Translations under genes and position numbers: made by a program
Notes under the pieces: generated by a model
The model's input: only the letters and a program-made list of their open reading frames with translations
Database searches by the model: none
What the model was told of the DNA's origin: nothing
Assembly: GCA_035426385.1 (NCBI GenBank)
Contig: DAOLZQ010000007.1
Location: forward strand, 252-64,251
Source of the DNA: Saprospiraceae bacterium
Lineage (GTDB): Bacteria; Bacteroidota; Bacteroidia; Chitinophagales; Saprospiraceae
Direction: 5' to 3'
Length of the DNA: 64,000 nt
Shown here: one piece after another, positions 1 through 64,000 of the stretch
Position numbering within the stretch: position 1 is the stretch's first letter
How the letters are laid out: each line of letters begins with the position of its first letter

Positions 1-357
1 TTTATTAAAGTGCTCCTTATAAACAATTTCTAAGTCCCTGCTAGAAAAGATAAATATAAGTAAATATTTTATGCATTACACTGTAAAGTTTAGCAATTTA
101 TGCCATACCTCACCCTAACCTAAAAATCGTTTCCCTGAATACAAACTATTTTCGAAACTATGTAAATTAAAAATTTGGGCAGAGTAAACATTTTTATTTA
201 AAAATTAAAGGTACCTAAGTTATAAACTACGGTTATTTCACAGAAAAGCAAAAAATATTTGGGCAATAAAATAACAAACCCTATCTTTAGAACGTATTAT
301 TACTGTAGCCGAGTTATAATCTTATTTTTCATAGTAATCCCATGACATTTTGAACCG

Positions 358-480
358 ATGAAAGGTTTTGTAAAAGTTTTAATTCTACTTGTTTTAATGG
401 TTGTTGCGTACATGATATATGTACAGCAAGTGCCAAAGGAGGAAGTAATCATCAAAGTAAAAGCAGAAAGGTCTGTTTAA
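358..480 (+). CDS. possible 40-aa single-pass membrane peptide (small ORF below track cutoff)
   Basis: ATG at 358 and TAA at 478-480. The translation MKGFVKVLILLVLMVVAYMIYVQQVPKEEVIIKVKAERSV has one hydrophobic helix. No homology support is available. Confidence 0.2.
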   Translation: MKGFVKVLILLVLMVVAYMIYVQQVPKEEVIIKVKAERSV

Positions 481-511
481 TCCCTCCCCGGAATTCTTCA
501 TTCGTTTTTTC

Positions 512-1696
512 TTAATTATAAATGATTTCTCCTTCTTCCAACCGAAGTTTAACCTGAGCATCTGTTGATGACTCCTCTACCCTGCCAATTACCGCTGCCT
601 CAATATTAAATTCTCTCGAAATAGTGATCAACTCCTGAGCAACTTCCGAATTAGTATAGATTTCTAACCGGGTACCCATATTAAATACCCGATACATCTC
701 CCGTAGATCAGTATTGGCCTCATCGCCTATTAACTTGAAAATTGGCGGCACAGGTAATAGATTATCCTTTATTATACTCACCGGTTCATCGAGATACTTT
801 AGCACTTTGGTGTGAGCACCACCTGTATTGTGGATGATACCACCCAGTTGACCCGGATATAGTTCTAATATCTTCGCAAGGAGAGGTAAATAGGTCCTGG
901 TAGGTGAAAGTACCAATGATCCCAGTGAATAAGGGCTACCATCTATTTCCACTATTTCCTCCACACTCCGCTGACCGGTATAGACAACCTCTGGATCTGT
1001 CTGAGGTGCATAAGTCTCCGGATAAGTCTTACTATACTTACCACCTCCAAACAGTTCGTGGCGTGCCATAGTCAGTCCATTTGAACCGATCCCGGAATTA
1101 TAACTTTGCTCATACGTGGCCTGGCCATATGAAGCAAAACCAACGATAACCTGACCCGGCCGAATGCGGTTGATCACCAGCCGACTTCTCGGCATACGTG
1201 CAAATGCGGTAAAACCAACATCAAGAGTGCGGACGATATCACCGACATCTGCAGTCTCACCGCCGGCCAGATGCAAATGAACACCATGCGTGCGCATATT
1301 CTCAACAAATGCAACCGCCTCATTAATAATTACCGAAAGTACATCACCATCTATCAAATGCTTATTGCGCCCTACTGTGCTGCTCAGGATTATGTTATCA
1401 ATACATCCGACACAGGCCATATCATCCGTGTTCATCACGATGGCATCCTGTACTATACCTTTCCAGATATTAATGTCACCTGTCTCCTTATAATATAGAT
1501 ATGCCAGTGCTGTCTTGGTGCCAGCCGTATCTGCGTGCATGATGTTGCAATAGTCGTCAGAGCCGCCTATATAATCGGGTAATATTTTACAGAAAGCAGT
1601 AGGATACAGGCCCTGGTCCAAATTCTTTATCGCACGGTGTACGTCTTCCTTTCCTGCAGCCACACCGCGACGTGCGTACTTATTTTGATCTTCCAT
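512..1696 (-). CDS. purM: phosphoribosylformylglycinamidine cyclo-ligase (AIR synthase, long Bacteroidota type)
   Basis: 394-aa ORF. The N-terminus RGVAAGKEDVHRAIKNLDQGLYPTAFCKILPDY...MHADTAGTKT and the overall length match the PurM/AIR-synthase family as found in Bacteroidota. Confidence 0.85.
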   Translation of the reverse strand: MEDQNKYARRGVAAGKEDVHRAIKNLDQGLYPTAFCKILPDYIGGSDDYCNIMHADTAGTKTALAYLYYKETGDINIWKGIVQDAIVMNTDDMACVGCIDNIILSSTVGRNKHLIDGDVLSVIINEAVAFVENMRTHGVHLHLAGGETADVGDIVRTLDVGFTAFARMPRSRLVINRIRPGQVIVGFASYGQATYEQSYNSGIGSNGLTMARHELFGGGKYSKTYPETYAPQTDPEVVYTGQRSVEEIVEIDGSPYSLGSLVLSPTRTYLPLLAKILELYPGQLGGIIHNTGGAHTKVLKYLDEPVSIIKDNLLPVPPIFKLIGDEANTDLREMYRVFNMGTRLEIYTNSEVAQELITISREFNIEAAVIGRVEESSTDAQVKLRLEEGEIIYN

Positions 1697-1699
1697 CTC

Positions 1700-2347
1700 T
1701 TACTTTTCAAACAATTTACTACCAATTCGCACCATGGTCGAGCCACATTCCAGGGCCAATTTATAATCAGATGACATCCCCATAGAACAGTGGGCAAAGC
1801 TCGAATGATCTTTAAAAAATCCCATTTTTAATTCGTCAAATATTTTCCTCAACGAGATAAATTCACCTTTGATCAATGACTGATCATCTGTTAATGTAGC
1901 CATTCCCATGATGCCACACACTTCAATATCATCGTGCGACGTAAATCCCGAGTCTATCCAGTCAAACAATTCTGCAGGTGAAAATCCCGATTTAGTTTCC
2001 TCTTGAGCTACATGAAGTTGCAACAATACCTTCAGAGGTTGCTCACGCAATTCTATATGACTTAGTAAGGTCTTGTACAGCTTTGCGCTGTCCATGCTCT
2101 GCAGCATACTGACCTCAGTGATCACTTGCTTCACTTTATTGGACTGCAAGTGGCCGATCATGTGCCATTCAATATCTCCGGGCAAATCATCTTTTTTGTG
2201 CAGTAACTCCTGCACCCTATTCTCGCCCATTATCCGTTGGCCGGCCTCGTACAAAGGCATGATTTCAGTAGCACTGTGGGTCTTTGTAACTGCCACTAGA
2301 GTCGTCTGAAACGGCTTTAATTCATCTAAAATTTTAAATAATTGCAT
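1700..2347 (-). CDS. yggS: YggS-family pyridoxal-phosphate homeostasis protein
   Basis: VAVTKTH, GENRVQEL, WHMIGHLQSNKVK and SMGMSSDY motifs are typical of YggS/PROSC. There is a 3-nt gap to purM. Confidence 0.85.
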   Translation of the reverse strand: MQLFKILDELKPFQTTLVAVTKTHSATEIMPLYEAGQRIMGENRVQELLHKKDDLPGDIEWHMIGHLQSNKVKQVITEVSMLQSMDSAKLYKTLLSHIELREQPLKVLLQLHVAQEETKSGFSPAELFDWIDSGFTSHDDIEVCGIMGMATLTDDQSLIKGEFISLRKIFDELKMGFFKDHSSFAHCSMGMSSDYKLALECGSTMVRIGSKLFEK

Positions 2348-2376
2348 TCGATATATTAAAATTAATCATAATGTGT

Positions 2377-2384
2377 TATCTTTG
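2377..2384 (+). promoter_or_regulatory. Bacteroidota -7 promoter box TATCTTTG (TAnnTTTG)
   Basis: Exact consensus match on the plus strand in the yggS/dNK intergenic region. It points toward the small ORF at 2489. Confidence 0.3.
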
Positions 2385-2488
2385 CTTTATTCATCTGTTA
2401 CACAAAAGTTAAAGATAAGGTGTGACGGACGGAAAGAATACAATTCGGCGTTTTATAAATTATAGTCCCTTTTTTAAAATTCAATTCC

Positions 2489-2656
2489 ATGCATCGATCC
2501 ATTCCACAACTGCAATTAGAAAAGCAAAACAAGAAATCGGCCTTAATTACTTATCTGATATTCATCACATTACTATCTATATTGGTTTGGTTCTTTGGCT
2601 TTCAGCACTCATTTCCAGCTCAATATGATGATACCAGCATAGTAAGAATGCCCTGA
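2489..2656 (+). CDS. possible 55-aa membrane peptide (small ORF below track cutoff)
   Basis: ATG at 2489 and TGA at 2654-2656. The translation MHRSIPQLQLEKQNKKSALITYLIFITLLSILVWFFGFQHSFPAQYDDTSIVRMP has one TM helix. A TAnnTTTG box lies about 105 nt upstream. Confidence 0.25.
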   Translation: MHRSIPQLQLEKQNKKSALITYLIFITLLSILVWFFGFQHSFPAQYDDTSIVRMP

Positions 2657-3298
2657 TCAACTGAAGAGACCATTTATTTCACCATCCACCATTTCTATAA
2701 CTCGTGCCAGATCTTCTTGATTTTCTATAAAATTTAGCTTATCTGCATTAATGATGAGCAGCGGCCCTTCTGTATAATTATCTATCCAATCTTCGTATCT
2801 CTTATTCAATTTTTTGAGATAATCCAGGCTCATACTACCCTCATAATCTCTCCCTCGGGTCTGAATGTGCGATACCAGCGTTGGAATTCCGGCGCGCAGA
2901 TAGATGAGCAGATCGGGTGGCTTTACCTGTGAAGACATGGTGCGAAACAGATCAAAATAATTATTAAAATCTCTTTGGCTCATCAGACCCATCTCATGCA
3001 GATTGGGCGCAAATATGTAAGCGTCTTCGTAGATCGTCCTGTCCTGAATTACAGGCAGGTCGCCCTGCTGTATATTAAGTACCTGCTTGTAACGACTATT
3101 GAGAAAGTAAATCTGGAGATTGAAAGACCAGCGGTGCATGTCATTATAGAAATCTGCGAGGTATGGATTGGTTTCAGTATCTTCATAATGTACTGACCAG
3201 TCAAAATGACGGGCCAGCAGAGCGGTTAGAGAGGTCTTTCCGGCGCCAATATTGCCCGCTAAGGCAATATGTTTGATCTTGTGTTCTGCTGAGGACAT
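2657..3298 (-). CDS. deoxynucleoside kinase (dAK/dGK family)
   Basis: P-loop GNIGAGKTS followed by YEDTETNPYL..FY and DRTIYED, as in deoxynucleoside kinases. I trimmed the track start at 3361 to the ATG at 3298 (MSSAEHK) because a -7 box lies at 3320-3327 inside the longer ORF. Confidence 0.8.
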   Translation of the reverse strand: MSSAEHKIKHIALAGNIGAGKTSLTALLARHFDWSVHYEDTETNPYLADFYNDMHRWSFNLQIYFLNSRYKQVLNIQQGDLPVIQDRTIYEDAYIFAPNLHEMGLMSQRDFNNYFDLFRTMSSQVKPPDLLIYLRAGIPTLVSHIQTRGRDYEGSMSLDYLKKLNKRYEDWIDNYTEGPLLIINADKLNFIENQEDLARVIEMVDGEINGLFS

Positions 3299-3319
3299 AT
3301 ATAAGGTATGGAATCCGAG

Positions 3320-3327
3320 CAAAGATA
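3320..3327 (-). promoter_or_regulatory. -7 promoter box (TATCTTTG on minus strand)
   Basis: CAAAGATA on the plus strand equals TATCTTTG on the minus strand, 21 nt upstream of the ATG at 3298. Confidence 0.4.
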
Positions 3328-3522
3328 AAATAATGGCCGGAATCAAAGTGTGCTTACCCATTTTCAGCGCAATTTTATGCCGGTATCCTACAGTTCCATC
3401 ACAATCAAGATCACATTATAAGCGATAAACCGCCATTGGGCTATGATATAGAGCAGAATATCGAAAAAATGTTTCTTAGGCTTTAATATGCAGTAATATT
3501 GTCACTTGATCTAAGATGACAT

Positions 3523-4239
3523 ATGAATCAGGAAATTATCTCTATTAAATCCTTGTCCAAGGTATATTTTATGGGTGACCAAAAGCTGATGGCGCTGCGG
3601 GATGTGACTTTGTCTATTACTAAGAATGAATATGTCGCGCTGATGGGACCTTCGGGTTCGGGTAAATCCACACTCATGAATATTTTAGGTTGTCTGGACT
3701 CTCCCACCTCCGGTAGCTATACACTCAATGGCATCAACGTAAGTCAGATGATAGATAATGACCTGGCGGCGGTTCGAAATAAAGAGATCGGGTTTATATT
3801 CCAGACCTTTAATCTGCTACCCCGCCTCAGTGCACTTGACAATGTGGCCATACCACTCATATACGCAGGGATGTCTAAGAAGCAAAGGGTAGAAAAAGCA
3901 ACTATCGCACTGGAAAAAGTGGGGCTTACGGATCGTATGAAACACCGGCCAAATGAACTCTCAGGTGGTCAAAGACAACGGGTCGCTATCGCACGTGCTA
4001 TCGTCAATGATCCGGCAATAATTCTCGCAGATGAACCGACCGGTAACCTAGACACTAAAACCAGTCTGGAAATCATGGCCATCTTTGAAACCATGCATCA
4101 AGCGGGAAACACCATTATAGTCGTAACTCACGAACCTGATATCGCAGAGTATGCACACCGAATCGTCAGGCTGAGGGATGGTAATATAGAGAGTGACCAG
4201 GTAAATCCGAATCCGGTCATACAGGGCGTGGTAATGTAA
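3523..4239 (+). CDS. ABC transporter ATP-binding protein, MacB/LolD-like
   Basis: Walker [10 protein letters not shown], signature LSGGQRQR, Walker B ILADEPT and an H-loop VTHE. No permease gene is adjacent. Confidence 0.85.
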
Positions 4240-4503
4240 TATTTAGATGGAATTTAGAAAAGAAATATCAATTTGAGAACTGAGACAGATACAGTTATTC
4301 TCAATTCTGTTAAAATAAATACAAGATTAAATGCTAAAAAACTACACCGCAAAATCTACATTGGATTAAGATATATATATTACTTTTTTAATACAACAAT
4401 TTATGATGTGCAAAAAAAATCACCATATAAGTATCTGAAATAAGGCAAAGAAACCTATTTCCTTACTATTTAGATTGATATAGATATTATTGAATTAATT
4501 CAA

Positions 4504-4512
4504 AGTACCCCA
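4504..4512. repeat. left copy of 9-bp direct repeat AGTACCCCA
   Basis: Identical 9-mer at 6507-6515. The two copies bracket the low-GC two-gene cassette. Confidence 0.3.
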
Positions 4513-4571
4513 TTTTATTAATCTAATGTAAATCGTATGACATTTAGACTCTTTTCATTCAAATCTACATA

Positions 4572-6023
4572 CTAAATAATATATAATCCAGGACTTAAAG
4601 ATGGAATTTGGAATTTTATAAATCTTAAATCCTCGTATTGATCTAAAGACAACTCATATAGTTTTTCCCCAAGAAGGGAAAATAAAGCCATTTTCTGTCC
4701 AAACTTAATTGCCTGATCAAATTCTATTTGAAGCAATTTATTTGTTACAGGATTAACGATTTTGAAACCTAAGTTTACTTTCTTATTTGCGACCTTGGCA
4801 CTTCTTTCATTGGAATTGAATGAAGTGAGCTTTGAGATTAATGGGTTATTATATGTATAAATTAATAATATAGTATTATCATCATCTTTAACTATCGGAA
4901 GATTTAAACGACGTCGCTTATCCTCCACCATACTCAAAATTTTATTGTATAGATTAGAATTATACACCTTAATAAAATAGTCATCAGAACTAAAGTCAGG
5001 TGATAAATCAAAAAAATTAAAAGCGCTGGAATACCGATTATCAATGACTACACCGGTGAGCAATTCAAGCAAAACTCCGCTCTGCTTATCATAGACATAG
5101 TTTCTAATCTTATTTTTAAATCCCGAAGATATGACCAGATTGTCCTTATTGTTATGGTAAGAATTTATCAAATAGTTGGTATCAATTAGAATAGCGTCTG
5201 CAACCGGATCATGAATCTGATCTAACTTATCTTTTATCATCTTATTATCTACTTTAGAGGCAACAATTGTATATTTATTAATTATGCTGCCATCGAATGA
5301 AATTTCAAATATTTCACCTGAATATAGATTACTATACATAATAAGTCCTCTTTTCTCATCGACTTGTAATCTATTAGAAATCTTAAAATTGTAAGCGGAA
5401 TTAAATAAATCATTACCGTTTTCATTTAATTCCTTCTTAGTTATTGTTGAAATTATAACACCATTGCTATCTGCAATTAAAAGCGCCTTGGAAAAATACT
5501 CGGGTTTATCTGAATTGAAGGGAGTATAAAACACAAATTTCCTACTAATTGAAGAATATTTAAAATCCATCACATTATAAGGGAGTAAAACCCGACTGAT
5601 CTCCTGATTTGAAGGAATATCAAATTTAGCAAGGGAACTAATAGCGGTATTCAGTATATATAGTTGATTATCTGATTCGGAGACATTAAATTTAAAATCA
5701 TGTCCTGAAGTATTCATATCCAAAACACCTACTGAACCAAGAAAGCGACCTTCCAAATCAAACTTGAATACCAGCCCACCATATTTATAATCAGTCAGGT
5801 AAATGAAATGAGGTGTCATTTTCAAGTCTAGAATGTAATTAAGTCGAAAAGTATCAGATCTGTCCAATGCTACATAACGGGGTAAATTATAAGGAAGCTC
5901 AAAATTTTCACCGTTTTTATAAAACTTATACGCATCTTCTATAGGTAACTGTTGGGAAAATACCTGGTGGATGGAAAATGAGCAAAAGGCAATTGAGGCA
6001 TATTTAAGAACTACGGATTTCAT
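4572..6023 (-). CDS. secreted beta-propeller-like protein (resembles the Bacteroidota 6-bladed beta-propeller/DUF5128 family) with degenerate T9SS-like C-terminal domain
   Basis: N-terminal signal peptide. Repeated segments such as FIYLTDYKYGGLVFKFDLEGRFLGSVG resemble propeller blades. The C-terminus VNPVTNKLLQIEF...LFSLLGEKLYELSL...LSPGLYII resembles a T9SS sorting domain. The gene is very AT-rich. Confidence 0.5.
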   Translation of the reverse strand: MKSVVLKYASIAFCSFSIHQVFSQQLPIEDAYKFYKNGENFELPYNLPRYVALDRSDTFRLNYILDLKMTPHFIYLTDYKYGGLVFKFDLEGRFLGSVGVLDMNTSGHDFKFNVSESDNQLYILNTAISSLAKFDIPSNQEISRVLLPYNVMDFKYSSISRKFVFYTPFNSDKPEYFSKALLIADSNGVIISTITKKELNENGNDLFNSAYNFKISNRLQVDEKRGLIMYSNLYSGEIFEISFDGSIINKYTIVASKVDNKMIKDKLDQIHDPVADAILIDTNYLINSYHNNKDNLVISSGFKNKIRNYVYDKQSGVLLELLTGVVIDNRYSSAFNFFDLSPDFSSDDYFIKVYNSNLYNKILSMVEDKRRRLNLPIVKDDDNTILLIYTYNNPLISKLTSFNSNERSAKVANKKVNLGFKIVNPVTNKLLQIEFDQAIKFGQKMALFSLLGEKLYELSLDQYEDLRFIKFQIPSLSPGLYII

Positions 6024-6034
6024 GAGTTATACTT

Positions 6035-6430
6035 TTATTTTGAATTAGAATCAATATCAAATGTAGCAGTACATGATCCGCACAAACTAGCACAATCGGA
6101 CTGTCTTGTAATACAATCCGTGCCCGGATTGCACCAAATAAATCCTCCAAAATGACAAGTATATATATATGTCTGAGTGGAGAAAAATCGTTGATTTCCA
6201 TCTTCGCAGCAGCAAATCAGACTACCTATTATAGGTCCACTCTGACTATTACAAGCGTAATCCAAAACCCAAATCCAAACGGGGGCAAGTTGGTTGCAAT
6301 ATCCAGGAATAACAACGTGGATCTTTGATATTATTTGTAAATCATTTCTTTCTGGAATTGATGCCTTAAGGCTAAAAACAGATAGAATTAATAAGAAAAG
6401 AATAAGATTAACAATTTTCATCATAAACAT
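6035..6430 (-). CDS. secreted cysteine-rich small protein (11 Cys in about 108 mature residues), unknown family
   Basis: Signal peptide MFMMKIVNLILFLLILSVFSLKA. The mature part has 11 cysteines including a CCC triplet. An 11-nt gap separates it from the downstream propeller gene. The gene is AT-rich. Confidence 0.55.
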   Translation of the reverse strand: MFMMKIVNLILFLLILSVFSLKASIPERNDLQIISKIHVVIPGYCNQLAPVWIWVLDYACNSQSGPIIGSLICCCEDGNQRFFSTQTYIYTCHFGGFIWCNPGTDCITRQSDCASLCGSCTATFDIDSNSK

Positions 6431-6506
6431 TTCCTTTATAAAAATATAAGTATTTTTATAATTTTTAGTTAATAATATGTTAATATTAAAAACTTTCCAT
6501 CACTCT

Positions 6507-6515
6507 AGTACCCCA
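6507..6515. repeat. right copy of 9-bp direct repeat AGTACCCCA
   Basis: Identical to 4504-4512. It lies 14 nt downstream of the cdaA stop codon. Confidence 0.3.
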
Positions 6516-6528
6516 ATCTCCTTTAAAC

Positions 6529-7326
6529 CTATAACTCGGGTGTATGCGTCACCGTGTTTTTTGATAGCTTCTCTTCACCCTTTATGGCTGTGCGCAGATA
6601 TTGGAGTACTTGATCTTCCTCCAACTGCATATTCAGATTACCACGATAAGCGTGAGCAATTGTACCACGCTCCTCAGATACGATAAACACATGCGCATTG
6701 CTAACTTCGCTTAGGCCGAGTCCGGCGCGATGTCGCAAGCCCGCATGTGGCGGCAGAGTTAAGTTGTCGGATACCGGAAGGATACAACTGGCTTTATATA
6801 TCTTCATGTTGTAAATGACCATAGCTCCGTCGTGGAGCGGTGATTCTTTATTGAAGATACTGACGATCAATTGCTTGGTTACTTCCGCATTGATGAGAAT
6901 CCCACTATCCTCCAGACCTGGAAAATTGAGGTCTTCGGCCAGCACGATGAGTGCTCCTACCCGTTCTTTGGCCATTCTAAGCATAGAACTATGTAATTGA
7001 GCCACCATAGGAGATTCTTCCAGAGGGGCCTTCATAATTCTGAAAAAGCGACCATTAAAGAAGGGTATGTTACCCTTGACGGCGTTATTTCCAAGCACAA
7101 GGAGAAACTTGCGTATCTCCGGCTGGAAGATGATAACCAAAGCAATCACTCCAACTGATACAAACTGGCCCAGTATCATGGTGAGCAGCTCCATTTTTAA
7201 GAGAGTGACGATCCACCAGGCAATGAAAAGAACGGTAATCCCGAGAAAAATATAGAAAGCAAGCCCACCCTTCAGTAGTTTATAGATCCTGAAGATCAGA
7301 TAGGCAACAATGATGATATCCAGCAA
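6529..7326 (-). CDS. cdaA: diadenylate cyclase CdaA (c-di-AMP synthase)
   Basis: Three N-terminal TM helices followed by a DAC domain with HDGAMVI and RHRAGLGLSE..VFIVSEERG motifs. The track start is a TTG at 7326. The open frame continues upstream to 7380, so the true start may be higher (see findings). Confidence 0.85.
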   Translation of the reverse strand: MLDIIIVAYLIFRIYKLLKGGLAFYIFLGITVLFIAWWIVTLLKMELLTMILGQFVSVGVIALVIIFQPEIRKFLLVLGNNAVKGNIPFFNGRFFRIMKAPLEESPMVAQLHSSMLRMAKERVGALIVLAEDLNFPGLEDSGILINAEVTKQLIVSIFNKESPLHDGAMVIYNMKIYKASCILPVSDNLTLPPHAGLRHRAGLGLSEVSNAHVFIVSEERGTIAHAYRGNLNMQLEEDQVLQYLRTAIKGEEKLSKNTVTHTPEL

Positions 7327-7418
7327 GTCCCAGAGCCGGATGGAAAGAAAACCTATATCGAATAAATGATTAATGTGCCAGTAACTTTATTGTGAATTAT
7401 AACTGCTGTGGTTATGCA

Positions 7419-7426
7419 CAAAAGTA
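7419..7426 (-). promoter_or_regulatory. -7 promoter box (TACTTTTG on minus strand) for cdaA
   Basis: CAAAAGTA on the plus strand is an exact TAnnTTTG on the minus strand, upstream of the cdaA open frame. Confidence 0.4.
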
Positions 7427-7458
7427 ACTACTTTTCATTCAATTTCGATTCAATATAG

Positions 7459-7466
7459 TATGTTTG
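7459..7466 (+). promoter_or_regulatory. -7 promoter box TATGTTTG
   Basis: Exact TAnnTTTG, 30 nt upstream of the ATG at 7497. Confidence 0.45.
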
Positions 7467-7496
7467 CTATAATTAGCCGTTCCTATAGAATATAGA

Positions 7497-8354
7497 ATGA
7501 AACTAAAAATTGACTTGTTACTGATATTGGGATTCCTAGCATGGGCACACCTTCTTGTTGCACAGCAAGTAATGACCAATGCGCAAGGGGATAAAATCGT
7601 CCGCTTCGATGATGGTTCCTGGCGCTACTATGAAGTCGCTGATTCTGTTCTGGAGCAAAATACTAAAGTAAAAGTAATCCCAGATCAAATTTCCACAGAA
7701 GATAGTAAATCAACTGAAAAATTAAAACCTTCGACCTCCGGAAATGAGGAAATACAAATTGAAAGGGAAAAAGAAAAAACTAATCGTAAAACAGCACCCA
7801 CCTCCATTAATAAAAGTTGGAAAGCACCTGACTTGTTGGAAAATCCACCGCCTTACACCTGTCCAGTTGCCTTTTCCGGCGTAGATCCCTTTACAAACAA
7901 AAATCGCACAGATCTGGAGAAAGAAGTTCTACTTACTTATACTGACCCCGAAGTAAAATCCTATCTCCTGGGCCGAAGCTATATGACTATGGAAGCTTTT
8001 ATGACAGAGTACATTGGGAGTCTGCGCTATCTCTCTATCAAGATAACGATCGCTTCTAAAACAGCTCGTGCAGAGTACGGATATGTCAAATCAGGTAGCT
8101 TGCTCACTATAAAATTACTTAATGGAGAAACTGTAAGTCTATTTACTACCAGCAGTGACATCGGAATCATCGACGACACCAAGAATCAAACTATTTTCAA
8201 AATATCATTCCCCCTTTCGAAAGAAAATCAAAAGTTACTTCAGAATTCGCTTGCTGATAAGCTGCGCCTGACTTGGTCCACCGGTTATGAGGAATATGAT
8301 ATATTCAATGTGGACTTCTTTTCAAATCAGCTCAATTGTCTAAATAAAATCTAG
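7497..8354 (+). CDS. hypothetical secreted protein
   Basis: 285-aa ORF with the signal peptide MKLKIDLLLILGFLAWAHLLVAQ. I recognised no family motif. A 4-nt gap separates it from miaE. Confidence 0.6.
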   Translation: MKLKIDLLLILGFLAWAHLLVAQQVMTNAQGDKIVRFDDGSWRYYEVADSVLEQNTKVKVIPDQISTEDSKSTEKLKPSTSGNEEIQIEREKEKTNRKTAPTSINKSWKAPDLLENPPPYTCPVAFSGVDPFTNKNRTDLEKEVLLTYTDPEVKSYLLGRSYMTMEAFMTEYIGSLRYLSIKITIASKTARAEYGYVKSGSLLTIKLLNGETVSLFTTSSDIGIIDDTKNQTIFKISFPLSKENQKLLQNSLADKLRLTWSTGYEEYDIFNVDFFSNQLNCLNKI

Positions 8355-8358
8355 CCCG

Positions 8359-8940
8359 ATGTTGGGATTAAAGTTACCCACAGATCCCCGCTGGGTTGAT
8401 CTGACCCAAATTTCACTCGAGGAGATACTGACTGATCATGCTTATTGTGAGCAAAAAGCAGCTTCCTCTTGTATCAGCCTAATCCAGAATAATCCACATA
8501 AGACAGAACTTGTAGAGCAGGTCGCTCCGGTGGTCACCGAAGAATGGGGACACTTCCGTCAGGTGCTTGCCATGTTGCAAAAGCGGGGTTTGTCCCTCGG
8601 CAGACAACGAAAAGACGTATACGTACTGGCACTGCGTGAGTTCGAGCGGAAAGGTGGTAGTCCGGGTGAGCGACTCATCGAAAAGTTATTGGTGCAGGCA
8701 CTGATTGAAGCCCGCAGTTGTGAACGCTTCCGAATGCTTTCACTCCACCTCGATGATGAAGAACTGCGCAAGTTTTATCATCAATTTATGATCTCAGAAG
8801 CCGGGCACTACCGTATGTTTCTCGACCTGGCTTACTTATATGGTGAAGAGAAGCAAGTCTCTACTCGTTGGCAAGAGTATCTTCAATACGAAGCGGAAGT
8901 AATCCAATCTCTTGAAGTGCGGGGAGACCGCATTCATTGA
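8359..8940 (+). CDS. miaE: tRNA-(ms2io6A37)-hydroxylase MiaE (diiron)
   Basis: Diiron ligand motifs DHAYCEQKAA, EEWGHF, EARSCERF and SEAGHY, as in MiaE. Confidence 0.8.
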   Translation: MLGLKLPTDPRWVDLTQISLEEILTDHAYCEQKAASSCISLIQNNPHKTELVEQVAPVVTEEWGHFRQVLAMLQKRGLSLGRQRKDVYVLALREFERKGGSPGERLIEKLLVQALIEARSCERFRMLSLHLDDEELRKFYHQFMISEAGHYRMFLDLAYLYGEEKQVSTRWQEYLQYEAEVIQSLEVRGDRIH

Positions 8941-8975
8941 GGCGATGGACTCACCGTTAATTCTGACAGCGTAGA

Positions 8976-10208
8976 ATGCAAGAGCTATCTCGATACAACG
9001 CTTGGATATCATTAAGCATATTCCTGGTCCTCTTTTCAGGGTGTAAATCAGGTGAGTTCTTCAGAAATCACTCTTCTTCGGTTGAAATACCTTTTGAAGT
9101 AAACAATAACTTCATCATACTTACCTTCAGTGTAAATGGACTAAGCGACAGTAAATTCATTTTTGATACAGGGTCGGAAAATTCGCTCTTTTTTGAAAAA
9201 TCGGTAGCAGAACTAATGGGCTTTCGAATGGTTCGTGAGGTAAAGATCATGGGATCCGATCTGACACAGGAGATTCGTGCCTATATCGCCATCGGCGTGA
9301 AGTTTAACACCATAAATAATGAGTTTAAGGGGGATATACTGGTGCTGGATGAAGATATTTTTCGATTGGACGAATATTTTGGGTTCCGGGTGAGTGGCAT
9401 CATTGGCAATAATATGTTCAAAAATAAGCAGGTAGAAATCGATTTTGACAAGCGTGTACTGCGACTTTATGAAGAACATCCTACCCCTCCCCTCTCTTCC
9501 TACACGCTGACAGAAAGTATTTGGCAAAATGGAAAACCATATGTCTTTCCAAAATTAGTTAGTCTGCCTACCGACTCAGCACTGGCAGTTAAATTGCTAT
9601 TTGATACAGGGGCCACTCTGGGCTTACTGATTTACAATGCTGAAAGTTCAGGACTTTCCTATCCATCTTCACTGATTCCGGGCAATCTGGGCATGGGAAT
9701 AGGAGGTCCTATAAAGGGATACATCGGCCGTATCCACAGCGTCGAACTGGGTGATTTTAAATTAAATAATCTGGTGACTCATTTTCACGCTCTTGACTCT
9801 ACTCTTCGTATGGCTGACAAAAGCAAAAAAGACGGGATCCTCGGAAATGGAATCATCAGTAAGTTCAATGTCTATCTGGATTATGTCAATTCGAAGGTCT
9901 ATCTCAAACCAAATAAGAGCTATTCACTACCTGTAACATCTGATCGCAGTGGTATGCTGGTCATCTCAGGTGGAATAAATCTGGATCAATTCATAGTCAG
10001 AGAAGTTATTGCTATATCTCCGGCTGCTGAAGCGGATATCAGACCCGGTGATATAATCCTGAAAGTCAATGGCTTTAATGTTAAATTTATGACTTTGTCT
10101 CAACTGAATGGCTTGCTCAGCAATCCAAAAAGAGAAAAAGTAAGACTTATATTGATGCGTGGAGCAGAGCGGTTGGAAAGAGTGGTTTTACTTAGGGATC
10201 TGATTTGA
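8976..10208 (+). CDS. lipoprotein with two retropepsin-like aspartic protease lobes and a C-terminal PDZ domain
   Basis: Lipobox LFSGC. There are two D-T-G motifs (FIFDTGSENS and LLFDTGATLG). The C-terminus ISPAAEADIRPGDIILKVNG is PDZ-like. Confidence 0.65.
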   Translation: MQELSRYNAWISLSIFLVLFSGCKSGEFFRNHSSSVEIPFEVNNNFIILTFSVNGLSDSKFIFDTGSENSLFFEKSVAELMGFRMVREVKIMGSDLTQEIRAYIAIGVKFNTINNEFKGDILVLDEDIFRLDEYFGFRVSGIIGNNMFKNKQVEIDFDKRVLRLYEEHPTPPLSSYTLTESIWQNGKPYVFPKLVSLPTDSALAVKLLFDTGATLGLLIYNAESSGLSYPSSLIPGNLGMGIGGPIKGYIGRIHSVELGDFKLNNLVTHFHALDSTLRMADKSKKDGILGNGIISKFNVYLDYVNSKVYLKPNKSYSLPVTSDRSGMLVISGGINLDQFIVREVIAISPAAEADIRPGDIILKVNGFNVKFMTLSQLNGLLSNPKREKVRLILMRGAERLERVVLLRDLI

Positions 10209-10251
10209 AAAAAATACTTATTACGGATTTTGTTAATTGACCAATAGAACC

Positions 10252-10259
10252 TATCTTTG
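10252..10259 (+). promoter_or_regulatory. -7 promoter box TATCTTTG for rplU-rpmA
   Basis: Exact TAnnTTTG, 29 nt upstream of the rplU ATG. A TTTG at 10229-10232 is a plausible -33 element with about 19-bp spacing. Confidence 0.5.
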
Positions 10260-10288
10260 CCCGATTTTTAAAATAAAAGAATATAACT

Positions 10289-10945
10289 ATGTTTGCTATT
10301 GTTTCAATAGCCGGTCAACAGTTCAAAGTCGAGGAGGGTCAGCAGATCTTCGTCCACCGGTTAGATGCAAAGAAGGGTGACAAGATCACCTTCGACCAGA
10401 TTCACCTCACAGCTGATGGTGGAAATGTAAATGTCGGTACCCCTACACTGAAAGGTATGGGTATCCAGGCTACTGTAATAGAAGAGATGCTCAAGGGCGA
10501 CAAGGTCATCATCTTTAAGAAGAAAAGACGCAAAGGCTACAGGCTGAAAAAGGGACACAGACAACAATACACAAAATTGGAAATCAACTCTATTTCAGGT
10601 GTTGCTGCAAAGTCTGAAAAGGCGCAAAGCACGAAGGTAAAAGAAAGTGCACCCTCGACTCAGCCCAAGGCTCCTGAAACGGTGCAAATGGATGATCTGA
10701 CTATTGTAGAAGGAATAGGACCTAAGGTTCAGGAACTATTTAATGCCCACGACATCCATACCTATGCTCAACTTGCTGCTACAGATATAGCTGATCTGAA
10801 GAAAATACTGGATAATCAGGGTGGAACTTATCAAGCTATGGATCCGGGTACCTGGCCTAAACAAGCTGGAATGGCTGCCGAAGGCAAAATGGACGAATTA
10901 AAAGCTTGGCAGGATGAAATGCAAGGCGGTAGAAGCGAAGCATAA
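10289..10945 (+). CDS. rplU: 50S ribosomal protein L21 with about 115-aa C-terminal extension containing a helix-hairpin-helix-like motif
   Basis: MFAIVSIAGQQFKVEEGQ...KGHRQQYTKLEI is canonical L21 (about 100 aa). The tail contains LTIVEGIGPKVQELFNAHDIHTYAQLA. Confidence 0.9.
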   Translation: MFAIVSIAGQQFKVEEGQQIFVHRLDAKKGDKITFDQIHLTADGGNVNVGTPTLKGMGIQATVIEEMLKGDKVIIFKKKRRKGYRLKKGHRQQYTKLEINSISGVAAKSEKAQSTKVKESAPSTQPKAPETVQMDDLTIVEGIGPKVQELFNAHDIHTYAQLAATDIADLKKILDNQGGTYQAMDPGTWPKQAGMAAEGKMDELKAWQDEMQGGRSEA

Positions 10946-10976
10946 TTATTTATAAATAAATTAAAATTCAAACAAA

Positions 10977-11231
10977 ATGGCACATAAGAAAGGAGTCGGT
11001 AGTTCGGATAATGGCAGGGATAGTTTAAGTAAACGCCTTGGTGTTAAATTATTTGGAGGTGAAGTTGCTATAGCAGGCAATATCATCATCCGTCAGCGCG
11101 GTACTAAATACCATCCAGGTACAAATGTAGGGTTAGGTAAAGATTTTACCATCTATGCACTCACCGATGGCACAGTTGCCTTCCGCAAAGGAAGAAAGGA
11201 CAGAACATTTGTGGATATTGTAGCTCAATAA
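10977..11231 (+). CDS. rpmA: 50S ribosomal protein L27
   Basis: [34 protein letters not shown] is canonical L27. Confidence 0.95.
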
Positions 11232-11253
11232 TCCCGATTAAAAATCTATAGAA

Positions 11254-11283
11254 AGCCTCACTGAAAACAGTGAGGCTTTTTTT
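11254..11283 (+). terminator. rho-independent terminator after rpmA
   Basis: 10-bp perfect stem AGCCTCACTG / CAGTGAGGCT with an AAAA loop, followed by a run of six T residues. Confidence 0.8.
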
Positions 11284-11563
11284 GTTACTTTTTTGACTGT
11301 TCAAAAAAGTAAAGAAATTCTATCGAAGCTATGCGTTTTTTAAAGCATGAGAGTTGAGTATAAGAAGAATGACTAAACTCAAAGTTTACAACTAGTACAA
11401 TCAGAACGAATGAGGGAAAAGTGTCCCTACTACGGACAAACCTAGCTCTAGGAAGTAACTTTAGCGAAACTTTTATCCTTATGGGATTAGTTATCTTATT
11501 AGTTGACTTTTCTACCAATGGCATCCCTAAGGGATGAAAGGCTAGGCCGGTTTAAAATTCCAT

Positions 11564-13858
11564 CTATTTTCTGGATTTCTTGCGAGTACCAGTAGTCTTC
11601 TTGATCTTTTTAGGTTGCTGTTTTACCGCTTTTAGAACAGCAGGCTTTACAGAAGTATCCAATTTGTCAGTAAGTTCGACCGCAAGGACATTAGCACCTT
11701 CGTCACGCATCTGCTGAAGGCTAGTAGGTCGTCGGGCCACTTCCCAACTGAACCCTTTCAACTGAATGTCGGCATGATTCACCTTGTTCATCGGATAGTA
11801 CTTCCCGTCATTTTGCCTGTAAAATCGGATGCGATCTAATTTGTTATCCATAAACCAGGCAGTAAGATGGGCACAGTCCATAGTATTGACACCAGTATAT
11901 TCTTTCTTGTCATTTTGTGTATAAAATACAGTCCTGGCATTACCATTTACTGTCATCTGAGCTAATTGGCTATCATTCATGTATGCGTGAATATCCGCTC
12001 CGGCGATTTGATTGAAATATACCTGCTCAGGAGTGGTCAGAACAGATGCCTTATCCTTAAGGTGTAGTTCAGAGAGCTGTCTGTTCTTCATATATACGTA
12101 GATGGTATCTGCCTTATATTGATTGATGGTATCGCTCCAGAGTATGGGTCTATTAAACAGTCGTAGCGTACTATCAAGTGATGAATAGTACAATGAATCA
12201 CCTGCACCCTGGAATTTATTAGAGAAGATCTTCACCTTGTGATATGCCTGGATGATACGTGTACTGTCAGTAGACTCCGAGATTGAAATCGTGTCCTGAG
12301 CTAGTTCCGGAAAGGGCTCCGGCTTTGTCACCGGGCTGGTATCCCCCTTAATCACAAAATCATCGACAGAAATGGGCTGAGTTCCAGCCGGTTCTTTGGG
12401 GTCCATACCCTTAGTCTCTTTCGGTTTTTTGACCTCGGGTTTGTTTCCCTTTGAGTTAGGTGTCGGCTTCTTTTTTACTACGTCTTTGACATTTTTCTTT
12501 GGAGCAACAGGTGTTTTGCGATCACTATTCTTTAGGGTGGTACTGTCAGTATCCATTACATTACTCGAGTCAGCGGAATTTAATAAATCTGATTTTTTCA
12601 GTACAAATGATTTCAAAGTATCTGCCGACAGATAAATGGTATCTGCGGCATCTACCAGACTTACCATCGCCCGCTTGCCATAGGCAACCAGACTGCCCGC
12701 CTTACGATCTGTAAGTGCTTCTTCTGCCCAGATGGTGGACTTATCCTTGATACTATGCCATACTACATTGCCTCTGGAGATGCCCTTGCCGGTCTCATTA
12801 TTGAATTGGTTAAATTCGGCACTCAGTATATTGTCCTTGCTGACCAGCCGTGAGCGACCTTCAGTCACCACAGAATTATTTCGCTTGTCAAACTTTATTC
12901 TCGCGCCGTTGAGTGTAGTCTCCGCATCTTGAAAATAAGCATTACCACTGATATCATAAAAATCGATATTTTCATAATACTTGATCTGTTCCCCTCTGAC
13001 ATATCGCAACGAATCCACATACCGTGCATCTCCAAAAAGTCCATAGTACCCATTCAGACCATCATATTCCATTTTACGAGCCATCGCTCTGGCATCTCCG
13101 GCTTGATACTGAGGACTGCCAGTAAAAACACCCTTTCGTGCATCTATGTCATAATACCCACTCTCACAGTACATCTTGGTACCATTGGACTGGGTGATTA
13201 TAGTCGGACTTAGGAAATTGACCAGTCGGGTCCTCAAGTTGTAACTCAACTTCAGTGCCTTTATGTTGAAGTCAGGATCATTTACGTATACATTGCCACT
13301 GAGTAGCGCATCTTCGCTAGATGTATTGTACTCGCAGGAGGTACTCTTTACCCAGGTCTTACCATTGGTTACTACCCCACCCTTGTCATAGCGGGCTATC
13401 TTTGACCGGATATTGTACGACAGCTTTTCAGTATAAAGGCGCTGATCGCCTTTGAGAAAGGCCACCCGGGAATATACCTCGCACTGCTTGGTATCGCCAT
13501 TATAATACAGCGAATCACCAAATATGGTGAGAGTATCTCCTTGCTGGATGAGTACATTGCCTTTTGCACGCACTGTATTGTCCGTCTTGTACACCGTGTC
13601 GGCATAGAAATATACTCCCTTCTGACTAAACTCTACCTTTCCGTAAAACAAGCTCTTCTTACCCCCTTCCAGTACCACTCCATATTGAGCCTGGTCAAAA
13701 TTTATTATGTCCGTAGTATCTGCTTTTTGGGCATAGGAAGCCATGCTACTCAGAAGGATGATCAGGAGGATACAGAGTACACGGTGGGTGTATGGAAAGT
13801 GGAGTCGGTAGTTCAGTGAGTTTATATTTTTATATTCATGACGTAAACTTAAGCACAA
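11564..13858 (-). CDS. OstA/LptD-N-like repeat protein with lysine-rich insert
   Basis: Signal peptide followed by repeated OstA-like beta-jellyroll segments (GKVEFSQKGVYFYADTVY, GNVLIQQGDTLTIFGDSLYY and similar). A K/P-rich low-complexity block lies mid-protein. Confidence 0.65.
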   Translation of the reverse strand: MCLSLRHEYKNINSLNYRLHFPYTHRVLCILLIILLSSMASYAQKADTTDIINFDQAQYGVVLEGGKKSLFYGKVEFSQKGVYFYADTVYKTDNTVRAKGNVLIQQGDTLTIFGDSLYYNGDTKQCEVYSRVAFLKGDQRLYTEKLSYNIRSKIARYDKGGVVTNGKTWVKSTSCEYNTSSEDALLSGNVYVNDPDFNIKALKLSYNLRTRLVNFLSPTIITQSNGTKMYCESGYYDIDARKGVFTGSPQYQAGDARAMARKMEYDGLNGYYGLFGDARYVDSLRYVRGEQIKYYENIDFYDISGNAYFQDAETTLNGARIKFDKRNNSVVTEGRSRLVSKDNILSAEFNQFNNETGKGISRGNVVWHSIKDKSTIWAEEALTDRKAGSLVAYGKRAMVSLVDAADTIYLSADTLKSFVLKKSDLLNSADSSNVMDTDSTTLKNSDRKTPVAPKKNVKDVVKKKPTPNSKGNKPEVKKPKETKGMDPKEPAGTQPISVDDFVIKGDTSPVTKPEPFPELAQDTISISESTDSTRIIQAYHKVKIFSNKFQGAGDSLYYSSLDSTLRLFNRPILWSDTINQYKADTIYVYMKNRQLSELHLKDKASVLTTPEQVYFNQIAGADIHAYMNDSQLAQMTVNGNARTVFYTQNDKKEYTGVNTMDCAHLTAWFMDNKLDRIRFYRQNDGKYYPMNKVNHADIQLKGFSWEVARRPTSLQQMRDEGANVLAVELTDKLDTSVKPAVLKAVKQQPKKIKKTTGTRKKSRK

Positions 13859-13958
13859 CCTGCTATTAATAAAAAGTTAAGATGTCATATTGAGAAATAA
13901 AAAATTCAGAGGACGTGCTCTACCCCGCCATATATTCTATATTCACTAAAAAATTACA

Positions 13959-14408
13959 ATGAATATCCATATCAGGACTGCAGTGAAATCAGACTGCCCG
14001 CAATTAATGAAGCTCATACGCGAACTGGCAGAATTTGAAAGAGCTGCAGACCAAGTTACAGTCACTCCACAGCAATTTGAAGAAAGTGGATTCGGTGACA
14101 ATCCGGTTTGGTGGGCCTTTGTGGCTGAAGTAGATGAAAAAATAGTGGGCATGGCGCTATACTATGTGCGGTACTCTACCTGGAAGGGAAGACGTCTCTA
14201 CCTGGAAGATATCATAGTGACTCAAGAGATGAGAGGCCATAAGATTGGTTCTCAGCTCATGGAAGTCATCATCAACGAAGCAAAGGTCGGTGACTATACC
14301 GGACTGATGTGGCAGGCGCTGGACTGGAATCAACCCGCTATAGAATTTTATATTTCCTTAGGTGCCAAAGCGGACAGTGAATGGATCAATTTTCAAATGG
14401 ATGTATAA
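13959..14408 (+). CDS. GNAT-family N-acetyltransferase (diamine acetyltransferase-like)
   Basis: 149 aa. The IVTQEMRGHKIGSQLM motif is an acetyl-CoA-binding motif A-like Q/RxxGxG/A. Confidence 0.75.
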   Translation: MNIHIRTAVKSDCPQLMKLIRELAEFERAADQVTVTPQQFEESGFGDNPVWWAFVAEVDEKIVGMALYYVRYSTWKGRRLYLEDIIVTQEMRGHKIGSQLMEVIINEAKVGDYTGLMWQALDWNQPAIEFYISLGAKADSEWINFQMDV

Positions 14409-14444
14409 GATAGGTTATTTACTGATTGTCTTAAATTAATCCAA

Positions 14445-15257
14445 TTAAATTTGATCTGCAAGCAATTGTGCCATTTCTTTGGCAATCTCGCATGCCTTTT
14501 CACCTGCCTTCAGGTCAAAATCATCGCCTGAGCTTGCATAGATAATCTGGCGGGAATAATTGGCTAATATGCCAGCTTCACCCGGAACCAGAATGTGACT
14601 GACATCGCTCAATTTGCCTCCCTGCGCCCCAAATCCGGGAATCAAAAAGAAATAACCGGGCGCTATTGCCCTGATCTGAGTAAGCTCTTCCGCATTCTGA
14701 GCGCCAACTACAAACATGATTTGTTCAGGTGACCACTTGCTGACGCATTGGGCTACAACCTCTAAGTATAAGGGGCGGCCAGTAGATAATTCAAGCATTT
14801 GAAAATCATTGCTACCTGCATTCGAGGTCTTTGCCAGGATTATGGCCATTTTACCCTTACGAGTCAGAAATGGTGCTATGCTATCAGCGCCCATGTAAGG
14901 CGAAAGAGTTACTGCATTAAATTGCATGCGCTCGAAAAAAGCTCTAGCATAAGCCTCGGCGGTGTTTCCAATATCACCCCGCTTGGCATCTGCGATGGCA
15001 AAACATTCTCTTGGAATATACTCTATCACACGTTCTAAACTGGCTAATCCTGCCGACCCATTGGCCTCGAAGAAAGCCAGATTGGGCTTGTAAGCCACTG
15101 CATATGGCAGAGTAGCGTCGATAATCCGTTTACAAAATTCAAACATTGGGTCAGCAGCAGATAAAAGCGAGACCGGCAACTTCTCCACTACAGGATCCAA
15201 TCCAACACAGAGAAAGGATTGTTTGCTTCTTATTTGATCAGTTAATATTGATAACAT
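14445..15257 (-). CDS. pyrF: orotidine-5-phosphate decarboxylase (type 2)
   Basis: LCVGLDP, YKPNLAFFE and ADAKRGDIGNT motifs are characteristic of long-form PyrF. Confidence 0.9.
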   Translation of the reverse strand: MLSILTDQIRSKQSFLCVGLDPVVEKLPVSLLSAADPMFEFCKRIIDATLPYAVAYKPNLAFFEANGSAGLASLERVIEYIPRECFAIADAKRGDIGNTAEAYARAFFERMQFNAVTLSPYMGADSIAPFLTRKGKMAIILAKTSNAGSNDFQMLELSTGRPLYLEVVAQCVSKWSPEQIMFVVGAQNAEELTQIRAIAPGYFFLIPGFGAQGGKLSDVSHILVPGEAGILANYSRQIIYASSGDDFDLKAGEKACEIAKEMAQLLADQI

Positions 15258-15267
15258 CCTATTGATT

Positions 15268-15885
15268 CTATAATTTAAAATTTCGCAATTGCTCGATAAA
15301 GTATCCCCATAGTTCCGGCTTCAGCAGTAAGGTAAAAACAAACCCAAAGATACCACCGGTCAGGTGAGCCATGTGATTGACGTGATCACGCCGACGACGA
15401 TCCGCCCAAAAGCTGTAAGCGATATACAGAATGGCAGCAACCACTGAATAAATAGGGATCACACCATACAGGTATAGCTTGTTCCAGGGATTGAATATGA
15501 CATAAGCAAAAAGTACTGCAGACACTGCTCCACTTGCTCCCAAGCCTCGGAACCCCGGATTATCCTTATTCTTGAAGTACCCTATAGCATTGGGAACTAT
15601 GACCCCAAGCAAAAGTAATAGTGTATAGTAATAATCTCCAAGTGGGCCAAAGATCTCTGTATACTGTTGCTCTACGAACTGTCCGAACTGGTATAACACA
15701 AACATATTGATGATCAGATGCATCCAGTCAGCGTGTATGAAGCCACTACTGAGCAATCGGTACCATTCATTGAACCGCTTCTCACGGTAAGGCCAGTCCA
15801 GTAGTTTCAACATTAAAGGTTGGTTGGAAAAAGCAATATAAGAAGTGATGCAACATAATATGATGAAAATCAAGTTAATAGTCAT
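15268..15885 (-). CDS. rhomboid-family intramembrane serine protease
   Basis: Multi-TM protein with GFIHADWMHLIINM, GASGAV (catalytic Ser) and a downstream HLTG histidine. Confidence 0.8.
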   Translation of the reverse strand: MTINLIFIILCCITSYIAFSNQPLMLKLLDWPYREKRFNEWYRLLSSGFIHADWMHLIINMFVLYQFGQFVEQQYTEIFGPLGDYYYTLLLLLGVIVPNAIGYFKNKDNPGFRGLGASGAVSAVLFAYVIFNPWNKLYLYGVIPIYSVVAAILYIAYSFWADRRRRDHVNHMAHLTGGIFGFVFTLLLKPELWGYFIEQLRNFKL

Positions 15886-15897
15886 GTCTGCTTTGAT

Positions 15898-16359
15898 TTA
15901 TTCATTGTGATAAGGATGCTTATTTATGATCGTAAATGCACGATATAATTGTTCTGTAAAGAGTAACTGAATCAATTTGTGTGAGAAGGTCATTGAAGAC
16001 AAGCTGATCTGATCGACAGCTCTCTCATATATCTCACCGCTAAATCCATAAGCACCTCCACAGAGAAATACGATTCGCTTTGATGAACCTGTGAATTTCT
16101 TTTCTATATACTCAGCGAATTGGATGCTGTTCATAGACTTGCCTCTTTCATCCAGTAGAATCAATGTGTCTGTAGGTTTTAATCGATCAAGAACGAACTG
16201 TCCTTCTTTTAGTTTTATGATTTCAATGCTTTTATCTCCTTTGTATGGAGACAAATGTACCGTTTCAAACTTTACAAAACTCTTTATGCGCTTGATGTAC
16301 TCTTGGACAGCGCTATCAAGTTCTTTTTCAGGTTTCCCAATCTGCCAGAATTCGATCAA
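15898..16359 (-). CDS. rlmH: 23S rRNA (pseudouridine1915-N3)-methyltransferase RlmH
   Basis: 153 aa. LDERGK and FLCGGAYGFS..SLSSMTFSH, a SPOUT-type C-terminal knot region. Confidence 0.85.
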   Translation of the reverse strand: MIEFWQIGKPEKELDSAVQEYIKRIKSFVKFETVHLSPYKGDKSIEIIKLKEGQFVLDRLKPTDTLILLDERGKSMNSIQFAEYIEKKFTGSSKRIVFLCGGAYGFSGEIYERAVDQISLSSMTFSHKLIQLLFTEQLYRAFTIINKHPYHNE

Positions 16360-16371
16360 ATTTGACCCATT

Positions 16372-18021
16372 TTAATATGATTGAATTCTTGAGATCAATT
16401 CCTTCCTGTCTGAATACGACTTAACAATATGAGACTTGATCAATTTCACTTTATCAGGGAAAGAATTGAAGAGCATTTCCTTCAGTAATTTTTCGACCGA
16501 CACATACGACTTATCACCAAGATGGCTGGTGAGAAATTGATCTACAATATGAACTATATCCTCATCAGATATGGTAATTTGCTGTCTGGTCAAAATGGGG
16601 AAATATCGCACCAAGCCTTCCATATTTAAATATTGGCAAATAAACAGTCCTGCGCGGCTGTATTCTTCATTTAGCATCAATATCATGAGGAATAAAGAGG
16701 AAGGTTCAAACTCATTCTCCGAAGTAAAAATTTGTAATAATGACTCGACCCATTGTTTCTGTTTGCGGGCTTCATCAAATTGGATAATTTTCAAAATGGA
16801 GCTATCAGCCCACTTCCCTGAATTCATTAAGTACTTAAACAACTCGGTATAAAGCTGTCTATTCTCTGATAGAATCAAGAAATTGCTAAACTGATTGAGC
16901 AACGCTTCAGAGCAATTTGCGAAATTGCGGCTCCCCACAGCTTTAATTATCTCTCTGGTCAGGCTCGCGTGAAGTGTCTTGCTCTCTTGTATGAAGGTCA
17001 GTACAGCAGATAGAAAGAAATCATCTTGTAGATTTCCCTGCAAAACATTCAGGAACTTAACATCCTTTTTATATTCGGTGTAATAAATCGCATAATAAAG
17101 CCAAGCGCCCTTATTGCGAACATCGTTCTCCTGCAATTTATCAAGAAAAATCTTCTTGATCTCTGCATGTCTATCCGGAAAAGCATGAGATACTAAAAAT
17201 TCAACAGCATTATACTTTTTAAAATAATTGTAAGCGTCCTGTCTGATCAAGTCAAAAAATAACTGTATGATCTGCCTGTAGAACGAAGGCGCCAGCTTCA
17301 TATTCAGATAAACATTCAAAATCTTGTGTGCCTGAACGTAAAAATTATTATTAAAAATCGAGAAATTGACTGCGCTTTCCAATTTCAATGCATGTAGAAA
17401 TAGTCCTCGAAGGACCATGAAGCTCTCTACGAATTCTTCATTTTCCAGCAATCTATCACAGCGATATAGGTGGATATTGAAAATATTTTCAATATCATAT
17501 ATCGCCTTTTTATTTTTTGATCCATCATTCTTGATGACCACGCGTGCATACTTGTCCAGATATTCTGAGAATAATTGCTCATCACCTGCCAGCTTATATT
17601 CAAAAAACTGCCGAAACTGGTTCTTAAACTGCACATTAGCCGGGACATAATACCTGATAAAGTCAAACAACTCATCTGAAGTGACCATTTCAAGTACCTG
17701 CTCAAAACTAAAGCGAACCGGATTTCGCATGCTGATCAATCCTTCTGTGGGGGGATTGAGTAGATAGAGTACAGCGGGAATATGCACACAGCCTCTGTCT
17801 TGCTTGAAGTCCGGACAACTGCAGACAGCATTTAGGATATATTTCTGAGTCTGAAACAGTTCTAGGCTGTATTGCCTGTTTTGTGAAGGCTTATACTTAG
17901 CTTCGATCTTATCCTTCTGTTGTATTACCTCCCAGTCACTGCGTACTGCGGCCAATTCTCGTGCGTTCCTGAGCCAAGCATCAGGAAATGACTCTTCAAA
18001 AGTTGACTTTTTGAATTTCAA
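16372..18021 (-). CDS. SWIM zinc-finger domain protein, otherwise uncharacterised helical protein
   Basis: CxC-x8-CxH motif C67-S-C69...C78-V-H80 (nt 17782-17823). The remainder is about 470 aa and predicted helical. There is a 12-nt gap to rlmH. Confidence 0.6.
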   Translation of the reverse strand: MKFKKSTFEESFPDAWLRNARELAAVRSDWEVIQQKDKIEAKYKPSQNRQYSLELFQTQKYILNAVCSCPDFKQDRGCVHIPAVLYLLNPPTEGLISMRNPVRFSFEQVLEMVTSDELFDFIRYYVPANVQFKNQFRQFFEYKLAGDEQLFSEYLDKYARVVIKNDGSKNKKAIYDIENIFNIHLYRCDRLLENEEFVESFMVLRGLFLHALKLESAVNFSIFNNNFYVQAHKILNVYLNMKLAPSFYRQIIQLFFDLIRQDAYNYFKKYNAVEFLVSHAFPDRHAEIKKIFLDKLQENDVRNKGAWLYYAIYYTEYKKDVKFLNVLQGNLQDDFFLSAVLTFIQESKTLHASLTREIIKAVGSRNFANCSEALLNQFSNFLILSENRQLYTELFKYLMNSGKWADSSILKIIQFDEARKQKQWVESLLQIFTSENEFEPSSLFLMILMLNEEYSRAGLFICQYLNMEGLVRYFPILTRQQITISDEDIVHIVDQFLTSHLGDKSYVSVEKLLKEMLFNSFPDKVKLIKSHIVKSYSDRKELISRIQSY

Positions 18022-18044
18022 AGCGGATTATAGATATTAAAAGA

Positions 18045-18052
18045 TATTTTTG
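18045..18052 (+). promoter_or_regulatory. -7 promoter box TATTTTTG
   Basis: Exact TAnnTTTG, 73 nt upstream of the ATG at 18125. Confidence 0.3.
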
Positions 18053-18124
18053 CCTTCGTGATTAATTGCCACAAATGAACATGTTTTAGTTTTTGCCGTT
18101 CCAAATTATAAATATTTTGAATAA

Positions 18125-18607
18125 ATGAAGAAATTGTATCTCATTCGACACGCCAAATCAGTAAAGAGTCCACTGTATGAAAAAGATTTAGAACGTCCTT
18201 TAGACTCCAGAGGCAACAAAGATGCTTATCGGATGGCATTATATTGTAAGGAGAACCTGAATGCACCTGATTTGTTTCTGTCAAGTGATTCAGTTCGTAC
18301 CATGCAGACAATGGATCCATTTGAAAGTTGTTTTCCAGACACACCAGTACGTAAAGAACATCGGATATATGATGCGCCTATGGAGCGTCTGGAAGAAATC
18401 ATTTCTGCTACTGACGAATCAGTAAATGTTTTATATGTCTTCGGACACAATCCGGGTCTACAAGAGTTGGTCAGTAAATTAATTCAGAATGCAGGTAGTT
18501 TCCCTACTTGCTCTGTAGCTGTCTTTGGCTCTGAAGGCAAGACATGGAAAGAATTCTTTGAAAAGCGCACCATGCTGATTGAATTTCTCACTCCCAAGAT
18601 CGTATGA
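18125..18607 (+). CDS. histidine phosphatase family protein (SixA-like)
   Basis: The N-terminal LYLIRHAKS (RHG-type catalytic motif), a later GHNP motif and the 160-aa length fit SixA. Confidence 0.75.
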   Translation: MKKLYLIRHAKSVKSPLYEKDLERPLDSRGNKDAYRMALYCKENLNAPDLFLSSDSVRTMQTMDPFESCFPDTPVRKEHRIYDAPMERLEEIISATDESVNVLYVFGHNPGLQELVSKLIQNAGSFPTCSVAVFGSEGKTWKEFFEKRTMLIEFLTPKIV

Positions 18608-18930
18608 CCTACAAACATTCCCGGTGGTTAATAATTTGTCTGGGATTGATTTTAATAAGTTGTCACAATACCGGAAAGAATCTTAGTAATGAAGATCTCA
18701 GGTTTTCTCGGGCTCTAGCCAATGTTTACATGGCTAATGCCGCAGCTAACTTAATTCAGCAAGGTAATAAAGACAGCTCCAGAAGAGTATTGGTAACAAA
18801 AGCGTTGGCTTTGGAGGATATGGATACACTTTACTTTAATAGCCAATTAGAGAAATACAGCAAAAACCCATCACTACTTGAAACAGTGTATGATTCAAGT
18901 ACCAAATTTATTGAAAGACAACAACGCTAA
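18604..18930 (+). CDS. hypothetical lipoprotein
   Basis: Lipobox LISC after a hydrophobic leader. There is a 4-nt ATGA overlap with the upstream gene. Confidence 0.5.
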   Translation: MTYKHSRWLIICLGLILISCHNTGKNLSNEDLRFSRALANVYMANAAANLIQQGNKDSSRRVLVTKALALEDMDTLYFNSQLEKYSKNPSLLETVYDSSTKFIERQQR

Positions 18931-19110
18931 GCCTTTGTTTATTTAGTAAGCTATCAGAATTTCACCTTATCTTAAGGTACTTTCAACTATTTAGATATCT
19001 ACGACTTACCAATTTTGTTTAAAGTTATACTTTACCTATGAGTAAGAATTGTTTTTAATCGCTAATTTGCAGCATTATAGAGTATAAGAGTCTTCTCATA
19101 AACATTCTTT

Positions 19111-19812
19111 ATGGCTAAAATCAAATCGACCCTTCCTGCAAAAGTTTTGATTGTAGATGATGAACCTGATATCCGCGAGATCATCAGTTACAATCTCACT
19201 AAGAGCGGGTTTGAGACAGAGACAGCACGAGATGGAAAGGAGGCACTCCTTAAATTAACTTCCTATCGGCCAGATTTAATTTTGCTAGATGTAATGATGC
19301 CAAATATGGATGGAATAAATGTCTGTCGCACCATACGTGAAGATCACCAATATGATAATATGTTGATAGCCTTTCTGACCGCAAGAGGCGAAGATTACAC
19401 TCAAGAAACAGCCCTCGATAATGGCGCAGATGACTTCATAATAAAGCCAATAAAGCCAAATTTGCTCGTCGCTCGAGTTAAAGCTTTACTTCGAAGAGCT
19501 TCCAGCATTGGTCCTCCTGAAGATACCCACACTATCGAAATAGGCAATTTACAAATAGATAAAGAACAGTTCACAGTGAAAGTAGATGGAAAGACTATAG
19601 ACCTGGCGAACAAAGAGTTTCAGTTGCTATTGCTTATGGCTTCTAAACCGGGGAAAGTTTTCACACGCGAAGAAATATTCCGTAAGATATGGGGTAATGA
19701 AGTTATGGTGGGATACAGAACCATTGACGTCCACATCAGAAAGGTACGAGAGAAATTGGGAGAAAATATAATCAGAACTATTAAGGGAATGGGATACAAG
19801 CTCAATCTATAG
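19111..19812 (+). CDS. OmpR/PhoB-family response regulator
   Basis: Receiver domain (VLIVDDEPD, phospho-acceptor LILLDVMMP) plus a winged-helix C-terminus (YRTIDVHIRKVREKL). Confidence 0.9.
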   Translation: MAKIKSTLPAKVLIVDDEPDIREIISYNLTKSGFETETARDGKEALLKLTSYRPDLILLDVMMPNMDGINVCRTIREDHQYDNMLIAFLTARGEDYTQETALDNGADDFIIKPIKPNLLVARVKALLRRASSIGPPEDTHTIEIGNLQIDKEQFTVKVDGKTIDLANKEFQLLLLMASKPGKVFTREEIFRKIWGNEVMVGYRTIDVHIRKVREKLGENIIRTIKGMGYKLNL

Positions 19813-19886
19813 GGCCTGACATTAGCTGTTCTATCATTTTAAAGTTTACTTTTAAAATGATATTTAATCAATTGATTATATATTAG

Positions 19887-19894
19887 TATTTTTG
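19887..19894 (+). promoter_or_regulatory. possible -7 box TATTTTTG immediately upstream of kinase gene
   Basis: Exact TAnnTTTG, but only 5 nt from the ATG at 19900. It may be coincidental, or it may imply a leaderless transcript. Confidence 0.2.
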
Positions 19895-19899
19895 CAACT

Positions 19900-20958
19900 A
19901 TGTTCAAAAATATCACACCTCGTCAGGTCGCCATCTATTGTACTACTCTAATCGTATTTCTTGAGATCCTGGTACTGATGTTAATATTCTTGTTTACGAA
20001 ACCAGATTATCCGATTCCAATTATAATCATCTTTTCACTCTGCTCGTGGGTACTTTGTTTTCTAATCACTAACTATTTCATTAGTCGATATGTATATCGT
20101 AGGATTAAGCCCATTTACAAAATTATCCATGATAAGAAAGTAAGTACGCAGCAATCCATGTTTGATGATGATCAGGCAGATGTTTTCAACATGGTTGACG
20201 AGGATGTATCCAGCTGGGCTGAAGAAAAGCAAAAAACGATAGAGCATCTGAGACTTTTGGAGAATTATCGTCGTGATTTTCTGGGTAATGTATCACATGA
20301 GTTGAAGACACCGATATTTAACATCCAGGGGTTCCTGCATACTTTGATCGATGGTGCTTTGGAAGATAAGGATTTAACTGTAAAATATCTGCATAGAGCA
20401 TCATCCAATGTAGACAGACTTCAGACTATCGTAGAAAATCTAGAATCGATATCTGCACTGGAATTGGGAGCCACTGTACTTACCACCGAAAAATTCGACA
20501 TTCGTAAATTAACTGAAGAAGTATTTGATCACCTAGAACTAAAAGCCCGTGCCAAGCATATAAAGTTGATTCTAAAAGATGGAGCAGATCAGCCATATAA
20601 AGTAGTAGGAGACAAAGAATATATCAGACAGGCACTAACCAATCTTGTTGCGAATTCGATCAAGTATGGTAAAGATGGTGGGAAGACCCGGGTGGGATTC
20701 TATGATATGGCTACTTACTTACTTGTAGAAGTAGCAGATAATGGTATAGGAATAGAGCATCAGCATCTCAATCATGTCTTTGACCGATTTTACCGCGTCG
20801 ATACCGGAAGAAGTCGCACCGAAGGAGGCTCAGGACTGGGACTGTCTATCGTAAAGCACATAATGGAGGCACATCAACAGACCATCAATATTCGGAGTAC
20901 GCCGGGTGAAGGAAGCACTTTCGGATTTACACTCCAACTCTCATCGGGAAAAATCTAA
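19900..20958 (+). CDS. sensor histidine kinase (HisKA + HATPase_c)
   Basis: Two TM helices, H-box NVSHELKTP, N-box LTNLVANSIKY, G1 DNGIGI and G2 GGSGLGLSI. Confidence 0.9.
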   Translation: MFKNITPRQVAIYCTTLIVFLEILVLMLIFLFTKPDYPIPIIIIFSLCSWVLCFLITNYFISRYVYRRIKPIYKIIHDKKVSTQQSMFDDDQADVFNMVDEDVSSWAEEKQKTIEHLRLLENYRRDFLGNVSHELKTPIFNIQGFLHTLIDGALEDKDLTVKYLHRASSNVDRLQTIVENLESISALELGATVLTTEKFDIRKLTEEVFDHLELKARAKHIKLILKDGADQPYKVVGDKEYIRQALTNLVANSIKYGKDGGKTRVGFYDMATYLLVEVADNGIGIEHQHLNHVFDRFYRVDTGRSRTEGGSGLGLSIVKHIMEAHQQTINIRSTPGEGSTFGFTLQLSSGKI

Positions 20959-23528
20959 TCAGGATAGCTGACCACGATTGACGTTTTGTCTTTTCGAATG
21001 GAGCCGTCAGGATGAAGGAAACTGACCTCTATGATATAAATGCCGGCCATCACTTTTTGATTTTGATCATTATCACCCTCCCAGACAAAATATCCCGAAG
21101 CACCTGTGAGTTCTGTCTGACCGTTAGACTTGACTTGTCTACCTCTGGCATCATAGACGCGCCAGGTTAGTTTATAGCCGCCTTTGTCCAACTGATATCC
21201 CACTAATAATTGATCTAAGTATCCGTCGCCATTGGGTGAAAGGTACTCCTGCTGTACATCAAGTATAGAAGTATTGGCTGAAATGTTCCTGGTCTGTGAG
21301 TTTTGTCCCGTAGGTGTTCCTTTCAATGAGGTAGAGGCCGACTGCCAGGTCGATCTGTCAGTCGAACTGAGTGCAGGTGATAAACGCTCCAGTGAAATAC
21401 CCTTTGTGTTTTTGATAAAGCTATTGTGCATTTTCTGATCGTAATCCATTGAGTCTAGCAGAATGGCAGCGGCATCGTTACCATAGAATAAACTCACATT
21501 TCCTTTGTCCTGATTGAAAGCTGGAAGCTTAGTAAGCTGTACTAGGTTGGTAGGCTTGGGTACCACGTATTGGGCCAAGATAAAATCTCTATCTGCAGTA
21601 AATACCACCAACTCTTTTGGTTGTATATATATATTCCTACCTATTGAGACAGCTTCACTTTTTTGTGTATTCCTGATGCTCAGCGGGGCTAAATCGATAA
21701 TACGCTCGCCTGTATTGAGAATCTCTACATAATCAGAACCGCCGGTCAATGGATCGAACAGGATTTCATTGATCAATAATTCCCCCGGCGTCGGCGCTTC
21801 AAAACGACCAAAGCAAATAGTATCCATTTTATAGAGGACACTACCGATACAGTTCACCGGTTGATCGATATATATGCAGTTCAACTGATTCGCAGGGGGA
21901 TTCTCCACAAACTTCAACTCTGCGCAGCTTGAAATTCCTGTTGTAACCAAATTATAACTTAGATTCTGATCATTACTAAAAGCACTTCGTGTAGCAGCAG
22001 CATCAAAATCCAGAGTCTCATTGAAGCATATTTGCAACGATCCCAATGAATCAGTATAATATGAGCGGACCAATGGCAAGTCGAGCTCTGTGCTATTCAG
22101 AGAATTAACTCTGCCTGGTGTGCCCCCCGACAGATTGATTGAAGCCTTGAAAGGATCTTGCAAGCACAATGCACCTTCGCCTGATAATTCCAGTGTCCAG
22201 CCACCTTCTTTCTTGGTATCATCCCGATATGATTTATCTGTAAAGGACACCATATGGATGACAGTGCCTGATGTGGATTTAATTGAGAAAGAATTTCCTG
22301 TATTATTTATGGACGGAAAAGAAGGCACCCCAATAGCATTCGAATAAGCGGAAAATAGAGGGAGGCTTCCGGTTGAGGTAAGTATAACATAACTATCCGC
22401 CGATAATTCATAAGCAGGCAGAGCAATGGCTGTGGTCTCCTTGAGAAGCTGCAATTGATTTAGATTGATAGGTGAATCACTGCGATTATATAGCTCTATG
22501 AATTCAGCATTTGGCAGTGCAACCTGTGGAGTTGGATCAGCCATGATTTCATTTATGAGTACGTCAAATGGATGAATAGTCTGTAGAGACAGTATGACTT
22601 TAATTTGAGTTTTGATTAAAATATTTCCGACCTTATCAGAAATATCTTTGATAATTAAAAAATATGGCTGGTTTGGGATAAGCGGATTTGCCGGAAAAAG
22701 AGATATAATATTGTCCTGGGTTGAAATATCTTCAAAAGGTACCTGATTCCCCATTAAATTGAGCAGTAGAAAATTAGAAGTATCTAAAGTTGCCAGTGGT
22801 TCATCAAAGACAAGTGTGATCCGAGAATCTATATCCACCGTTGAAGAGACCAGTTCAGGAGGTTTTGTATCTCTGATGATTCGATTGATATAGATATTAT
22901 CAAAAGTATAATTCTTAATATTTGAGACGGTGTACTCCATTGAGCAGCCGAAGTATGTATCTTCACCTGTACTCCAAGTGGGCACTTCAGTCTCCAGGAT
23001 AGGAATAGTAGTATTCGACAGATCGGTAAAAGTAATCGTGATCAAGTGATCAATTATATTACAAGTCAGAGTTCCTGCAGGTTTAGTCGCAAAGACTCCA
23101 TCTCCACCACGCGCCAAAAGTGTCTCCATGCCATCCACTACAGCAATAAGCTGTATACCATCATTGCTACCCGTCTCTCCGATACGGAGCAGGATTGCAT
23201 TCTTTCCCTTGAGTGAGGCTGAGTCACTTTGAAGGCAGATTTCAAGATAATTTTGAGTAGAAGGAGAGAAATTTAGTTTTAAAAAGCACTGCAACTGCAT
23301 CGAATCAGTATAGTTTACAATAGTCGAAAAATAACTTCTTCCAGCTGCCGGAGCATTCAGAATAGCTTGTTTTTCAGCATTTATAATAAAATGCGTGGTC
23401 GTTCCCATCCACAGGCCGGAGGTATTGAACTCAGGTCCGTCAAAATTTTCCACCACCTGAGCTTGTGATACAGAGCTCCACCAGAGTATAATACCCAAGA
23501 TCCCTGCAATAACTCTGACTAAATTCAT
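20955..23528 (-). CDS. large secreted protein with two lamin-tail-domain (LTD)-like modules and an SPNGDG-type (T9SS type B / FlgD-Ig-like) C-terminal domain
   Basis: Signal peptide. LINEIMADPTP...IELYN and LLINEILFDPLTGGSDYVEILNTG resemble LTD signatures. The C-terminus is YLSPNGDGYLD...GIYIIEVSF. Confidence 0.6.
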   Translation of the reverse strand: MNLVRVIAGILGIILWWSSVSQAQVVENFDGPEFNTSGLWMGTTTHFIINAEKQAILNAPAAGRSYFSTIVNYTDSMQLQCFLKLNFSPSTQNYLEICLQSDSASLKGKNAILLRIGETGSNDGIQLIAVVDGMETLLARGGDGVFATKPAGTLTCNIIDHLITITFTDLSNTTIPILETEVPTWSTGEDTYFGCSMEYTVSNIKNYTFDNIYINRIIRDTKPPELVSSTVDIDSRITLVFDEPLATLDTSNFLLLNLMGNQVPFEDISTQDNIISLFPANPLIPNQPYFLIIKDISDKVGNILIKTQIKVILSLQTIHPFDVLINEIMADPTPQVALPNAEFIELYNRSDSPINLNQLQLLKETTAIALPAYELSADSYVILTSTGSLPLFSAYSNAIGVPSFPSINNTGNSFSIKSTSGTVIHMVSFTDKSYRDDTKKEGGWTLELSGEGALCLQDPFKASINLSGGTPGRVNSLNSTELDLPLVRSYYTDSLGSLQICFNETLDFDAAATRSAFSNDQNLSYNLVTTGISSCAELKFVENPPANQLNCIYIDQPVNCIGSVLYKMDTICFGRFEAPTPGELLINEILFDPLTGGSDYVEILNTGERIIDLAPLSIRNTQKSEAVSIGRNIYIQPKELVVFTADRDFILAQYVVPKPTNLVQLTKLPAFNQDKGNVSLFYGNDAAAILLDSMDYDQKMHNSFIKNTKGISLERLSPALSSTDRSTWQSASTSLKGTPTGQNSQTRNISANTSILDVQQEYLSPNGDGYLDQLLVGYQLDKGGYKLTWRVYDARGRQVKSNGQTELTGASGYFVWEGDNDQNQKVMAGIYIIEVSFLHPDGSIRKDKTSIVVSYPD

Positions 23529-23539
23529 AGGACTTAATT

Positions 23540-23547
23540 TATATTTG
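23540..23547 (+). promoter_or_regulatory. -7 promoter box TATATTTG for asd
   Basis: Exact TAnnTTTG, 37 nt upstream of the ATG at 23585. Confidence 0.45.
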
Positions 23548-23584
23548 TGCCAATTCTAAAATTAAAATTAAATAAAAATATCAA

Positions 23585-24580
23585 ATGAAGGTCGCAGTCT
23601 GTGGAGTAACCGGAATGGTAGGTACTGTCATGTGTAAGATTTTGGAAGAAAGGAATTTTCCTGTAACTGAGTTTCTTCCTGTTGCTTCAGATAGATCTGT
23701 CGGTAAAGAGGTATTTTTCAGAGGGAAACCTTATAAAGTAATCAGCATGACTGATGCTGTTGATGCACGACCTGACATCGCCTTATTTTCCGCAGGTGGA
23801 AATACCTCATTGGAGTGGGCACCACGGTTTGCAGCAGTGGGTACCTACGTGATCGACAACTCTTCAGCCTGGCGGATGGACCCTGATAAACCACTTGTAA
23901 TTCCAGAAGTCAATGGTGAATCTTTGACTGCTGATGATAGATTAATAGCTAATCCAAATTGCTCAACTGTCCAACTTGTAATGGTGCTCAAACCCTTACA
24001 AGATCGATATGGTCTTAACCGCATTGTGGTTTCTACCTACCAATCAGTGACAGGTACCGGAGTAAAAGCGGTAAAGCAAATGGAAGATGAACGAGCGGGG
24101 ATCTCAGGAGAGAAAGTGTATCCATATGATATAGATCTAAATATCATTCCTCAGATAGATGTATTCCTGGACAATAATTATACTAAAGAGGAAATGAAAA
24201 TCGTCAATGAGACTAGAAAGATCTTAAATGATGATTCAATATCCATTACAGCTACTGCAGTTCGGATCCCGGTCATCGGAGGTCACAGTGAATCAGTTAA
24301 TATTGAACTAAATTCTGAATTTGACATTAAAGAATTGATATATTTGATTGATTCTTTCGATGGAGTAAGCGTAGTGGACAATCCTCAAATGATGGAATAT
24401 CCGATGCCGAAGACCGCACATGAAAAAGATGAAGTTTTTGTGGGACGCATCAGAAGAGATGAATCAAAGGCAAATACTTTGAATTTGTGGATAGTATCCG
24501 ATAATCTTAGAAAGGGAGCAGCTACTAATGCAATACAAATAGCAGAGTTGCTGTTGAGAAAAGGTATATTAAAGGCGTGA
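23585..24580 (+). CDS. asd: aspartate-semialdehyde dehydrogenase
   Basis: N-terminal GVTGMVG Rossmann motif, active-site NPNCST and SDNLRKGAATNA near the C-terminus. Confidence 0.9.
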   Translation: MKVAVCGVTGMVGTVMCKILEERNFPVTEFLPVASDRSVGKEVFFRGKPYKVISMTDAVDARPDIALFSAGGNTSLEWAPRFAAVGTYVIDNSSAWRMDPDKPLVIPEVNGESLTADDRLIANPNCSTVQLVMVLKPLQDRYGLNRIVVSTYQSVTGTGVKAVKQMEDERAGISGEKVYPYDIDLNIIPQIDVFLDNNYTKEEMKIVNETRKILNDDSISITATAVRIPVIGGHSESVNIELNSEFDIKELIYLIDSFDGVSVVDNPQMMEYPMPKTAHEKDEVFVGRIRRDESKANTLNLWIVSDNLRKGAATNAIQIAELLLRKGILKA

Positions 24581-24671
24581 AATGTCCAAGAAGAGACAAA
24601 TTGGAATATTTTCCACCTTTAATTTGTTATGATTTAAAATTACTAATGTTTAATCTGAAACTTTTATACGT

Positions 24672-26351
24672 ATGAAATCTAGAGTGATTGTTTGGGGCAG
24701 AGATAGTGAGCAGCATAAAGTACTATTGGCACTTATGTTGAATCCTGTGGAGAATAAAATACAAGTCTTATCCTTTCCCGAAGATGTAGTAACCGCTGAG
24801 TTTGAAAATCTGCTAAACAACGAATGGAAAGCAGAGCATGAAATGACATTCCCAGAAGGCTATAAACAGATGGAAGTCGAGTTGACTGCTGCCGGCAGTA
24901 TTTTGCCTGAGGGATATTCTACCGATCAGGAGGATTTAATCAATCGTACTCAGACCGAATGGCAGTTCAGGGTGCTTTCTACCAGACTAAGTGAAAACTA
25001 TAAGTCAGAACTAGAAATGATGAAGGACAAGATCGGATCAGTTACTCAATATGAGCAGTCATTATGGAATGAATTAAAAGGTGTTTGGGAAAAAATTCAA
25101 AATCAAATCCGTGAGAAATTCCTCTTACCTGAGCATATAGATCATTTGAGAAGCTCCACAAATGAGTTGTTTGGCCAACTGAAGGAAAAAAGAAAAGACC
25201 TGGATAAAGTATTCAATGATAAGTCCACCCAATTTAAAGACGAGTTTTTCGAGGCAATAGATTCAATAGAGGAAAGATTAAATAAGGGACTAAGTTTCCA
25301 ACCCATCTTCGAAGAACTGAAACAGATTCAACAACGCTTTAATCAAACTAAATTTAGCAATCCTGATAGAAGGTCAGTTTGGAATAAACTAGATGGTGCT
25401 TTTAAAATACTGAAGGAGAAAAGGTATGGAAAGCAATCTGAAGGGACTCAAAACAATGCATTAGATAGGCTTAACAAACGATATGAAGGTTTGCTAGGTG
25501 CAATCAAAAAGATGGAAAAATCCATCCAATATGACGAAAAAGAACTTGATTTTCAGAGTAAGCGCTCTGATGATTTCAGCGGTCAGCTAGAGGTTCAGAT
25601 CAGACAAGCCAAAATAAAAATGACAGAGGAACGGGTCAACTCCAAAAAGGAAAAGCTGGCTGAGATGGTGCGTACAAAAGAAGAGCTGGAAGGCAAACAA
25701 GAAAGAATACAACAAAATGAAAAGGCACGAGCTGAAAAAGATACCGCTAAGAAAGCCGCCGAAGAATTAGTAGCGGCACAAATAGCAGCGGCAAGCGCTG
25801 CTAGAGCCGAAAATGAAAACGAACTGGAAGAGAAAGCCAGAATGATTACTGAATCAAAAAAACCGTTTGCAGAGCCGGAAAAATTAATAGAGGCTGCTGC
25901 AGAACCAAAATTAATTGAAAGCCCGGAAGTAGATCAGAATGCCTCTTCAGAAGAAAAGGTCGAAGCTACTGTAGATCAGAGCAATCCTAATATAAGTAAT
26001 GCGGAATTAGATATAGCAGATGATGTAGCAACATCAAATGAAGCACAAATAGAGGAAGAGAAAATGAGTTCAGCATCTACCGGACCATTGGCGGATGAGG
26101 AGCTCCAAAATGAATCTGCTCCTATAGCTGAATCCCCAATAACTTCTGAGGCCGGTGATGAGTCAATTGAAGCAAGTACTCCTCAGGAAAACTCTTCAGA
26201 GGCATCCGCAGAAGGTGAAAACACCTTCATGGAGAATGTGACCCATTCAGTAGAAGATGCCATAGACACCGTCAAGGCCGTAGCGTCAGTACTTGGAGAT
26301 AAGTTAGATGATATGCTGGAAAGGTTTACCGATAAAAAAGAGGAAGAATAG
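24672..26351 (+). CDS. hypothetical coiled-coil protein with strongly acidic C-terminal tail
   Basis: 559 aa. The N-half has repeated helical W/F-containing segments (SLWNELKGVWEKIQ, RRSVWNKLDGAFKILKEK), possibly DUF349-like. There is a central K/E coiled coil and an E/D/S-rich tail. Confidence 0.5.
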   Translation: MKSRVIVWGRDSEQHKVLLALMLNPVENKIQVLSFPEDVVTAEFENLLNNEWKAEHEMTFPEGYKQMEVELTAAGSILPEGYSTDQEDLINRTQTEWQFRVLSTRLSENYKSELEMMKDKIGSVTQYEQSLWNELKGVWEKIQNQIREKFLLPEHIDHLRSSTNELFGQLKEKRKDLDKVFNDKSTQFKDEFFEAIDSIEERLNKGLSFQPIFEELKQIQQRFNQTKFSNPDRRSVWNKLDGAFKILKEKRYGKQSEGTQNNALDRLNKRYEGLLGAIKKMEKSIQYDEKELDFQSKRSDDFSGQLEVQIRQAKIKMTEERVNSKKEKLAEMVRTKEELEGKQERIQQNEKARAEKDTAKKAAEELVAAQIAAASAARAENENELEEKARMITESKKPFAEPEKLIEAAAEPKLIESPEVDQNASSEEKVEATVDQSNPNISNAELDIADDVATSNEAQIEEEKMSSASTGPLADEELQNESAPIAESPITSEAGDESIEASTPQENSSEASAEGENTFMENVTHSVEDAIDTVKAVASVLGDKLDDMLERFTDKKEEE

Positions 26352-26447
26352 TTTTTGTAAACATTTATTATAATTTCTCCTTTACCTAAGGCAATATTTA
26401 AAATTTACTATGCTTTGCATTGGAAATAAATAGCATCAACAATTTAC

Positions 26448-27563
26448 ATGAAGAAAGAAATAAGGATTGGATTACTGGCTGCATTGGCTATCACCATATT
26501 AATCGGTGGTTTTAAATTTTTAAAAGGGAAAGATGTATTCAATCGAAATCAGACCTTCCTAGTAGAATACAAAGATGCGAATAATGTTACGGTAAGTACT
26601 CCGGTCTATATCCATGGTTTTCAGGTAGGTATTATTAAGGACATCTATTTAAGTCCAAAAAACATGGAATCCATTATTATTGAGCTGGAAGTAGCAAAAA
26701 ATATAAAAGTTCCAAAGTGGGCCGTAGCTGAGATAATAGATGTAGGTCTGATGGGTAATAAGGCGGTAAATCTTCAGTTTAAAGGGATGTGCCAGGGAAA
26801 TGACTGTGCAAATTCGGGAGATTATCTTGTAGGTAGAACTAGGGGGATGCTATCTTCAATCATTGGTGATCCTGATGAGTTAGACCTATATATGAGGCAA
26901 CTGAAGGTGGGAATATCCGGGATATTAGATACTGTAAATTATTACTTTAAGAATGCAGATAAGAGTACTGGACTTGGTCTTGCTGTAAACAACATTCAAA
27001 ATACACTTCAAAATCTGGAAAAGATCACCAACCAATTCAATATTCTGCTACAAGCATCAAATAAGCAGTTGCAGGGTACTTTTAGTAATTTGAACTCAAT
27101 CACCGGCAATATCAATTCAAAAAATAAAGAAATCTCAGACTTACTCAGTAATCTTAATGACATCTCCGTTCAAATAAAGGGTGCTGAGATAGATAAGACA
27201 CTGGGCGTGGCGCGCACGACACTCACCTCAGCCAATGACCGCATTGAAGATCTAGATAAGACAATCAATGAAGCAAATGAGGCCATAAATAAAATATCCA
27301 GGATAGTCACCAAGGTGGATAATGGTTCGGGCTCACTTGGAAAGCTCATTAATGACAATGATCTTTACAATAACATCGAAAGACTTTCAAAGCAAGCTGA
27401 CCTTTTGGTGCAAGATCTCCGTTTGAATCCAAAGCGGTATGTTAATGTCTCTATAATAGGACGCAAACAAAAGACTTATACCCTACCAGCCAATGACCCC
27501 GCCGAAAAAGTACTCCAAATTACTACTGAACCAGATTCTACAAAAATCTCACCTGAAAATTAA
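26448..27563 (+). CDS. MlaD/MCE-domain protein
   Basis: Single N-terminal TM helix, then an MCE domain (VEYKDANNVTVSTPVYIHGFQVGIIKDIYL) and a long helical C-terminus. Confidence 0.75.
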   Translation: MKKEIRIGLLAALAITILIGGFKFLKGKDVFNRNQTFLVEYKDANNVTVSTPVYIHGFQVGIIKDIYLSPKNMESIIIELEVAKNIKVPKWAVAEIIDVGLMGNKAVNLQFKGMCQGNDCANSGDYLVGRTRGMLSSIIGDPDELDLYMRQLKVGISGILDTVNYYFKNADKSTGLGLAVNNIQNTLQNLEKITNQFNILLQASNKQLQGTFSNLNSITGNINSKNKEISDLLSNLNDISVQIKGAEIDKTLGVARTTLTSANDRIEDLDKTINEANEAINKISRIVTKVDNGSGSLGKLINDNDLYNNIERLSKQADLLVQDLRLNPKRYVNVSIIGRKQKTYTLPANDPAEKVLQITTEPDSTKISPEN

Positions 27564-27627
27564 TTTCATTTAAGGTATACTTTTGGTCGGGATAGTCGTT
27601 TATAACCCGAATGTCATTACAGAACAT

Positions 27628-27635
27628 TATCTTTG
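27628..27635 (+). promoter_or_regulatory. -7 promoter box TATCTTTG for bamD
   Basis: Exact TAnnTTTG, 7 nt upstream of the ATG at 27643. It lies inside the longer track ORF that starts at 27583. Confidence 0.4.
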
Positions 27636-27642
27636 CGCCCTT

Positions 27643-28479
27643 ATGAGATATTTGATCATTATTAGCTTGTTCTTTCTTGTCTTATTCAGCACCGGATGCA
27701 AGTCCGAATTTGAAAAAATGCGCGCCAGTAATGATACAGAGCTCGTATATAAGAAAGCTATCAACTATTATAAGGATAAGGACTACTACAAAGCTCAGGT
27801 GCTGCTGGAACAGATCCTAGGTAGATATAGGGGCAAGAAAGAGGCAGAAGACCTATATTTTAAATACGCTTATACCCATTATTATTTGAAGAACTATGTC
27901 CTTGCGGCCAGTTACTTTCAAAATTTTGCCAATACCTACATAACCAGTGATCTAAGGCAAGAAGCGGCTTATATGTCAGCCTATTGTAACTATCTGCAAA
28001 GCCCCGACTATAAGTTAGACCAGACCTACACGTATAAGGCTATAGATGAATTGCAAAATTTCATCAATAATTATCCCCAAAATGAACGGGTAAAAGATGC
28101 GAATAAACTGATAGACGAGCTTCGCGCAAAGCTGGAGCATAAAACCATGGATGAAGCGGATCTATATTATAACCTCCGTCAGTACCAGGCAGCGACCAAT
28201 ACACTACAGAATATGCTAAAGGACTTTCCTGACTCTCGCAATGTGGAAACTATAAGGTACATGATTGTCAAGTCAAACTATAATCTGGCTTCTAATAGCA
28301 TATACAATAAGAAATTGGAGCGATTTGAAAATGCCCAAATTTCTGCAGAATTTTTTATGTCTAAATTTCCGAAGAGTAAATTGAGAAAAGAAATCTCACA
28401 AATATTAAGAACTACCAAACAAAATATTAAAAATTTGAATGATGGATATCAAAACAAAAGCACAGGGAATAGATCCTAA
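27643..28479 (+). CDS. bamD: outer membrane protein assembly factor BamD (TPR lipoprotein)
   Basis: MRYLIIISLFFLVLFSTGC lipoprotein signal followed by TPR-like repeats. The position upstream of rpoZ-coaBC is typical of Bacteroidota. The start was moved from 27583 to 27643. Confidence 0.75.
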   Translation: MRYLIIISLFFLVLFSTGCKSEFEKMRASNDTELVYKKAINYYKDKDYYKAQVLLEQILGRYRGKKEAEDLYFKYAYTHYYLKNYVLAASYFQNFANTYITSDLRQEAAYMSAYCNYLQSPDYKLDQTYTYKAIDELQNFINNYPQNERVKDANKLIDELRAKLEHKTMDEADLYYNLRQYQAATNTLQNMLKDFPDSRNVETIRYMIVKSNYNLASNSIYNKKLERFENAQISAEFFMSKFPKSKLRKEISQILRTTKQNIKNLNDGYQNKSTGNRS

Positions 28480-28774
28480 TTGCCACGCCAGGGACATAAA
28501 AAATATGGCCGCTCAGACTTCAAACATTTATGAGTCAATCTCAGTGATCACTTTGCGTGCACGCCAGTTGCAAACTGAGTTGAAGCGCGAATTAAACCAT
28601 AAACTGGAAGAGTTTACTGTATCTTCAGATACTATTGAAGAAGTACAAGAAAACAAAGAACAGATAGAAATATCTAAATTTTATGAAAAAATGCCCAATC
28701 CGGCGATTATTGCAACTGAAGAATTCTTAAAAGGAGAATTAACCTTCAGATATAAAGATCAGGATCAAGATTAA
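28439..28774 (+). CDS. rpoZ: DNA-directed RNA polymerase subunit omega (Bacteroidota long form)
   Basis: NIYESISVITLRARQL, then LEEF...EEVQENKEQIEISKFYEK, typical of Bacteroidota RpoZ. It overlaps the bamD 3-prime end by 41 nt. Confidence 0.8.
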   Translation: MMDIKTKAQGIDPNCHARDIKNMAAQTSNIYESISVITLRARQLQTELKRELNHKLEEFTVSSDTIEEVQENKEQIEISKFYEKMPNPAIIATEEFLKGELTFRYKDQDQD

Positions 28775-28807
28775 TCAAACATCGCTGATTATCCAGGCTA
28801 CCTCGCT

Positions 28808-30013
28808 ATGGATCTGAAAGGAAAAAAGATAATACTAGCCGTCTCGGGAAGCATAGCTGCTTACAAGTCGATTTATCTTTGCCGACTATTGGTCAAAGCA
28901 GGTGCCGAAGTGCGCGTGATTATGACTCGTGCAGCAGTCGACATGATTGGTGCTGTTTCATTTTCAACATTATCTAGAAATCCTGTGATTTCCGATATCC
29001 ACGACGGAAATTCATGGAATAATCACGTGGAACTTGGCTTATGGGCTGATCTTATGGTCATAGCGCCCGCCACTGCGAATACACTGTCTCATATGGCTAA
29101 TGGCATATGTGACAGCCTTCTGGATGCAGTCTATCTCTCAGCTAAATGTCCTTTACTCTTTGCACCCGCGATGGATTTGGATATGTGGCAGCATAGATCT
29201 ACGCAAAATAACATTGAAAAATTAATTTCTTTTGGGAATATCCTAATACCCGTCGAATCCGGTGATTTAGCTAGTGGCCTGACCGGGCCAGGCAGAATGG
29301 CTGAGCCGGAGACCATATTTTCATTTATAAGTATGCAACTGCAGAAATCCAGAGATCTTTCTGGTAAAAAAGCACTTGTAACTGCAGGGCCGACCTACGA
29401 AAAGATTGATCCTGTCCGATTTATCGGTAATTATTCAACCGGAAAAATGGGGATTGCTCTTGCTATTGCGCTTTCTGAAAGAGGTGCGGATGTAACCCTA
29501 GTATTTGGACCAGGTTCTGCAGATCTTAGTTCTGTAAGCGACCTGAATATCATCAGGGTTGAGTCAGCCCAAGATATGTATGAGGCTTGTGAGCAGCATT
29601 TTGTTCAGGCGGATATAACCATCATGGCCGCCGCAGTGGCTGATTATAAACCTGCCGAGATGGCCCATCAGAAAATAAAGAAATCCTCCGGTGCACCGGA
29701 TTTAAAACTTATCAGAACCATTGACATAGCAGGCACACTCGGTCTGCATAAAAAAGCACACCAAGTATTGGTTGGATTTGCACTGGAAACCGAAAATGAA
29801 ATCTACAATGCCCGCGAGAAGATGATGAAGAAAAACTTTGACATGATCGTACTCAATTCTCTCAGGGATCCTGGTGCGGGATTTGGTCATGATACCAATA
29901 GAGTGACCATTATGTCAAAAAATGGCGCAGAGCTAACAACTGAAACAAAGTCAAAGCAAGAAATCGCCGGAATAATCGTTTCTGAAATAATAAAATCGAT
30001 TAAAAAATCATAG
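28808..30013 (+). CDS. coaBC: bifunctional phosphopantothenoylcysteine decarboxylase / phosphopantothenate-cysteine ligase
   Basis: N-terminal flavoprotein domain (ILAVSGSIAAYKS, PATANT) and a C-terminal CoaB domain (VTAGPTYEKIDPVRFIGNYSTGKMG, AAAVADY). Confidence 0.9.
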   Translation: MDLKGKKIILAVSGSIAAYKSIYLCRLLVKAGAEVRVIMTRAAVDMIGAVSFSTLSRNPVISDIHDGNSWNNHVELGLWADLMVIAPATANTLSHMANGICDSLLDAVYLSAKCPLLFAPAMDLDMWQHRSTQNNIEKLISFGNILIPVESGDLASGLTGPGRMAEPETIFSFISMQLQKSRDLSGKKALVTAGPTYEKIDPVRFIGNYSTGKMGIALAIALSERGADVTLVFGPGSADLSSVSDLNIIRVESAQDMYEACEQHFVQADITIMAAAVADYKPAEMAHQKIKKSSGAPDLKLIRTIDIAGTLGLHKKAHQVLVGFALETENEIYNAREKMMKKNFDMIVLNSLRDPGAGFGHDTNRVTIMSKNGAELTTETKSKQEIAGIIVSEIIKSIKKS

Positions 30014-30014
30014 G

Positions 30015-30929
30015 ATGAACAAACTATACTTGTTTTTACTATTTATCTGCTGCTCGGCATCACTTTCTGCTCAAGAGATACAATATACCATTAATGTCAA
30101 TACACCCAAGTTGCAGACTGCAGATCCTGCCACTATCGAGACATTCAAGAAGACGATAATAGACTTCCTGAATAATCAGGCATGGACCGACGAATCAGTT
30201 AAAGATGAAGAAAAGATCAAAGTGAATCTTCAGATTACGATAAGCAATGATCCTTCACCCACTCAGTTCGAAGCCTCTTTGGCTATTTTAGCTACCCGCC
30301 CGGTATATGGCTCTACTTATGAATCTGTCATCTTTCAATATGTAGATGATAAAGTCAATTTTAACTTCGAACCAGGAAATAGTTATACTTTTAATATCAA
30401 TACTTATTCGGACAATCTCACCTCTATTCTCTCCTATTACTCTTATCTGATCTTGGGTCTGGATAAAGATTCATTTGCTGATCATGGTGGCGATGCAATG
30501 TTTGAAAAAGCACAACAAGTAGTCAATGTGTTACCTACTGGAATTTCTCAGGGTGCTACAGCAGGTTGGGATGTGAATTCTGCCTCTAGAAATAACCAAA
30601 CTCGTTATTATTTGATCGAGAACCTAAATAATAAGAAACTGAGTGCCTTCCGGACCGGATTTTATGAATACCACTTACACGGTCTGGATCTATTCTCTTC
30701 AGATATATTAGGAGCAAGAAAAAATATGATTAATGCACTCAAATCCTGGGAAAAGTCATACGATTCCTATAATACGGCTCTTATCATTTCGCTTATGGCA
30801 AATATCAAGACTGATGAACTCGTCGATATATTCAAGCCTGCAGAAAAGACAGAAAAAGAAGAGGTCGCACGCATTCTATCTAAACTCAATCCATCAGGAA
30901 GACAAAAATTAATAGATCTTCAGCGTTAA
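30015..30929 (+). CDS. DUF4835-family protein (conserved coaBC neighbour in Bacteroidota)
   Basis: Signal peptide. The family was recognised from the overall sequence pattern and the conserved position after coaBC. Confidence 0.6.
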   Translation: MNKLYLFLLFICCSASLSAQEIQYTINVNTPKLQTADPATIETFKKTIIDFLNNQAWTDESVKDEEKIKVNLQITISNDPSPTQFEASLAILATRPVYGSTYESVIFQYVDDKVNFNFEPGNSYTFNINTYSDNLTSILSYYSYLILGLDKDSFADHGGDAMFEKAQQVVNVLPTGISQGATAGWDVNSASRNNQTRYYLIENLNNKKLSAFRTGFYEYHLHGLDLFSSDILGARKNMINALKSWEKSYDSYNTALIISLMANIKTDELVDIFKPAEKTEKEEVARILSKLNPSGRQKLIDLQR

Positions 30930-30931
30930 CC

Positions 30932-31540
30932 ATGGATACTACATCTGCACACCTGGCCATATTTGCTTCCGGAGGTGGCAGTAATGCATTGGAAATAATC
31001 AAATACTTCCAGTACCATCGCACTATTCAGGTTAAACTTTTGGTAGTCAACCGTAAAAATGCAGGAGCGATACAGCATGCAATAGAAAACAATATCCCCT
31101 ATATTTTTTGGTCAAAAGAAAAGTGGAGTGATCAGGTGCGAACCCTTGATATCTTGAGGACTTATGACATAAATGGAGTAATCTTGGCTGGTTTCCTGGC
31201 ATTAATTCCGCCCTACTTAATCGAAGAATATCAGAATAGAATACTCAATATCCATCCCGCTCTGTTACCTGATTTCGGAGGAAAAGGCATGTACGGTCAA
31301 CATGTCCACCGTGCAGTGAGTCAAAGCAGAAAACAAGTGACCGGTCTCACCATTCACCTGATCAATACTCAATATGATGAGGGCAAGATATTGGCTCAAT
31401 GCCGAATTCCGATAATTGCAGGAATGGATCATCAGAATATTGCCGCTAAAGTTTTAAAATATGAACATCGACTCTACTCACCCGTGATAGAATTCTTTTT
31501 CAAATGTATTTCAGCTGAGAAAATCCACCCATCTGATTAA
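30932..31540 (+). CDS. purN: phosphoribosylglycinamide formyltransferase
   Basis: FASGGGSN, LAGF and NIHPALLP..GG motifs of PurN. Confidence 0.85.
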   Translation: MDTTSAHLAIFASGGGSNALEIIKYFQYHRTIQVKLLVVNRKNAGAIQHAIENNIPYIFWSKEKWSDQVRTLDILRTYDINGVILAGFLALIPPYLIEEYQNRILNIHPALLPDFGGKGMYGQHVHRAVSQSRKQVTGLTIHLINTQYDEGKILAQCRIPIIAGMDHQNIAAKVLKYEHRLYSPVIEFFFKCISAEKIHPSD

Positions 31541-31591
31541 ATTTAATTGAAATCCTGAGGGTATAATTATACATTTACACACTCAGCAAAA

Positions 31592-33181
31592 TTGACTGGG
31601 TTTCACATATCCAATTCATTTATAAATTATTTCATTTTGAAAAATACAATTCTGTCCCTCCTATTTATATTAGTAGTGATAACCATCGATGGTCAAACTA
31701 AACCTGAAGCAAAGAAATCACCGGTTGAATACAACATCAATCCTAAAGATACTTCTCGATTTGATCGAAAGATGAATATGGATTATAAAGCAGCTAAAGA
31801 TGCTTCTGTAATGATCAATGGCAAGTCTGTCCCATACACTGTGACTGCGTCTACCACACCTGTATGGGATGATAACGGCAAGACCATAGCCGGTATTTTT
31901 TCAGTTTATTATGAACGAACTGATATCACTGATAAAACTACCAGGCCGATCGTATTTTCCTTCAATGGTGGTCCAGGTTCGGCTTCTCTATGGATGATGA
32001 TCGGATACACTGGACCCCGTCTGGTCAAAATAGATAGTGAAGGCTACCCAATTCAACCATTCGGCTTAAAGGACAATCCCAATTCGATTCTGGATGTTGC
32101 CGACCTAGTCTATGTAGATCCTGTCAATACGGGTTTCTCGAGACCCATCAGTGATAAATATGCCAAGGATAAATTCTTTGGGGTAAATGCGGATATTGAA
32201 TACTTAGCAGAATGGGTAAATAGCTTTGTGACTAACCATAAGAGGTGGGCTTCTCCAAAGTTTCTTATAGGAGAAAGCTATGGTACAGTTAGGGTTGCAG
32301 GTCTGGCTCTGGAGTTGCAACAATCACAATGGATGTATCCAAATGGAGTGGTACTAGTCTCCCCGACTACTCTAGGCATAGATCGGAGTGGACCAATCAA
32401 TGATGCACTAAGATTGCCTTATTTCGCAGCAACTGCCTGGTATCACAAAGCGCTTGCACCTCAGTTTCAAAATTTGGATCTTAATAATTTTCTGCCTGAG
32501 GTAGAAAGATTTACACTTGATGAATTATTGCCAGCAGTCGCTATGGGTAGTTCACTGGATACTGATAGAAAGAATAAAATAGTCAGCCGTTTTGCTGCAT
32601 ACTCAGGCCTTTCTGAGCAAGTAGTGCGGGATTACAACCTTCAGGTACCATTCAACTTTTATTGGAAGGAATTACTGCGTAGCAGAGGTCAGACTATTGG
32701 CCGTCTGGACTCGAGATATGTCGGTATAGATAACCAGGATGCGGGGAATAGTCCGGAGTATAATGCAGAGTTTGTAGCGTGGTTACAATCTTTCACTCCT
32801 TCCATCAATATGTATCTCAGGGATGAATTGGGATTTCAGACCAGTTTAAAGTATAATGTCTTTGGTTCGGTGTACCCCTGGAATAATAACAACAATAATA
32901 CAGGCAGTAATTTGCGTAGCGCCATGGCTCAGAATCCTTATCTACATCTCATGGTACAGTCGGGCTACTATGATGGCGCCTGTGACTATTTCAATGCAAA
33001 ATACAACCTCTGGCAATTGGATTTTAATGGACGCGTAAAAGATCGGATGAGTTGGAAAGGATATCGAGGTGGCCACATGATGTACCTGCGTCAGGAAGAT
33101 CTTAAGTTGGCTACACAGGATCTTAGAGATTTTATCAAGCAGAGCATCGATGCCACCTCAGTACCTGCCAGATACAAGTAA
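31592..33181 (+). CDS. peptidase S10-family serine carboxypeptidase-like protein
   Basis: FNGGPGSAS and the catalytic-serine motif GESYGT. The track start is a TTG. An alternative TTG at 31637 gives a cleaner signal peptide (MKNTILSLLFILVV). Confidence 0.7.
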   Translation: MTGFHISNSFINYFILKNTILSLLFILVVITIDGQTKPEAKKSPVEYNINPKDTSRFDRKMNMDYKAAKDASVMINGKSVPYTVTASTTPVWDDNGKTIAGIFSVYYERTDITDKTTRPIVFSFNGGPGSASLWMMIGYTGPRLVKIDSEGYPIQPFGLKDNPNSILDVADLVYVDPVNTGFSRPISDKYAKDKFFGVNADIEYLAEWVNSFVTNHKRWASPKFLIGESYGTVRVAGLALELQQSQWMYPNGVVLVSPTTLGIDRSGPINDALRLPYFAATAWYHKALAPQFQNLDLNNFLPEVERFTLDELLPAVAMGSSLDTDRKNKIVSRFAAYSGLSEQVVRDYNLQVPFNFYWKELLRSRGQTIGRLDSRYVGIDNQDAGNSPEYNAEFVAWLQSFTPSINMYLRDELGFQTSLKYNVFGSVYPWNNNNNNTGSNLRSAMAQNPYLHLMVQSGYYDGACDYFNAKYNLWQLDFNGRVKDRMSWKGYRGGHMMYLRQEDLKLATQDLRDFIKQSIDATSVPARYK

Positions 33182-33272
33182 ATGTTATAGACTGGTTTAT
33201 TCCGAAATTTCTTCATTGGGCAATGATTTGTCTCACGTAGTCGAAAAAATAAGGTATTTCTCTCATAACGGC

Positions 33273-33280
33273 TATCTTTG
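33273..33280 (+). promoter_or_regulatory. -7 promoter box TATCTTTG for lepB
   Basis: Exact TAnnTTTG, 22 nt upstream of the GTG at 33303. Confidence 0.45.
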
Positions 33281-33302
33281 CCGCTATTAAATTATTCAGC
33301 AA

Positions 33303-34880
33303 GTGTGGTTATTAATCTTTCTATTCCTTTCGTACCTATTATTAAGTATAAGTCTTCAAAAAATATTTGTAAAGGCTGGCTATAATGCCAAAGATGCGCT
33401 CATTCCAGGTAAGAACTTTGGTATCTGGGCAAAAATAATTGGCCGAACCCCTGCTTACGCCTGGTGGTTGCTTTTCCCAATAGTCAATATTTTTATATTC
33501 TGTGGGATGGCAGTAGATCTGGTACAGTCATTTGGTAAAAATTCATTTTTTGAAAGTGCCTTGGCTGTTATATATGCCCCTCTTGCATTTTTCAGAATCG
33601 GCAATGATGAGAAATCAAAATATATTGGTCCAAACCTTCAGATGGAGAGAAATTATCATCAGGAACTGAAGGCAGCTTATGACAGAAAAGATAATTATGC
33701 TATAAAAAAACTAGAGGCTAATAATCCATTCAAAAAGACCAAAATTCGCGAATGGTCGGAGAGTATCATTTTTGCTGTATTTGCGGCAGCTTTTATTCGG
33801 ATGTTTTTGATAGAAGCATACGTCATCCCTACCTCTTCCATGGAAGGTTCACTGAAAGTGGGTGATTACCTCTTCGTCAGTAAAGCGCATTATGGCATAC
33901 GGACACCTATGACTATCGCTATGGTTCCCTTGATTCACAATCGCCTTCCATTTTTTGATAGAGAATCCTATCTTCGATGGCCCAGTTTAGATTATCATCG
34001 GTTACCGGCACTCACACCGATCAAGAGATATGACCCTGTAGTGTTCAATTACCCGGAAGGAGATAGTGTATATGTAGTTCCCAATCGCACAGTCAGTGAA
34101 TATGACAATCGACGCCGAGATATGCACCTGGAGTCCAGCTATCCGCTCACAGTGAGGCCAATGGATAAGATGGATCATTATATCAAACGCTGCATCGGAA
34201 TGCCGGGCGACTCTCTTAAAGTGGTAGATAAACAAGTTTACATCAATAATAAGCCGGCTCAGAATCCACGCTACATGCAGTATTTCTGCAGAGTCACACC
34301 TACCCAACCCGTTGATCTAAGTATACTGGATGACTTGGGAGTAAATCTCAACGAATGCGATCCCCAAAAAGGTGAATATTATCTGACAAAAGAGCAGCGA
34401 GAATATCTGGAACAAAATGTCAAGGGAATCAAGATCAATATCATACAGAGTCCCGTCGAACCGATTTTTGCAGTCATGTTATTCCCTCACGACAAGGCTA
34501 ATTATAAGGGGTGGACTACAGATAACTACGGGCCTATTTGGATCCCTGCTAAAGGTGCTACCACCAAACTGACACCTCAGAATATTGCTTTCTACAGACG
34601 TGTGATCACAGTATATGAACGAAACACACTTACACAGGAAGGTGATAAGTTTATCATCAATGGTAAGCAGACTGACCAATATACATTCAAACAGAATTAT
34701 TATTGGATGATGGGTGACAATAGGGATAACTCTGAGGATTCTCGCTTCTGGGGTTACGTACCTGAAGAAAACATAGTGGGTAAGCCACTGTTTATCTTTT
34801 TTAGTAAATATAGCGATCCATACAACGGTTCTAAAATCCGATGGGATAGAGTATTTACAATCGCTAATAAATTTGAATAG
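33303..34880 (+). CDS. lepB: signal peptidase I fused to an N-terminal DUF5684-like membrane domain
   Basis: S26 motifs SSMEGSL (catalytic Ser), KRCIGMPGD (catalytic Lys box) and GDNRDNSEDSRFWGYVP. The first roughly 110 aa (KIFVKAGYNAKDALIPGKN..WWLLFPIVNIF..SFGK) resemble DUF5684. Confidence 0.85.
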   Translation: MWLLIFLFLSYLLLSISLQKIFVKAGYNAKDALIPGKNFGIWAKIIGRTPAYAWWLLFPIVNIFIFCGMAVDLVQSFGKNSFFESALAVIYAPLAFFRIGNDEKSKYIGPNLQMERNYHQELKAAYDRKDNYAIKKLEANNPFKKTKIREWSESIIFAVFAAAFIRMFLIEAYVIPTSSMEGSLKVGDYLFVSKAHYGIRTPMTIAMVPLIHNRLPFFDRESYLRWPSLDYHRLPALTPIKRYDPVVFNYPEGDSVYVVPNRTVSEYDNRRRDMHLESSYPLTVRPMDKMDHYIKRCIGMPGDSLKVVDKQVYINNKPAQNPRYMQYFCRVTPTQPVDLSILDDLGVNLNECDPQKGEYYLTKEQREYLEQNVKGIKINIIQSPVEPIFAVMLFPHDKANYKGWTTDNYGPIWIPAKGATTKLTPQNIAFYRRVITVYERNTLTQEGDKFIINGKQTDQYTFKQNYYWMMGDNRDNSEDSRFWGYVPEENIVGKPLFIFFSKYSDPYNGSKIRWDRVFTIANKFE

Positions 34881-34889
34881 AAAAAGCTA

Positions 34890-35660
34890 GTGATTTTCAT
34901 GGGGAATAAACTGCCGACCGATCTATTGCGGTATCCCACTGATTCCATTGTATCTCTCGTGCCTTCGCTCACAGAATTACTTTATTATCTTGATGTCAAT
35001 GCGCAAATAAAAGGTATTACTAAATTCTGTGAACTACCTGAAATAAAAATTCCTAGACCAATTATTGTTGGCGGCACAAAGAATCCGCATCTTAAAAGGA
35101 TTCAAGCTTTAGATCCTGAACTGATCATAGCCAATAGGGAAGAAAACCGTCAAGAAGATATCATTTCATTGGATAGTGATGACAAGCTCATCTGGGTAAC
35201 CGATATAAATGATATCTCGGAAAATATATTATTCATTAGATCACTTGGTGAATTATTACAAAATAGCAGGGCCGAACCATTGGCTGCAGAAATGGAAAGA
35301 ATCTACTCTGATGTACAGAATATTTTGTATCCATCGTCTGCCGCATACCTCATCTGGCAAGAGCCTTATATGGTAGTTGCGAACAATACATTCATCAATA
35401 GTATGTTAGCGGCGAGTGGATTCTTCAATGTATTTGGAGACCAAGAGAGATATCCTGTTACCACACTTGGAGAAATAATAGAACTAGCGCCACAAAAAAT
35501 ATTTTTATCTTCTGAGCCCTATCCCTTTAATGAAGCACATCTAAGTAATTTTGAGACTAATTTTCCCACCTCGGAAATTAAATTGGTAGATGGGAAGATG
35601 TTTTCTTGGTATGGATCTCGTCCCCTATTGGCTAAAAAATATTTTGAAACGTTAACATAG
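34890..35660 (+). CDS. periplasmic binding protein, helical-backbone metal/cobalamin receptor family
   Basis: IVSLVPSLTELL...GITKFC...ALDPELIIANRE pattern of the Peripla_BP_2/BtuF-like family. The ATG at 34899 is a possible alternative start. Confidence 0.6.
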   Translation: MIFMGNKLPTDLLRYPTDSIVSLVPSLTELLYYLDVNAQIKGITKFCELPEIKIPRPIIVGGTKNPHLKRIQALDPELIIANREENRQEDIISLDSDDKLIWVTDINDISENILFIRSLGELLQNSRAEPLAAEMERIYSDVQNILYPSSAAYLIWQEPYMVVANNTFINSMLAASGFFNVFGDQERYPVTTLGEIIELAPQKIFLSSEPYPFNEAHLSNFETNFPTSEIKLVDGKMFSWYGSRPLLAKKYFETLT

Positions 35661-35761
35661 GAATGATTTTAAAATGATCTCCAACAAATTAATTTTATAA
35701 TCGAAGAGGTCTTACACCAATAATTTTAGTAGTTTCAATTAATATTAATTCCTCTGCCGAT

Positions 35762-37375
35762 ATGAATATATTCAAATCAACAACACTCTTCTTGATGATT
35801 ATCCTGTGTTTCTGCAGTGCATCTCTTTATGGTCAGTCACAATCAGGCTCAGGACTCATTCCAGGGAGCTTTATAGTAATCTTCGAGTCACAGCAATCAC
35901 TGGTCTCTTTTATACAGTCAAAAAAACCTGCTTTCAATGGTACAGAAAATGTCAACTATCTGAGGAATACACTACCTATTGCACTAGTTACAGATGGGGC
36001 TATAAGTCTAGAAGAGTTCAAATACAAAATGGAGCATACACCCGGAGTGGTTAACATTCTACAAGATTATAAGCTGGAACAAAGAAGAATTCCGAATGAT
36101 CCACTCTATGGCCCCAGTCAATGGAATATGCCCATCATCAAAGCACCGCAAGCTTGGGAGATTACGACCGGAGGAGAGACAGAGTCTGGTGATGAGATCG
36201 TAGTTGGTGTCCTGGATGATGGGTTTCTTATAGACCATCCGGATCTCATGGACAATGTATTTACAAATCCATTTGAAATTCCGGACAATGGTCTCGATGA
36301 TGATGAAAATGGGTATATCGATGATGTGCATGGCGTAGATATCCTGACCCGAGCTAACACTCACCAGGTAAAATCTCATGGTACTGGTGTCATGTCTATA
36401 ATCGGTGCACGTGGAAACAATGCAAAAGGGATGACCGGGATAAATTGGAACGTTAAAATATTACCGGTTAGTAATGTTTTTACAGCCGGAATATCCGGCC
36501 TTCTGCAGGGTTATGATTATATCTCAGGATTCAGAAAACGATTCAATGAATCAGATGGATCAAAAGGCGCTTTAGTAGTTTCTATCAATTTCAGTGGCGG
36601 GCTACCCAAAAAATTCCCTACTGATTATCCCATTTGGTGTGAGATGTATGAATCAGTGGGAGAACAAGGCATTTTATCTGTCTGCGCTACCGTCAATAGT
36701 GATGTCAATGTAGATATAGAAGGGGACTTACCCACACTGTGTACGAGTGACTACCTCATTATGGTTACCAATACTACCCCTGCTGATGTGAAGTACAGCG
36801 GCGCAGGATACAGCAGCATAGCGGTGGATTTAGGCGCACCCGGAGAAGGAAACATCGCCGCCAATGGCATAGGTGATTATAGCACCTTTGGTGGCACTTC
36901 ATGTGCTACTCCACATGTTACCGGTGCAGTGGCTCTGATGTATGCAAATAAAGGAACTGAATTACAAACACTATACAAAACTGCTCCTGCCTACGCAGCA
37001 TTAACAATAAAGAATGCAATTTTAAAAAATGTGGACCCAATTCCATCATTGACTGGAAAGACTGTCTCAGGTGGTCGGTTAAATCTATTGAAAATGATGC
37101 AAAATTATTCTTCCGCTAAAAAATCAGAATCAACTAAGCTTTCAATTTACCCCAATCCGGCTCAAAATAATTTGATACTTAAGTTGGACTCGGTTGACAA
37201 TAATTCTCAGGCTCAAATCAAAATAATGGATGTCACCGGCAAAACTTTCATTTCCATACAACTCAGTCTTTCAGATCTGCATCAATTGAATATTACAGAT
37301 CTAAAAGCGGGTGTTTATTTCGTTTCAGTAATGATTGACGGAAGCAATTATACCAATAAATTTATCAAACAATAA
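35762..37375 (+). CDS. S8 (subtilisin-family) serine peptidase with T9SS type A sorting domain
   Basis: Catalytic triad motifs VGVLDDG, HGTGV and GGTSCATPHV. The C-terminus LSIYPNPAQNNLILKL...GVYFVSV is a T9SS sorting domain. Confidence 0.9.
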   Translation: MNIFKSTTLFLMIILCFCSASLYGQSQSGSGLIPGSFIVIFESQQSLVSFIQSKKPAFNGTENVNYLRNTLPIALVTDGAISLEEFKYKMEHTPGVVNILQDYKLEQRRIPNDPLYGPSQWNMPIIKAPQAWEITTGGETESGDEIVVGVLDDGFLIDHPDLMDNVFTNPFEIPDNGLDDDENGYIDDVHGVDILTRANTHQVKSHGTGVMSIIGARGNNAKGMTGINWNVKILPVSNVFTAGISGLLQGYDYISGFRKRFNESDGSKGALVVSINFSGGLPKKFPTDYPIWCEMYESVGEQGILSVCATVNSDVNVDIEGDLPTLCTSDYLIMVTNTTPADVKYSGAGYSSIAVDLGAPGEGNIAANGIGDYSTFGGTSCATPHVTGAVALMYANKGTELQTLYKTAPAYAALTIKNAILKNVDPIPSLTGKTVSGGRLNLLKMMQNYSSAKKSESTKLSIYPNPAQNNLILKLDSVDNNSQAQIKIMDVTGKTFISIQLSLSDLHQLNITDLKAGVYFVSVMIDGSNYTNKFIKQ

Positions 37376-37387
37376 TCGCCAAAATCT

Positions 37388-38227
37388 ATGGAATTTGACA
37401 GGGCAGCTTATCTGGACAATGTAAACTCTGCTGTATCTTATCTACAGTCAAAAGGAATAAATAATGCAGAGGTAGCTGTAATATTGGGTAGTGGCCAGAA
37501 TAAACTCGTCGAGCATCTGACTGATTTAAAAATAATTCCATACACTGAAATTCCGGGAATTCCACACACTACTGTTTCCTTCCATAAAGGCAACCTTATA
37601 CTAGGGAATATCGGAGACCGAAAAGTAATGGTATTACAGGGTCGGTTTCACTACTACGAGGGGTTTAGTCTCCAGGAGGTATCTATTTTCGTGCGGGTAG
37701 CTGCGGCATTGGGAGTTCGGTTCCTTATCGCAACAAATGCAGCCGGTGGGCTAAACCCTGAATACAGGCAGGGGGATCTGGTCTCAATCTCTGACCACAT
37801 CAATCTAATGGGTGATAGCCCCATAAGAGGTCTCAATGATGTCAAGATAGGCACACTTTTCCCCGATATGAATTTTGTTTATAACAGGAAGATTATTGAC
37901 ATCATAAGCAAGGCAGGTACAAAGAGAAATATAGACATCCATAAGGGTATCTATTGCGGTGTCAAAGGGCCACAAATGGAGACGCCTGCGGAACAAAAAA
38001 TGATTCGAATGCTAGGTGCCGATTTAGTGGGCATGAGCACAGTACCTGAGATTATTACCGGGATTCAACTGGGGCTTATCTGCGCGGGACTTAGTATTGT
38101 GACGAATACCTGTAGTCCAGACAATCCGGAAGTTACTACCGTAGAGGAAGTAGTTCTAAATGCCGGTTTGGTAGATGACCATCTGGCAGCCATTCTGGTT
38201 GATACTATTGTTGAGCTGGAAAGTTAA
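37388..38227 (+). CDS. purine nucleoside phosphorylase (trimeric PNP family)
   Basis: LGSGQ, GRFHYYEG, TNAAGG and VGMSTVPE motifs. Confidence 0.85.
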   Translation: MEFDRAAYLDNVNSAVSYLQSKGINNAEVAVILGSGQNKLVEHLTDLKIIPYTEIPGIPHTTVSFHKGNLILGNIGDRKVMVLQGRFHYYEGFSLQEVSIFVRVAAALGVRFLIATNAAGGLNPEYRQGDLVSISDHINLMGDSPIRGLNDVKIGTLFPDMNFVYNRKIIDIISKAGTKRNIDIHKGIYCGVKGPQMETPAEQKMIRMLGADLVGMSTVPEIITGIQLGLICAGLSIVTNTCSPDNPEVTTVEEVVLNAGLVDDHLAAILVDTIVELES

Positions 38228-39460
38228 TTATTCATGTGAGCGTCCAAAACCCTTCGAACCTGATTTCATGAGTGCATCACCTTTTACTACAGAAGAATCC
38301 ACCATCCATTGAACCCGGACTTCTTTGCTCATATCCAGGTCGGGTTTCCCAGCATCCACCCAGGCTGAGTACCATAGTGAACCTACGCCTACTATTGCCT
38401 GTCGCATCCTGACTTCCACCATACCATTCATGATCTGCTGGTAGGCAGCGGCATAGTCTGCGCATTGAGTCCATACAGGTTTCCCCAATCGCTCTTCAAA
38501 ACACATTTGCTTATTTCGCGGATACTGAGCTTTTAGTTTGCTCTCCAGTAGCAATACAGAATCTGAAAGCTGGCCACTTTCATGAACTACTTTCCATATA
38601 TAGGCATCCACATCGCGAATATAATGACTACGACCTACCAAAAAGTCATATGTTTCGTCTGCAAATAATTCGGGAATTCTACTCTCCCAAAATGCATGTA
38701 TCCCCAACTGATCACTTTTCTGGCCATTATAATTGGAACAGGCGTGCAAGGGTACATGAGCATCCGCTATATAATGTCCGATGTCAGCAGCTATATTAAT
38801 AATGGAGGCAGCATCCCTTACAATAAATGCCTTGACCAATTTTTCATATTGCTGCTTGACAATATAGGGCACAAGACCATGCTCTGAAAAATGATCTTCA
38901 AATATTATTTTCTCGGGAGTGAAATTCATTGCCATACTGAACAACTTGAATGAGTCAGGCAGTAGAGCATAGTTTTGATTGTAATAAGCAGGCAATACCT
39001 GAAATCCGTAAAGTTTCCTGATTTGCGACTTAGGAAAATAAAATACTTTATCTCCCGCAATAACAGTGGCCAGTACATCCTCATTGCACCAGGAAGAATC
39101 CGCCACATGTATGGACAGGGTATCACTAGCCCGGATGAATCTCAAAAAGCTGTAACTGCTAAAACCCTCTGTAAGTGATCGTGGCAAACAAGATCCTTCA
39201 TAACGATCTAAGTCTAAAAAGTGACGAGGCGCCTCCAATCGAAAAGCATACCTCCGCTTATCAGGATCTACTGCGTGCTCGGTGAGAAAATCAATGTTGG
39301 TCTTAAACAAAGGAAACATCTGCTCCGGAAGTGTAAAGACAGCTAGCCTGTTGATACGACGGTGAGCAAAGAATCCCCATTGCGGGCTACCGGCATAGAT
39401 AAAGATCCCTACCGATAAGAAAATGAATATACCCACTGCGACCTTTCTATATACTCCCAT
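38228..39460 (-). CDS. zinc-dependent phospholipase C / S1-P1 nuclease-fold family protein
   Basis: N-terminal WGFFAHRRIN and a later HYIADAHVPLHA metal-ligand-like motif. Its stop codon abuts the PNP stop codon with zero spacing. Confidence 0.5.
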   Translation of the reverse strand: MGVYRKVAVGIFIFLSVGIFIYAGSPQWGFFAHRRINRLAVFTLPEQMFPLFKTNIDFLTEHAVDPDKRRYAFRLEAPRHFLDLDRYEGSCLPRSLTEGFSSYSFLRFIRASDTLSIHVADSSWCNEDVLATVIAGDKVFYFPKSQIRKLYGFQVLPAYYNQNYALLPDSFKLFSMAMNFTPEKIIFEDHFSEHGLVPYIVKQQYEKLVKAFIVRDAASIINIAADIGHYIADAHVPLHACSNYNGQKSDQLGIHAFWESRIPELFADETYDFLVGRSHYIRDVDAYIWKVVHESGQLSDSVLLLESKLKAQYPRNKQMCFEERLGKPVWTQCADYAAAYQQIMNGMVEVRMRQAIVGVGSLWYSAWVDAGKPDLDMSKEVRVQWMVDSSVVKGDALMKSGSKGFGRSHE

Positions 39461-39461
39461 A

Positions 39462-40466
39462 TCATTTGAAAAAGAATGAATATCCGAAAAATATTTTCTT
39501 TAATTGGTCTTCTTGTGCATAAAAAAATAAGCGGTCATCAAGAGTAACGAAGAAATTGAAGGGTCTGTGCTCCAGATCGACACGCTGACCTTCTTGCTCA
39601 GTATTAATAACCGGGTACATTATTAATTTCCTGACGACGTCGTCACTACCAGTAATTTGGAGATTGAGAAATGGGATTTCAGAAATCATAGTATCTGAAC
39701 TCATTTCATTTTTGGTAAATGCTTTCGCACCGTACATCTTTTCAAAACCGGCCAAGAAAGCTTCTACTTCACCAGGCTTCACAGGGCTTTCTATTTTTGT
39801 AGTAGTGCTGTAGAAGGGCTCCAAGTCATAGCTTTTACTTCCTTTTACCGTAAGGATAAACGATTCACTTTTGTTCCGAGGATAATCTACCGAAACTTTT
39901 CTAATTGAATTGATCGGGTATTCTGCAAGCACTCTGGAGATCAAATCGGTCTGGCTCAAAGGCCAATATCTGCTTCTCAGATCACCATCAAATCCCGGAA
40001 TACTCACTTCGTATGGGATATTAAACCCGTTTAACACCATATAAGTAGTCTCACCGGTTGGATTACCCATGCCCACATAGTATGACTTAACCAGTTTCTT
40101 GCCATCATATATTTCTACCTTCAGCCCAAGTGTCCCTATTTCATTCATCACGCGCGGGATTGCCGCTTTTGGCACCAGATTAATCACTTCAATTTTATTT
40201 ATGGTTTTGAGTAAATAATCTACAAAAAATTGATCAGCTTCAATGCCATCTTTAAGATACCATTTGCCATTTTTCTTATTTAAGTCAATTATTGAAGCAT
40301 TTTTATCAGCTACGAAGATTCTGTCCACATTGCTGATATCCTCTACCTTGAATTGTCGGCTATTGGAAGCACCGGTACTCATTTGAGCATTTTGCTGATA
40401 CATTTTGAATCCGACTATACCTAGTATGAGAAGTAACGCAAGAAGTATTACAGTTTTTTTATTCAT
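39462..40466 (-). CDS. DUF4340-like protein (gldG-associated)
   Basis: N-terminal TM helix, and a position immediately downstream of gldG, as commonly seen for DUF4340. Confidence 0.55.
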   Translation of the reverse strand: MNKKTVILLALLLILGIVGFKMYQQNAQMSTGASNSRQFKVEDISNVDRIFVADKNASIIDLNKKNGKWYLKDGIEADQFFVDYLLKTINKIEVINLVPKAAIPRVMNEIGTLGLKVEIYDGKKLVKSYYVGMGNPTGETTYMVLNGFNIPYEVSIPGFDGDLRSRYWPLSQTDLISRVLAEYPINSIRKVSVDYPRNKSESFILTVKGSKSYDLEPFYSTTTKIESPVKPGEVEAFLAGFEKMYGAKAFTKNEMSSDTMISEIPFLNLQITGSDDVVRKLIMYPVINTEQEGQRVDLEHRPFNFFVTLDDRLFFYAQEDQLKKIFFGYSFFFK

Positions 40467-40491
40467 TCTATTTTATTATGTCCTAAGCTGC

Positions 40492-42225
40492 TTAACGAGC
40501 GTATTTCCAACGTTTCCACCAGGCAAAAGCGCCCGCAAATAAACCAATTGCTAATAAAGGGAATACCACATTAAGCAACTGCCAGCTAGTTTTATTCTTA
40601 TCTATTGCCACTTTATCCAGTAGCCTCAATTTGACTTCTTTTGACCGAGCTTTTAAAATACCCTTTTCATCAAACATATATTCAATCGAATTTAGTAGAA
40701 AGTCTTTATTTCCATACATCTGCTTATCAAAAGAATTATAGCCAATGGGTAGATAATCTTCACCATTTGGATTGAATTTATTCTCCAGTAGTTTACCAAA
40801 GGTCACGACCATTATTTTTGTCGGTTTGCCATTGGAGATAAACTCAGTCTTTATATCTTTTAGCGTCTGCTGCATCTCCGCTCCTACTCTATTTTCATAC
40901 AGTGAGGGGAAGGAGCCTTCAACCAGGACAGCAGCCGGCTGGAAGGGTTTATTAAATTTCGCAGGATCAGGCGGATAGCGCAGGATTTCAAAGTTTATCC
41001 TGGCAGGGATGAACTGCACACGACTATATTTTGACGAGGCAAGTAAAATCGTCTTTTTAAGAGGTACTTTGGTTTTGATGGTATCAATTGAATTGGGGAA
41101 ACTCAGATTGACACGGTCTATATTTTTTACGATGGGATGTTCACTCTGGGAGGACATCAACGGTGCATAATACCAAGGAAAATTTTCTAGCTGAGCACCT
41201 GTACCCATCTTGCCCACTGCGAGCGGTATGGTACTACATTCCATATCCAGAATAAGGTTGGGCTGGATACGGAAACCATATTTAAAAAACAGATCATCCA
41301 AATTCACATTATTCTCAAGCGGTACATAATCTGCTGACTGACGACGTAGGCTATCCAGGTCTATCTTCACTTTATTTACAAGGAAAATAATCCGTCCTCC
41401 ACGCATGACGAATTGATCCAATACAAATTTTGCTTTTTCACTATAAGGAGTCTGAGGATTTGGCATAATGACCAGTCCTACTTGGTCTGGGATTTTGTAG
41501 ATACTATCCAGATGAATCCTTTTAATATCATAAAATGGAGCCATAGTGTTAATAAAATCCTGAGTTTCGATAGGCTTAGATTCTCCGTGTCCGGCAGTCA
41601 GTAAGATACCTGGTTTAATGACCCTAAATATTTTATTGATTGCATCCGCCAGCTTATATTCTAATAAATTGATAGACTGATTGAGCAATTCCTCATCACT
41701 AAATCCGGCAATGCTATTTTCTAATAAATTTACCGGGATAGTATGTGAGCCAAACTTTACCACGGCTACAGGATAAATTAATTTCTCTGACTGTTGATCA
41801 TTTTCAAATACTTTCAGATTGACCGGCTTGATACCTTGTGAAGCTAGCGTCTTTATACGCTCATTTTTCTCCTCGACAGAGCTGACATCCAGTGGGTCAC
41901 GGAAATTGTATTGTATATAAGGTGTTTCATTTCTGAACTGATCCAGTTTGTCCTTGATAGCTTCCTGCAGCCTTTTAAAACCTGCCGGAAATTTACCTTC
42001 CAGAAAGACTTCTATGTACACATTGTCTTTCATCTCATGCAGCATATTGACAGTCTCTGGAGTAAGTGTATATCTTCTCTCTTCAGTTAGATCTACCTTG
42101 GTATGCGCAAACTGGGCAATTACATTGACTACAAATAAGACCGCCGCCATTAGAAATACCTGGGTTAAACTCTGCTTGCCCCAGAGTTGCTTATTTTGCT
42201 CTGGCTTATTCGGGTTAGCTACCAT
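40492..42225 (-). CDS. gldG: gliding-motility-associated ABC transporter substrate-binding component GldG
   Basis: 577 aa with N- and C-terminal TM helices (the C-terminus ends WWKRWKYAR). Its position after gldF fits the GldG family pattern. Confidence 0.8.
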   Translation of the reverse strand: MVANPNKPEQNKQLWGKQSLTQVFLMAAVLFVVNVIAQFAHTKVDLTEERRYTLTPETVNMLHEMKDNVYIEVFLEGKFPAGFKRLQEAIKDKLDQFRNETPYIQYNFRDPLDVSSVEEKNERIKTLASQGIKPVNLKVFENDQQSEKLIYPVAVVKFGSHTIPVNLLENSIAGFSDEELLNQSINLLEYKLADAINKIFRVIKPGILLTAGHGESKPIETQDFINTMAPFYDIKRIHLDSIYKIPDQVGLVIMPNPQTPYSEKAKFVLDQFVMRGGRIIFLVNKVKIDLDSLRRQSADYVPLENNVNLDDLFFKYGFRIQPNLILDMECSTIPLAVGKMGTGAQLENFPWYYAPLMSSQSEHPIVKNIDRVNLSFPNSIDTIKTKVPLKKTILLASSKYSRVQFIPARINFEILRYPPDPAKFNKPFQPAAVLVEGSFPSLYENRVGAEMQQTLKDIKTEFISNGKPTKIMVVTFGKLLENKFNPNGEDYLPIGYNSFDKQMYGNKDFLLNSIEYMFDEKGILKARSKEVKLRLLDKVAIDKNKTSWQLLNVVFPLLAIGLFAGAFAWWKRWKYAR

Positions 42226-42233
42226 ATATGCCT

Positions 42234-42965
42234 TTATTTTTTATGTCTTTGCAGTGAAAATTGTGACAGGATTAAGAAAAAGATAATCACTGTCAAAAAA
42301 TATATGACGTCTCTGGAATCTATCAATCCTTTACTCATACGCTCATAATGGAAGTCTGCACCAAACTTTTGAATGGTATAGTCTACCGTGCCGGTAAATA
42401 CCGGCAATTTGCTCACAAAATAAAAAAACCAATGTATCCCAAAACAAATAAAGGCGCCGATCATAAATGCCACCACCTGATTGTTGGTAAGCGTACTGGC
42501 AAAGAGTCCTATAGAAACATAAGCAGATGAGAGGAAAAGCAAACCTATGTAAGAACCCATAGTTCCACCTATATCCAGATTCCCTTTCGGTGAACCTAAT
42601 TGATACACCGTGAAGAAATAAATCAGCGTAGGTAATAGGGCAATGCACACTATAAAGAAACCTGCCAGGAATTTACCCAATATTATATTCAGGTCCGTAA
42701 TGGGTTTCGTTGTAAGCAACTCAATTGTGCCGGTTTGATTCTCTTCAGCAAATGATCGCATAGTGATCGCGGGAATCAAGAACGTAAATATGGCTGGAGC
42801 AATAAAAAACATACTCTCCAGCGAAGCATAATTTGAAGATAGAATACTAAAATCCGGAAAGAAAAACAAGACTAGTCCCAATACGAGCAAAAACAATCCC
42901 AATACAATGAACCCTCCTAAATTAGTAAAGAATGAGATAATCTCTTTTTTAGTAATTGTCCACAT
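42234..42965 (-). CDS. gldF: gliding-motility-associated ABC transporter permease GldF
   Basis: 243-aa ABC-2-type permease with six TM helices, located between gldA and gldG. Confidence 0.8.
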   Translation of the reverse strand: MWTITKKEIISFFTNLGGFIVLGLFLLVLGLVLFFFPDFSILSSNYASLESMFFIAPAIFTFLIPAITMRSFAEENQTGTIELLTTKPITDLNIILGKFLAGFFIVCIALLPTLIYFFTVYQLGSPKGNLDIGGTMGSYIGLLFLSSAYVSIGLFASTLTNNQVVAFMIGAFICFGIHWFFYFVSKLPVFTGTVDYTIQKFGADFHYERMSKGLIDSRDVIYFLTVIIFFLILSQFSLQRHKK

Positions 42966-42970
42966 ACTGC

Positions 42971-43900
42971 TTATTTGTTTGTCTGAGTAAGTTGGTGGAA
43001 GACCTCCTCCATAGAAGCCAAGTTCACTGACATACCAATGATTTTCAGTCCATTTCTCACTGATGTATCAAAGATTTGTTCGCGCAAATCGTGATTTAAA
43101 GCAGAGTGAAATTGAACCGTTCGAGTATCATTTCTGTCATTCTGCTGCACCTCGATGAGGTCGGGAATAGTGCCAAAGATCTTTGCCGGGTTTGAGGGTG
43201 GGATTGAAAACTGGACACTCACTATTTGTTTGCCCTGATTTATTTGATTCAATGAAGTTATATCGTCATCAAATATTTTTAGTCCTTTATTTATGATAAT
43301 GACGCGGTTGCAGAGTGCCTCCACTTCTTGCATGATGTGAGAAGACAGTATGACTGATTTCTCCTTGCCAATCTCACGGATTACCTGACGGATCTCAACG
43401 AGCTGGTTGGGATCGAGTCCTGAAGTGGGTTCATCCATGATCAATACTTCCGGATCATGAATCATTGCCTGAGCTAAACCTACACGCTGCTTATACCCTT
43501 TCGAAATCTGGCTGATCTTCTTCTTGCGCTCATCTCCCAGCCCCGTGATTTCTATCATCTTATCAATGCGCTTTGAGGCATCCTTTAGGTTATATAAGTG
43601 AGCCACATAGTCAAGGTACTCCCGTATATACATATCCTTGTAAAGCGGATTATTCTCCGGCAAATACCCGATTTTCTTCCTTACCTCAATAGAATCATAT
43701 AAGGTATCTATGCCACAAATCTCGGCGTGACCGGAAGTCTGAGGTATAAAACAGGTCAATATCTTCATGGTGGTGGTTTTCCCTGCTCCATTTGGACCTA
43801 GAAAACCAAGTATATCACCTTTCTGAACATTGAAAGAGAGCTGATCAATCGCTTTCTGGTCATCATATACTTTGGTTAGACCATTAACTACTATAGACAT
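42971..43900 (-). CDS. gldA: gliding-motility-associated ABC transporter ATP-binding protein GldA
   Basis: Walker A GPNGAGKTT, signature ISKGYKQR and Walker B LIMDEPT. I trimmed the track ORF (to 44119) to the ATG at 43900 (MSIVVNGLTKVY), which is preceded by a -7 box at 43929-43936. Confidence 0.85.
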   Translation of the reverse strand: MSIVVNGLTKVYDDQKAIDQLSFNVQKGDILGFLGPNGAGKTTTMKILTCFIPQTSGHAEICGIDTLYDSIEVRKKIGYLPENNPLYKDMYIREYLDYVAHLYNLKDASKRIDKMIEITGLGDERKKKISQISKGYKQRVGLAQAMIHDPEVLIMDEPTSGLDPNQLVEIRQVIREIGKEKSVILSSHIMQEVEALCNRVIIINKGLKIFDDDITSLNQINQGKQIVSVQFSIPPSNPAKIFGTIPDLIEVQQNDRNDTRTVQFHSALNHDLREQIFDTSVRNGLKIIGMSVNLASMEEVFHQLTQTNK

Positions 43901-43928
43901 TCTTATGTGGAAATATGAGCATGAAAGG

Positions 43929-43936
43929 CAAAAGTA
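43929..43936 (-). promoter_or_regulatory. -7 promoter box (TACTTTTG on minus strand) for gldA operon
   Basis: CAAAAGTA on the plus strand is an exact TAnnTTTG on the minus strand, 28 nt upstream of the ATG at 43900. Confidence 0.45.
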
Positions 43937-43956
43937 ACAAAATCCAATGGGTTTAA

Positions 43957-44562
43957 TTAAAAGCCAACTTTCATAATGTTCCTCGCAAAAATTTGCACAG
44001 ATATGGCCAATAAAATAACACCGAAAAATTTTCTCACTGCAACTAGCCCTGAAGGGCCCAGTGCGCGATGAATCACTTTTAACGATTTCAAGACAATGAA
44101 AATTACTATCAAGTTGCACAAAATGCCTACGAGTATGACTAGTTCATTCTTACTCTTTAATTCAAAAGTAGCTTTCAGTGACATTATGGTAGTGAGGGTG
44201 CCTGTACCTGCTATGAGAGGAAAGGCAATAGGTACCAGTGTCCCCGTCTTTGGATTGGTATCCGGCTTGAATATTTCCCATCCTAGAATCATTTCAATAC
44301 CGATGAGAAACATAACTATACTCCCTCCTACTGCAAAAGAATAGTCACTTATGCCAAATAAATTGAGCAAAGGCCTACCCAAAAAGAAAAATAAAGTCAT
44401 CAGTGATCCGGAGATCAAAGTCACCGAAACTGAGCGAATATGACCCATTTTTTCTTTCAGTGAAATCAACACAGGTATCGAGCCAAGTATGTCAATTACT
44501 GCAAATAAAGTTACAAAAACAGCAAAGAACTCGTGCCAATCCCAATCAAAAAAATCACCCAT
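43957..44562 (-). CDS. MarC-family (UPF0056) integral membrane protein
   Basis: FVTLFAVIDILGSIPV N-terminal signature and six TM helices. I chose the ATG at 44562 (MGDFFDW) over the upstream ATG at 44580. Confidence 0.75.
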   Translation of the reverse strand: MGDFFDWDWHEFFAVFVTLFAVIDILGSIPVLISLKEKMGHIRSVSVTLISGSLMTLFFFLGRPLLNLFGISDYSFAVGGSIVMFLIGIEMILGWEIFKPDTNPKTGTLVPIAFPLIAGTGTLTTIMSLKATFELKSKNELVILVGILCNLIVIFIVLKSLKVIHRALGPSGLVAVRKFFGVILLAISVQIFARNIMKVGF

Positions 44563-44618
44563 GATACAAAAGTAAAACAATACAATTTAATGCCCTTAAA
44601 TATCTAACATGAAAAAGT

Positions 44619-45806
44619 CTAGCCCAAATTTGGTCTAGGACTTGGCATTAACCTCAGAAAATAGACCACAATCACTGCCGCCAATGCTCCAGACCATATA
44701 AATAGTGTAGCTGCCCCAAAATAGGTCCAAATAAGCCCAGCTAAGGTGCTGGCCAATAGAAGACAAATACTCTGAAAAGCAGTATAAGCGCCAATGGCGG
44801 TAGCAGTATCTTCTCTCTTCACAACATTGCTGATCCAAGCCTTGGAGACACCTTCTGTCGCGGCAGCATATAATCCATATAGAAAAAAGAACAGTGCAAA
44901 AGAATAAAACCCGGGGAAAACACCAAACCCTATATACACCAGTACAAATAAGCTCAACCCAAACACAAACATCTTCCTGAAACCGATTTTATCAGCGAGT
45001 ATTCCCACTGGATAAGACAGTAATGCATAGACCAGATTATAAAAAATATAAACTCCGATCGTCTGAGTATCATTGAGTCCAACATCCTTCATGCGTAAAA
45101 GCAGGAAAATATCTGAGCTATTGATCAGGGCAAATAGTAAGAACCCAATAGTAATCTGTCTATACTTCAGCGGACTGATCTTCCAATAGCTCATAAAAGA
45201 AAAGAATGAGACACCTCCAGTCCTCACCTCCTGAGAAACTTTTGATTCCTTTAATTTAAAAGTTAGCAAAATAGCCAACACACCGGGCAAAAAAGCTACC
45301 AAAAATAGTGTTCTATATTCCCCTGGTCTGAAGTATAAATAGATTAAAGCTGCAGCCGGTCCTAATACAGCTCCTATGGTATCCCAACTGCGGTGAAATC
45401 CAAACACTCGCCCTTTGTGCTCAGGAGTAGTCTCAGATGACAACAGAGCATCTCTGGCACCTGTGCGAATGCCTTTACCTAATCTATCTATAGTGCGGGC
45501 AAAGAATATCCATAACGGCTGGATTAAGAGAGCCATAAGAGGCTTTGAAAGTGCACTAAGACTATATCCCAATTGTACAAATGGCACCCGCCTGCCTTTA
45601 TGATCTGATAATTTACCGAAATATCCCTTGCTCAAGCCGGCAACCGCCTCTGCCAATCCCTCTAAGAGACCTATTGCAACAATTGAAAAACCAATAGATC
45701 GCAGATAGGCAGGCATGACCGGATAGAGCATTTCGCTCGCCATGTCAGTACATAAACTGACCAGTGAAAGTACCCATATGGTGCGGGTAATTATCTTTCT
45801 GGTCAA
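44619..45806 (-). CDS. MFS transporter
   Basis: 12 predicted TM helices and a G..SD..GRR loop between TM2 and TM3. It has a TTG start 6 nt after the upstream stop. Confidence 0.8.
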   Translation of the reverse strand: MTRKIITRTIWVLSLVSLCTDMASEMLYPVMPAYLRSIGFSIVAIGLLEGLAEAVAGLSKGYFGKLSDHKGRRVPFVQLGYSLSALSKPLMALLIQPLWIFFARTIDRLGKGIRTGARDALLSSETTPEHKGRVFGFHRSWDTIGAVLGPAAALIYLYFRPGEYRTLFLVAFLPGVLAILLTFKLKESKVSQEVRTGGVSFFSFMSYWKISPLKYRQITIGFLLFALINSSDIFLLLRMKDVGLNDTQTIGVYIFYNLVYALLSYPVGILADKIGFRKMFVFGLSLFVLVYIGFGVFPGFYSFALFFFLYGLYAAATEGVSKAWISNVVKREDTATAIGAYTAFQSICLLLASTLAGLIWTYFGAATLFIWSGALAAVIVVYFLRLMPSPRPNLG

Positions 45807-45812
45807 GGATTA

Positions 45813-46910
45813 TTACAGTTTCAGGACTCGACCGGTGAACCTTACTCCGTCGAGATTTTCTGCTTGGATCAGATAAAATCCTTTAACCCAACTGCCCACT
45901 TCAATGATTTGATCTCCAGAAATATTACCCTTCCACATAACCTTTCCCTGAATATCCAAGATTTGTACATTATAAGTAATCATTTGGTCGGAAAAGGATA
46001 TATTTAGAATCTTGTCAGCCGGAACAGGTGAGATCTGTGCAACAGTCTCAATAGGTGCAGTCTTTAACTTATTATTTAGTTTCCAGTTGGTCCTATATTC
46101 TAGTCTGTATCTTGCAGTAGGTCTTTGTTTACCCACTTTCGCTACAAATCCTCTTACCTCGGGAGACCAATAGATAAATTCATGGCCAGCGGTATTTAGA
46201 TTCTCCGACCCCGGAAATAGACTAGTTATGTCTTGCCAGCCAAGAAATGGGATATACATTTCTAAGGTTGTAGTCGTACGAAAACCATGATTAAACTGAA
46301 CTACCGGATAGCTTTCCTCCGGTAATTTCAAGATGCCACTACCTGACATAGAAAGCGTATCAGCCCATGCAATAGTGATCCTGAATGAATCCGGTTTTAT
46401 AGGTAATTGATTTAGAATTGAATCCGGCAATATAGAGGAAGGGAAGCTATTCCTAGCTTGTGAAGCAGTAATATGCTTATCACCAAGCCCAGTGGGGACA
46501 AAAACTTCAGGAACCGATGGATTATACTTCAAGTTGACGGGAAAAGGACCAAAATTTCCTGCCATACCTAGGAATTGTAGCGAAGTCGGATTGCTAAATA
46601 GATAATTTTCACTCATTGGATTTTGGGAAGTAGTCATCATCAGATTAGCAGAGGAAAATGCTGCGTGATTGTTTCCGGTAGCAGGATCTCTATAATAATA
46701 TCCTATGCTGCTATTCTGACTGATCTGTTGGAAATCCCAGGTCTGATTCAATCCGGTCTGAATCCCACTAGTAGAATCAAAAGATGAAGTGGAGGATACA
46801 TAGATAGAATCTCCGATTATAGGGAAAGAGGTGTCCGATATAGATATCTGACTATAACCAATGCAGACTCCTAAACCCATAAAGAGTACTACTAATAAAC
46901 TAACTTTCAT
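45813..46910 (-). CDS. uncharacterised secreted protein with T9SS type A sorting domain
   Basis: Signal peptide MKVSLLVVLFMGLGVCIGYSQ. The C-terminus ISPVPADKILNISF...ILDIQGKVMW...GFYLIQA is a sorting domain. There is an 8-nt gap to the upstream gene. Confidence 0.65.
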   Translation of the reverse strand: MKVSLLVVLFMGLGVCIGYSQISISDTSFPIIGDSIYVSSTSSFDSTSGIQTGLNQTWDFQQISQNSSIGYYYRDPATGNNHAAFSSANLMMTTSQNPMSENYLFSNPTSLQFLGMAGNFGPFPVNLKYNPSVPEVFVPTGLGDKHITASQARNSFPSSILPDSILNQLPIKPDSFRITIAWADTLSMSGSGILKLPEESYPVVQFNHGFRTTTTLEMYIPFLGWQDITSLFPGSENLNTAGHEFIYWSPEVRGFVAKVGKQRPTARYRLEYRTNWKLNNKLKTAPIETVAQISPVPADKILNISFSDQMITYNVQILDIQGKVMWKGNISGDQIIEVGSWVKGFYLIQAENLDGVRFTGRVLKL

Positions 46911-46918
46911 ATATAAGA

Positions 46919-48487
46919 TTATAATTTAATGAATTTTTGAGTCAACTGGTTATCAGAGGTCTTTACCCTTGCGAAATAACTTCCCGCCGGCAATGTATGT
47001 ATATCAATCTCCATTTGATACATTCCATTGTCTGCATACTGATTGCTGTATTTAGAAATAAACACTTTGCCATTAAGATCAATGATATCCACAGTAATGG
47101 GCTGAGCTCTGCTAAGTGTAAAAGGAACTGTAATTTTGTTTTTAGAAGGATCGGGATATATTGGGAAGATCTTGTCCTTCATAAAATCAAGAACCACCTT
47201 TTTATTATCCAGTATATCACCGAATACCAAATTCTCATCACCCGGTTGATACGTCATAAAAATCAGAGGCAAATAATACATCTCATCCGAAGTTTTCTCA
47301 CCCCAAGATACAGTTTTAGGCGGGTTATTTGGATTATAAGGATTATTTGTGGTGTTATCATACGTAGCAAAAGCGTGTATCTGTGACCCTTTCGGAAGTA
47401 CTACGGGCTTTACAAAGTTGTACGCACCCTGCCAGTTGAAGTCCCAATCATTTATTTTCATCACATCAATGCGGGTTTGGTTCGGTAGTACCGCATAGAT
47501 CTCCCACTTTCTGCCCAATAAGTGCATATGGGGTGAGACGCCCAGGAAAGTGACATCATATGGGAGTGTGATGAGTCCATGAAATTCTTTGACCGTATTT
47601 GGTGGTATCACAAATACATCGCCTTGTAAAACACCGGGGATAGGCAACATGACATACGACTGTACGAAGCGCGTAGGAATGTCTTTACTAAAGAATAAAT
47701 TGATAGAAGTACTATCCCATTCATCTGTAGCGGAGGGCGCATAGTGCATTTGCAATAGTAAATCAGAATTTTTAGGGATTCTCATTGCTAATCCATCAGT
47801 ATAAACTATGGGTTTCTGACCGGGTACATATCCCGGTAGTTGATTGTTCAGTTGACCCGATATTGAGCTGCTAGAACCTGAAAATCCATATTCCGGTGTA
47901 GCCGCATCCGCATCTCGCGAGGCTGAAGTAGAATCTGCCCATATCAGAGTGTGATGTACGACCTTCTTGTTCCCCGGTCTAACCTCCAGTGCAGTCAGAT
48001 ATTTGGTTTCAGTCAGGTGAGTTGGAATAACAAAGTAACGATACTCATCGGTACCTGTACCTTTGTGTAAATAGGATTGGGCAAATGAGACTACCATATC
48101 CGGAGTACCGATCTGCGAACCCGTAGGAAATACGGGGAATTGCGGTTCAATATTGGGATCACCTCTTTCCATTCCCTGATCTACCCAGGTGGATATCAGA
48201 TTAATTTCTTCATCTGACAAGAAATTTTGCTTTTGATAGTCACGGATTCCTCTTTCAGGCTTGAAAGGCGGCATATATTTGATCCCGGTGACATACTTAA
48301 TAAAATTTCCCCGATCCTTGACTTCTGCGTAGTTGGTCAACGAAAAAGGCGCGATTTCGCCCGGTCTATGACAAGAACCACATTTATTATATATGATCGG
48401 AGCAATATGCTCTGCAAAAGTAACTTGTTGTGCCTCGGCTTTATAAAAGATGCCAAAGCAAAGAATAGATAATAATAGAATTCGCAT
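46919..48487 (-). CDS. secreted CxxCH-motif / PHM-DBH-type copper monooxygenase-like protein with T9SS sorting domain
   Basis: Signal peptide, then C36-G-S-C-H40 in an IAPIIYNKCGSCH...MPPF context. The copper ligand pattern is H178-H179, H248, H320-x-H322 and M403 (in TSDEM), plus DWDFNWQ. The C-terminus IYPDPSKNKITVPF...GSYFARV is a T9SS domain. Confidence 0.7.
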   Translation of the reverse strand: MRILLLSILCFGIFYKAEAQQVTFAEHIAPIIYNKCGSCHRPGEIAPFSLTNYAEVKDRGNFIKYVTGIKYMPPFKPERGIRDYQKQNFLSDEEINLISTWVDQGMERGDPNIEPQFPVFPTGSQIGTPDMVVSFAQSYLHKGTGTDEYRYFVIPTHLTETKYLTALEVRPGNKKVVHHTLIWADSTSASRDADAATPEYGFSGSSSSISGQLNNQLPGYVPGQKPIVYTDGLAMRIPKNSDLLLQMHYAPSATDEWDSTSINLFFSKDIPTRFVQSYVMLPIPGVLQGDVFVIPPNTVKEFHGLITLPYDVTFLGVSPHMHLLGRKWEIYAVLPNQTRIDVMKINDWDFNWQGAYNFVKPVVLPKGSQIHAFATYDNTTNNPYNPNNPPKTVSWGEKTSDEMYYLPLIFMTYQPGDENLVFGDILDNKKVVLDFMKDKIFPIYPDPSKNKITVPFTLSRAQPITVDIIDLNGKVFISKYSNQYADNGMYQMEIDIHTLPAGSYFARVKTSDNQLTQKFIKL

Positions 48488-48497
48488 GATTTTTCTT

Positions 48498-49052
48498 TTA
48501 TTTTATGATAAAACAGCCAATAGGTTCCGTATTGGCGGGTATACTCTTTGTGCCATATAATACATTCTCCAGGGCATCAGCTACATATTTTTCTGTAACT
48601 ACTGACCTTTTCTTTCCAAGAGTTTCATATTGATTGTCCAATTTTCCTCTATACAAAATAGAATTTCTCTGATTATCCCACAGTATCACCTCGGGAGTAA
48701 TAGATGCTTTGAATTTTCGAGTCCATTTCTGGCCTTTATCAACTACCGACTCACAATGCAAGTTATATTTTTCTTTAAAATTCTCAATTGATTCTTTTGT
48801 GGACTCTCGATTATTGGGAAATATCATAACAAATTGCACACTGTCAGAACTATATCGGGCCATTAATTCTTTCCAATTGAGCGTGATCTGCTGACAAATG
48901 GGACAAGATTCGGATACAAAAATGTAAATAGTGTAAAGTGGTTTCTCATTGCTACTGCTTATAGAGCTACTATATAGGTCGACGCCGGCTATTGAAAAAC
49001 TCAGAAAAAGTACAAAAAATAATCTCATAACTTTGATCATATGTCGGTCCAT
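48498..49052 (-). CDS. secreted thioredoxin-fold protein (CPIC active site)
   Basis: Hydrophobic leader, YIFVSESCPICQQ (CxxC) and ITPEVILW (a cis-Pro-like loop). There is a 10-nt gap to the monooxygenase-like gene. Confidence 0.7.
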   Translation of the reverse strand: MDRHMIKVMRLFFVLFLSFSIAGVDLYSSSISSSNEKPLYTIYIFVSESCPICQQITLNWKELMARYSSDSVQFVMIFPNNRESTKESIENFKEKYNLHCESVVDKGQKWTRKFKASITPEVILWDNQRNSILYRGKLDNQYETLGKKRSVVTEKYVADALENVLYGTKSIPANTEPIGCFIIK

Positions 49053-49054
49053 AA

Positions 49055-49086
49055 AATTTTATAACCCATTATTGAGTTATAAAATT
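49055..49086. promoter_or_regulatory. 11-bp perfect inverted repeat abutting the thioredoxin-fold gene start
   Basis: AATTTTATAAC (49055-49065) and GTTATAAAATT (49076-49086) are separated by 10 nt. The repeat starts 3 nt upstream of the ATG at 49052, and it is AT-only. Confidence 0.3.
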
Positions 49087-49159
49087 ATTGAATGTGCATT
49101 TTACTTCAACATTTAACTACATCTTTGTTTAAATAGATTAATAATAATAAAATTTAAAA

Positions 49160-49477
49160 ATGTCAGAACAACAACAACCGGAAAATCAACTGAATATCGA
49201 ATTAAGCGAAGAAGTCGCTGAAGGTACATATGCCAATCTGGCTATTATCACCCATTCACACAGCGAGTTTGTGGTAGACTTTATTCGTGTCATGCCCAAT
49301 GTTCCCAAGGCAAAAGTGCAATCTCGCATCATCATGACACCTCAACACGCTAAGAGATTGCTAAATGCACTTCGTGATAATATCACGAAATTTGAAAATA
49401 ATTTTGGGGCAATCCAAGATTTGGAAATGCCACCTATACCGCCGATTAACTTTAATGCTCCGAAGGCAAAAGCCTAA
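49160..49477 (+). CDS. DUF3467-family protein
   Basis: EGTYANLAIITHSHSEFVVDFIRVMPN...AKVQSRIIMTPQHAKRLLNAL matches my recollection of DUF3467. Confidence 0.65.
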   Translation: MSEQQQPENQLNIELSEEVAEGTYANLAIITHSHSEFVVDFIRVMPNVPKAKVQSRIIMTPQHAKRLLNALRDNITKFENNFGAIQDLEMPPIPPINFNAPKAKA

Positions 49478-49514
49478 TTCGCTAAATTATATTTTTAAAA
49501 ATAAAGGGATTAAT

Positions 49515-50126
49515 ATGAAATACAGGATGAATTCTTTGCTCCAGGTAAAGTCAATGGTATTTTTGAGTTTTATTTTTTGGCTTCCATTTATGGGTCAGGC
49601 TCAGGTAGAGCAGACTCCGAAAGAAAAAGAATCCTATACTAATCCATCTATTAATAATAGAGCTGCCCCACCCCGCTACGAGCATCGAGGTGACAGAAGA
49701 GGTGGAGACCAGTGTACCTGTCGAGAGTGCCAGCATAAGATGAATATGCAGGCACATCAAGGACCGATGATGACGCCCGAAGAAGGTGCAATGAATATCA
49801 ATAGATATCGTAAACTGCGTAATACAGGGATAGGACTGATGATAGGTGGTGCTGTAGTTACTGGAGCAGGAATAGGTATCCTGGCATATAGCTTTGTAAA
49901 GAAGGATAAAGAAGGTGAATATAAATTCACCGACAGTCCTGATCCTATCCTGGCTATTGCGGGCAGTGGTACTGCCCTATTGGGCAGTGCAGCGCTAACT
50001 TCAGGGACAGTACTGACAATAGTAAGCTCTATTAAGATGAATCGAACCCGCTCAGCCATGAGGGATATGGGTACTCTCGATTTACAGTCCGGCAGAAATG
50101 GTTTAGGGCTTTGCCTAAGGTTCTAA
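49515..50126 (+). CDS. hypothetical membrane protein
   Basis: I chose the in-frame ATG at 49515 (MKYRMNSLLQVKSMVFLSFIFWLPFMGQAQ signal) rather than the track start at 49365, which overlaps DUF3467. There are two Gly-rich TM segments. Confidence 0.5.
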   Translation: MKYRMNSLLQVKSMVFLSFIFWLPFMGQAQVEQTPKEKESYTNPSINNRAAPPRYEHRGDRRGGDQCTCRECQHKMNMQAHQGPMMTPEEGAMNINRYRKLRNTGIGLMIGGAVVTGAGIGILAYSFVKKDKEGEYKFTDSPDPILAIAGSGTALLGSAALTSGTVLTIVSSIKMNRTRSAMRDMGTLDLQSGRNGLGLCLRF

Positions 50127-50130
50127 TCCA

Positions 50131-51159
50131 TTAAAAGTCGAGCGACTGCTGCTGTATTGCCGGCTTATTAATACCAAGATGTCGATATGCTTTGTCTGTG
50201 ACAATCCGGCCTCTAGGTGTTCGCTGAAGAAATCCTTCCATGATCAGGAAGGGCTCGTACACTTCTTCTATTGTCCCGCTCTCCTCTCCTACTGAGGTAC
50301 TAATGGTATTGATACCTACAGGTCCACCATTAAATTTCTCTATTATGCTGCGAAGGATTCGATTGTCCATCTCATCAAGACCCAGTTCATCCACGTTTAG
50401 AGCATCTAGTCCCATCTTTGCAATTTCAAGAGTGATGGTGCCTTTCCCTTTTATCTGCGCAAAATCACGCATACGCCGCAATAATGCGTGAGCTATTCTC
50501 GGTGTTCCTCTGCTGCGGCGTGCTATCTCATGAATGCCTGCAGGTTCAGCCGGCACTTGTAATATTTTAGTCGCTCTAAGAATTATTCCCTCCAGAGTAG
50601 GTACATCATAATAATCAAGCAAAAAAGTAATTCCAAATCTCGCGCGCATAGGAGCACTTAGCAATCCTTGACGTGTAGTTGCACCTACCAGAGTAAATGG
50701 ATTTAAAGCCAACTGTACACTACGTGCATTGGGACCGGAGTCAATGAGTATGTCTATTCTATAATCTTCCATAGCGGAGTATAGGTACTCCTCTACCACA
50801 GTATTGAGACGATGTATCTCGTCAATAAACAACACATCACCGGATTCCAGATTAGTCAGTAAGCCTGCGAGATCACCCGGCTTATCCAGTACAGGTCCGG
50901 AGGTCATTTTGAGCTGAGCGCCGAGTTCATTTGCTATAATATTACTCAGTGTGGTTTTTCCCAGTCCGGGAGGTCCGTGAAGCAGTACATGATCCAAAGC
51001 TTCGCCTCTGAGTTTTGCAGCCTGAATGAATATGGAAAGATTTTCAACGATCTTCTTCTGACCTTTAAAATCATCAAAATACCCAGGCCTGAGCGTACGT
51101 TCGATCACCTTCTCTTCCTGAGAATGTGCAAACTGTTCTTCTTTTTTATTATTCTTCAC
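50131..51159 (-). CDS. ruvB: Holliday junction branch migration helicase RuvB
   Basis: Walker [10 protein letters not shown], Walker B LFIDEIHR, sensor and RuvB C-terminal winged helix. GTG start. Confidence 0.95.
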
Positions 51160-51182
51160 AATGAACCGGATCGTAGACCATT

Positions 51183-51190
51183 CAAAGATA
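51183..51190 (-). promoter_or_regulatory. -7 promoter box (TATCTTTG on minus strand) for ruvB
   Basis: CAAAGATA on the plus strand, 23 nt upstream of the GTG at 51159. Confidence 0.45.
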
Positions 51191-51283
51191 TATAAAAAAT
51201 GAGTAATACTTTATTTACCATCGAGTCTGCAGAAAAAGGAACTAAGAATTTTTGATTTTCTTATTTTGAGGCAAATTACGTCG

Positions 51284-52726
51284 ATGAAAGTATTACATAT
51301 AGCAGCAGAATGCTTCCCGGCTGCAAAGGCGGGTGGACTTGGAGATGTGGTGGGTGCACTGCCCAAATACCTCAATAAGACAGGTATCAATACAGCAGTG
51401 GTAATCCCAAAGTATGGCCGAAAATGGATTTGGGAACAAGAATATAAGCTATTATTTCAGGGTTCAGTCAGAATAGGACTCCAAAAGATTCCATTCATCG
51501 TTGAGCAGGAGACGACCGATAAACTAGGATTCACGCTTTTTGTAGTGCGTATTCCGGCACTATATGATCGTGGTGGAATATATATTGACGAAAATACCGG
51601 TTATGGATATCGGGATGAATTTCAGCGGGCGGTAGCTTTTCAGCAAGCCGTCTTGATTTGGTTAAAATCCTGGGGAGACGCGCCGGATATCTTACACTGT
51701 CATGACCATCATACAGCACTAATTCCATTTTTTATCAATTATTGCCCCGAATATAAAGAACTGAGCAATAAAGCAACCGTGCTAACCATTCACAATGGCG
51801 TATACCAAGGTGCGTATCCCTGGAGCTATAAGGAGTATTTGCCATACTTCTATGCCGAGGGAGCAAAAGTACTGGACTGGAATAATAATATAAATTGCCT
51901 TGCTACCGGCATCAAATGTGCCTGGCAAGTAACTACCGTATCCCATTCTTATCTTGAAGAATTAACGCAGCGATCTAATGGCCTGGAGAGACTCATACTC
52001 GCTGAGTGGTCTAAATGTACCGGCATTCTGAATGGAATAGATACCGATACCTGGGATCCTGCCACAGACCCACGGATTTCCTTCCGACTGAAGGATGGCG
52101 ATATAGTCACCTTTAAAAAGCAAAATAAAGCACGATTGACCGAGCGGTTTGCGATAGATCCTAAGCTGCCCATCATTTCTTTTATAGGCCGTCTGGTGAA
52201 TGAAAAGGGTGCCGATCTATTGCCGGAAGTGATCAGGCGAACTGTCTATCATGGATATAATGTGAACTTTATAGTCTTGGGTACTGGCGAAAAAGAGCTG
52301 GAAAACAGTTTTCGACAATTAAAATGGCAGTTTCAAAATCGCTTTGATTGTTCATTGGAGTACAACGAAGATCTGGCTCATGAAGTCTACGCCGGCAGTG
52401 ACTTTATCATAATGCCCAGCCGTGTAGAGCCTTGTGGACTAAATCAAATGTATGCCATGAGATATGGAACTATACCTATAGTCAGGTCCGTAGGCGGTCT
52501 CACAGACACTGTATGGGATCATGGAGATTGGGAGGGAAGAGGCTTTCGTTTTTCTCAATTTTCGGTAGAGGACTGTCTAAATGCGATATCTAGGGCACTT
52601 ACAGTGTATTATAACAGGCCTGAATTCTCACGTCTGCAAAAACACGACATGCAAATCGATTTCTCTTGGGAGAAATCAGCACAAAATTACATACAGATAT
52701 ATAAGCGTTGTCTGAACCAGCAATAA
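51284..52726 (+). CDS. glgA: glycogen synthase (GT5)
   Basis: MKVLHIAAECFPAAKAGGLGDVVGALP N-terminal signature and a C-terminal SRVEPCGLNQMYAMRYGTIPIV. I preferred the ATG at 51284 to the TTG at 51266. Confidence 0.9.
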   Translation: MKVLHIAAECFPAAKAGGLGDVVGALPKYLNKTGINTAVVIPKYGRKWIWEQEYKLLFQGSVRIGLQKIPFIVEQETTDKLGFTLFVVRIPALYDRGGIYIDENTGYGYRDEFQRAVAFQQAVLIWLKSWGDAPDILHCHDHHTALIPFFINYCPEYKELSNKATVLTIHNGVYQGAYPWSYKEYLPYFYAEGAKVLDWNNNINCLATGIKCAWQVTTVSHSYLEELTQRSNGLERLILAEWSKCTGILNGIDTDTWDPATDPRISFRLKDGDIVTFKKQNKARLTERFAIDPKLPIISFIGRLVNEKGADLLPEVIRRTVYHGYNVNFIVLGTGEKELENSFRQLKWQFQNRFDCSLEYNEDLAHEVYAGSDFIIMPSRVEPCGLNQMYAMRYGTIPIVRSVGGLTDTVWDHGDWEGRGFRFSQFSVEDCLNAISRALTVYYNRPEFSRLQKHDMQIDFSWEKSAQNYIQIYKRCLNQQ

Positions 52727-52858
52727 TTACTTTTCTATTTTACCAGAATGATGAGTTAATCGGAACAATACCGATTGACTTACTAACAATTGTAATCATA
52801 TAATCCACAATCTTTCAACAATTTGATTAAAATATGTAAAATATTAGTAATATCTTTT

Positions 52859-52866
52859 TATGTTTG
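52859..52866 (+). promoter_or_regulatory. -7 promoter box TATGTTTG for the S24 repressor gene
   Basis: Exact TAnnTTTG, 28 nt upstream of the ATG at 52895. The palindrome ATATTAGTAATAT (52841-52853) lies directly upstream. Confidence 0.45.
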
Positions 52867-52894
52867 TCCTTAATAACTAATACATTACAAAAAA

Positions 52895-53734
52895 ATGTCA
52901 AGTATTATTTCGGAGCGCTTTATTCTGGCGGTAAACCAACTCATTAAAGAGAATAAAGTAAAGAGTATTCGCCAATTCTGTCAATCAATAAATTATTTAC
53001 CTCAGAGTATTTCGCAAGTGATACATGGTCAGCGTGATGTCACCATCGATGTTCTGCGCAACGCCATTGAGAAATACAATATTAATCCACTGTTTCTCTT
53101 CATGGGTGAAGGCAGTGTGTTCATCGAGGCCGAGGAATTGTATAATTTTAAAACCATCACTATTGTCACTGACCGGGATCAGAATGAACGTATTGTTCAT
53201 GTTCCCATGCCTGCCCAGGCAGGATATGCTGATGGCTTTAACAATCTCGAGATGATCCGCGATTTACCCTCTTATACGCTGCCCGATATCACTTACCAGA
53301 CAGGTACCTATCGCAGCTTCGATGTAAAGGGAGACAGCATGCATCCCACTATCGAAGAACAGGAAATCCTCATCTGTAGCTACTTAGAACCTACTCTTTG
53401 GGAATCTGCTATCAGAGACCACCATGTATACGTAATAGTAACACATAATGATGTGGTAGTAAAGCGAGTCATCAATAAACTGCGACGTCATAAACATCTC
53501 GAATTGCATAGCGACAATGAGGCTTTCAATATGTATAGGGTGAATGGAAATGAAATAAGAGAAATCTGGTTTGTTAAATCCAAAATTTCAAAGTTCCGTC
53601 ATTCTGCTTCACCCCATTTTCACAATCAACATAATGAAGACCTTAAAGCTTATCTTCAAACAATACAAGCTCAGGCAGATATCATCAGCACTTTAAAATT
53701 ACAATCCAATCTTTATCAGGAAGTTAAGCAGTAA
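52895..53734 (+). CDS. HTH + peptidase S24 (LexA/CI-like) transcriptional repressor
   Basis: N-terminal HTH (IRQFCQSINYLPQSISQVIHGQRDVT). The C-terminal S24 domain has GDSMHPTI (Ser) and VVVKRV (Lys). Confidence 0.75.
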   Translation: MSSIISERFILAVNQLIKENKVKSIRQFCQSINYLPQSISQVIHGQRDVTIDVLRNAIEKYNINPLFLFMGEGSVFIEAEELYNFKTITIVTDRDQNERIVHVPMPAQAGYADGFNNLEMIRDLPSYTLPDITYQTGTYRSFDVKGDSMHPTIEEQEILICSYLEPTLWESAIRDHHVYVIVTHNDVVVKRVINKLRRHKHLELHSDNEAFNMYRVNGNEIREIWFVKSKISKFRHSASPHFHNQHNEDLKAYLQTIQAQADIISTLKLQSNLYQEVKQ

Positions 53735-53760
53735 TGCTTATATCAATACTTAAATAGTCC

Positions 53761-54390
53761 ATGGGTATATCCAGCTATAGAATTTTAATTGTGTTGTTGT
53801 TATTTCTCATAGCGCTGATGACCAATTATGTGTTCATCGCTTTTTACACCGCCTCACTCATTTATACCCGAATAGACAAACTGCCAGCCTGTGACACAGC
53901 CCTCCTACTGGGAACATCTAAAGTAAGGAGTGGTGGCAGGGTCAATATTTATTTTGACAACAGAATTCGCGCTACTGCAGAACTCTTTCATGCGGGTAAG
54001 ATTCAAAAGATTATTGCCTCTGGTGATAACCGTAAACTCAGTCATCAAGAAGTAGATTGGATGGAACATGACCTTCTCGAAATGGGCATACCGGATTCTG
54101 CCATATTGAGAGATAATTCCGCATATCGAACCTGGAATTCTATGAGAAATGCAAAATATGAGTTCAATCAAAATCGACTCATCGTGATTTCACAAGAATT
54201 TCACTTGCAGCGAGCATTGACCATTGGCCGTAGCCTGGGCATGGAGGTATATGGCTACGCGGCCGAAGAGCCCTTTAGCGGCTACCTGTTAAAGAATATT
54301 TTCAGAGAACTCTTGGCAAGAGTAAAAATGTGGTTTGATATATTAATTCCTACGGGCAAATCAACTTCGAAAAAGATCAGTGCGAAGTAA
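53761..54390 (+). CDS. SanA/YdcF (DUF218) family protein
   Basis: N-terminal TM helix, then ALLLGTS...NRI..A..L...GK...II.SGD, typical of SanA. Confidence 0.7.
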   Translation: MGISSYRILIVLLLFLIALMTNYVFIAFYTASLIYTRIDKLPACDTALLLGTSKVRSGGRVNIYFDNRIRATAELFHAGKIQKIIASGDNRKLSHQEVDWMEHDLLEMGIPDSAILRDNSAYRTWNSMRNAKYEFNQNRLIVISQEFHLQRALTIGRSLGMEVYGYAAEEPFSGYLLKNIFRELLARVKMWFDILIPTGKSTSKKISAK

Positions 54391-54433
54391 TAATACATTT
54401 CTATTACTTATATATGATATTTAGAAATTTAAA

Positions 54434-54441
54434 TAGTTTTG
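54434..54441 (+). promoter_or_regulatory. -7 promoter box TAGTTTTG for smc
   Basis: Exact TAnnTTTG, 33 nt upstream of the ATG at 54475. Confidence 0.45.
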
Positions 54442-54474
54442 CCGATAGCAGAATTTCAATAATTTCGCACCCTA

Positions 54475-64000: not shown

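Follow-up and report, generated by a model that had tools for sequence, protein, structure and literature searches.

The AT-rich stretch at 4240-6528 of the window (the whole 64,000-nt stretch of Saprospiraceae DNA analyzed here) encodes a small cysteine-rich secreted protein and a secreted propeller protein, whose genes recur side by side in other, unrelated genomes. [quoted passage not shown] Both genes are read from the minus strand, 6430..6035 encoding 131 aa and 6023..4572 encoding 483 aa, and the ORF coordinates agree with the initial annotation that they are co-directional and 11 nt apart. The features of the stretch (hereafter, the cassette) are as follows.

6035..6430, minus strand: gene for the 131-aa secreted cysteine-rich protein (ORF; homologues upstream of propeller genes elsewhere)
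4572..6023, minus strand: gene for the 483-aa propeller protein (ORF; HMMER homologues P0004-P0011)
4572..4574, minus strand: premature stop TAG, which is CAG (Gln484) in six conspecific contigs ('*484Q')
4518..4571, minus strand: cut-off end of the propeller ORF, now untranslated, with 17 codons (YVDLNEKSLNVIRFTLD) and the original TAA stop
4240..4517, no strand: non-coding, AT-rich spacer that separates the propeller gene from the convergent ABC gene (by composition; no fold, Rfam or terminator match)
6431..6528, minus strand: upstream intergenic region between cdaA and the small gene, the presumed promoter region (20% G+C)

The spacer had been described as 332 nt long, which holds as the distance to the convergent ABC gene, but 4518-4571 is the cut-off end of the propeller ORF (codons at 4521-4571, original stop codon at 4518-4520). 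The spacer proper, 4240..4517, has a short (AT)n tract whose length varies among strains, and a 6-bp AT indel relative to L001 is located at about 4370. No significant fold (z = -1.1) and no terminator consensus were found in 4240..4517, and an Rfam search of the whole window gave no match. The region at 6431..6528, which presumably carries the promoter of the pair, is the most variable stretch among conspecific strains (9 differences in 98 nt); the Bacteroidota-type TAnnTTTG (-7) motif was not found upstream of the small gene.

The propeller protein and its cysteine-rich partner

The 131-aa protein carries a signal peptide (MFMMKIVNLILFLLILSVFSLKA) at its N-terminus and 11 cysteines in total, which bears out the secreted 11-Cys protein of the initial annotation. 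Its C-terminal domain of ~65 aa contains 10 conserved cysteines and the motif CCCEDGN (CCCxDGN in the family). These core cysteines are invariant over seven loci and within the species, all 10 being retained in every variant, whereas the eleventh, C45, varies both across the family and within the species (C45F in P0028). Homologues aligned with this protein are encoded upstream of the propeller genes in L087, L088, L090, L092, L093/94 and L095/96, and the members of the family are 98-132 aa long with 10-14 cysteines. The small protein is better conserved than the propeller, i.e., 43% versus 29% identity between the window and L087. It carries a Sec signal only and has no sorting domain.

Pfam and NCBIfam scans of the 131-aa protein gave no match, and the six aligned small proteins retrieved only a chance-level KdpC match (E = 0.074) from Pfam at E ≤ 10. 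A PDB sequence search with the small-protein profile gave no match at E ≤ 10, a PADLOC search returned nothing, and PHROGs gave one chance-level match (E = 0.052) and none below E = 0.05. A word-indexed search with the small-protein alignment recovered only four clusters already known, and a metagenome scan with a five-row alignment added one lineage. AlphaFold modeling from a four-row alignment was unusable (mean pLDDT 50.3; confident in the signal peptide only). The small-protein gene was left uncalled in one NCBI assembly (L098). Given this and the lack of a Pfam or NCBIfam model, the family is currently invisible to annotation.

The 483-aa protein combines a signal peptide, probably cleaved between ...VFSQ and QLPIE, with what is probably a six-bladed propeller, divergent and DUF5128/NHL-like, and a putative sorting domain of T9SS type A at the C-terminus. 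In Pfam and NCBIfam it has no match; neither it nor the 501-aa allele of conspecific contigs (P0001) matched the DUF5128 or sorting-domain models even at E ≤ 1, and the window protein falls short of the PF17170 gathering score of 22.9 bits. Its DUF5128 membership thus rests on transitive homology, as PF17170 is passed by six homologues (P0004, 55.2 bits; P0006, 42.9; P0007, 25.0; P0009, 71.5; P0010, 26.8; L095, 41.7), with P0004 aligned to residues 45-487 of the window protein at E = 2.9e-62. The sorting-domain model PF18962 (cutoff 27 bits; homologues' range 19.3-40.9 bits) is passed by P0005, P0006, P0007, P0009, P0011 and L095. The HMM searches suggested in the initial annotation therefore matched neither window protein directly, but its assignment of a DUF5128-type propeller is supported by the distant homologues in this sparse family, which pass both the DUF5128 and the Por_Secre_tail models. 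A search of the PDB with the family profile retrieved NHL propellers (TRIM71, 1.5e-9) and the T9SS C-terminal domains (CTDs) 8glk_D (5.8e-9) and 8glj_D (3.3e-5), and the tail of P0001 aligned weakly with the CTD of the M12B protease in the window (E = 0.011). Four other window proteins carry Por_Secre_tail or CHU_C domains, suggesting that the genome uses the T9SS.

The propeller family is very sparse, with 9 matches among 1.84 billion representative proteins, and word-indexed homologue searches returned near-identical copies only. The AlphaFold model of the 501-aa allele as a single sequence was unusable (mean pLDDT 35.6). Bacteroidota proteins with DUF5128 (PF17170) and T9SS type A (PF18962 / TIGR04183) domains have the same order of signal peptide, propeller and sorting domain at about 480-530 aa; in contrast to these, the window protein and the 501-aa allele match neither model, their subfamily is sparse, and the window copy is without the final 18 residues of its sorting domain. 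The NHL propellers of TRIM71, TRIM2 and Brat (PDB 6fpt, 7b2r and 1q7f), to which the profile aligns over one or two blades only (from 1.5e-9 for 6fpt to about 3e-4 for 1q7f), are ligand-binding scaffolds that bind RNA or protein in the eukaryotic cytosol, whereas the propeller here is bacterial and secreted. No His, Ser or Cys is conserved in the propeller alignment, the invariant residues being Gly, Phe, Tyr and one Asp, and no peptidase domain was found. A PAL-like (peptide-amidating lyase) NHL enzyme acting on a peptide was considered and rejected as unlikely, given the absence of conserved histidines in this alignment.

Co-occurrence of the two genes, a check proposed in the initial annotation, is seen in other propeller lineages. 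A CCCxDGN gene is located directly upstream and on the same strand in 7 of the 8 assessable lineages, at a distance of 5-256 nt (11 nt in the window, 5-52 nt in five other loci, and 256 nt in L088), and is absent in the remaining one (L091). The two partners diverge in step, as their pairwise identities are correlated (Mantel r = 0.71, exhaustive permutation p = 0.005). The flanking genes differ at each locus, i.e., rplQ-carA-eno-AI-2E, PcrB/RsgA, Band_7/EamA, LysM/PNP and, in the window, cdaA/ABC. Across the loci compared, conservation does not extend to a third gene beside the pair, nor to any nearby gene for a dedicated exporter, a protease or immunity. As an accessory element, the pair occurs sporadically in Bacteroidota, placed among housekeeping genes.

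In Bacteroidales, NVEALA small proteins (a family that we take to be PF14055 in Pfam-A) are said to adjoin DUF5128 propeller genes. Both arrangements would have a small exported protein encoded beside a DUF5128-type propeller, but the partner here is larger (98-132 aa), with 10-14 cysteines and the CCCxDGN motif. No NVEALA motif is visible in the small-protein alignment, and the small protein is not assigned to NVEALA, as KdpC was the only Pfam match at E ≤ 10. Literature searches for NVEALA and for DUF5128 found no papers. The initial idea of a small partner other than NVEALA is thus supported by the lack of any family-model match, and we conclude that the cassette is a novel small-partner variation on the DUF5128-type propeller pairing.

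A nonsense polymorphism in the sorting domain

The T9SS tail of the propeller protein had been described as degenerate. It is indeed divergent, and it is further truncated relative to conspecific contigs: a single A/G difference at window position 4574 turns CAG (Gln484) into TAG, and the sorting domain thereby loses its final 18 residues. Conspecific 501-aa alleles retain these residues, and tblastn of the 501-aa allele aligns across 6023..4521. Among the conspecific contigs recovered, the 501-aa allele was detected on 6 and the 483-aa allele on 13 from several sources, and both alleles, with and without the end of the export signal, circulate in nature. The 501-aa alleles are also found on the window-like haplotype, and the persistence of full-length alleles, some on this same background, indicates that the stop is recent.

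The C-terminus of the CTD is required for export, as RgpB lacking two residues is retained in the periplasm, and the export signal of HBP35 is within its last 22 residues (PMC11285876). The intact C-terminal strand of the sorting domain on which export depends (PMC11285876) is absent in the window protein. Export of the window protein should thus be blocked by the removal of the last 18 residues, and in this strain the propeller would be periplasmic or degraded.

Base composition and origin of the cassette

The G+C content of 4240-6528 is 30.1%, compared with 40.0% for the whole window, and is the minimum among all 2289-nt windows (mean 40.0%, sd 2.1%). The abrupt drop claimed in the initial annotation is therefore confirmed as the lowest 2.3-kb stretch, and its hand counts were exact (26.7% at 4861-4920 and 45.0% at 3601-3660). 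By part, G+C is 23.8% in the spacer (4240-4571), 20.4% in the upstream spacer (6431-6528), 30.9% in the 483-aa gene and 34.6% in the 131-aa gene, against 45.7% in the ABC gene and 45.5% in cdaA. A codon-usage profile had also been suggested; codon-usage distance was dropped as it is confounded by gene length, and GC3 was used as the cleaner measure. With GC3 of 0.277 and 0.260, the two cassette genes are the lowest among the 54 ORFs of the window (mean 0.396, sd 0.048; next lowest 0.328), and the share of F/Y/M/I/N/K in the 483-aa protein is 41% (window mean 32%, sd 3.9%). The intergenic G+C of the window itself is 31%, so the cassette (30%) is at the intergenic level, as expected of weakly constrained native DNA; the GC3 of both of its genes is at this level, too.

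The initial annotation took this composition as a sign of horizontal acquisition. In this reading, the cassette would have come recently from a donor of low G+C, whose composition it still reflects, and would have been inserted between the ABC ATPase gene and cdaA; we consider this possible though somewhat doubtful. The lowest G+C and GC3 in the window, the different contexts of the pair in other genomes, a G+C of the module 6-12 points below its flanks at 4 of 7 loci, and the extreme sparsity of the family (9 matches in 1.84 billion representatives) are in line with it. On the other hand, the 30% G+C equals the intergenic 31%, the cassette is at the same locus on every conspecific contig recovered with a per-kb divergence like that of its flanks, and the small protein has no relatives on viral contigs. 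As the initial annotation had stated, integrase and transposase genes are absent; neither tRNAs nor any meaningful direct or inverted repeats at the cassette borders were found. In favor of transfer, the four nearest genomes have no cassette downstream of cdaA; the closest genomes compared (CdaA 65-66% identical; 49-66% in the wider set) have neither the cassette nor the ABC gene there. However, since the nearest genomes are missing the whole ABC-dNK-yggS-purM block there, a rearrangement could account for the difference instead of an insertion. The cassette may thus have been transferred, or it may be an old resident drifting towards AT. This calls for caution in reading composition, since an abrupt AT-rich block without mobility genes can be explained equally well by weak constraint and by transfer.

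Intergenic-level GC3 would also fit a cassette that is decaying in this species and no longer functions, its AT-richness, nonsense codon and amino-acid changes all being the result of lost selection. Between two conspecific haplotypes, non-synonymous differences make up 11 of 15 in the cassette (11:4 non-synonymous to synonymous) versus 18 of 49 in the flanking genes (18:31; Fisher p = 0.018), and this excess is, together with the nonsense allele, compatible with decay, as is the wide occurrence (13 contigs) of a stop that removes an essential export signal. Decay is nevertheless unlikely in our view, because the frames are otherwise intact over 483 + 131 codons in AT-rich, stop-prone DNA, none of the 10 core cysteines is lost in any variant, the persisting 501-aa alleles, partly on the same haplotype, mark the stop as recent, and intact copies in other genomes have the same AT shift.

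Possible roles of the secreted pair

In the proposed operon, the first gene would yield a Sec-exported protein whose C-terminal domain of ~65 residues, with its 10 conserved Cys, is probably stabilized by five disulfides, and the second a predicted beta-propeller of the DUF5128/NHL type, with six blades and a T9SS sorting domain of type A. Both proteins would enter the periplasm, where the cysteine-rich protein may bind the propeller; the CTD would then carry the propeller via the type IX system to the cell surface, and the small partner would travel along with it or be handed off at export. Complex formation, the way in which the small protein is exported and a role in binding are inferred. 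At the surface the pair would be a binding module and not an enzyme, given that the propeller family has no conserved catalytic residues.

A similar gene order is known from the potempins of Tannerella forsythia, which are encoded by ORFs of 98-132 residues immediately upstream of T9SS cargo genes, are co-transcribed with them and form stable complexes with the products; they are anchored in the outer membrane as lipoproteins, fold as OB or eight-stranded barrels, and have peptidases as partners (PMC9890683). The cassette shares with these potempin/KLIKK operons the small co-directional ORF immediately upstream of a T9SS cargo gene. By analogy, the small protein could be a guard or inhibitor, a periplasmic binder that stays in the cell and keeps the propeller inactive or protected until export. 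Its operon arrangement, its size (98-132 aa in the family), the gaps of 5-52 nt at 6 of 7 loci and the Sec signal without a sorting domain would all suit such a role. We think it unlikely, however, since potempins are lipoproteins with beta-barrel folds that inhibit peptidases, whereas the small protein of the pair is a disulfide-rich domain and apparently no lipoprotein, with no sequence relationship to potempins and no sequence similarity to any known inhibitor, and its partner is a propeller without an evident catalytic site and hence no obvious activity to inhibit. Inspection of the N-termini showed no cysteine in the window, L087 and L095 proteins and, in the other small proteins, none at the canonical lipobox position at the end of the signal peptide.

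The cysteines themselves would suit another reading. Stable extracellular peptides typically have a dense, conserved framework of cysteines within a short secreted domain, and the small protein could be the effector, a disulfide-rich antimicrobial or toxin-like peptide for which the propeller serves as carrier, maturation factor or immunity protein. Its stronger conservation relative to the propeller would fit, and the within-species non-synonymous excess could reflect diversifying selection. Against this, bacteriocin, toxin and defence models gave no match to the small protein, the neighborhood holds no conserved exporter, protease or immunity gene, and a Sec signal alone provides no route across the outer membrane, which together make an effector quite improbable. 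Most speculative, and very improbable to our mind, is a version in which the CCCxDGN proteins are a new class of five-disulfide secreted effectors that are exported piggy-back, as folded complexes on the propeller carrier, with the TAG/CAG difference switching the pair between periplasm and surface. If true, it would mean that the type IX system exports a folded complex and thereby a protein that has no export signal of its own across the outer membrane.

The surface binding module remains our preferred reading of the pair. Bacteroidota secrete many proteins that are still unexplained, DUF5128-type propellers among them, and a linked, co-diverging cysteine-rich partner provides a testable handle on them. 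The pair prompts us to ask if its members assemble with each other, if the small one is released from the cell and what the latter binds, and the alleles with and without the T9SS export signal within one species offer a natural experiment.

Composition and layout of the cassette

The abrupt drop in G+C content described in the initial annotation was confirmed by the computed profile: bases 4240-6528 have 30.1% G+C versus 40.0% for the whole window, the lowest value among all 2289-nt windows (mean 40.0%, sd 2.1%), and the two earlier 60-nt hand counts were exact when recomputed (26.7% and 45.0%). The claimed layout, with two co-directional genes 11 nt apart and a 332-nt spacer, was also found.

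3523-4239, convergent with the 483-aa ORF: LolD/MacB-like ABC ATPase gene
Between the ABC ATPase gene and the 483-aa ORF: spacer, 332 nt
6023..4572, minus: 483-aa ORF, 11 nt downstream of the 131-aa ORF
6430..6035, minus: 131-aa ORF (ORF call)
7326..6529, upstream of the cassette genes: cdaA
10289-10945, plus: ribosomal protein L21, 218 aa

The GC3 values of the cassette genes (0.260 and 0.277) are the lowest of 54 ORFs (mean 0.396, sd 0.048), F/Y/M/I/N/K residues make up 41% of the 483-aa protein versus a window mean of 32%, and the 11 cysteines reported for the 131-aa protein were all counted. Housekeeping genes lie on both sides, i.e., purM, yggS, a deoxynucleoside kinase gene and the ABC ATPase gene on one, and cdaA, miaE, rplU and rpmA on the other; purM is followed by a tuf-to-rpoB cluster in conspecific contigs. 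In the L21 protein, residues 1-102 correspond to the Pfam L21 domain, and the remaining 116 residues, a C-terminal extension, have no family match. A short (AT)n tract in the spacer (~4365-4377) shows a 6-bp difference relative to contig L001.

The propeller protein and its cysteine-rich partner

The 483-aa protein had no match in Pfam or NCBIfam, and a word-indexed search of 5.8 billion proteins returned only near-identical copies of both cassette proteins. A sparse family of 480-530 aa proteins emerged when 1.84 billion representatives were scanned in full with HMMER; it includes P0004 (31% identity to the window propeller across its whole length, E = 2.9e-62) and the weaker homologues P0005-P0007 and P0009-P0011 (E = 5e-9 to 2e-4); P0008 was rejected as a false match due to repetitive sequence. 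The threshold for DUF5128 ("six-bladed beta-propeller") was passed by six proteins (P0004, P0006, P0007, P0009, P0010 and the protein of locus L095), and that for the T9SS Por_Secre_tail by six (P0005, P0006, P0007, P0009, P0011 and the L095 protein). In PDB, the family profile hit propellers built of NHL repeats (TRIM71, 1.5e-9) as well as T9SS sorting domains of solved structure (8glk_D, 5.8e-9). The proposed DUF5128-type propeller with a T9SS tail is thereby supported by transitive homology, the window protein itself being too divergent for a direct model match. Structure predictions for both cassette proteins were of low confidence. The invariant residues of the propeller alignment are Gly, Phe, Tyr and one Asp, and no His, Ser or Cys is conserved, a pattern that fits a binding scaffold better than an enzyme.

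On the contig encoding P0004 (L087), a clear homologue of the 131-aa protein, 120 aa long, is encoded immediately upstream of the propeller gene, with corresponding stretches ...NCCCEDGNGYTFEAPTYKWTCSFGGWMLCNPPEGCYTREMDCVNYCAPC... (L087) and ...ICCCEDGNQRFFSTQTYIYTCHFGGFIWCNPGTDCITRQSDCASLCGSC... (window). Upstream small genes were likewise detected at the following loci.

L088: partner P0005
L090, assembly GCA_041631795.1: partner P0009
L092, ~61% G+C: partner P0010
L093/L094, assembly GCA_003561755.1: partner P0011

A metagenome scan with the small-protein motif added one more lineage (L095/L096), in which a DUF5128 gene with a C-terminal sorting domain (CTD) starts 26 nt after the small gene. 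The pair is thus present in 7/8 assessable propeller lineages, a count that leaves out two contigs too short for assessment; the sole assessable lineage with no upstream small partner is that of P0006 (L091). In the aligned small proteins, a ~65-residue domain with 10 conserved Cys and a CCCxDGN motif occurs together with a signal peptide and a variable linker; the eleventh Cys of the window protein (C45) is unconserved and polymorphic. The pair is flanked by different housekeeping genes at every locus, with no third conserved gene beside it across the compared loci. Pairwise identities of one partner correlate with those of the other (Mantel r = 0.71, p = 0.005), which shows inheritance as a unit. 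The small protein had no match in Pfam, NCBIfam, PDB sequences or PADLOC, and only one chance-level match in PHROGs (E 0.052); it is not NVEALA, as initially expected. By sequence comparison, it defines an undescribed family always tied to one propeller subfamily. In a same-species assembly (GCA_035425965.1, contig DAOLYV010000093.1, 499-1000), no gene was called over the 131-aa cysteine-rich ORF, so the annotation missed the small gene.

Origin of the cassette

Horizontal insertion between the ABC gene and cdaA, as initially proposed, was not demonstrated. Searches for mobility genes, border repeats, tRNAs and viral copies of the cassette found none, in agreement with the noted lack of an integrase or transposase, and in all conspecific contigs recovered the cassette lies between cdaA and the ABC gene. 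Its divergence (6.9 and 12.6 per kb) falls within the range of flanking genes (2.5-24.7), therefore any acquisition is older than the haplotype split. The highest value, 24.7, belongs to yggS (1700-2347; 8 non-synonymous and 6 synonymous differences between two haplotypes), unlike its neighbours. We compared the junction with the nearest genomes, i.e., Candidatus Brachybacter algidus and three Saprospiraceae MAGs (CdaA identity 49-66%; L007-L010). The upstream side is syntenic (a 285-aa hypothetical gene, miaE and an aspartyl-protease/PDZ gene), and synteny ends exactly at the 3' end of cdaA (6529-7326). In the three closest (L007-L009), cdaA is followed by a 427-428-aa gene and a glucan-phosphorylase-like gene, neither found anywhere in the 64-kb window; L010 has neither cassette nor ABC gene downstream of cdaA (tblastn only). 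The cassette is absent downstream of cdaA in these relatives, as is the ABC block, thus it sits at a synteny breakpoint and the nearest genomes offer no empty site.

The G+C content of the cassette equals that of intergenic DNA in the window (31%). At loci in other hosts, G+C of the module lies 6-12 points below that of the flanks in three cases and level with it in three, one of them at 61% G+C. Of the cassette differences that separate two conspecific haplotypes, 11 are non-synonymous and 4 synonymous; the corresponding counts for the flanking genes are 18 and 31 (Fisher p = 0.018). These observations are compatible with weak or diversifying selection as well as with foreign origin; a recent horizontal transfer seems possible, though less likely than not.

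T9SS cargo and a truncated export signal

The cassette comprises two tightly spaced co-directional genes with Sec-targeted products, linked across distant genomes, and one product is a putative T9SS cargo. The window has four other T9SS cargo genes; the features concerned include the following.

20955-23528, minus: 857-aa protein, lamin-tail and Big_5 domains
45813-46910, minus: 365-aa T9SS cargo, no other domain
46919-48487, minus: 522-aa T9SS cargo, weak copper type II monooxygenase C-terminal (PHM-like) match
48498-49052, minus: thioredoxin/redoxin-like gene
58373-60973, plus: 866-aa T9SS cargo, M12B reprolysin-like metalloprotease, two fn3, GEVED, Por_Secre_tail

Three of these are adjacent (45813-49052, minus), two being T9SS cargo. 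The PHM-like match (22.9 bits, E 6.6e-5) is just below the 23-bit Pfam cutoff; a secreted PHM-like protein is unusual in bacteria. Upstream of the 866-aa cargo gene lies a 328-nt spacer with 25.6% G+C. The 857-aa protein has a sub-threshold match to CHU_C (type B T9SS; 21.3 bits versus a 27-bit cutoff, E 3e-4), which, if real, would give the genome both T9SS signal types. ORFs of 549 aa (16372-18021, minus) and 253 aa (49365-50126, plus) had no Pfam match at E <= 0.001.

We infer that the disulfide-rich protein may bind the propeller in the periplasm, and that the sorting domain would carry the propeller, possibly with its small partner, to the cell surface to act as a binding module. The closest documented parallel in operon layout is the potempin/KLIKK system, where T9SS cargo genes have small ORFs (98-132 residues) upstream, the two are transcribed together, and their products assemble into tight complexes (PMC9890683). 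Potempins, however, are lipoprotein barrels that inhibit peptidases, defining features not seen in the cassette pair. The protein identities and pairing proposed initially hold, and the interpretation as a whole is partly supported.

The window propeller ORF ends in ...GLYII-TAG, whereas conspecific contigs have CAG in place of TAG, followed by QYVDLNEKSLNVIRFTLD, the end of the sorting domain; the difference is one transition at position 4574. The tail described as degenerate is a divergent sorting domain, but one also cut short by this stop codon. The exact 483-aa product occurs on 13 contigs (ENA, JGI, Logan and an NCBI assembly), and multiple 483-aa and 501-aa variants were found, with 501-aa alleles also on the window-like haplotype, so this is a genuine polymorphism rather than an artefact of sequencing. 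Published work shows that export requires the C-terminal strand of the sorting domain: RgpB shortened by two residues stays in the periplasm, and HBP35 has its signal within the last 22 residues (PMC11285876). Given this requirement, the 483-aa allele is predicted not to be exported, and the window copy would represent a natural export-signal knockout.

Follow-up and report, generated by a model that had tools for sequence, protein, structure and literature searches.

The window analysed here, a 64,000-nucleotide stretch of a Saprospiraceae bacterium contig, contains four open reading frames on the minus strand separated by only 10, 8 and 6 nt, as the initial annotation had reported. The first gene (48498–49052, minus strand) encodes a thioredoxin-fold protein of 184 amino acids, hereafter the partner, with a hydrophobic N-terminus and without a T9SS C-terminal sorting domain (CTD). 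The second (46919–48487, minus strand) encodes a protein of 522 amino acids, hereafter the enzyme, in which a signal peptide is followed by a c-type cytochrome, a PHM/DBH-like dicopper core and a T9SS CTD. The third (45813–46910, minus strand) specifies P3, a 365-residue T9SS cargo protein with a β-rich N-terminal domain, and the fourth (44619–45806, minus strand) an MFS_1 transporter of 395 amino acids (E = 5e-41) that begins with a TTG codon. The first three products were assigned export signals by visual inspection of their hydrophobic N-termini, and profile matches bore out the thioredoxin-fold, PHM-like, T9SS cargo and MFS assignments made earlier. The 6-nt gap before the transporter gene depends on the TTG start, which is supported by the retention, at the protein level, of the residues preceding the first ATG in the closest relative (locus L084).

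Spacing this tight is common in the window, where a crude ORF call puts 14 of 39 same-strand gaps at 10 nt or less, and the co-directional minus-strand run extends from 38228 to 49052, taking in MarC and a GldA/F/G-like ABC transporter beyond the four genes, so that the four-gene spacing is real yet not distinctive. In consensus scans, terminator-like sites were no commoner than in shuffled sequences (9 found, with 8.0 ± 3.1 expected), and sigma-70 sites were likewise not above shuffles. Bacteroidetes-type −7 motifs were found upstream of MarC and of the ABC transporter gene, and none in the 107-nt region upstream of the first gene. P3 and the transporter are probably co-transcribed here with the two preceding genes.

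At the N-terminus of the 522-residue protein lies a c-type haem domain that the initial annotation overlooked. This helical domain covers residues 21–110 (48158–48427, minus strand), with helices at 24–38, 53–68 and 92–103, within residues 24–103 of the AF2 model. It includes the haem-attachment motif CGSCH (residues 36–40; 48368–48382, minus strand) and, picked out by conservation, a candidate axial methionine, Met72 (48272–48274, minus strand). In the alignment, all 76 homologues that reach the region have CxxCH, and all 78 have Met72; the set in which these residues and the six copper ligands described below are invariant extends down to 37% identity. The domain remains below the Pfam thresholds for Cytochrome_CBB3 (21 bits against 27, E = 4e-4) and Cytochrom_C (16 bits against 21.3, E = 0.03). 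It nevertheless combines CxxCH with a distal methionine in a helical fold, as is typical of class I c-type cytochromes, and Met72 would be the axial ligand of the haem.

Residues 125–420 (47228–48115, minus strand) form two β-sandwich domains of the PHM/DBH type, identified by Foldseek and by ligand conservation. With the AF2 model of the enzyme (pLDDT 82) as query, the top matches are 31 PHM and DBH chains (E = 2e-13 to 4e-9 over about 310 aligned columns), among them rat PHM (3mll, E = 2.3e-13, TM 0.65 on the target) and human DBH (4zel, E = 4e-11). At the sequence level the Cu2_monoox_C model is borderline, scoring 22.9 bits with the full protein (cut-off 23) and 24.3 bits with the isolated core, and the Pfam Cu2_monoox N-terminal domain model has no match in the enzyme. 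PDB sequence searches with the enzyme and with the family profile returned no PHM or DBH, which were found by fold comparison alone. Six candidate copper ligands, recognized by conservation, are invariant in all 78 aligned homologues: His178-His179 (47951–47956) and His248 (47744–47746), which would constitute a CuH site, and His320-x-His322 (47522–47530) and Met403 (47279–47281), which would constitute a CuM site, all on the minus strand. They are colinear with what we take to be the PHM ligands, His107/108/172 and His242/244/Met314, and the enzyme can be aligned to the presumed PHM motifs VHHxL, LQxHY, HxHxLG and SDEM. In the same alignment to the PHM sequence as we assume it, the position of Arg240 is occupied by Ser318, and the stretch past Met403 aligns only with gaps and no evident conservation; Arg240, Asn316 and Tyr318, by which PHM presumably holds the carboxylate of its peptide substrate, have no obvious counterparts. 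Peptide amidation, which had been raised as a possible activity, finds no support, the copper ligands being the sole feature recognizably common with PHM.

The only conserved cysteines of the enzyme are Cys36 and Cys39 of the CxxCH motif. Its residues 443–522 (46922–47161, minus strand) form a T9SS type A sorting domain (PF18962, 49.1 bits, E = 7e-13; TIGR04183, 43.1 bits, E = 3e-11), and the public annotation is just 'T9SS type A sorting domain-containing protein'. The family is large: one scan confirmed it in at least 594 species genomes, and a database search gave more than 3,700 proteins. Literature searches on copper monooxygenases of bacteria that are PHM-like, of the Cu2_monoox type or linked to a cytochrome yielded no relevant paper and no experiment on any member; the one review with the wording 'PHM-like' deals with DBH.

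The gene neighbourhoods of the enzyme were compared in 80 related genome loci, of which 59 carry the partner, 12 have full flanks without it and 9 are truncated. In 59 of the 71 informative loci (83%), the partner gene lies beside the enzyme gene in the same orientation, upstream in 49 and downstream in 10. It is the only recurring family among the 790 ORFs of the 80 loci, the next best occurring in 6 loci. Gene order varies and tandem arrangements are found, such as PHM, Trx, PHM in L076 and L080. Around the 12 partner-less enzyme genes lie those for an amidase, DUF3810, TPR proteins and other T9SS cargo, with no consistent substitute neighbour, and no CcdA/DsbD gene recurs near the pair among the same 790 ORFs. 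The coupling of a thioredoxin-fold protein to a PHM-like enzyme, suggested earlier from the window, is borne out by this adjacency and by the existence of fused forms.

The same comparison bears on the view, put forward in the initial annotation, that all four genes constitute an extracytoplasmic oxidation or peptide-modification module, with P3 as a substrate or scaffold and the transporter moving a small molecule. Besides the short gaps and the lack of terminator-like sites above the shuffled background, the identical four-gene order in the closest relative L084 and the position of P3 after the enzyme gene in six related loci agree with such a module. The tight spacing is ordinary for the window, however, and P3 adjoins the pair solely in L001–L003 (3 of the 80 loci, being missing from 77) and in L084–L086, which belong to the closest clade, while the transporter gene is missing from 80 of 80 loci and accompanies the pair in no other place than the window and L084. 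A database search found only eight P3 homologues. P3 is unlinked to the pair in L081–L083, L088 and L089, and the homologues P0122, P0123 and P0127 occur in unrelated contexts, far from any such enzyme. Moreover, P3 retains only 27–29% identity where the flanking genes share 58–88%. By profiles, P3 has a T9SS CTD only (45819–46034, minus strand; PF18962, 28.5 bits; TIGR04183, 29.4 bits), which resembles structures of T9SS substrate CTDs, for example 8glk_D (TM 0.81); apart from the CTD, the P3 model (pLDDT 71) has no credible match in the PDB (TM about 0.18). The initial annotation had made its module depend on synteny in related genomes, and by that measure it is largely refuted; we consider it very improbable. 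P3 and the transporter are recent, lineage-specific neighbours of the pair. A link to the GldA/F/G-like ABC transporter and MarC was considered as well and rejected, the synteny being confined to the closest clade.

Fusions of Trx and PHM-like domains, which the initial annotation had mentioned, do exist. P0168, from a high-GC bacterium, contains the series Trx, cytochrome c, PHM, TM two times in a single chain, and at least two further fused paralogues are encoded on the same contig. The fused domain order matches the gene order of the window, and about 30 residues separate the C-terminal cysteine of the Trx part from the CxxCH that follows it. P0168 passes the Cytochrome_CBB3 threshold with 37 bits, and the AhpC-TSA model scores 132 bits over two domains of the fused forms. 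Each fused paralogue has its own Trx domain, which argues for a stoichiometric rather than a general catalytic role.

The stand-alone partner belongs to the Redoxin/AhpC-TSA thioredoxin fold, with both models above their cut-offs, and a 176-aa version of it is annotated by NCBI as 'redoxin domain-containing protein'. A word-indexed search with the partner gave four proteins, and an exhaustive HMM search was required to recover 149 stand-alone partners, which are 163–232 aa long and all end with the Trx fold. The CPIC motif occupies residues 50–53 (48894–48905, minus strand). Cys50, which aligns with the first cysteine of the thioredoxin CxxC, is invariant; at the position of Cys53, 30 of 48 partners have Cys, 13 Ser and 5 Thr, and the fused proteins have Ala. 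Judged by this alignment, the partner is not a classical thioredoxin and the second CxxC cysteine is dispensable across the family, so that dithiol chemistry, if there is any, has to rely on Cys50 and Cys180. The latter (48513–48515, minus strand) is part of a C-terminal Gly-Cys that is present in 46 of 46 partners reaching the position (Gly179-Cys180) and also in 2ywi, 2cvb and 3u5r, the best PDB relatives of the partner (profile E = 1e-15 to 5e-12). The cis-Pro loop is kept too, with Thr119 in 45 and Pro120 in all 48 partners.

Two invariant cysteines would suffice for linear Cu(I) coordination, and an alternative reading takes the partner for a protein of the Sco or peroxiredoxin type, either a Cu(I) chaperone that would load the two copper sites in the periplasm via Cys50/Cys180 or a protector of these sites that would remove peroxide arising from uncoupled turnover. 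Chaperone domains fused stoichiometrically to their clients are common, and the strong AhpC-TSA match of the fused forms is in line with this idea. Sco proteins are themselves copper chaperones with a thioredoxin fold (PMC6696091). The Sco signature of CxxxC with a distal histidine is nevertheless absent from the partner, which has CxxC/S/T and no conserved His or Met; the residue three positions before Cys50 is variable, in place of the Thr or Ser of the peroxiredoxin T/S-x-x-C context; and the structural-genomics relatives were deposited simply as hypothetical or uncharacterised proteins. We regard a role in copper loading or protection as rather improbable.

The conserved unit is the gene pair, and as the likeliest mechanism we tentatively propose, with a confidence that stops somewhat short of even, that in this pair a haem-c/dicopper enzyme is accompanied by a dedicated thiol redox partner that reduces its haem. 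The enzyme would be a three-cofactor oxidoreductase, joining a class-I-like c-type cytochrome to a non-coupled dicopper core of the PHM/DBH fold; the binding of all three cofactors is predicted from ligand conservation and the fold match. Electrons would travel in one-electron steps from haem c to CuH and on to CuM, where O2 would be activated and a C–H bond of the substrate then hydroxylated, the built-in haem replacing ascorbate as the immediate donor. In this Saprospiraceae bacterium, the T9SS sorting domain would direct the enzyme, once folded, to the cell surface or into the medium. The partner, a protein of the 2ywi/2cvb/3u5r type with Cys50 and Cys180 as its presumed active cysteines, would act stoichiometrically on the haem domain in the periplasm, passing reducing equivalents to the haem, and its own upstream donor would presumably be a membrane reductase of the CcdA/DsbD type. 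Transfer from thiol to haem might occur at each turnover in the fused, membrane-anchored versions of the other bacterium, and only ahead of T9SS export in the window organism. Periplasmic PilB of Neisseria (Trx-MsrA-MsrB), in which a TlpA-like domain reduces the attached enzyme, provides a precedent. With the invariant haem motif, the model of electron supply shifts from a thioredoxin that takes the place of ascorbate directly to a relay by way of the haem.

Several observations count against a thiol relay. Unlike the enzyme, the partner lacks a T9SS CTD, so the two are expected to be in different compartments after export; 12 loci with full flanks carry the enzyme without an adjacent partner; the second CxxC cysteine of the partner varies; no CcdA/DsbD gene recurs near the pair in the 80 loci; and the sequence similarity to PHM is marginal. 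The difference in compartments would fit a partner that is a maturation factor only, similar to ResA, CcmG or TlpA, which would keep the haem-binding cysteines of the apo-enzyme reduced for haem attachment before export, with an external donor feeding the haem at the surface. Cys36 and Cys39, as the only conserved cysteines of the enzyme, would be a natural target for such a reductase, and the partner has weak matches in this direction, with ResA and StoA structures reached by its profile at E = 2e-8 to 1e-5. Reduction of client cysteines by TlpA-type proteins prior to metallation is established (PMC6696091). A general cytochrome c reductase, however, should serve all cytochromes, whereas in 83% of informative loci the partner keeps its place beside this one enzyme, and in one genome at least three paralogues each carry it in cis as a fused domain; in addition, many members have Ser, Thr or Ala in place of the second CxxC cysteine, which ResA and CcmG cannot do without. 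Maturation as the partner's only function therefore appears unlikely to us, if still a serious contender.

The proposed transfer of electrons from the partner to the haem can be extended to a broader picture, which is possible though doubtful: a self-sufficient, ascorbate-independent PHM-type system running from thiol to haem c to CuH/CuM, and representing a previously unrecognised class of oxidative enzymes at the cell surface, exported in Bacteroidota by the T9SS as holo-enzyme with both haem and copper, with an LPMO-like ecological role on peptides, amines or polymers. To our knowledge, PHM and DBH are textbook enzymes whose ascorbate-dependent chemistry is known almost exclusively from work on animals, and the bacterial design of haem c with a PHM-type dicopper core is uncharacterised. 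A dicopper site with its own c-type haem and a tie to a thiol protein would offer a testable answer to the question of how such sites are reduced where ascorbate is absent. The pair would also be the first clue to the function of the orphan 2ywi/2cvb/3u5r thioredoxin-fold group, extend the known T9SS cargo by a redox metalloenzyme and bring to light an enzyme design hidden by public annotation. As the pair is present in cultured Hymenobacter species (L053–L055 and L065), experiments are feasible.

Among known systems, a haem domain that carries single electrons to a copper oxygenase outside the cell recalls the cytochrome of cellobiose dehydrogenase and its delivery of electrons to LPMOs. The analogy is functional only: the folds are unrelated, the haem is b rather than c, there is one copper instead of two, and no evidence in the window enzyme points to a polysaccharide substrate. 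The closer likeness is to PHM and DBH, with which the enzyme shares the two-β-sandwich core (Foldseek E = 2e-13 for PHM and 4e-11 for DBH) and, on the PHM sequence assumed here, the two ligand sets HH...H and HxH...M, which follow one another as in PHM and stand within similar local motifs. PHM and DBH, however, are eukaryotic type II copper, ascorbate-dependent monooxygenases, whereas the window enzyme is bacterial, with sequence similarity at or below family thresholds; it has no conserved disulfides, carries a T9SS CTD and presumably draws on a protein-borne electron donor rather than ascorbate. At the N-terminus, it has a c-type haem domain where DBH has DOMON and PHM nothing.

For the partner, the nearest counterparts are 2ywi from Geobacillus, 2cvb/2ywo from Thermus (TTHA0593) and 3u5r from Sinorhizobium, a group that we take to be 'PRX_like1' of CDD. 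All share C-P-x-x, T-P-[DE], Y-x-G-x-x-D and I-G-C-x-I, with one conserved N-terminal cysteine and a C-terminal one, but these relatives occur in contexts without a known copper monooxygenase link, whereas the partner has an export signal or membrane anchor and, in the window copy, a full CxxC. TlpA, ResA, CcmG and StoA resemble it as exported thioredoxin folds with a cis-Pro loop (Thr119-Pro120 in the partner); they differ from the partner family, which does not keep the second cysteine of the active site and scores far below cut-off with the ResA and StoA models (18–20 bits, cut-offs 170–210). Like the proposed partner, these proteins and the PilB-type fusions are dedicated reductants for one class of periplasmic client, and a Trx domain fused to the enzyme that it serves is an established design.

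The four minus-strand genes of the cluster encode, in order, a thioredoxin-fold protein of 184 aa (48498-49052; hereafter the partner), a PHM-like protein of 522 aa (46919-48487; the enzyme), a T9SS cargo of 365 aa (45813-46910; P3) and an MFS transporter of 395 aa (44619-45806). The ORF list reproduces exactly the coordinates and the intergenic gaps of 10, 8 and 6 nt reported in the initial annotation, and its domain calls for all four products are confirmed by Pfam and NCBIfam: a Redoxin/AhpC-TSA thioredoxin fold with CPIC in the partner, a T9SS C-terminal domain (CTD) in the enzyme, together with a Cu2_monoox_C match at the threshold, a CTD and no other domain in P3, and MFS_1 in the transporter. 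The source is an uncultured Saprospiraceae bacterium. Accession HQW11031.1, annotated as "T9SS type A sorting domain-containing protein", is identical to the enzyme, and HQW11032.1, annotated as "redoxin domain-containing protein", to the partner. The 6-nt gap requires a TTG start for the MFS gene, which is supported because the 20 residues ahead of the first ATG are conserved at the protein level in the closest relative. The tight spacing is real, yet not distinctive: a crude ORF call over the whole window gives 39 same-strand gaps, of which 14 do not exceed 10 nt, and the co-directional run goes on past the transporter through MarC, a GldA/F/G-like ABC transporter and a DUF4340 protein, to 38228.

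To describe the conserved neighbourhood, one genome per species was scanned, yielding at least 594 confirmed relatives, and the best 80 loci were analyzed; they include Saprospiraceae, Lewinellaceae, Haliscomenobacter, Chitinophagales, Sphingobacteriales, Hymenobacter, other Cytophagales, Flavobacteriales, Crocinitomicaceae, Kapaibacteria and Ignavibacteria. Tblastn with the window proteins and an unbiased clustering of all 790 ORFs of these loci agreed that the sole recurrent neighbour of the enzyme gene is a thioredoxin-fold gene, which adjoins it on the same strand in 59 of the 80 loci (49 upstream, 10 downstream); 12 loci have no such neighbour despite at least 700 bp on both sides, 9 are truncated, and the second most frequent neighbour family occurs in 6. 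Three loci contain two enzyme paralogues and a single partner gene, which follows both copies in L075 and lies between them in L076 and L080. The first copy in L080 carries a C-terminal dockerin-like repeat (DDNIVGVADALILLGDFG ... DDDQAVTVADVLLLLGLYG) in place of the CTD. In three loci without a thioredoxin-fold neighbour (L009, L011, L015), the enzyme gene is preceded at 12–17 nt by a gene for an exported protein of ~477 aa with an Amidase_2 (N-acetylmuramoyl-L-alanine amidase) domain. Five loci are labelled Hyphomicrobiales, Halioglobus, Luminiphilus or Janthinobacterium; a T9SS-type C-terminal domain is visible at the end in two of them (L046, L069), the match to the query runs through its CTD region in the others (L018, L039, L058), and such contigs are probably mis-binned Bacteroidota DNA.

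The other two genes behave differently. P3 is present in 3 of the 80 loci (L001-L003) and in the related loci L084-L086, and in the former its identity is 27–29%, against 58–88% for the flanking genes. The MFS gene occurs in none of the 80 and was seen only in the window and in L084, whose enzyme is 76% identical to that of the window; in the next relatives (67%, 66%, 60% and 58%) P3 is followed directly by MarC with no MFS gene between. Three other P3 homologues lie elsewhere, behind an ABC exporter or close to RecQ, and their surroundings include no PHM-like enzyme. The four-gene oxidation or peptide-modification module proposed in the initial annotation thus fails, because the four families are not syntenic in related genomes, the standard which that proposal had itself set; a two-gene module of partner and enzyme stands. 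Two unrelated contigs (L082/L083 and L088) share another arrangement, in which a biotin carboxylase gene and an ABC_membrane/ABC_tran exporter gene have a P3 homologue downstream; this may be the original site of the P3 family.

Several features around the cluster deserve mention. The best sigma-70-type match in the region (46918-46945, minus strand; TTGACT, 16 nt, TATAAT, 11/12; the Bacteroidota consensus differs) lies at the extreme end of the gene for the enzyme. The start codon of P3 follows after 8 nt, and the match could be an internal P3 promoter or due to chance. Inside the listed TTG-start ORF of the MarC/NAAT-family gene that follows the MFS gene (43957-44580, minus strand), a Bacteroidetes-type -7 motif, TACTTTTG (44567-44574, minus strand), is followed after 5 nt by an in-frame ATG (44562), which is probably the true start, and a separate promoter may serve MarC. 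Another motif of this type (43929-43936) lies ahead of the ABC ATPase gene, the first of four minus-strand genes (39462-43900; gaps 5, 8 and 25 nt) that encode this ATPase, an ABC-2 permease, an ABC_transp_aux/DUF7088 protein (together GldA/F/G-like) and the DUF4340 protein; their synteny with the enzyme pair is confined to the closest clade (L001-L003, L084-L086). On the plus strand, downstream of the divergent DUF3467 gene, an ORF at about 49515-50126 encodes a product with a signal-like N-terminus, hydrophobic segments rich in Gly and a stretch rich in Cys, His and Met (CTCRECQHKMNMQAHQGPMM); L084-L086 have a gene without a Pfam match at the equivalent position.

The enzyme belongs to a large family of 3,701 database proteins (E <= 0.001, among the candidates scored) which, among the matches listed, are labelled only "T9SS sorting domain" or "hypothetical", except for one JGI entry, "mono/diheme cytochrome c family". 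Alignments of first 18 and later 78 homologues divide it into a signal peptide, a helical domain of ~90 residues, a beta-rich core of ~300 residues and the CTD. The helical domain contains an invariant C36-x-x-C39-H40 (76/76 sequences including the N-terminus) and an invariant Met72 (78/78); the isolated N-terminal piece weakly matches Cytochrome_CBB3 (E 4e-4) and Cytochrom_C (E 0.03), and a more distant fused homologue is above the Cytochrome_CBB3 threshold. The initial annotation had missed this haem motif, which matters because it places a one-electron carrier directly ahead of a dicopper core. In the core, His178-His179, His248, His320-x-His322 and Met403 are invariant in all 78 homologues. 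A PDB search with the AlphaFold2 model (mean pLDDT 82) returned 31 chains of rat PHM and human DBH, animal copper monooxygenases, as top hits (E 2.3e-13 to 4e-9, ~310 aligned columns, TM <= 0.65 on the target), the first match after them having E ~4e-6 and TM 0.17. Sequence methods alone did not reach PHM from the enzyme, which is therefore recognized, from the predicted fold and the ligand set, as a remote relative of PHM and DBH. In a BLASTP comparison with a PHM core sequence, the HH, third His and HxH of the enzyme fall colinear with His107/108, His172 and His242/244, and a separate gapped segment sets an SDEM motif opposite Met314; the ligand-by-ligand equivalence is a tentative lead.

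The partner is not a classical CxxC thioredoxin, since in an alignment of 48 sequences the conserved thiols are the first active-site cysteine and a C-terminal one: Cys50 is invariant, position 53 varies (30 Cys, 13 Ser, 5 Thr), and Gly179-Cys180 is present in all 46 sequences extending that far. The cis-Pro loop is conserved as well (Thr119 45/48, Pro120 48/48). Its best PDB relatives (2ywi, 2cvb/2ywo, 3u5r), structural-genomics proteins of unknown function, have in common with it the motifs C-P-x-V, T-P, Y-x-G-x-x-D-D and I-G-C-x-I; ResA and StoA rank after them with much weaker scores. A role as copper chaperone or peroxide scavenger is improbable, as the Sco and peroxiredoxin signatures are absent. 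Searched exhaustively with a profile of the partner, the database yielded 9,749 relatives at E <= 0.001 (428 at <= 1e-30); among the top 150, 149 are stand-alone proteins of 163–232 aa that stop where the thioredoxin fold ends, and so have no CTD.

The single exception, P0168 (1,251 aa), is decisive for the coupling of partner and enzyme. It consists of two tandem units in one chain, each comprising Trx, cytochrome c, PHM-like core and transmembrane helix, with CPLA (Ala in place of the second Cys), the G-C motif, CxxCH ~30 residues on, and then HH, H, HMH and EM in order. Its contig (58% GC) also encodes a 674-aa fusion with the same domain order and the start of a third, so that the thioredoxin-copper monooxygenase fusion mentioned in the initial annotation does exist, with a haem domain included. 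Locus L087, from a 58% GC bacterium, contains a cluster of three fused Trx-cyt c-PHM paralogues (3-3962 and 4171-13926) near an SNase-domain protein and directly downstream of a gene that, judged by eye from ketosynthase, ketoreductase and carrier-protein motifs, resembles a polyketide synthase.

Beyond the directly observed domain composition, ligand conservation, fold, gene pairing and fusion, the enzyme would first be exported by Sec and gain haem at CxxCH and two coppers in the core in the periplasm; electrons would enter via the haem and pass to the CuH and then the CuM copper site, where O2 activation would lead to hydroxylation of a C-H bond, in the manner of PHM and DBH. The folded enzyme would be exported last, by T9SS. 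The copper ligands are its sole tie to peptidylglycine. We tentatively favour, at somewhat less than an even chance, a partner that serves as stoichiometric thiol redox partner of the haem domain, because every fused paralogue has its own Trx copy, the fusion order sets the C-terminal cysteine beside the haem motif, and the pairing persists in both gene orders across a phylum. The main objection is topology: only the enzyme bears a T9SS signal, so in the Saprospiraceae bacterium the partner can act only before export. This favours the chief rival, on balance unlikely, in which the partner is a ResA/TlpA-like maturation factor keeping Cys36 and Cys39, the enzyme's only conserved cysteines, reduced for haem attachment; an analogous role has been described for TlpA (PMC6696091). 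As an observation the initial finding is borne out, and as an interpretation it has partial support: its most interesting element, that a protein supplies electrons to a PHM-like enzyme, is retained in altered form, and the four-gene module is dropped.

This architecture has no model in Pfam (2025 copy) or NCBIfam (2026), and no description of a bacterial member was found in the literature searched. The most apt description of the enzyme is a dicopper monooxygenase of PHM/DBH type that carries its own c-type haem, has a dedicated thiol partner and, in Bacteroidota, uses T9SS for export. A design parallel to the thioredoxin-enzyme coupling proposed here is provided by PilB, a periplasmic Trx-MsrA/B fusion.
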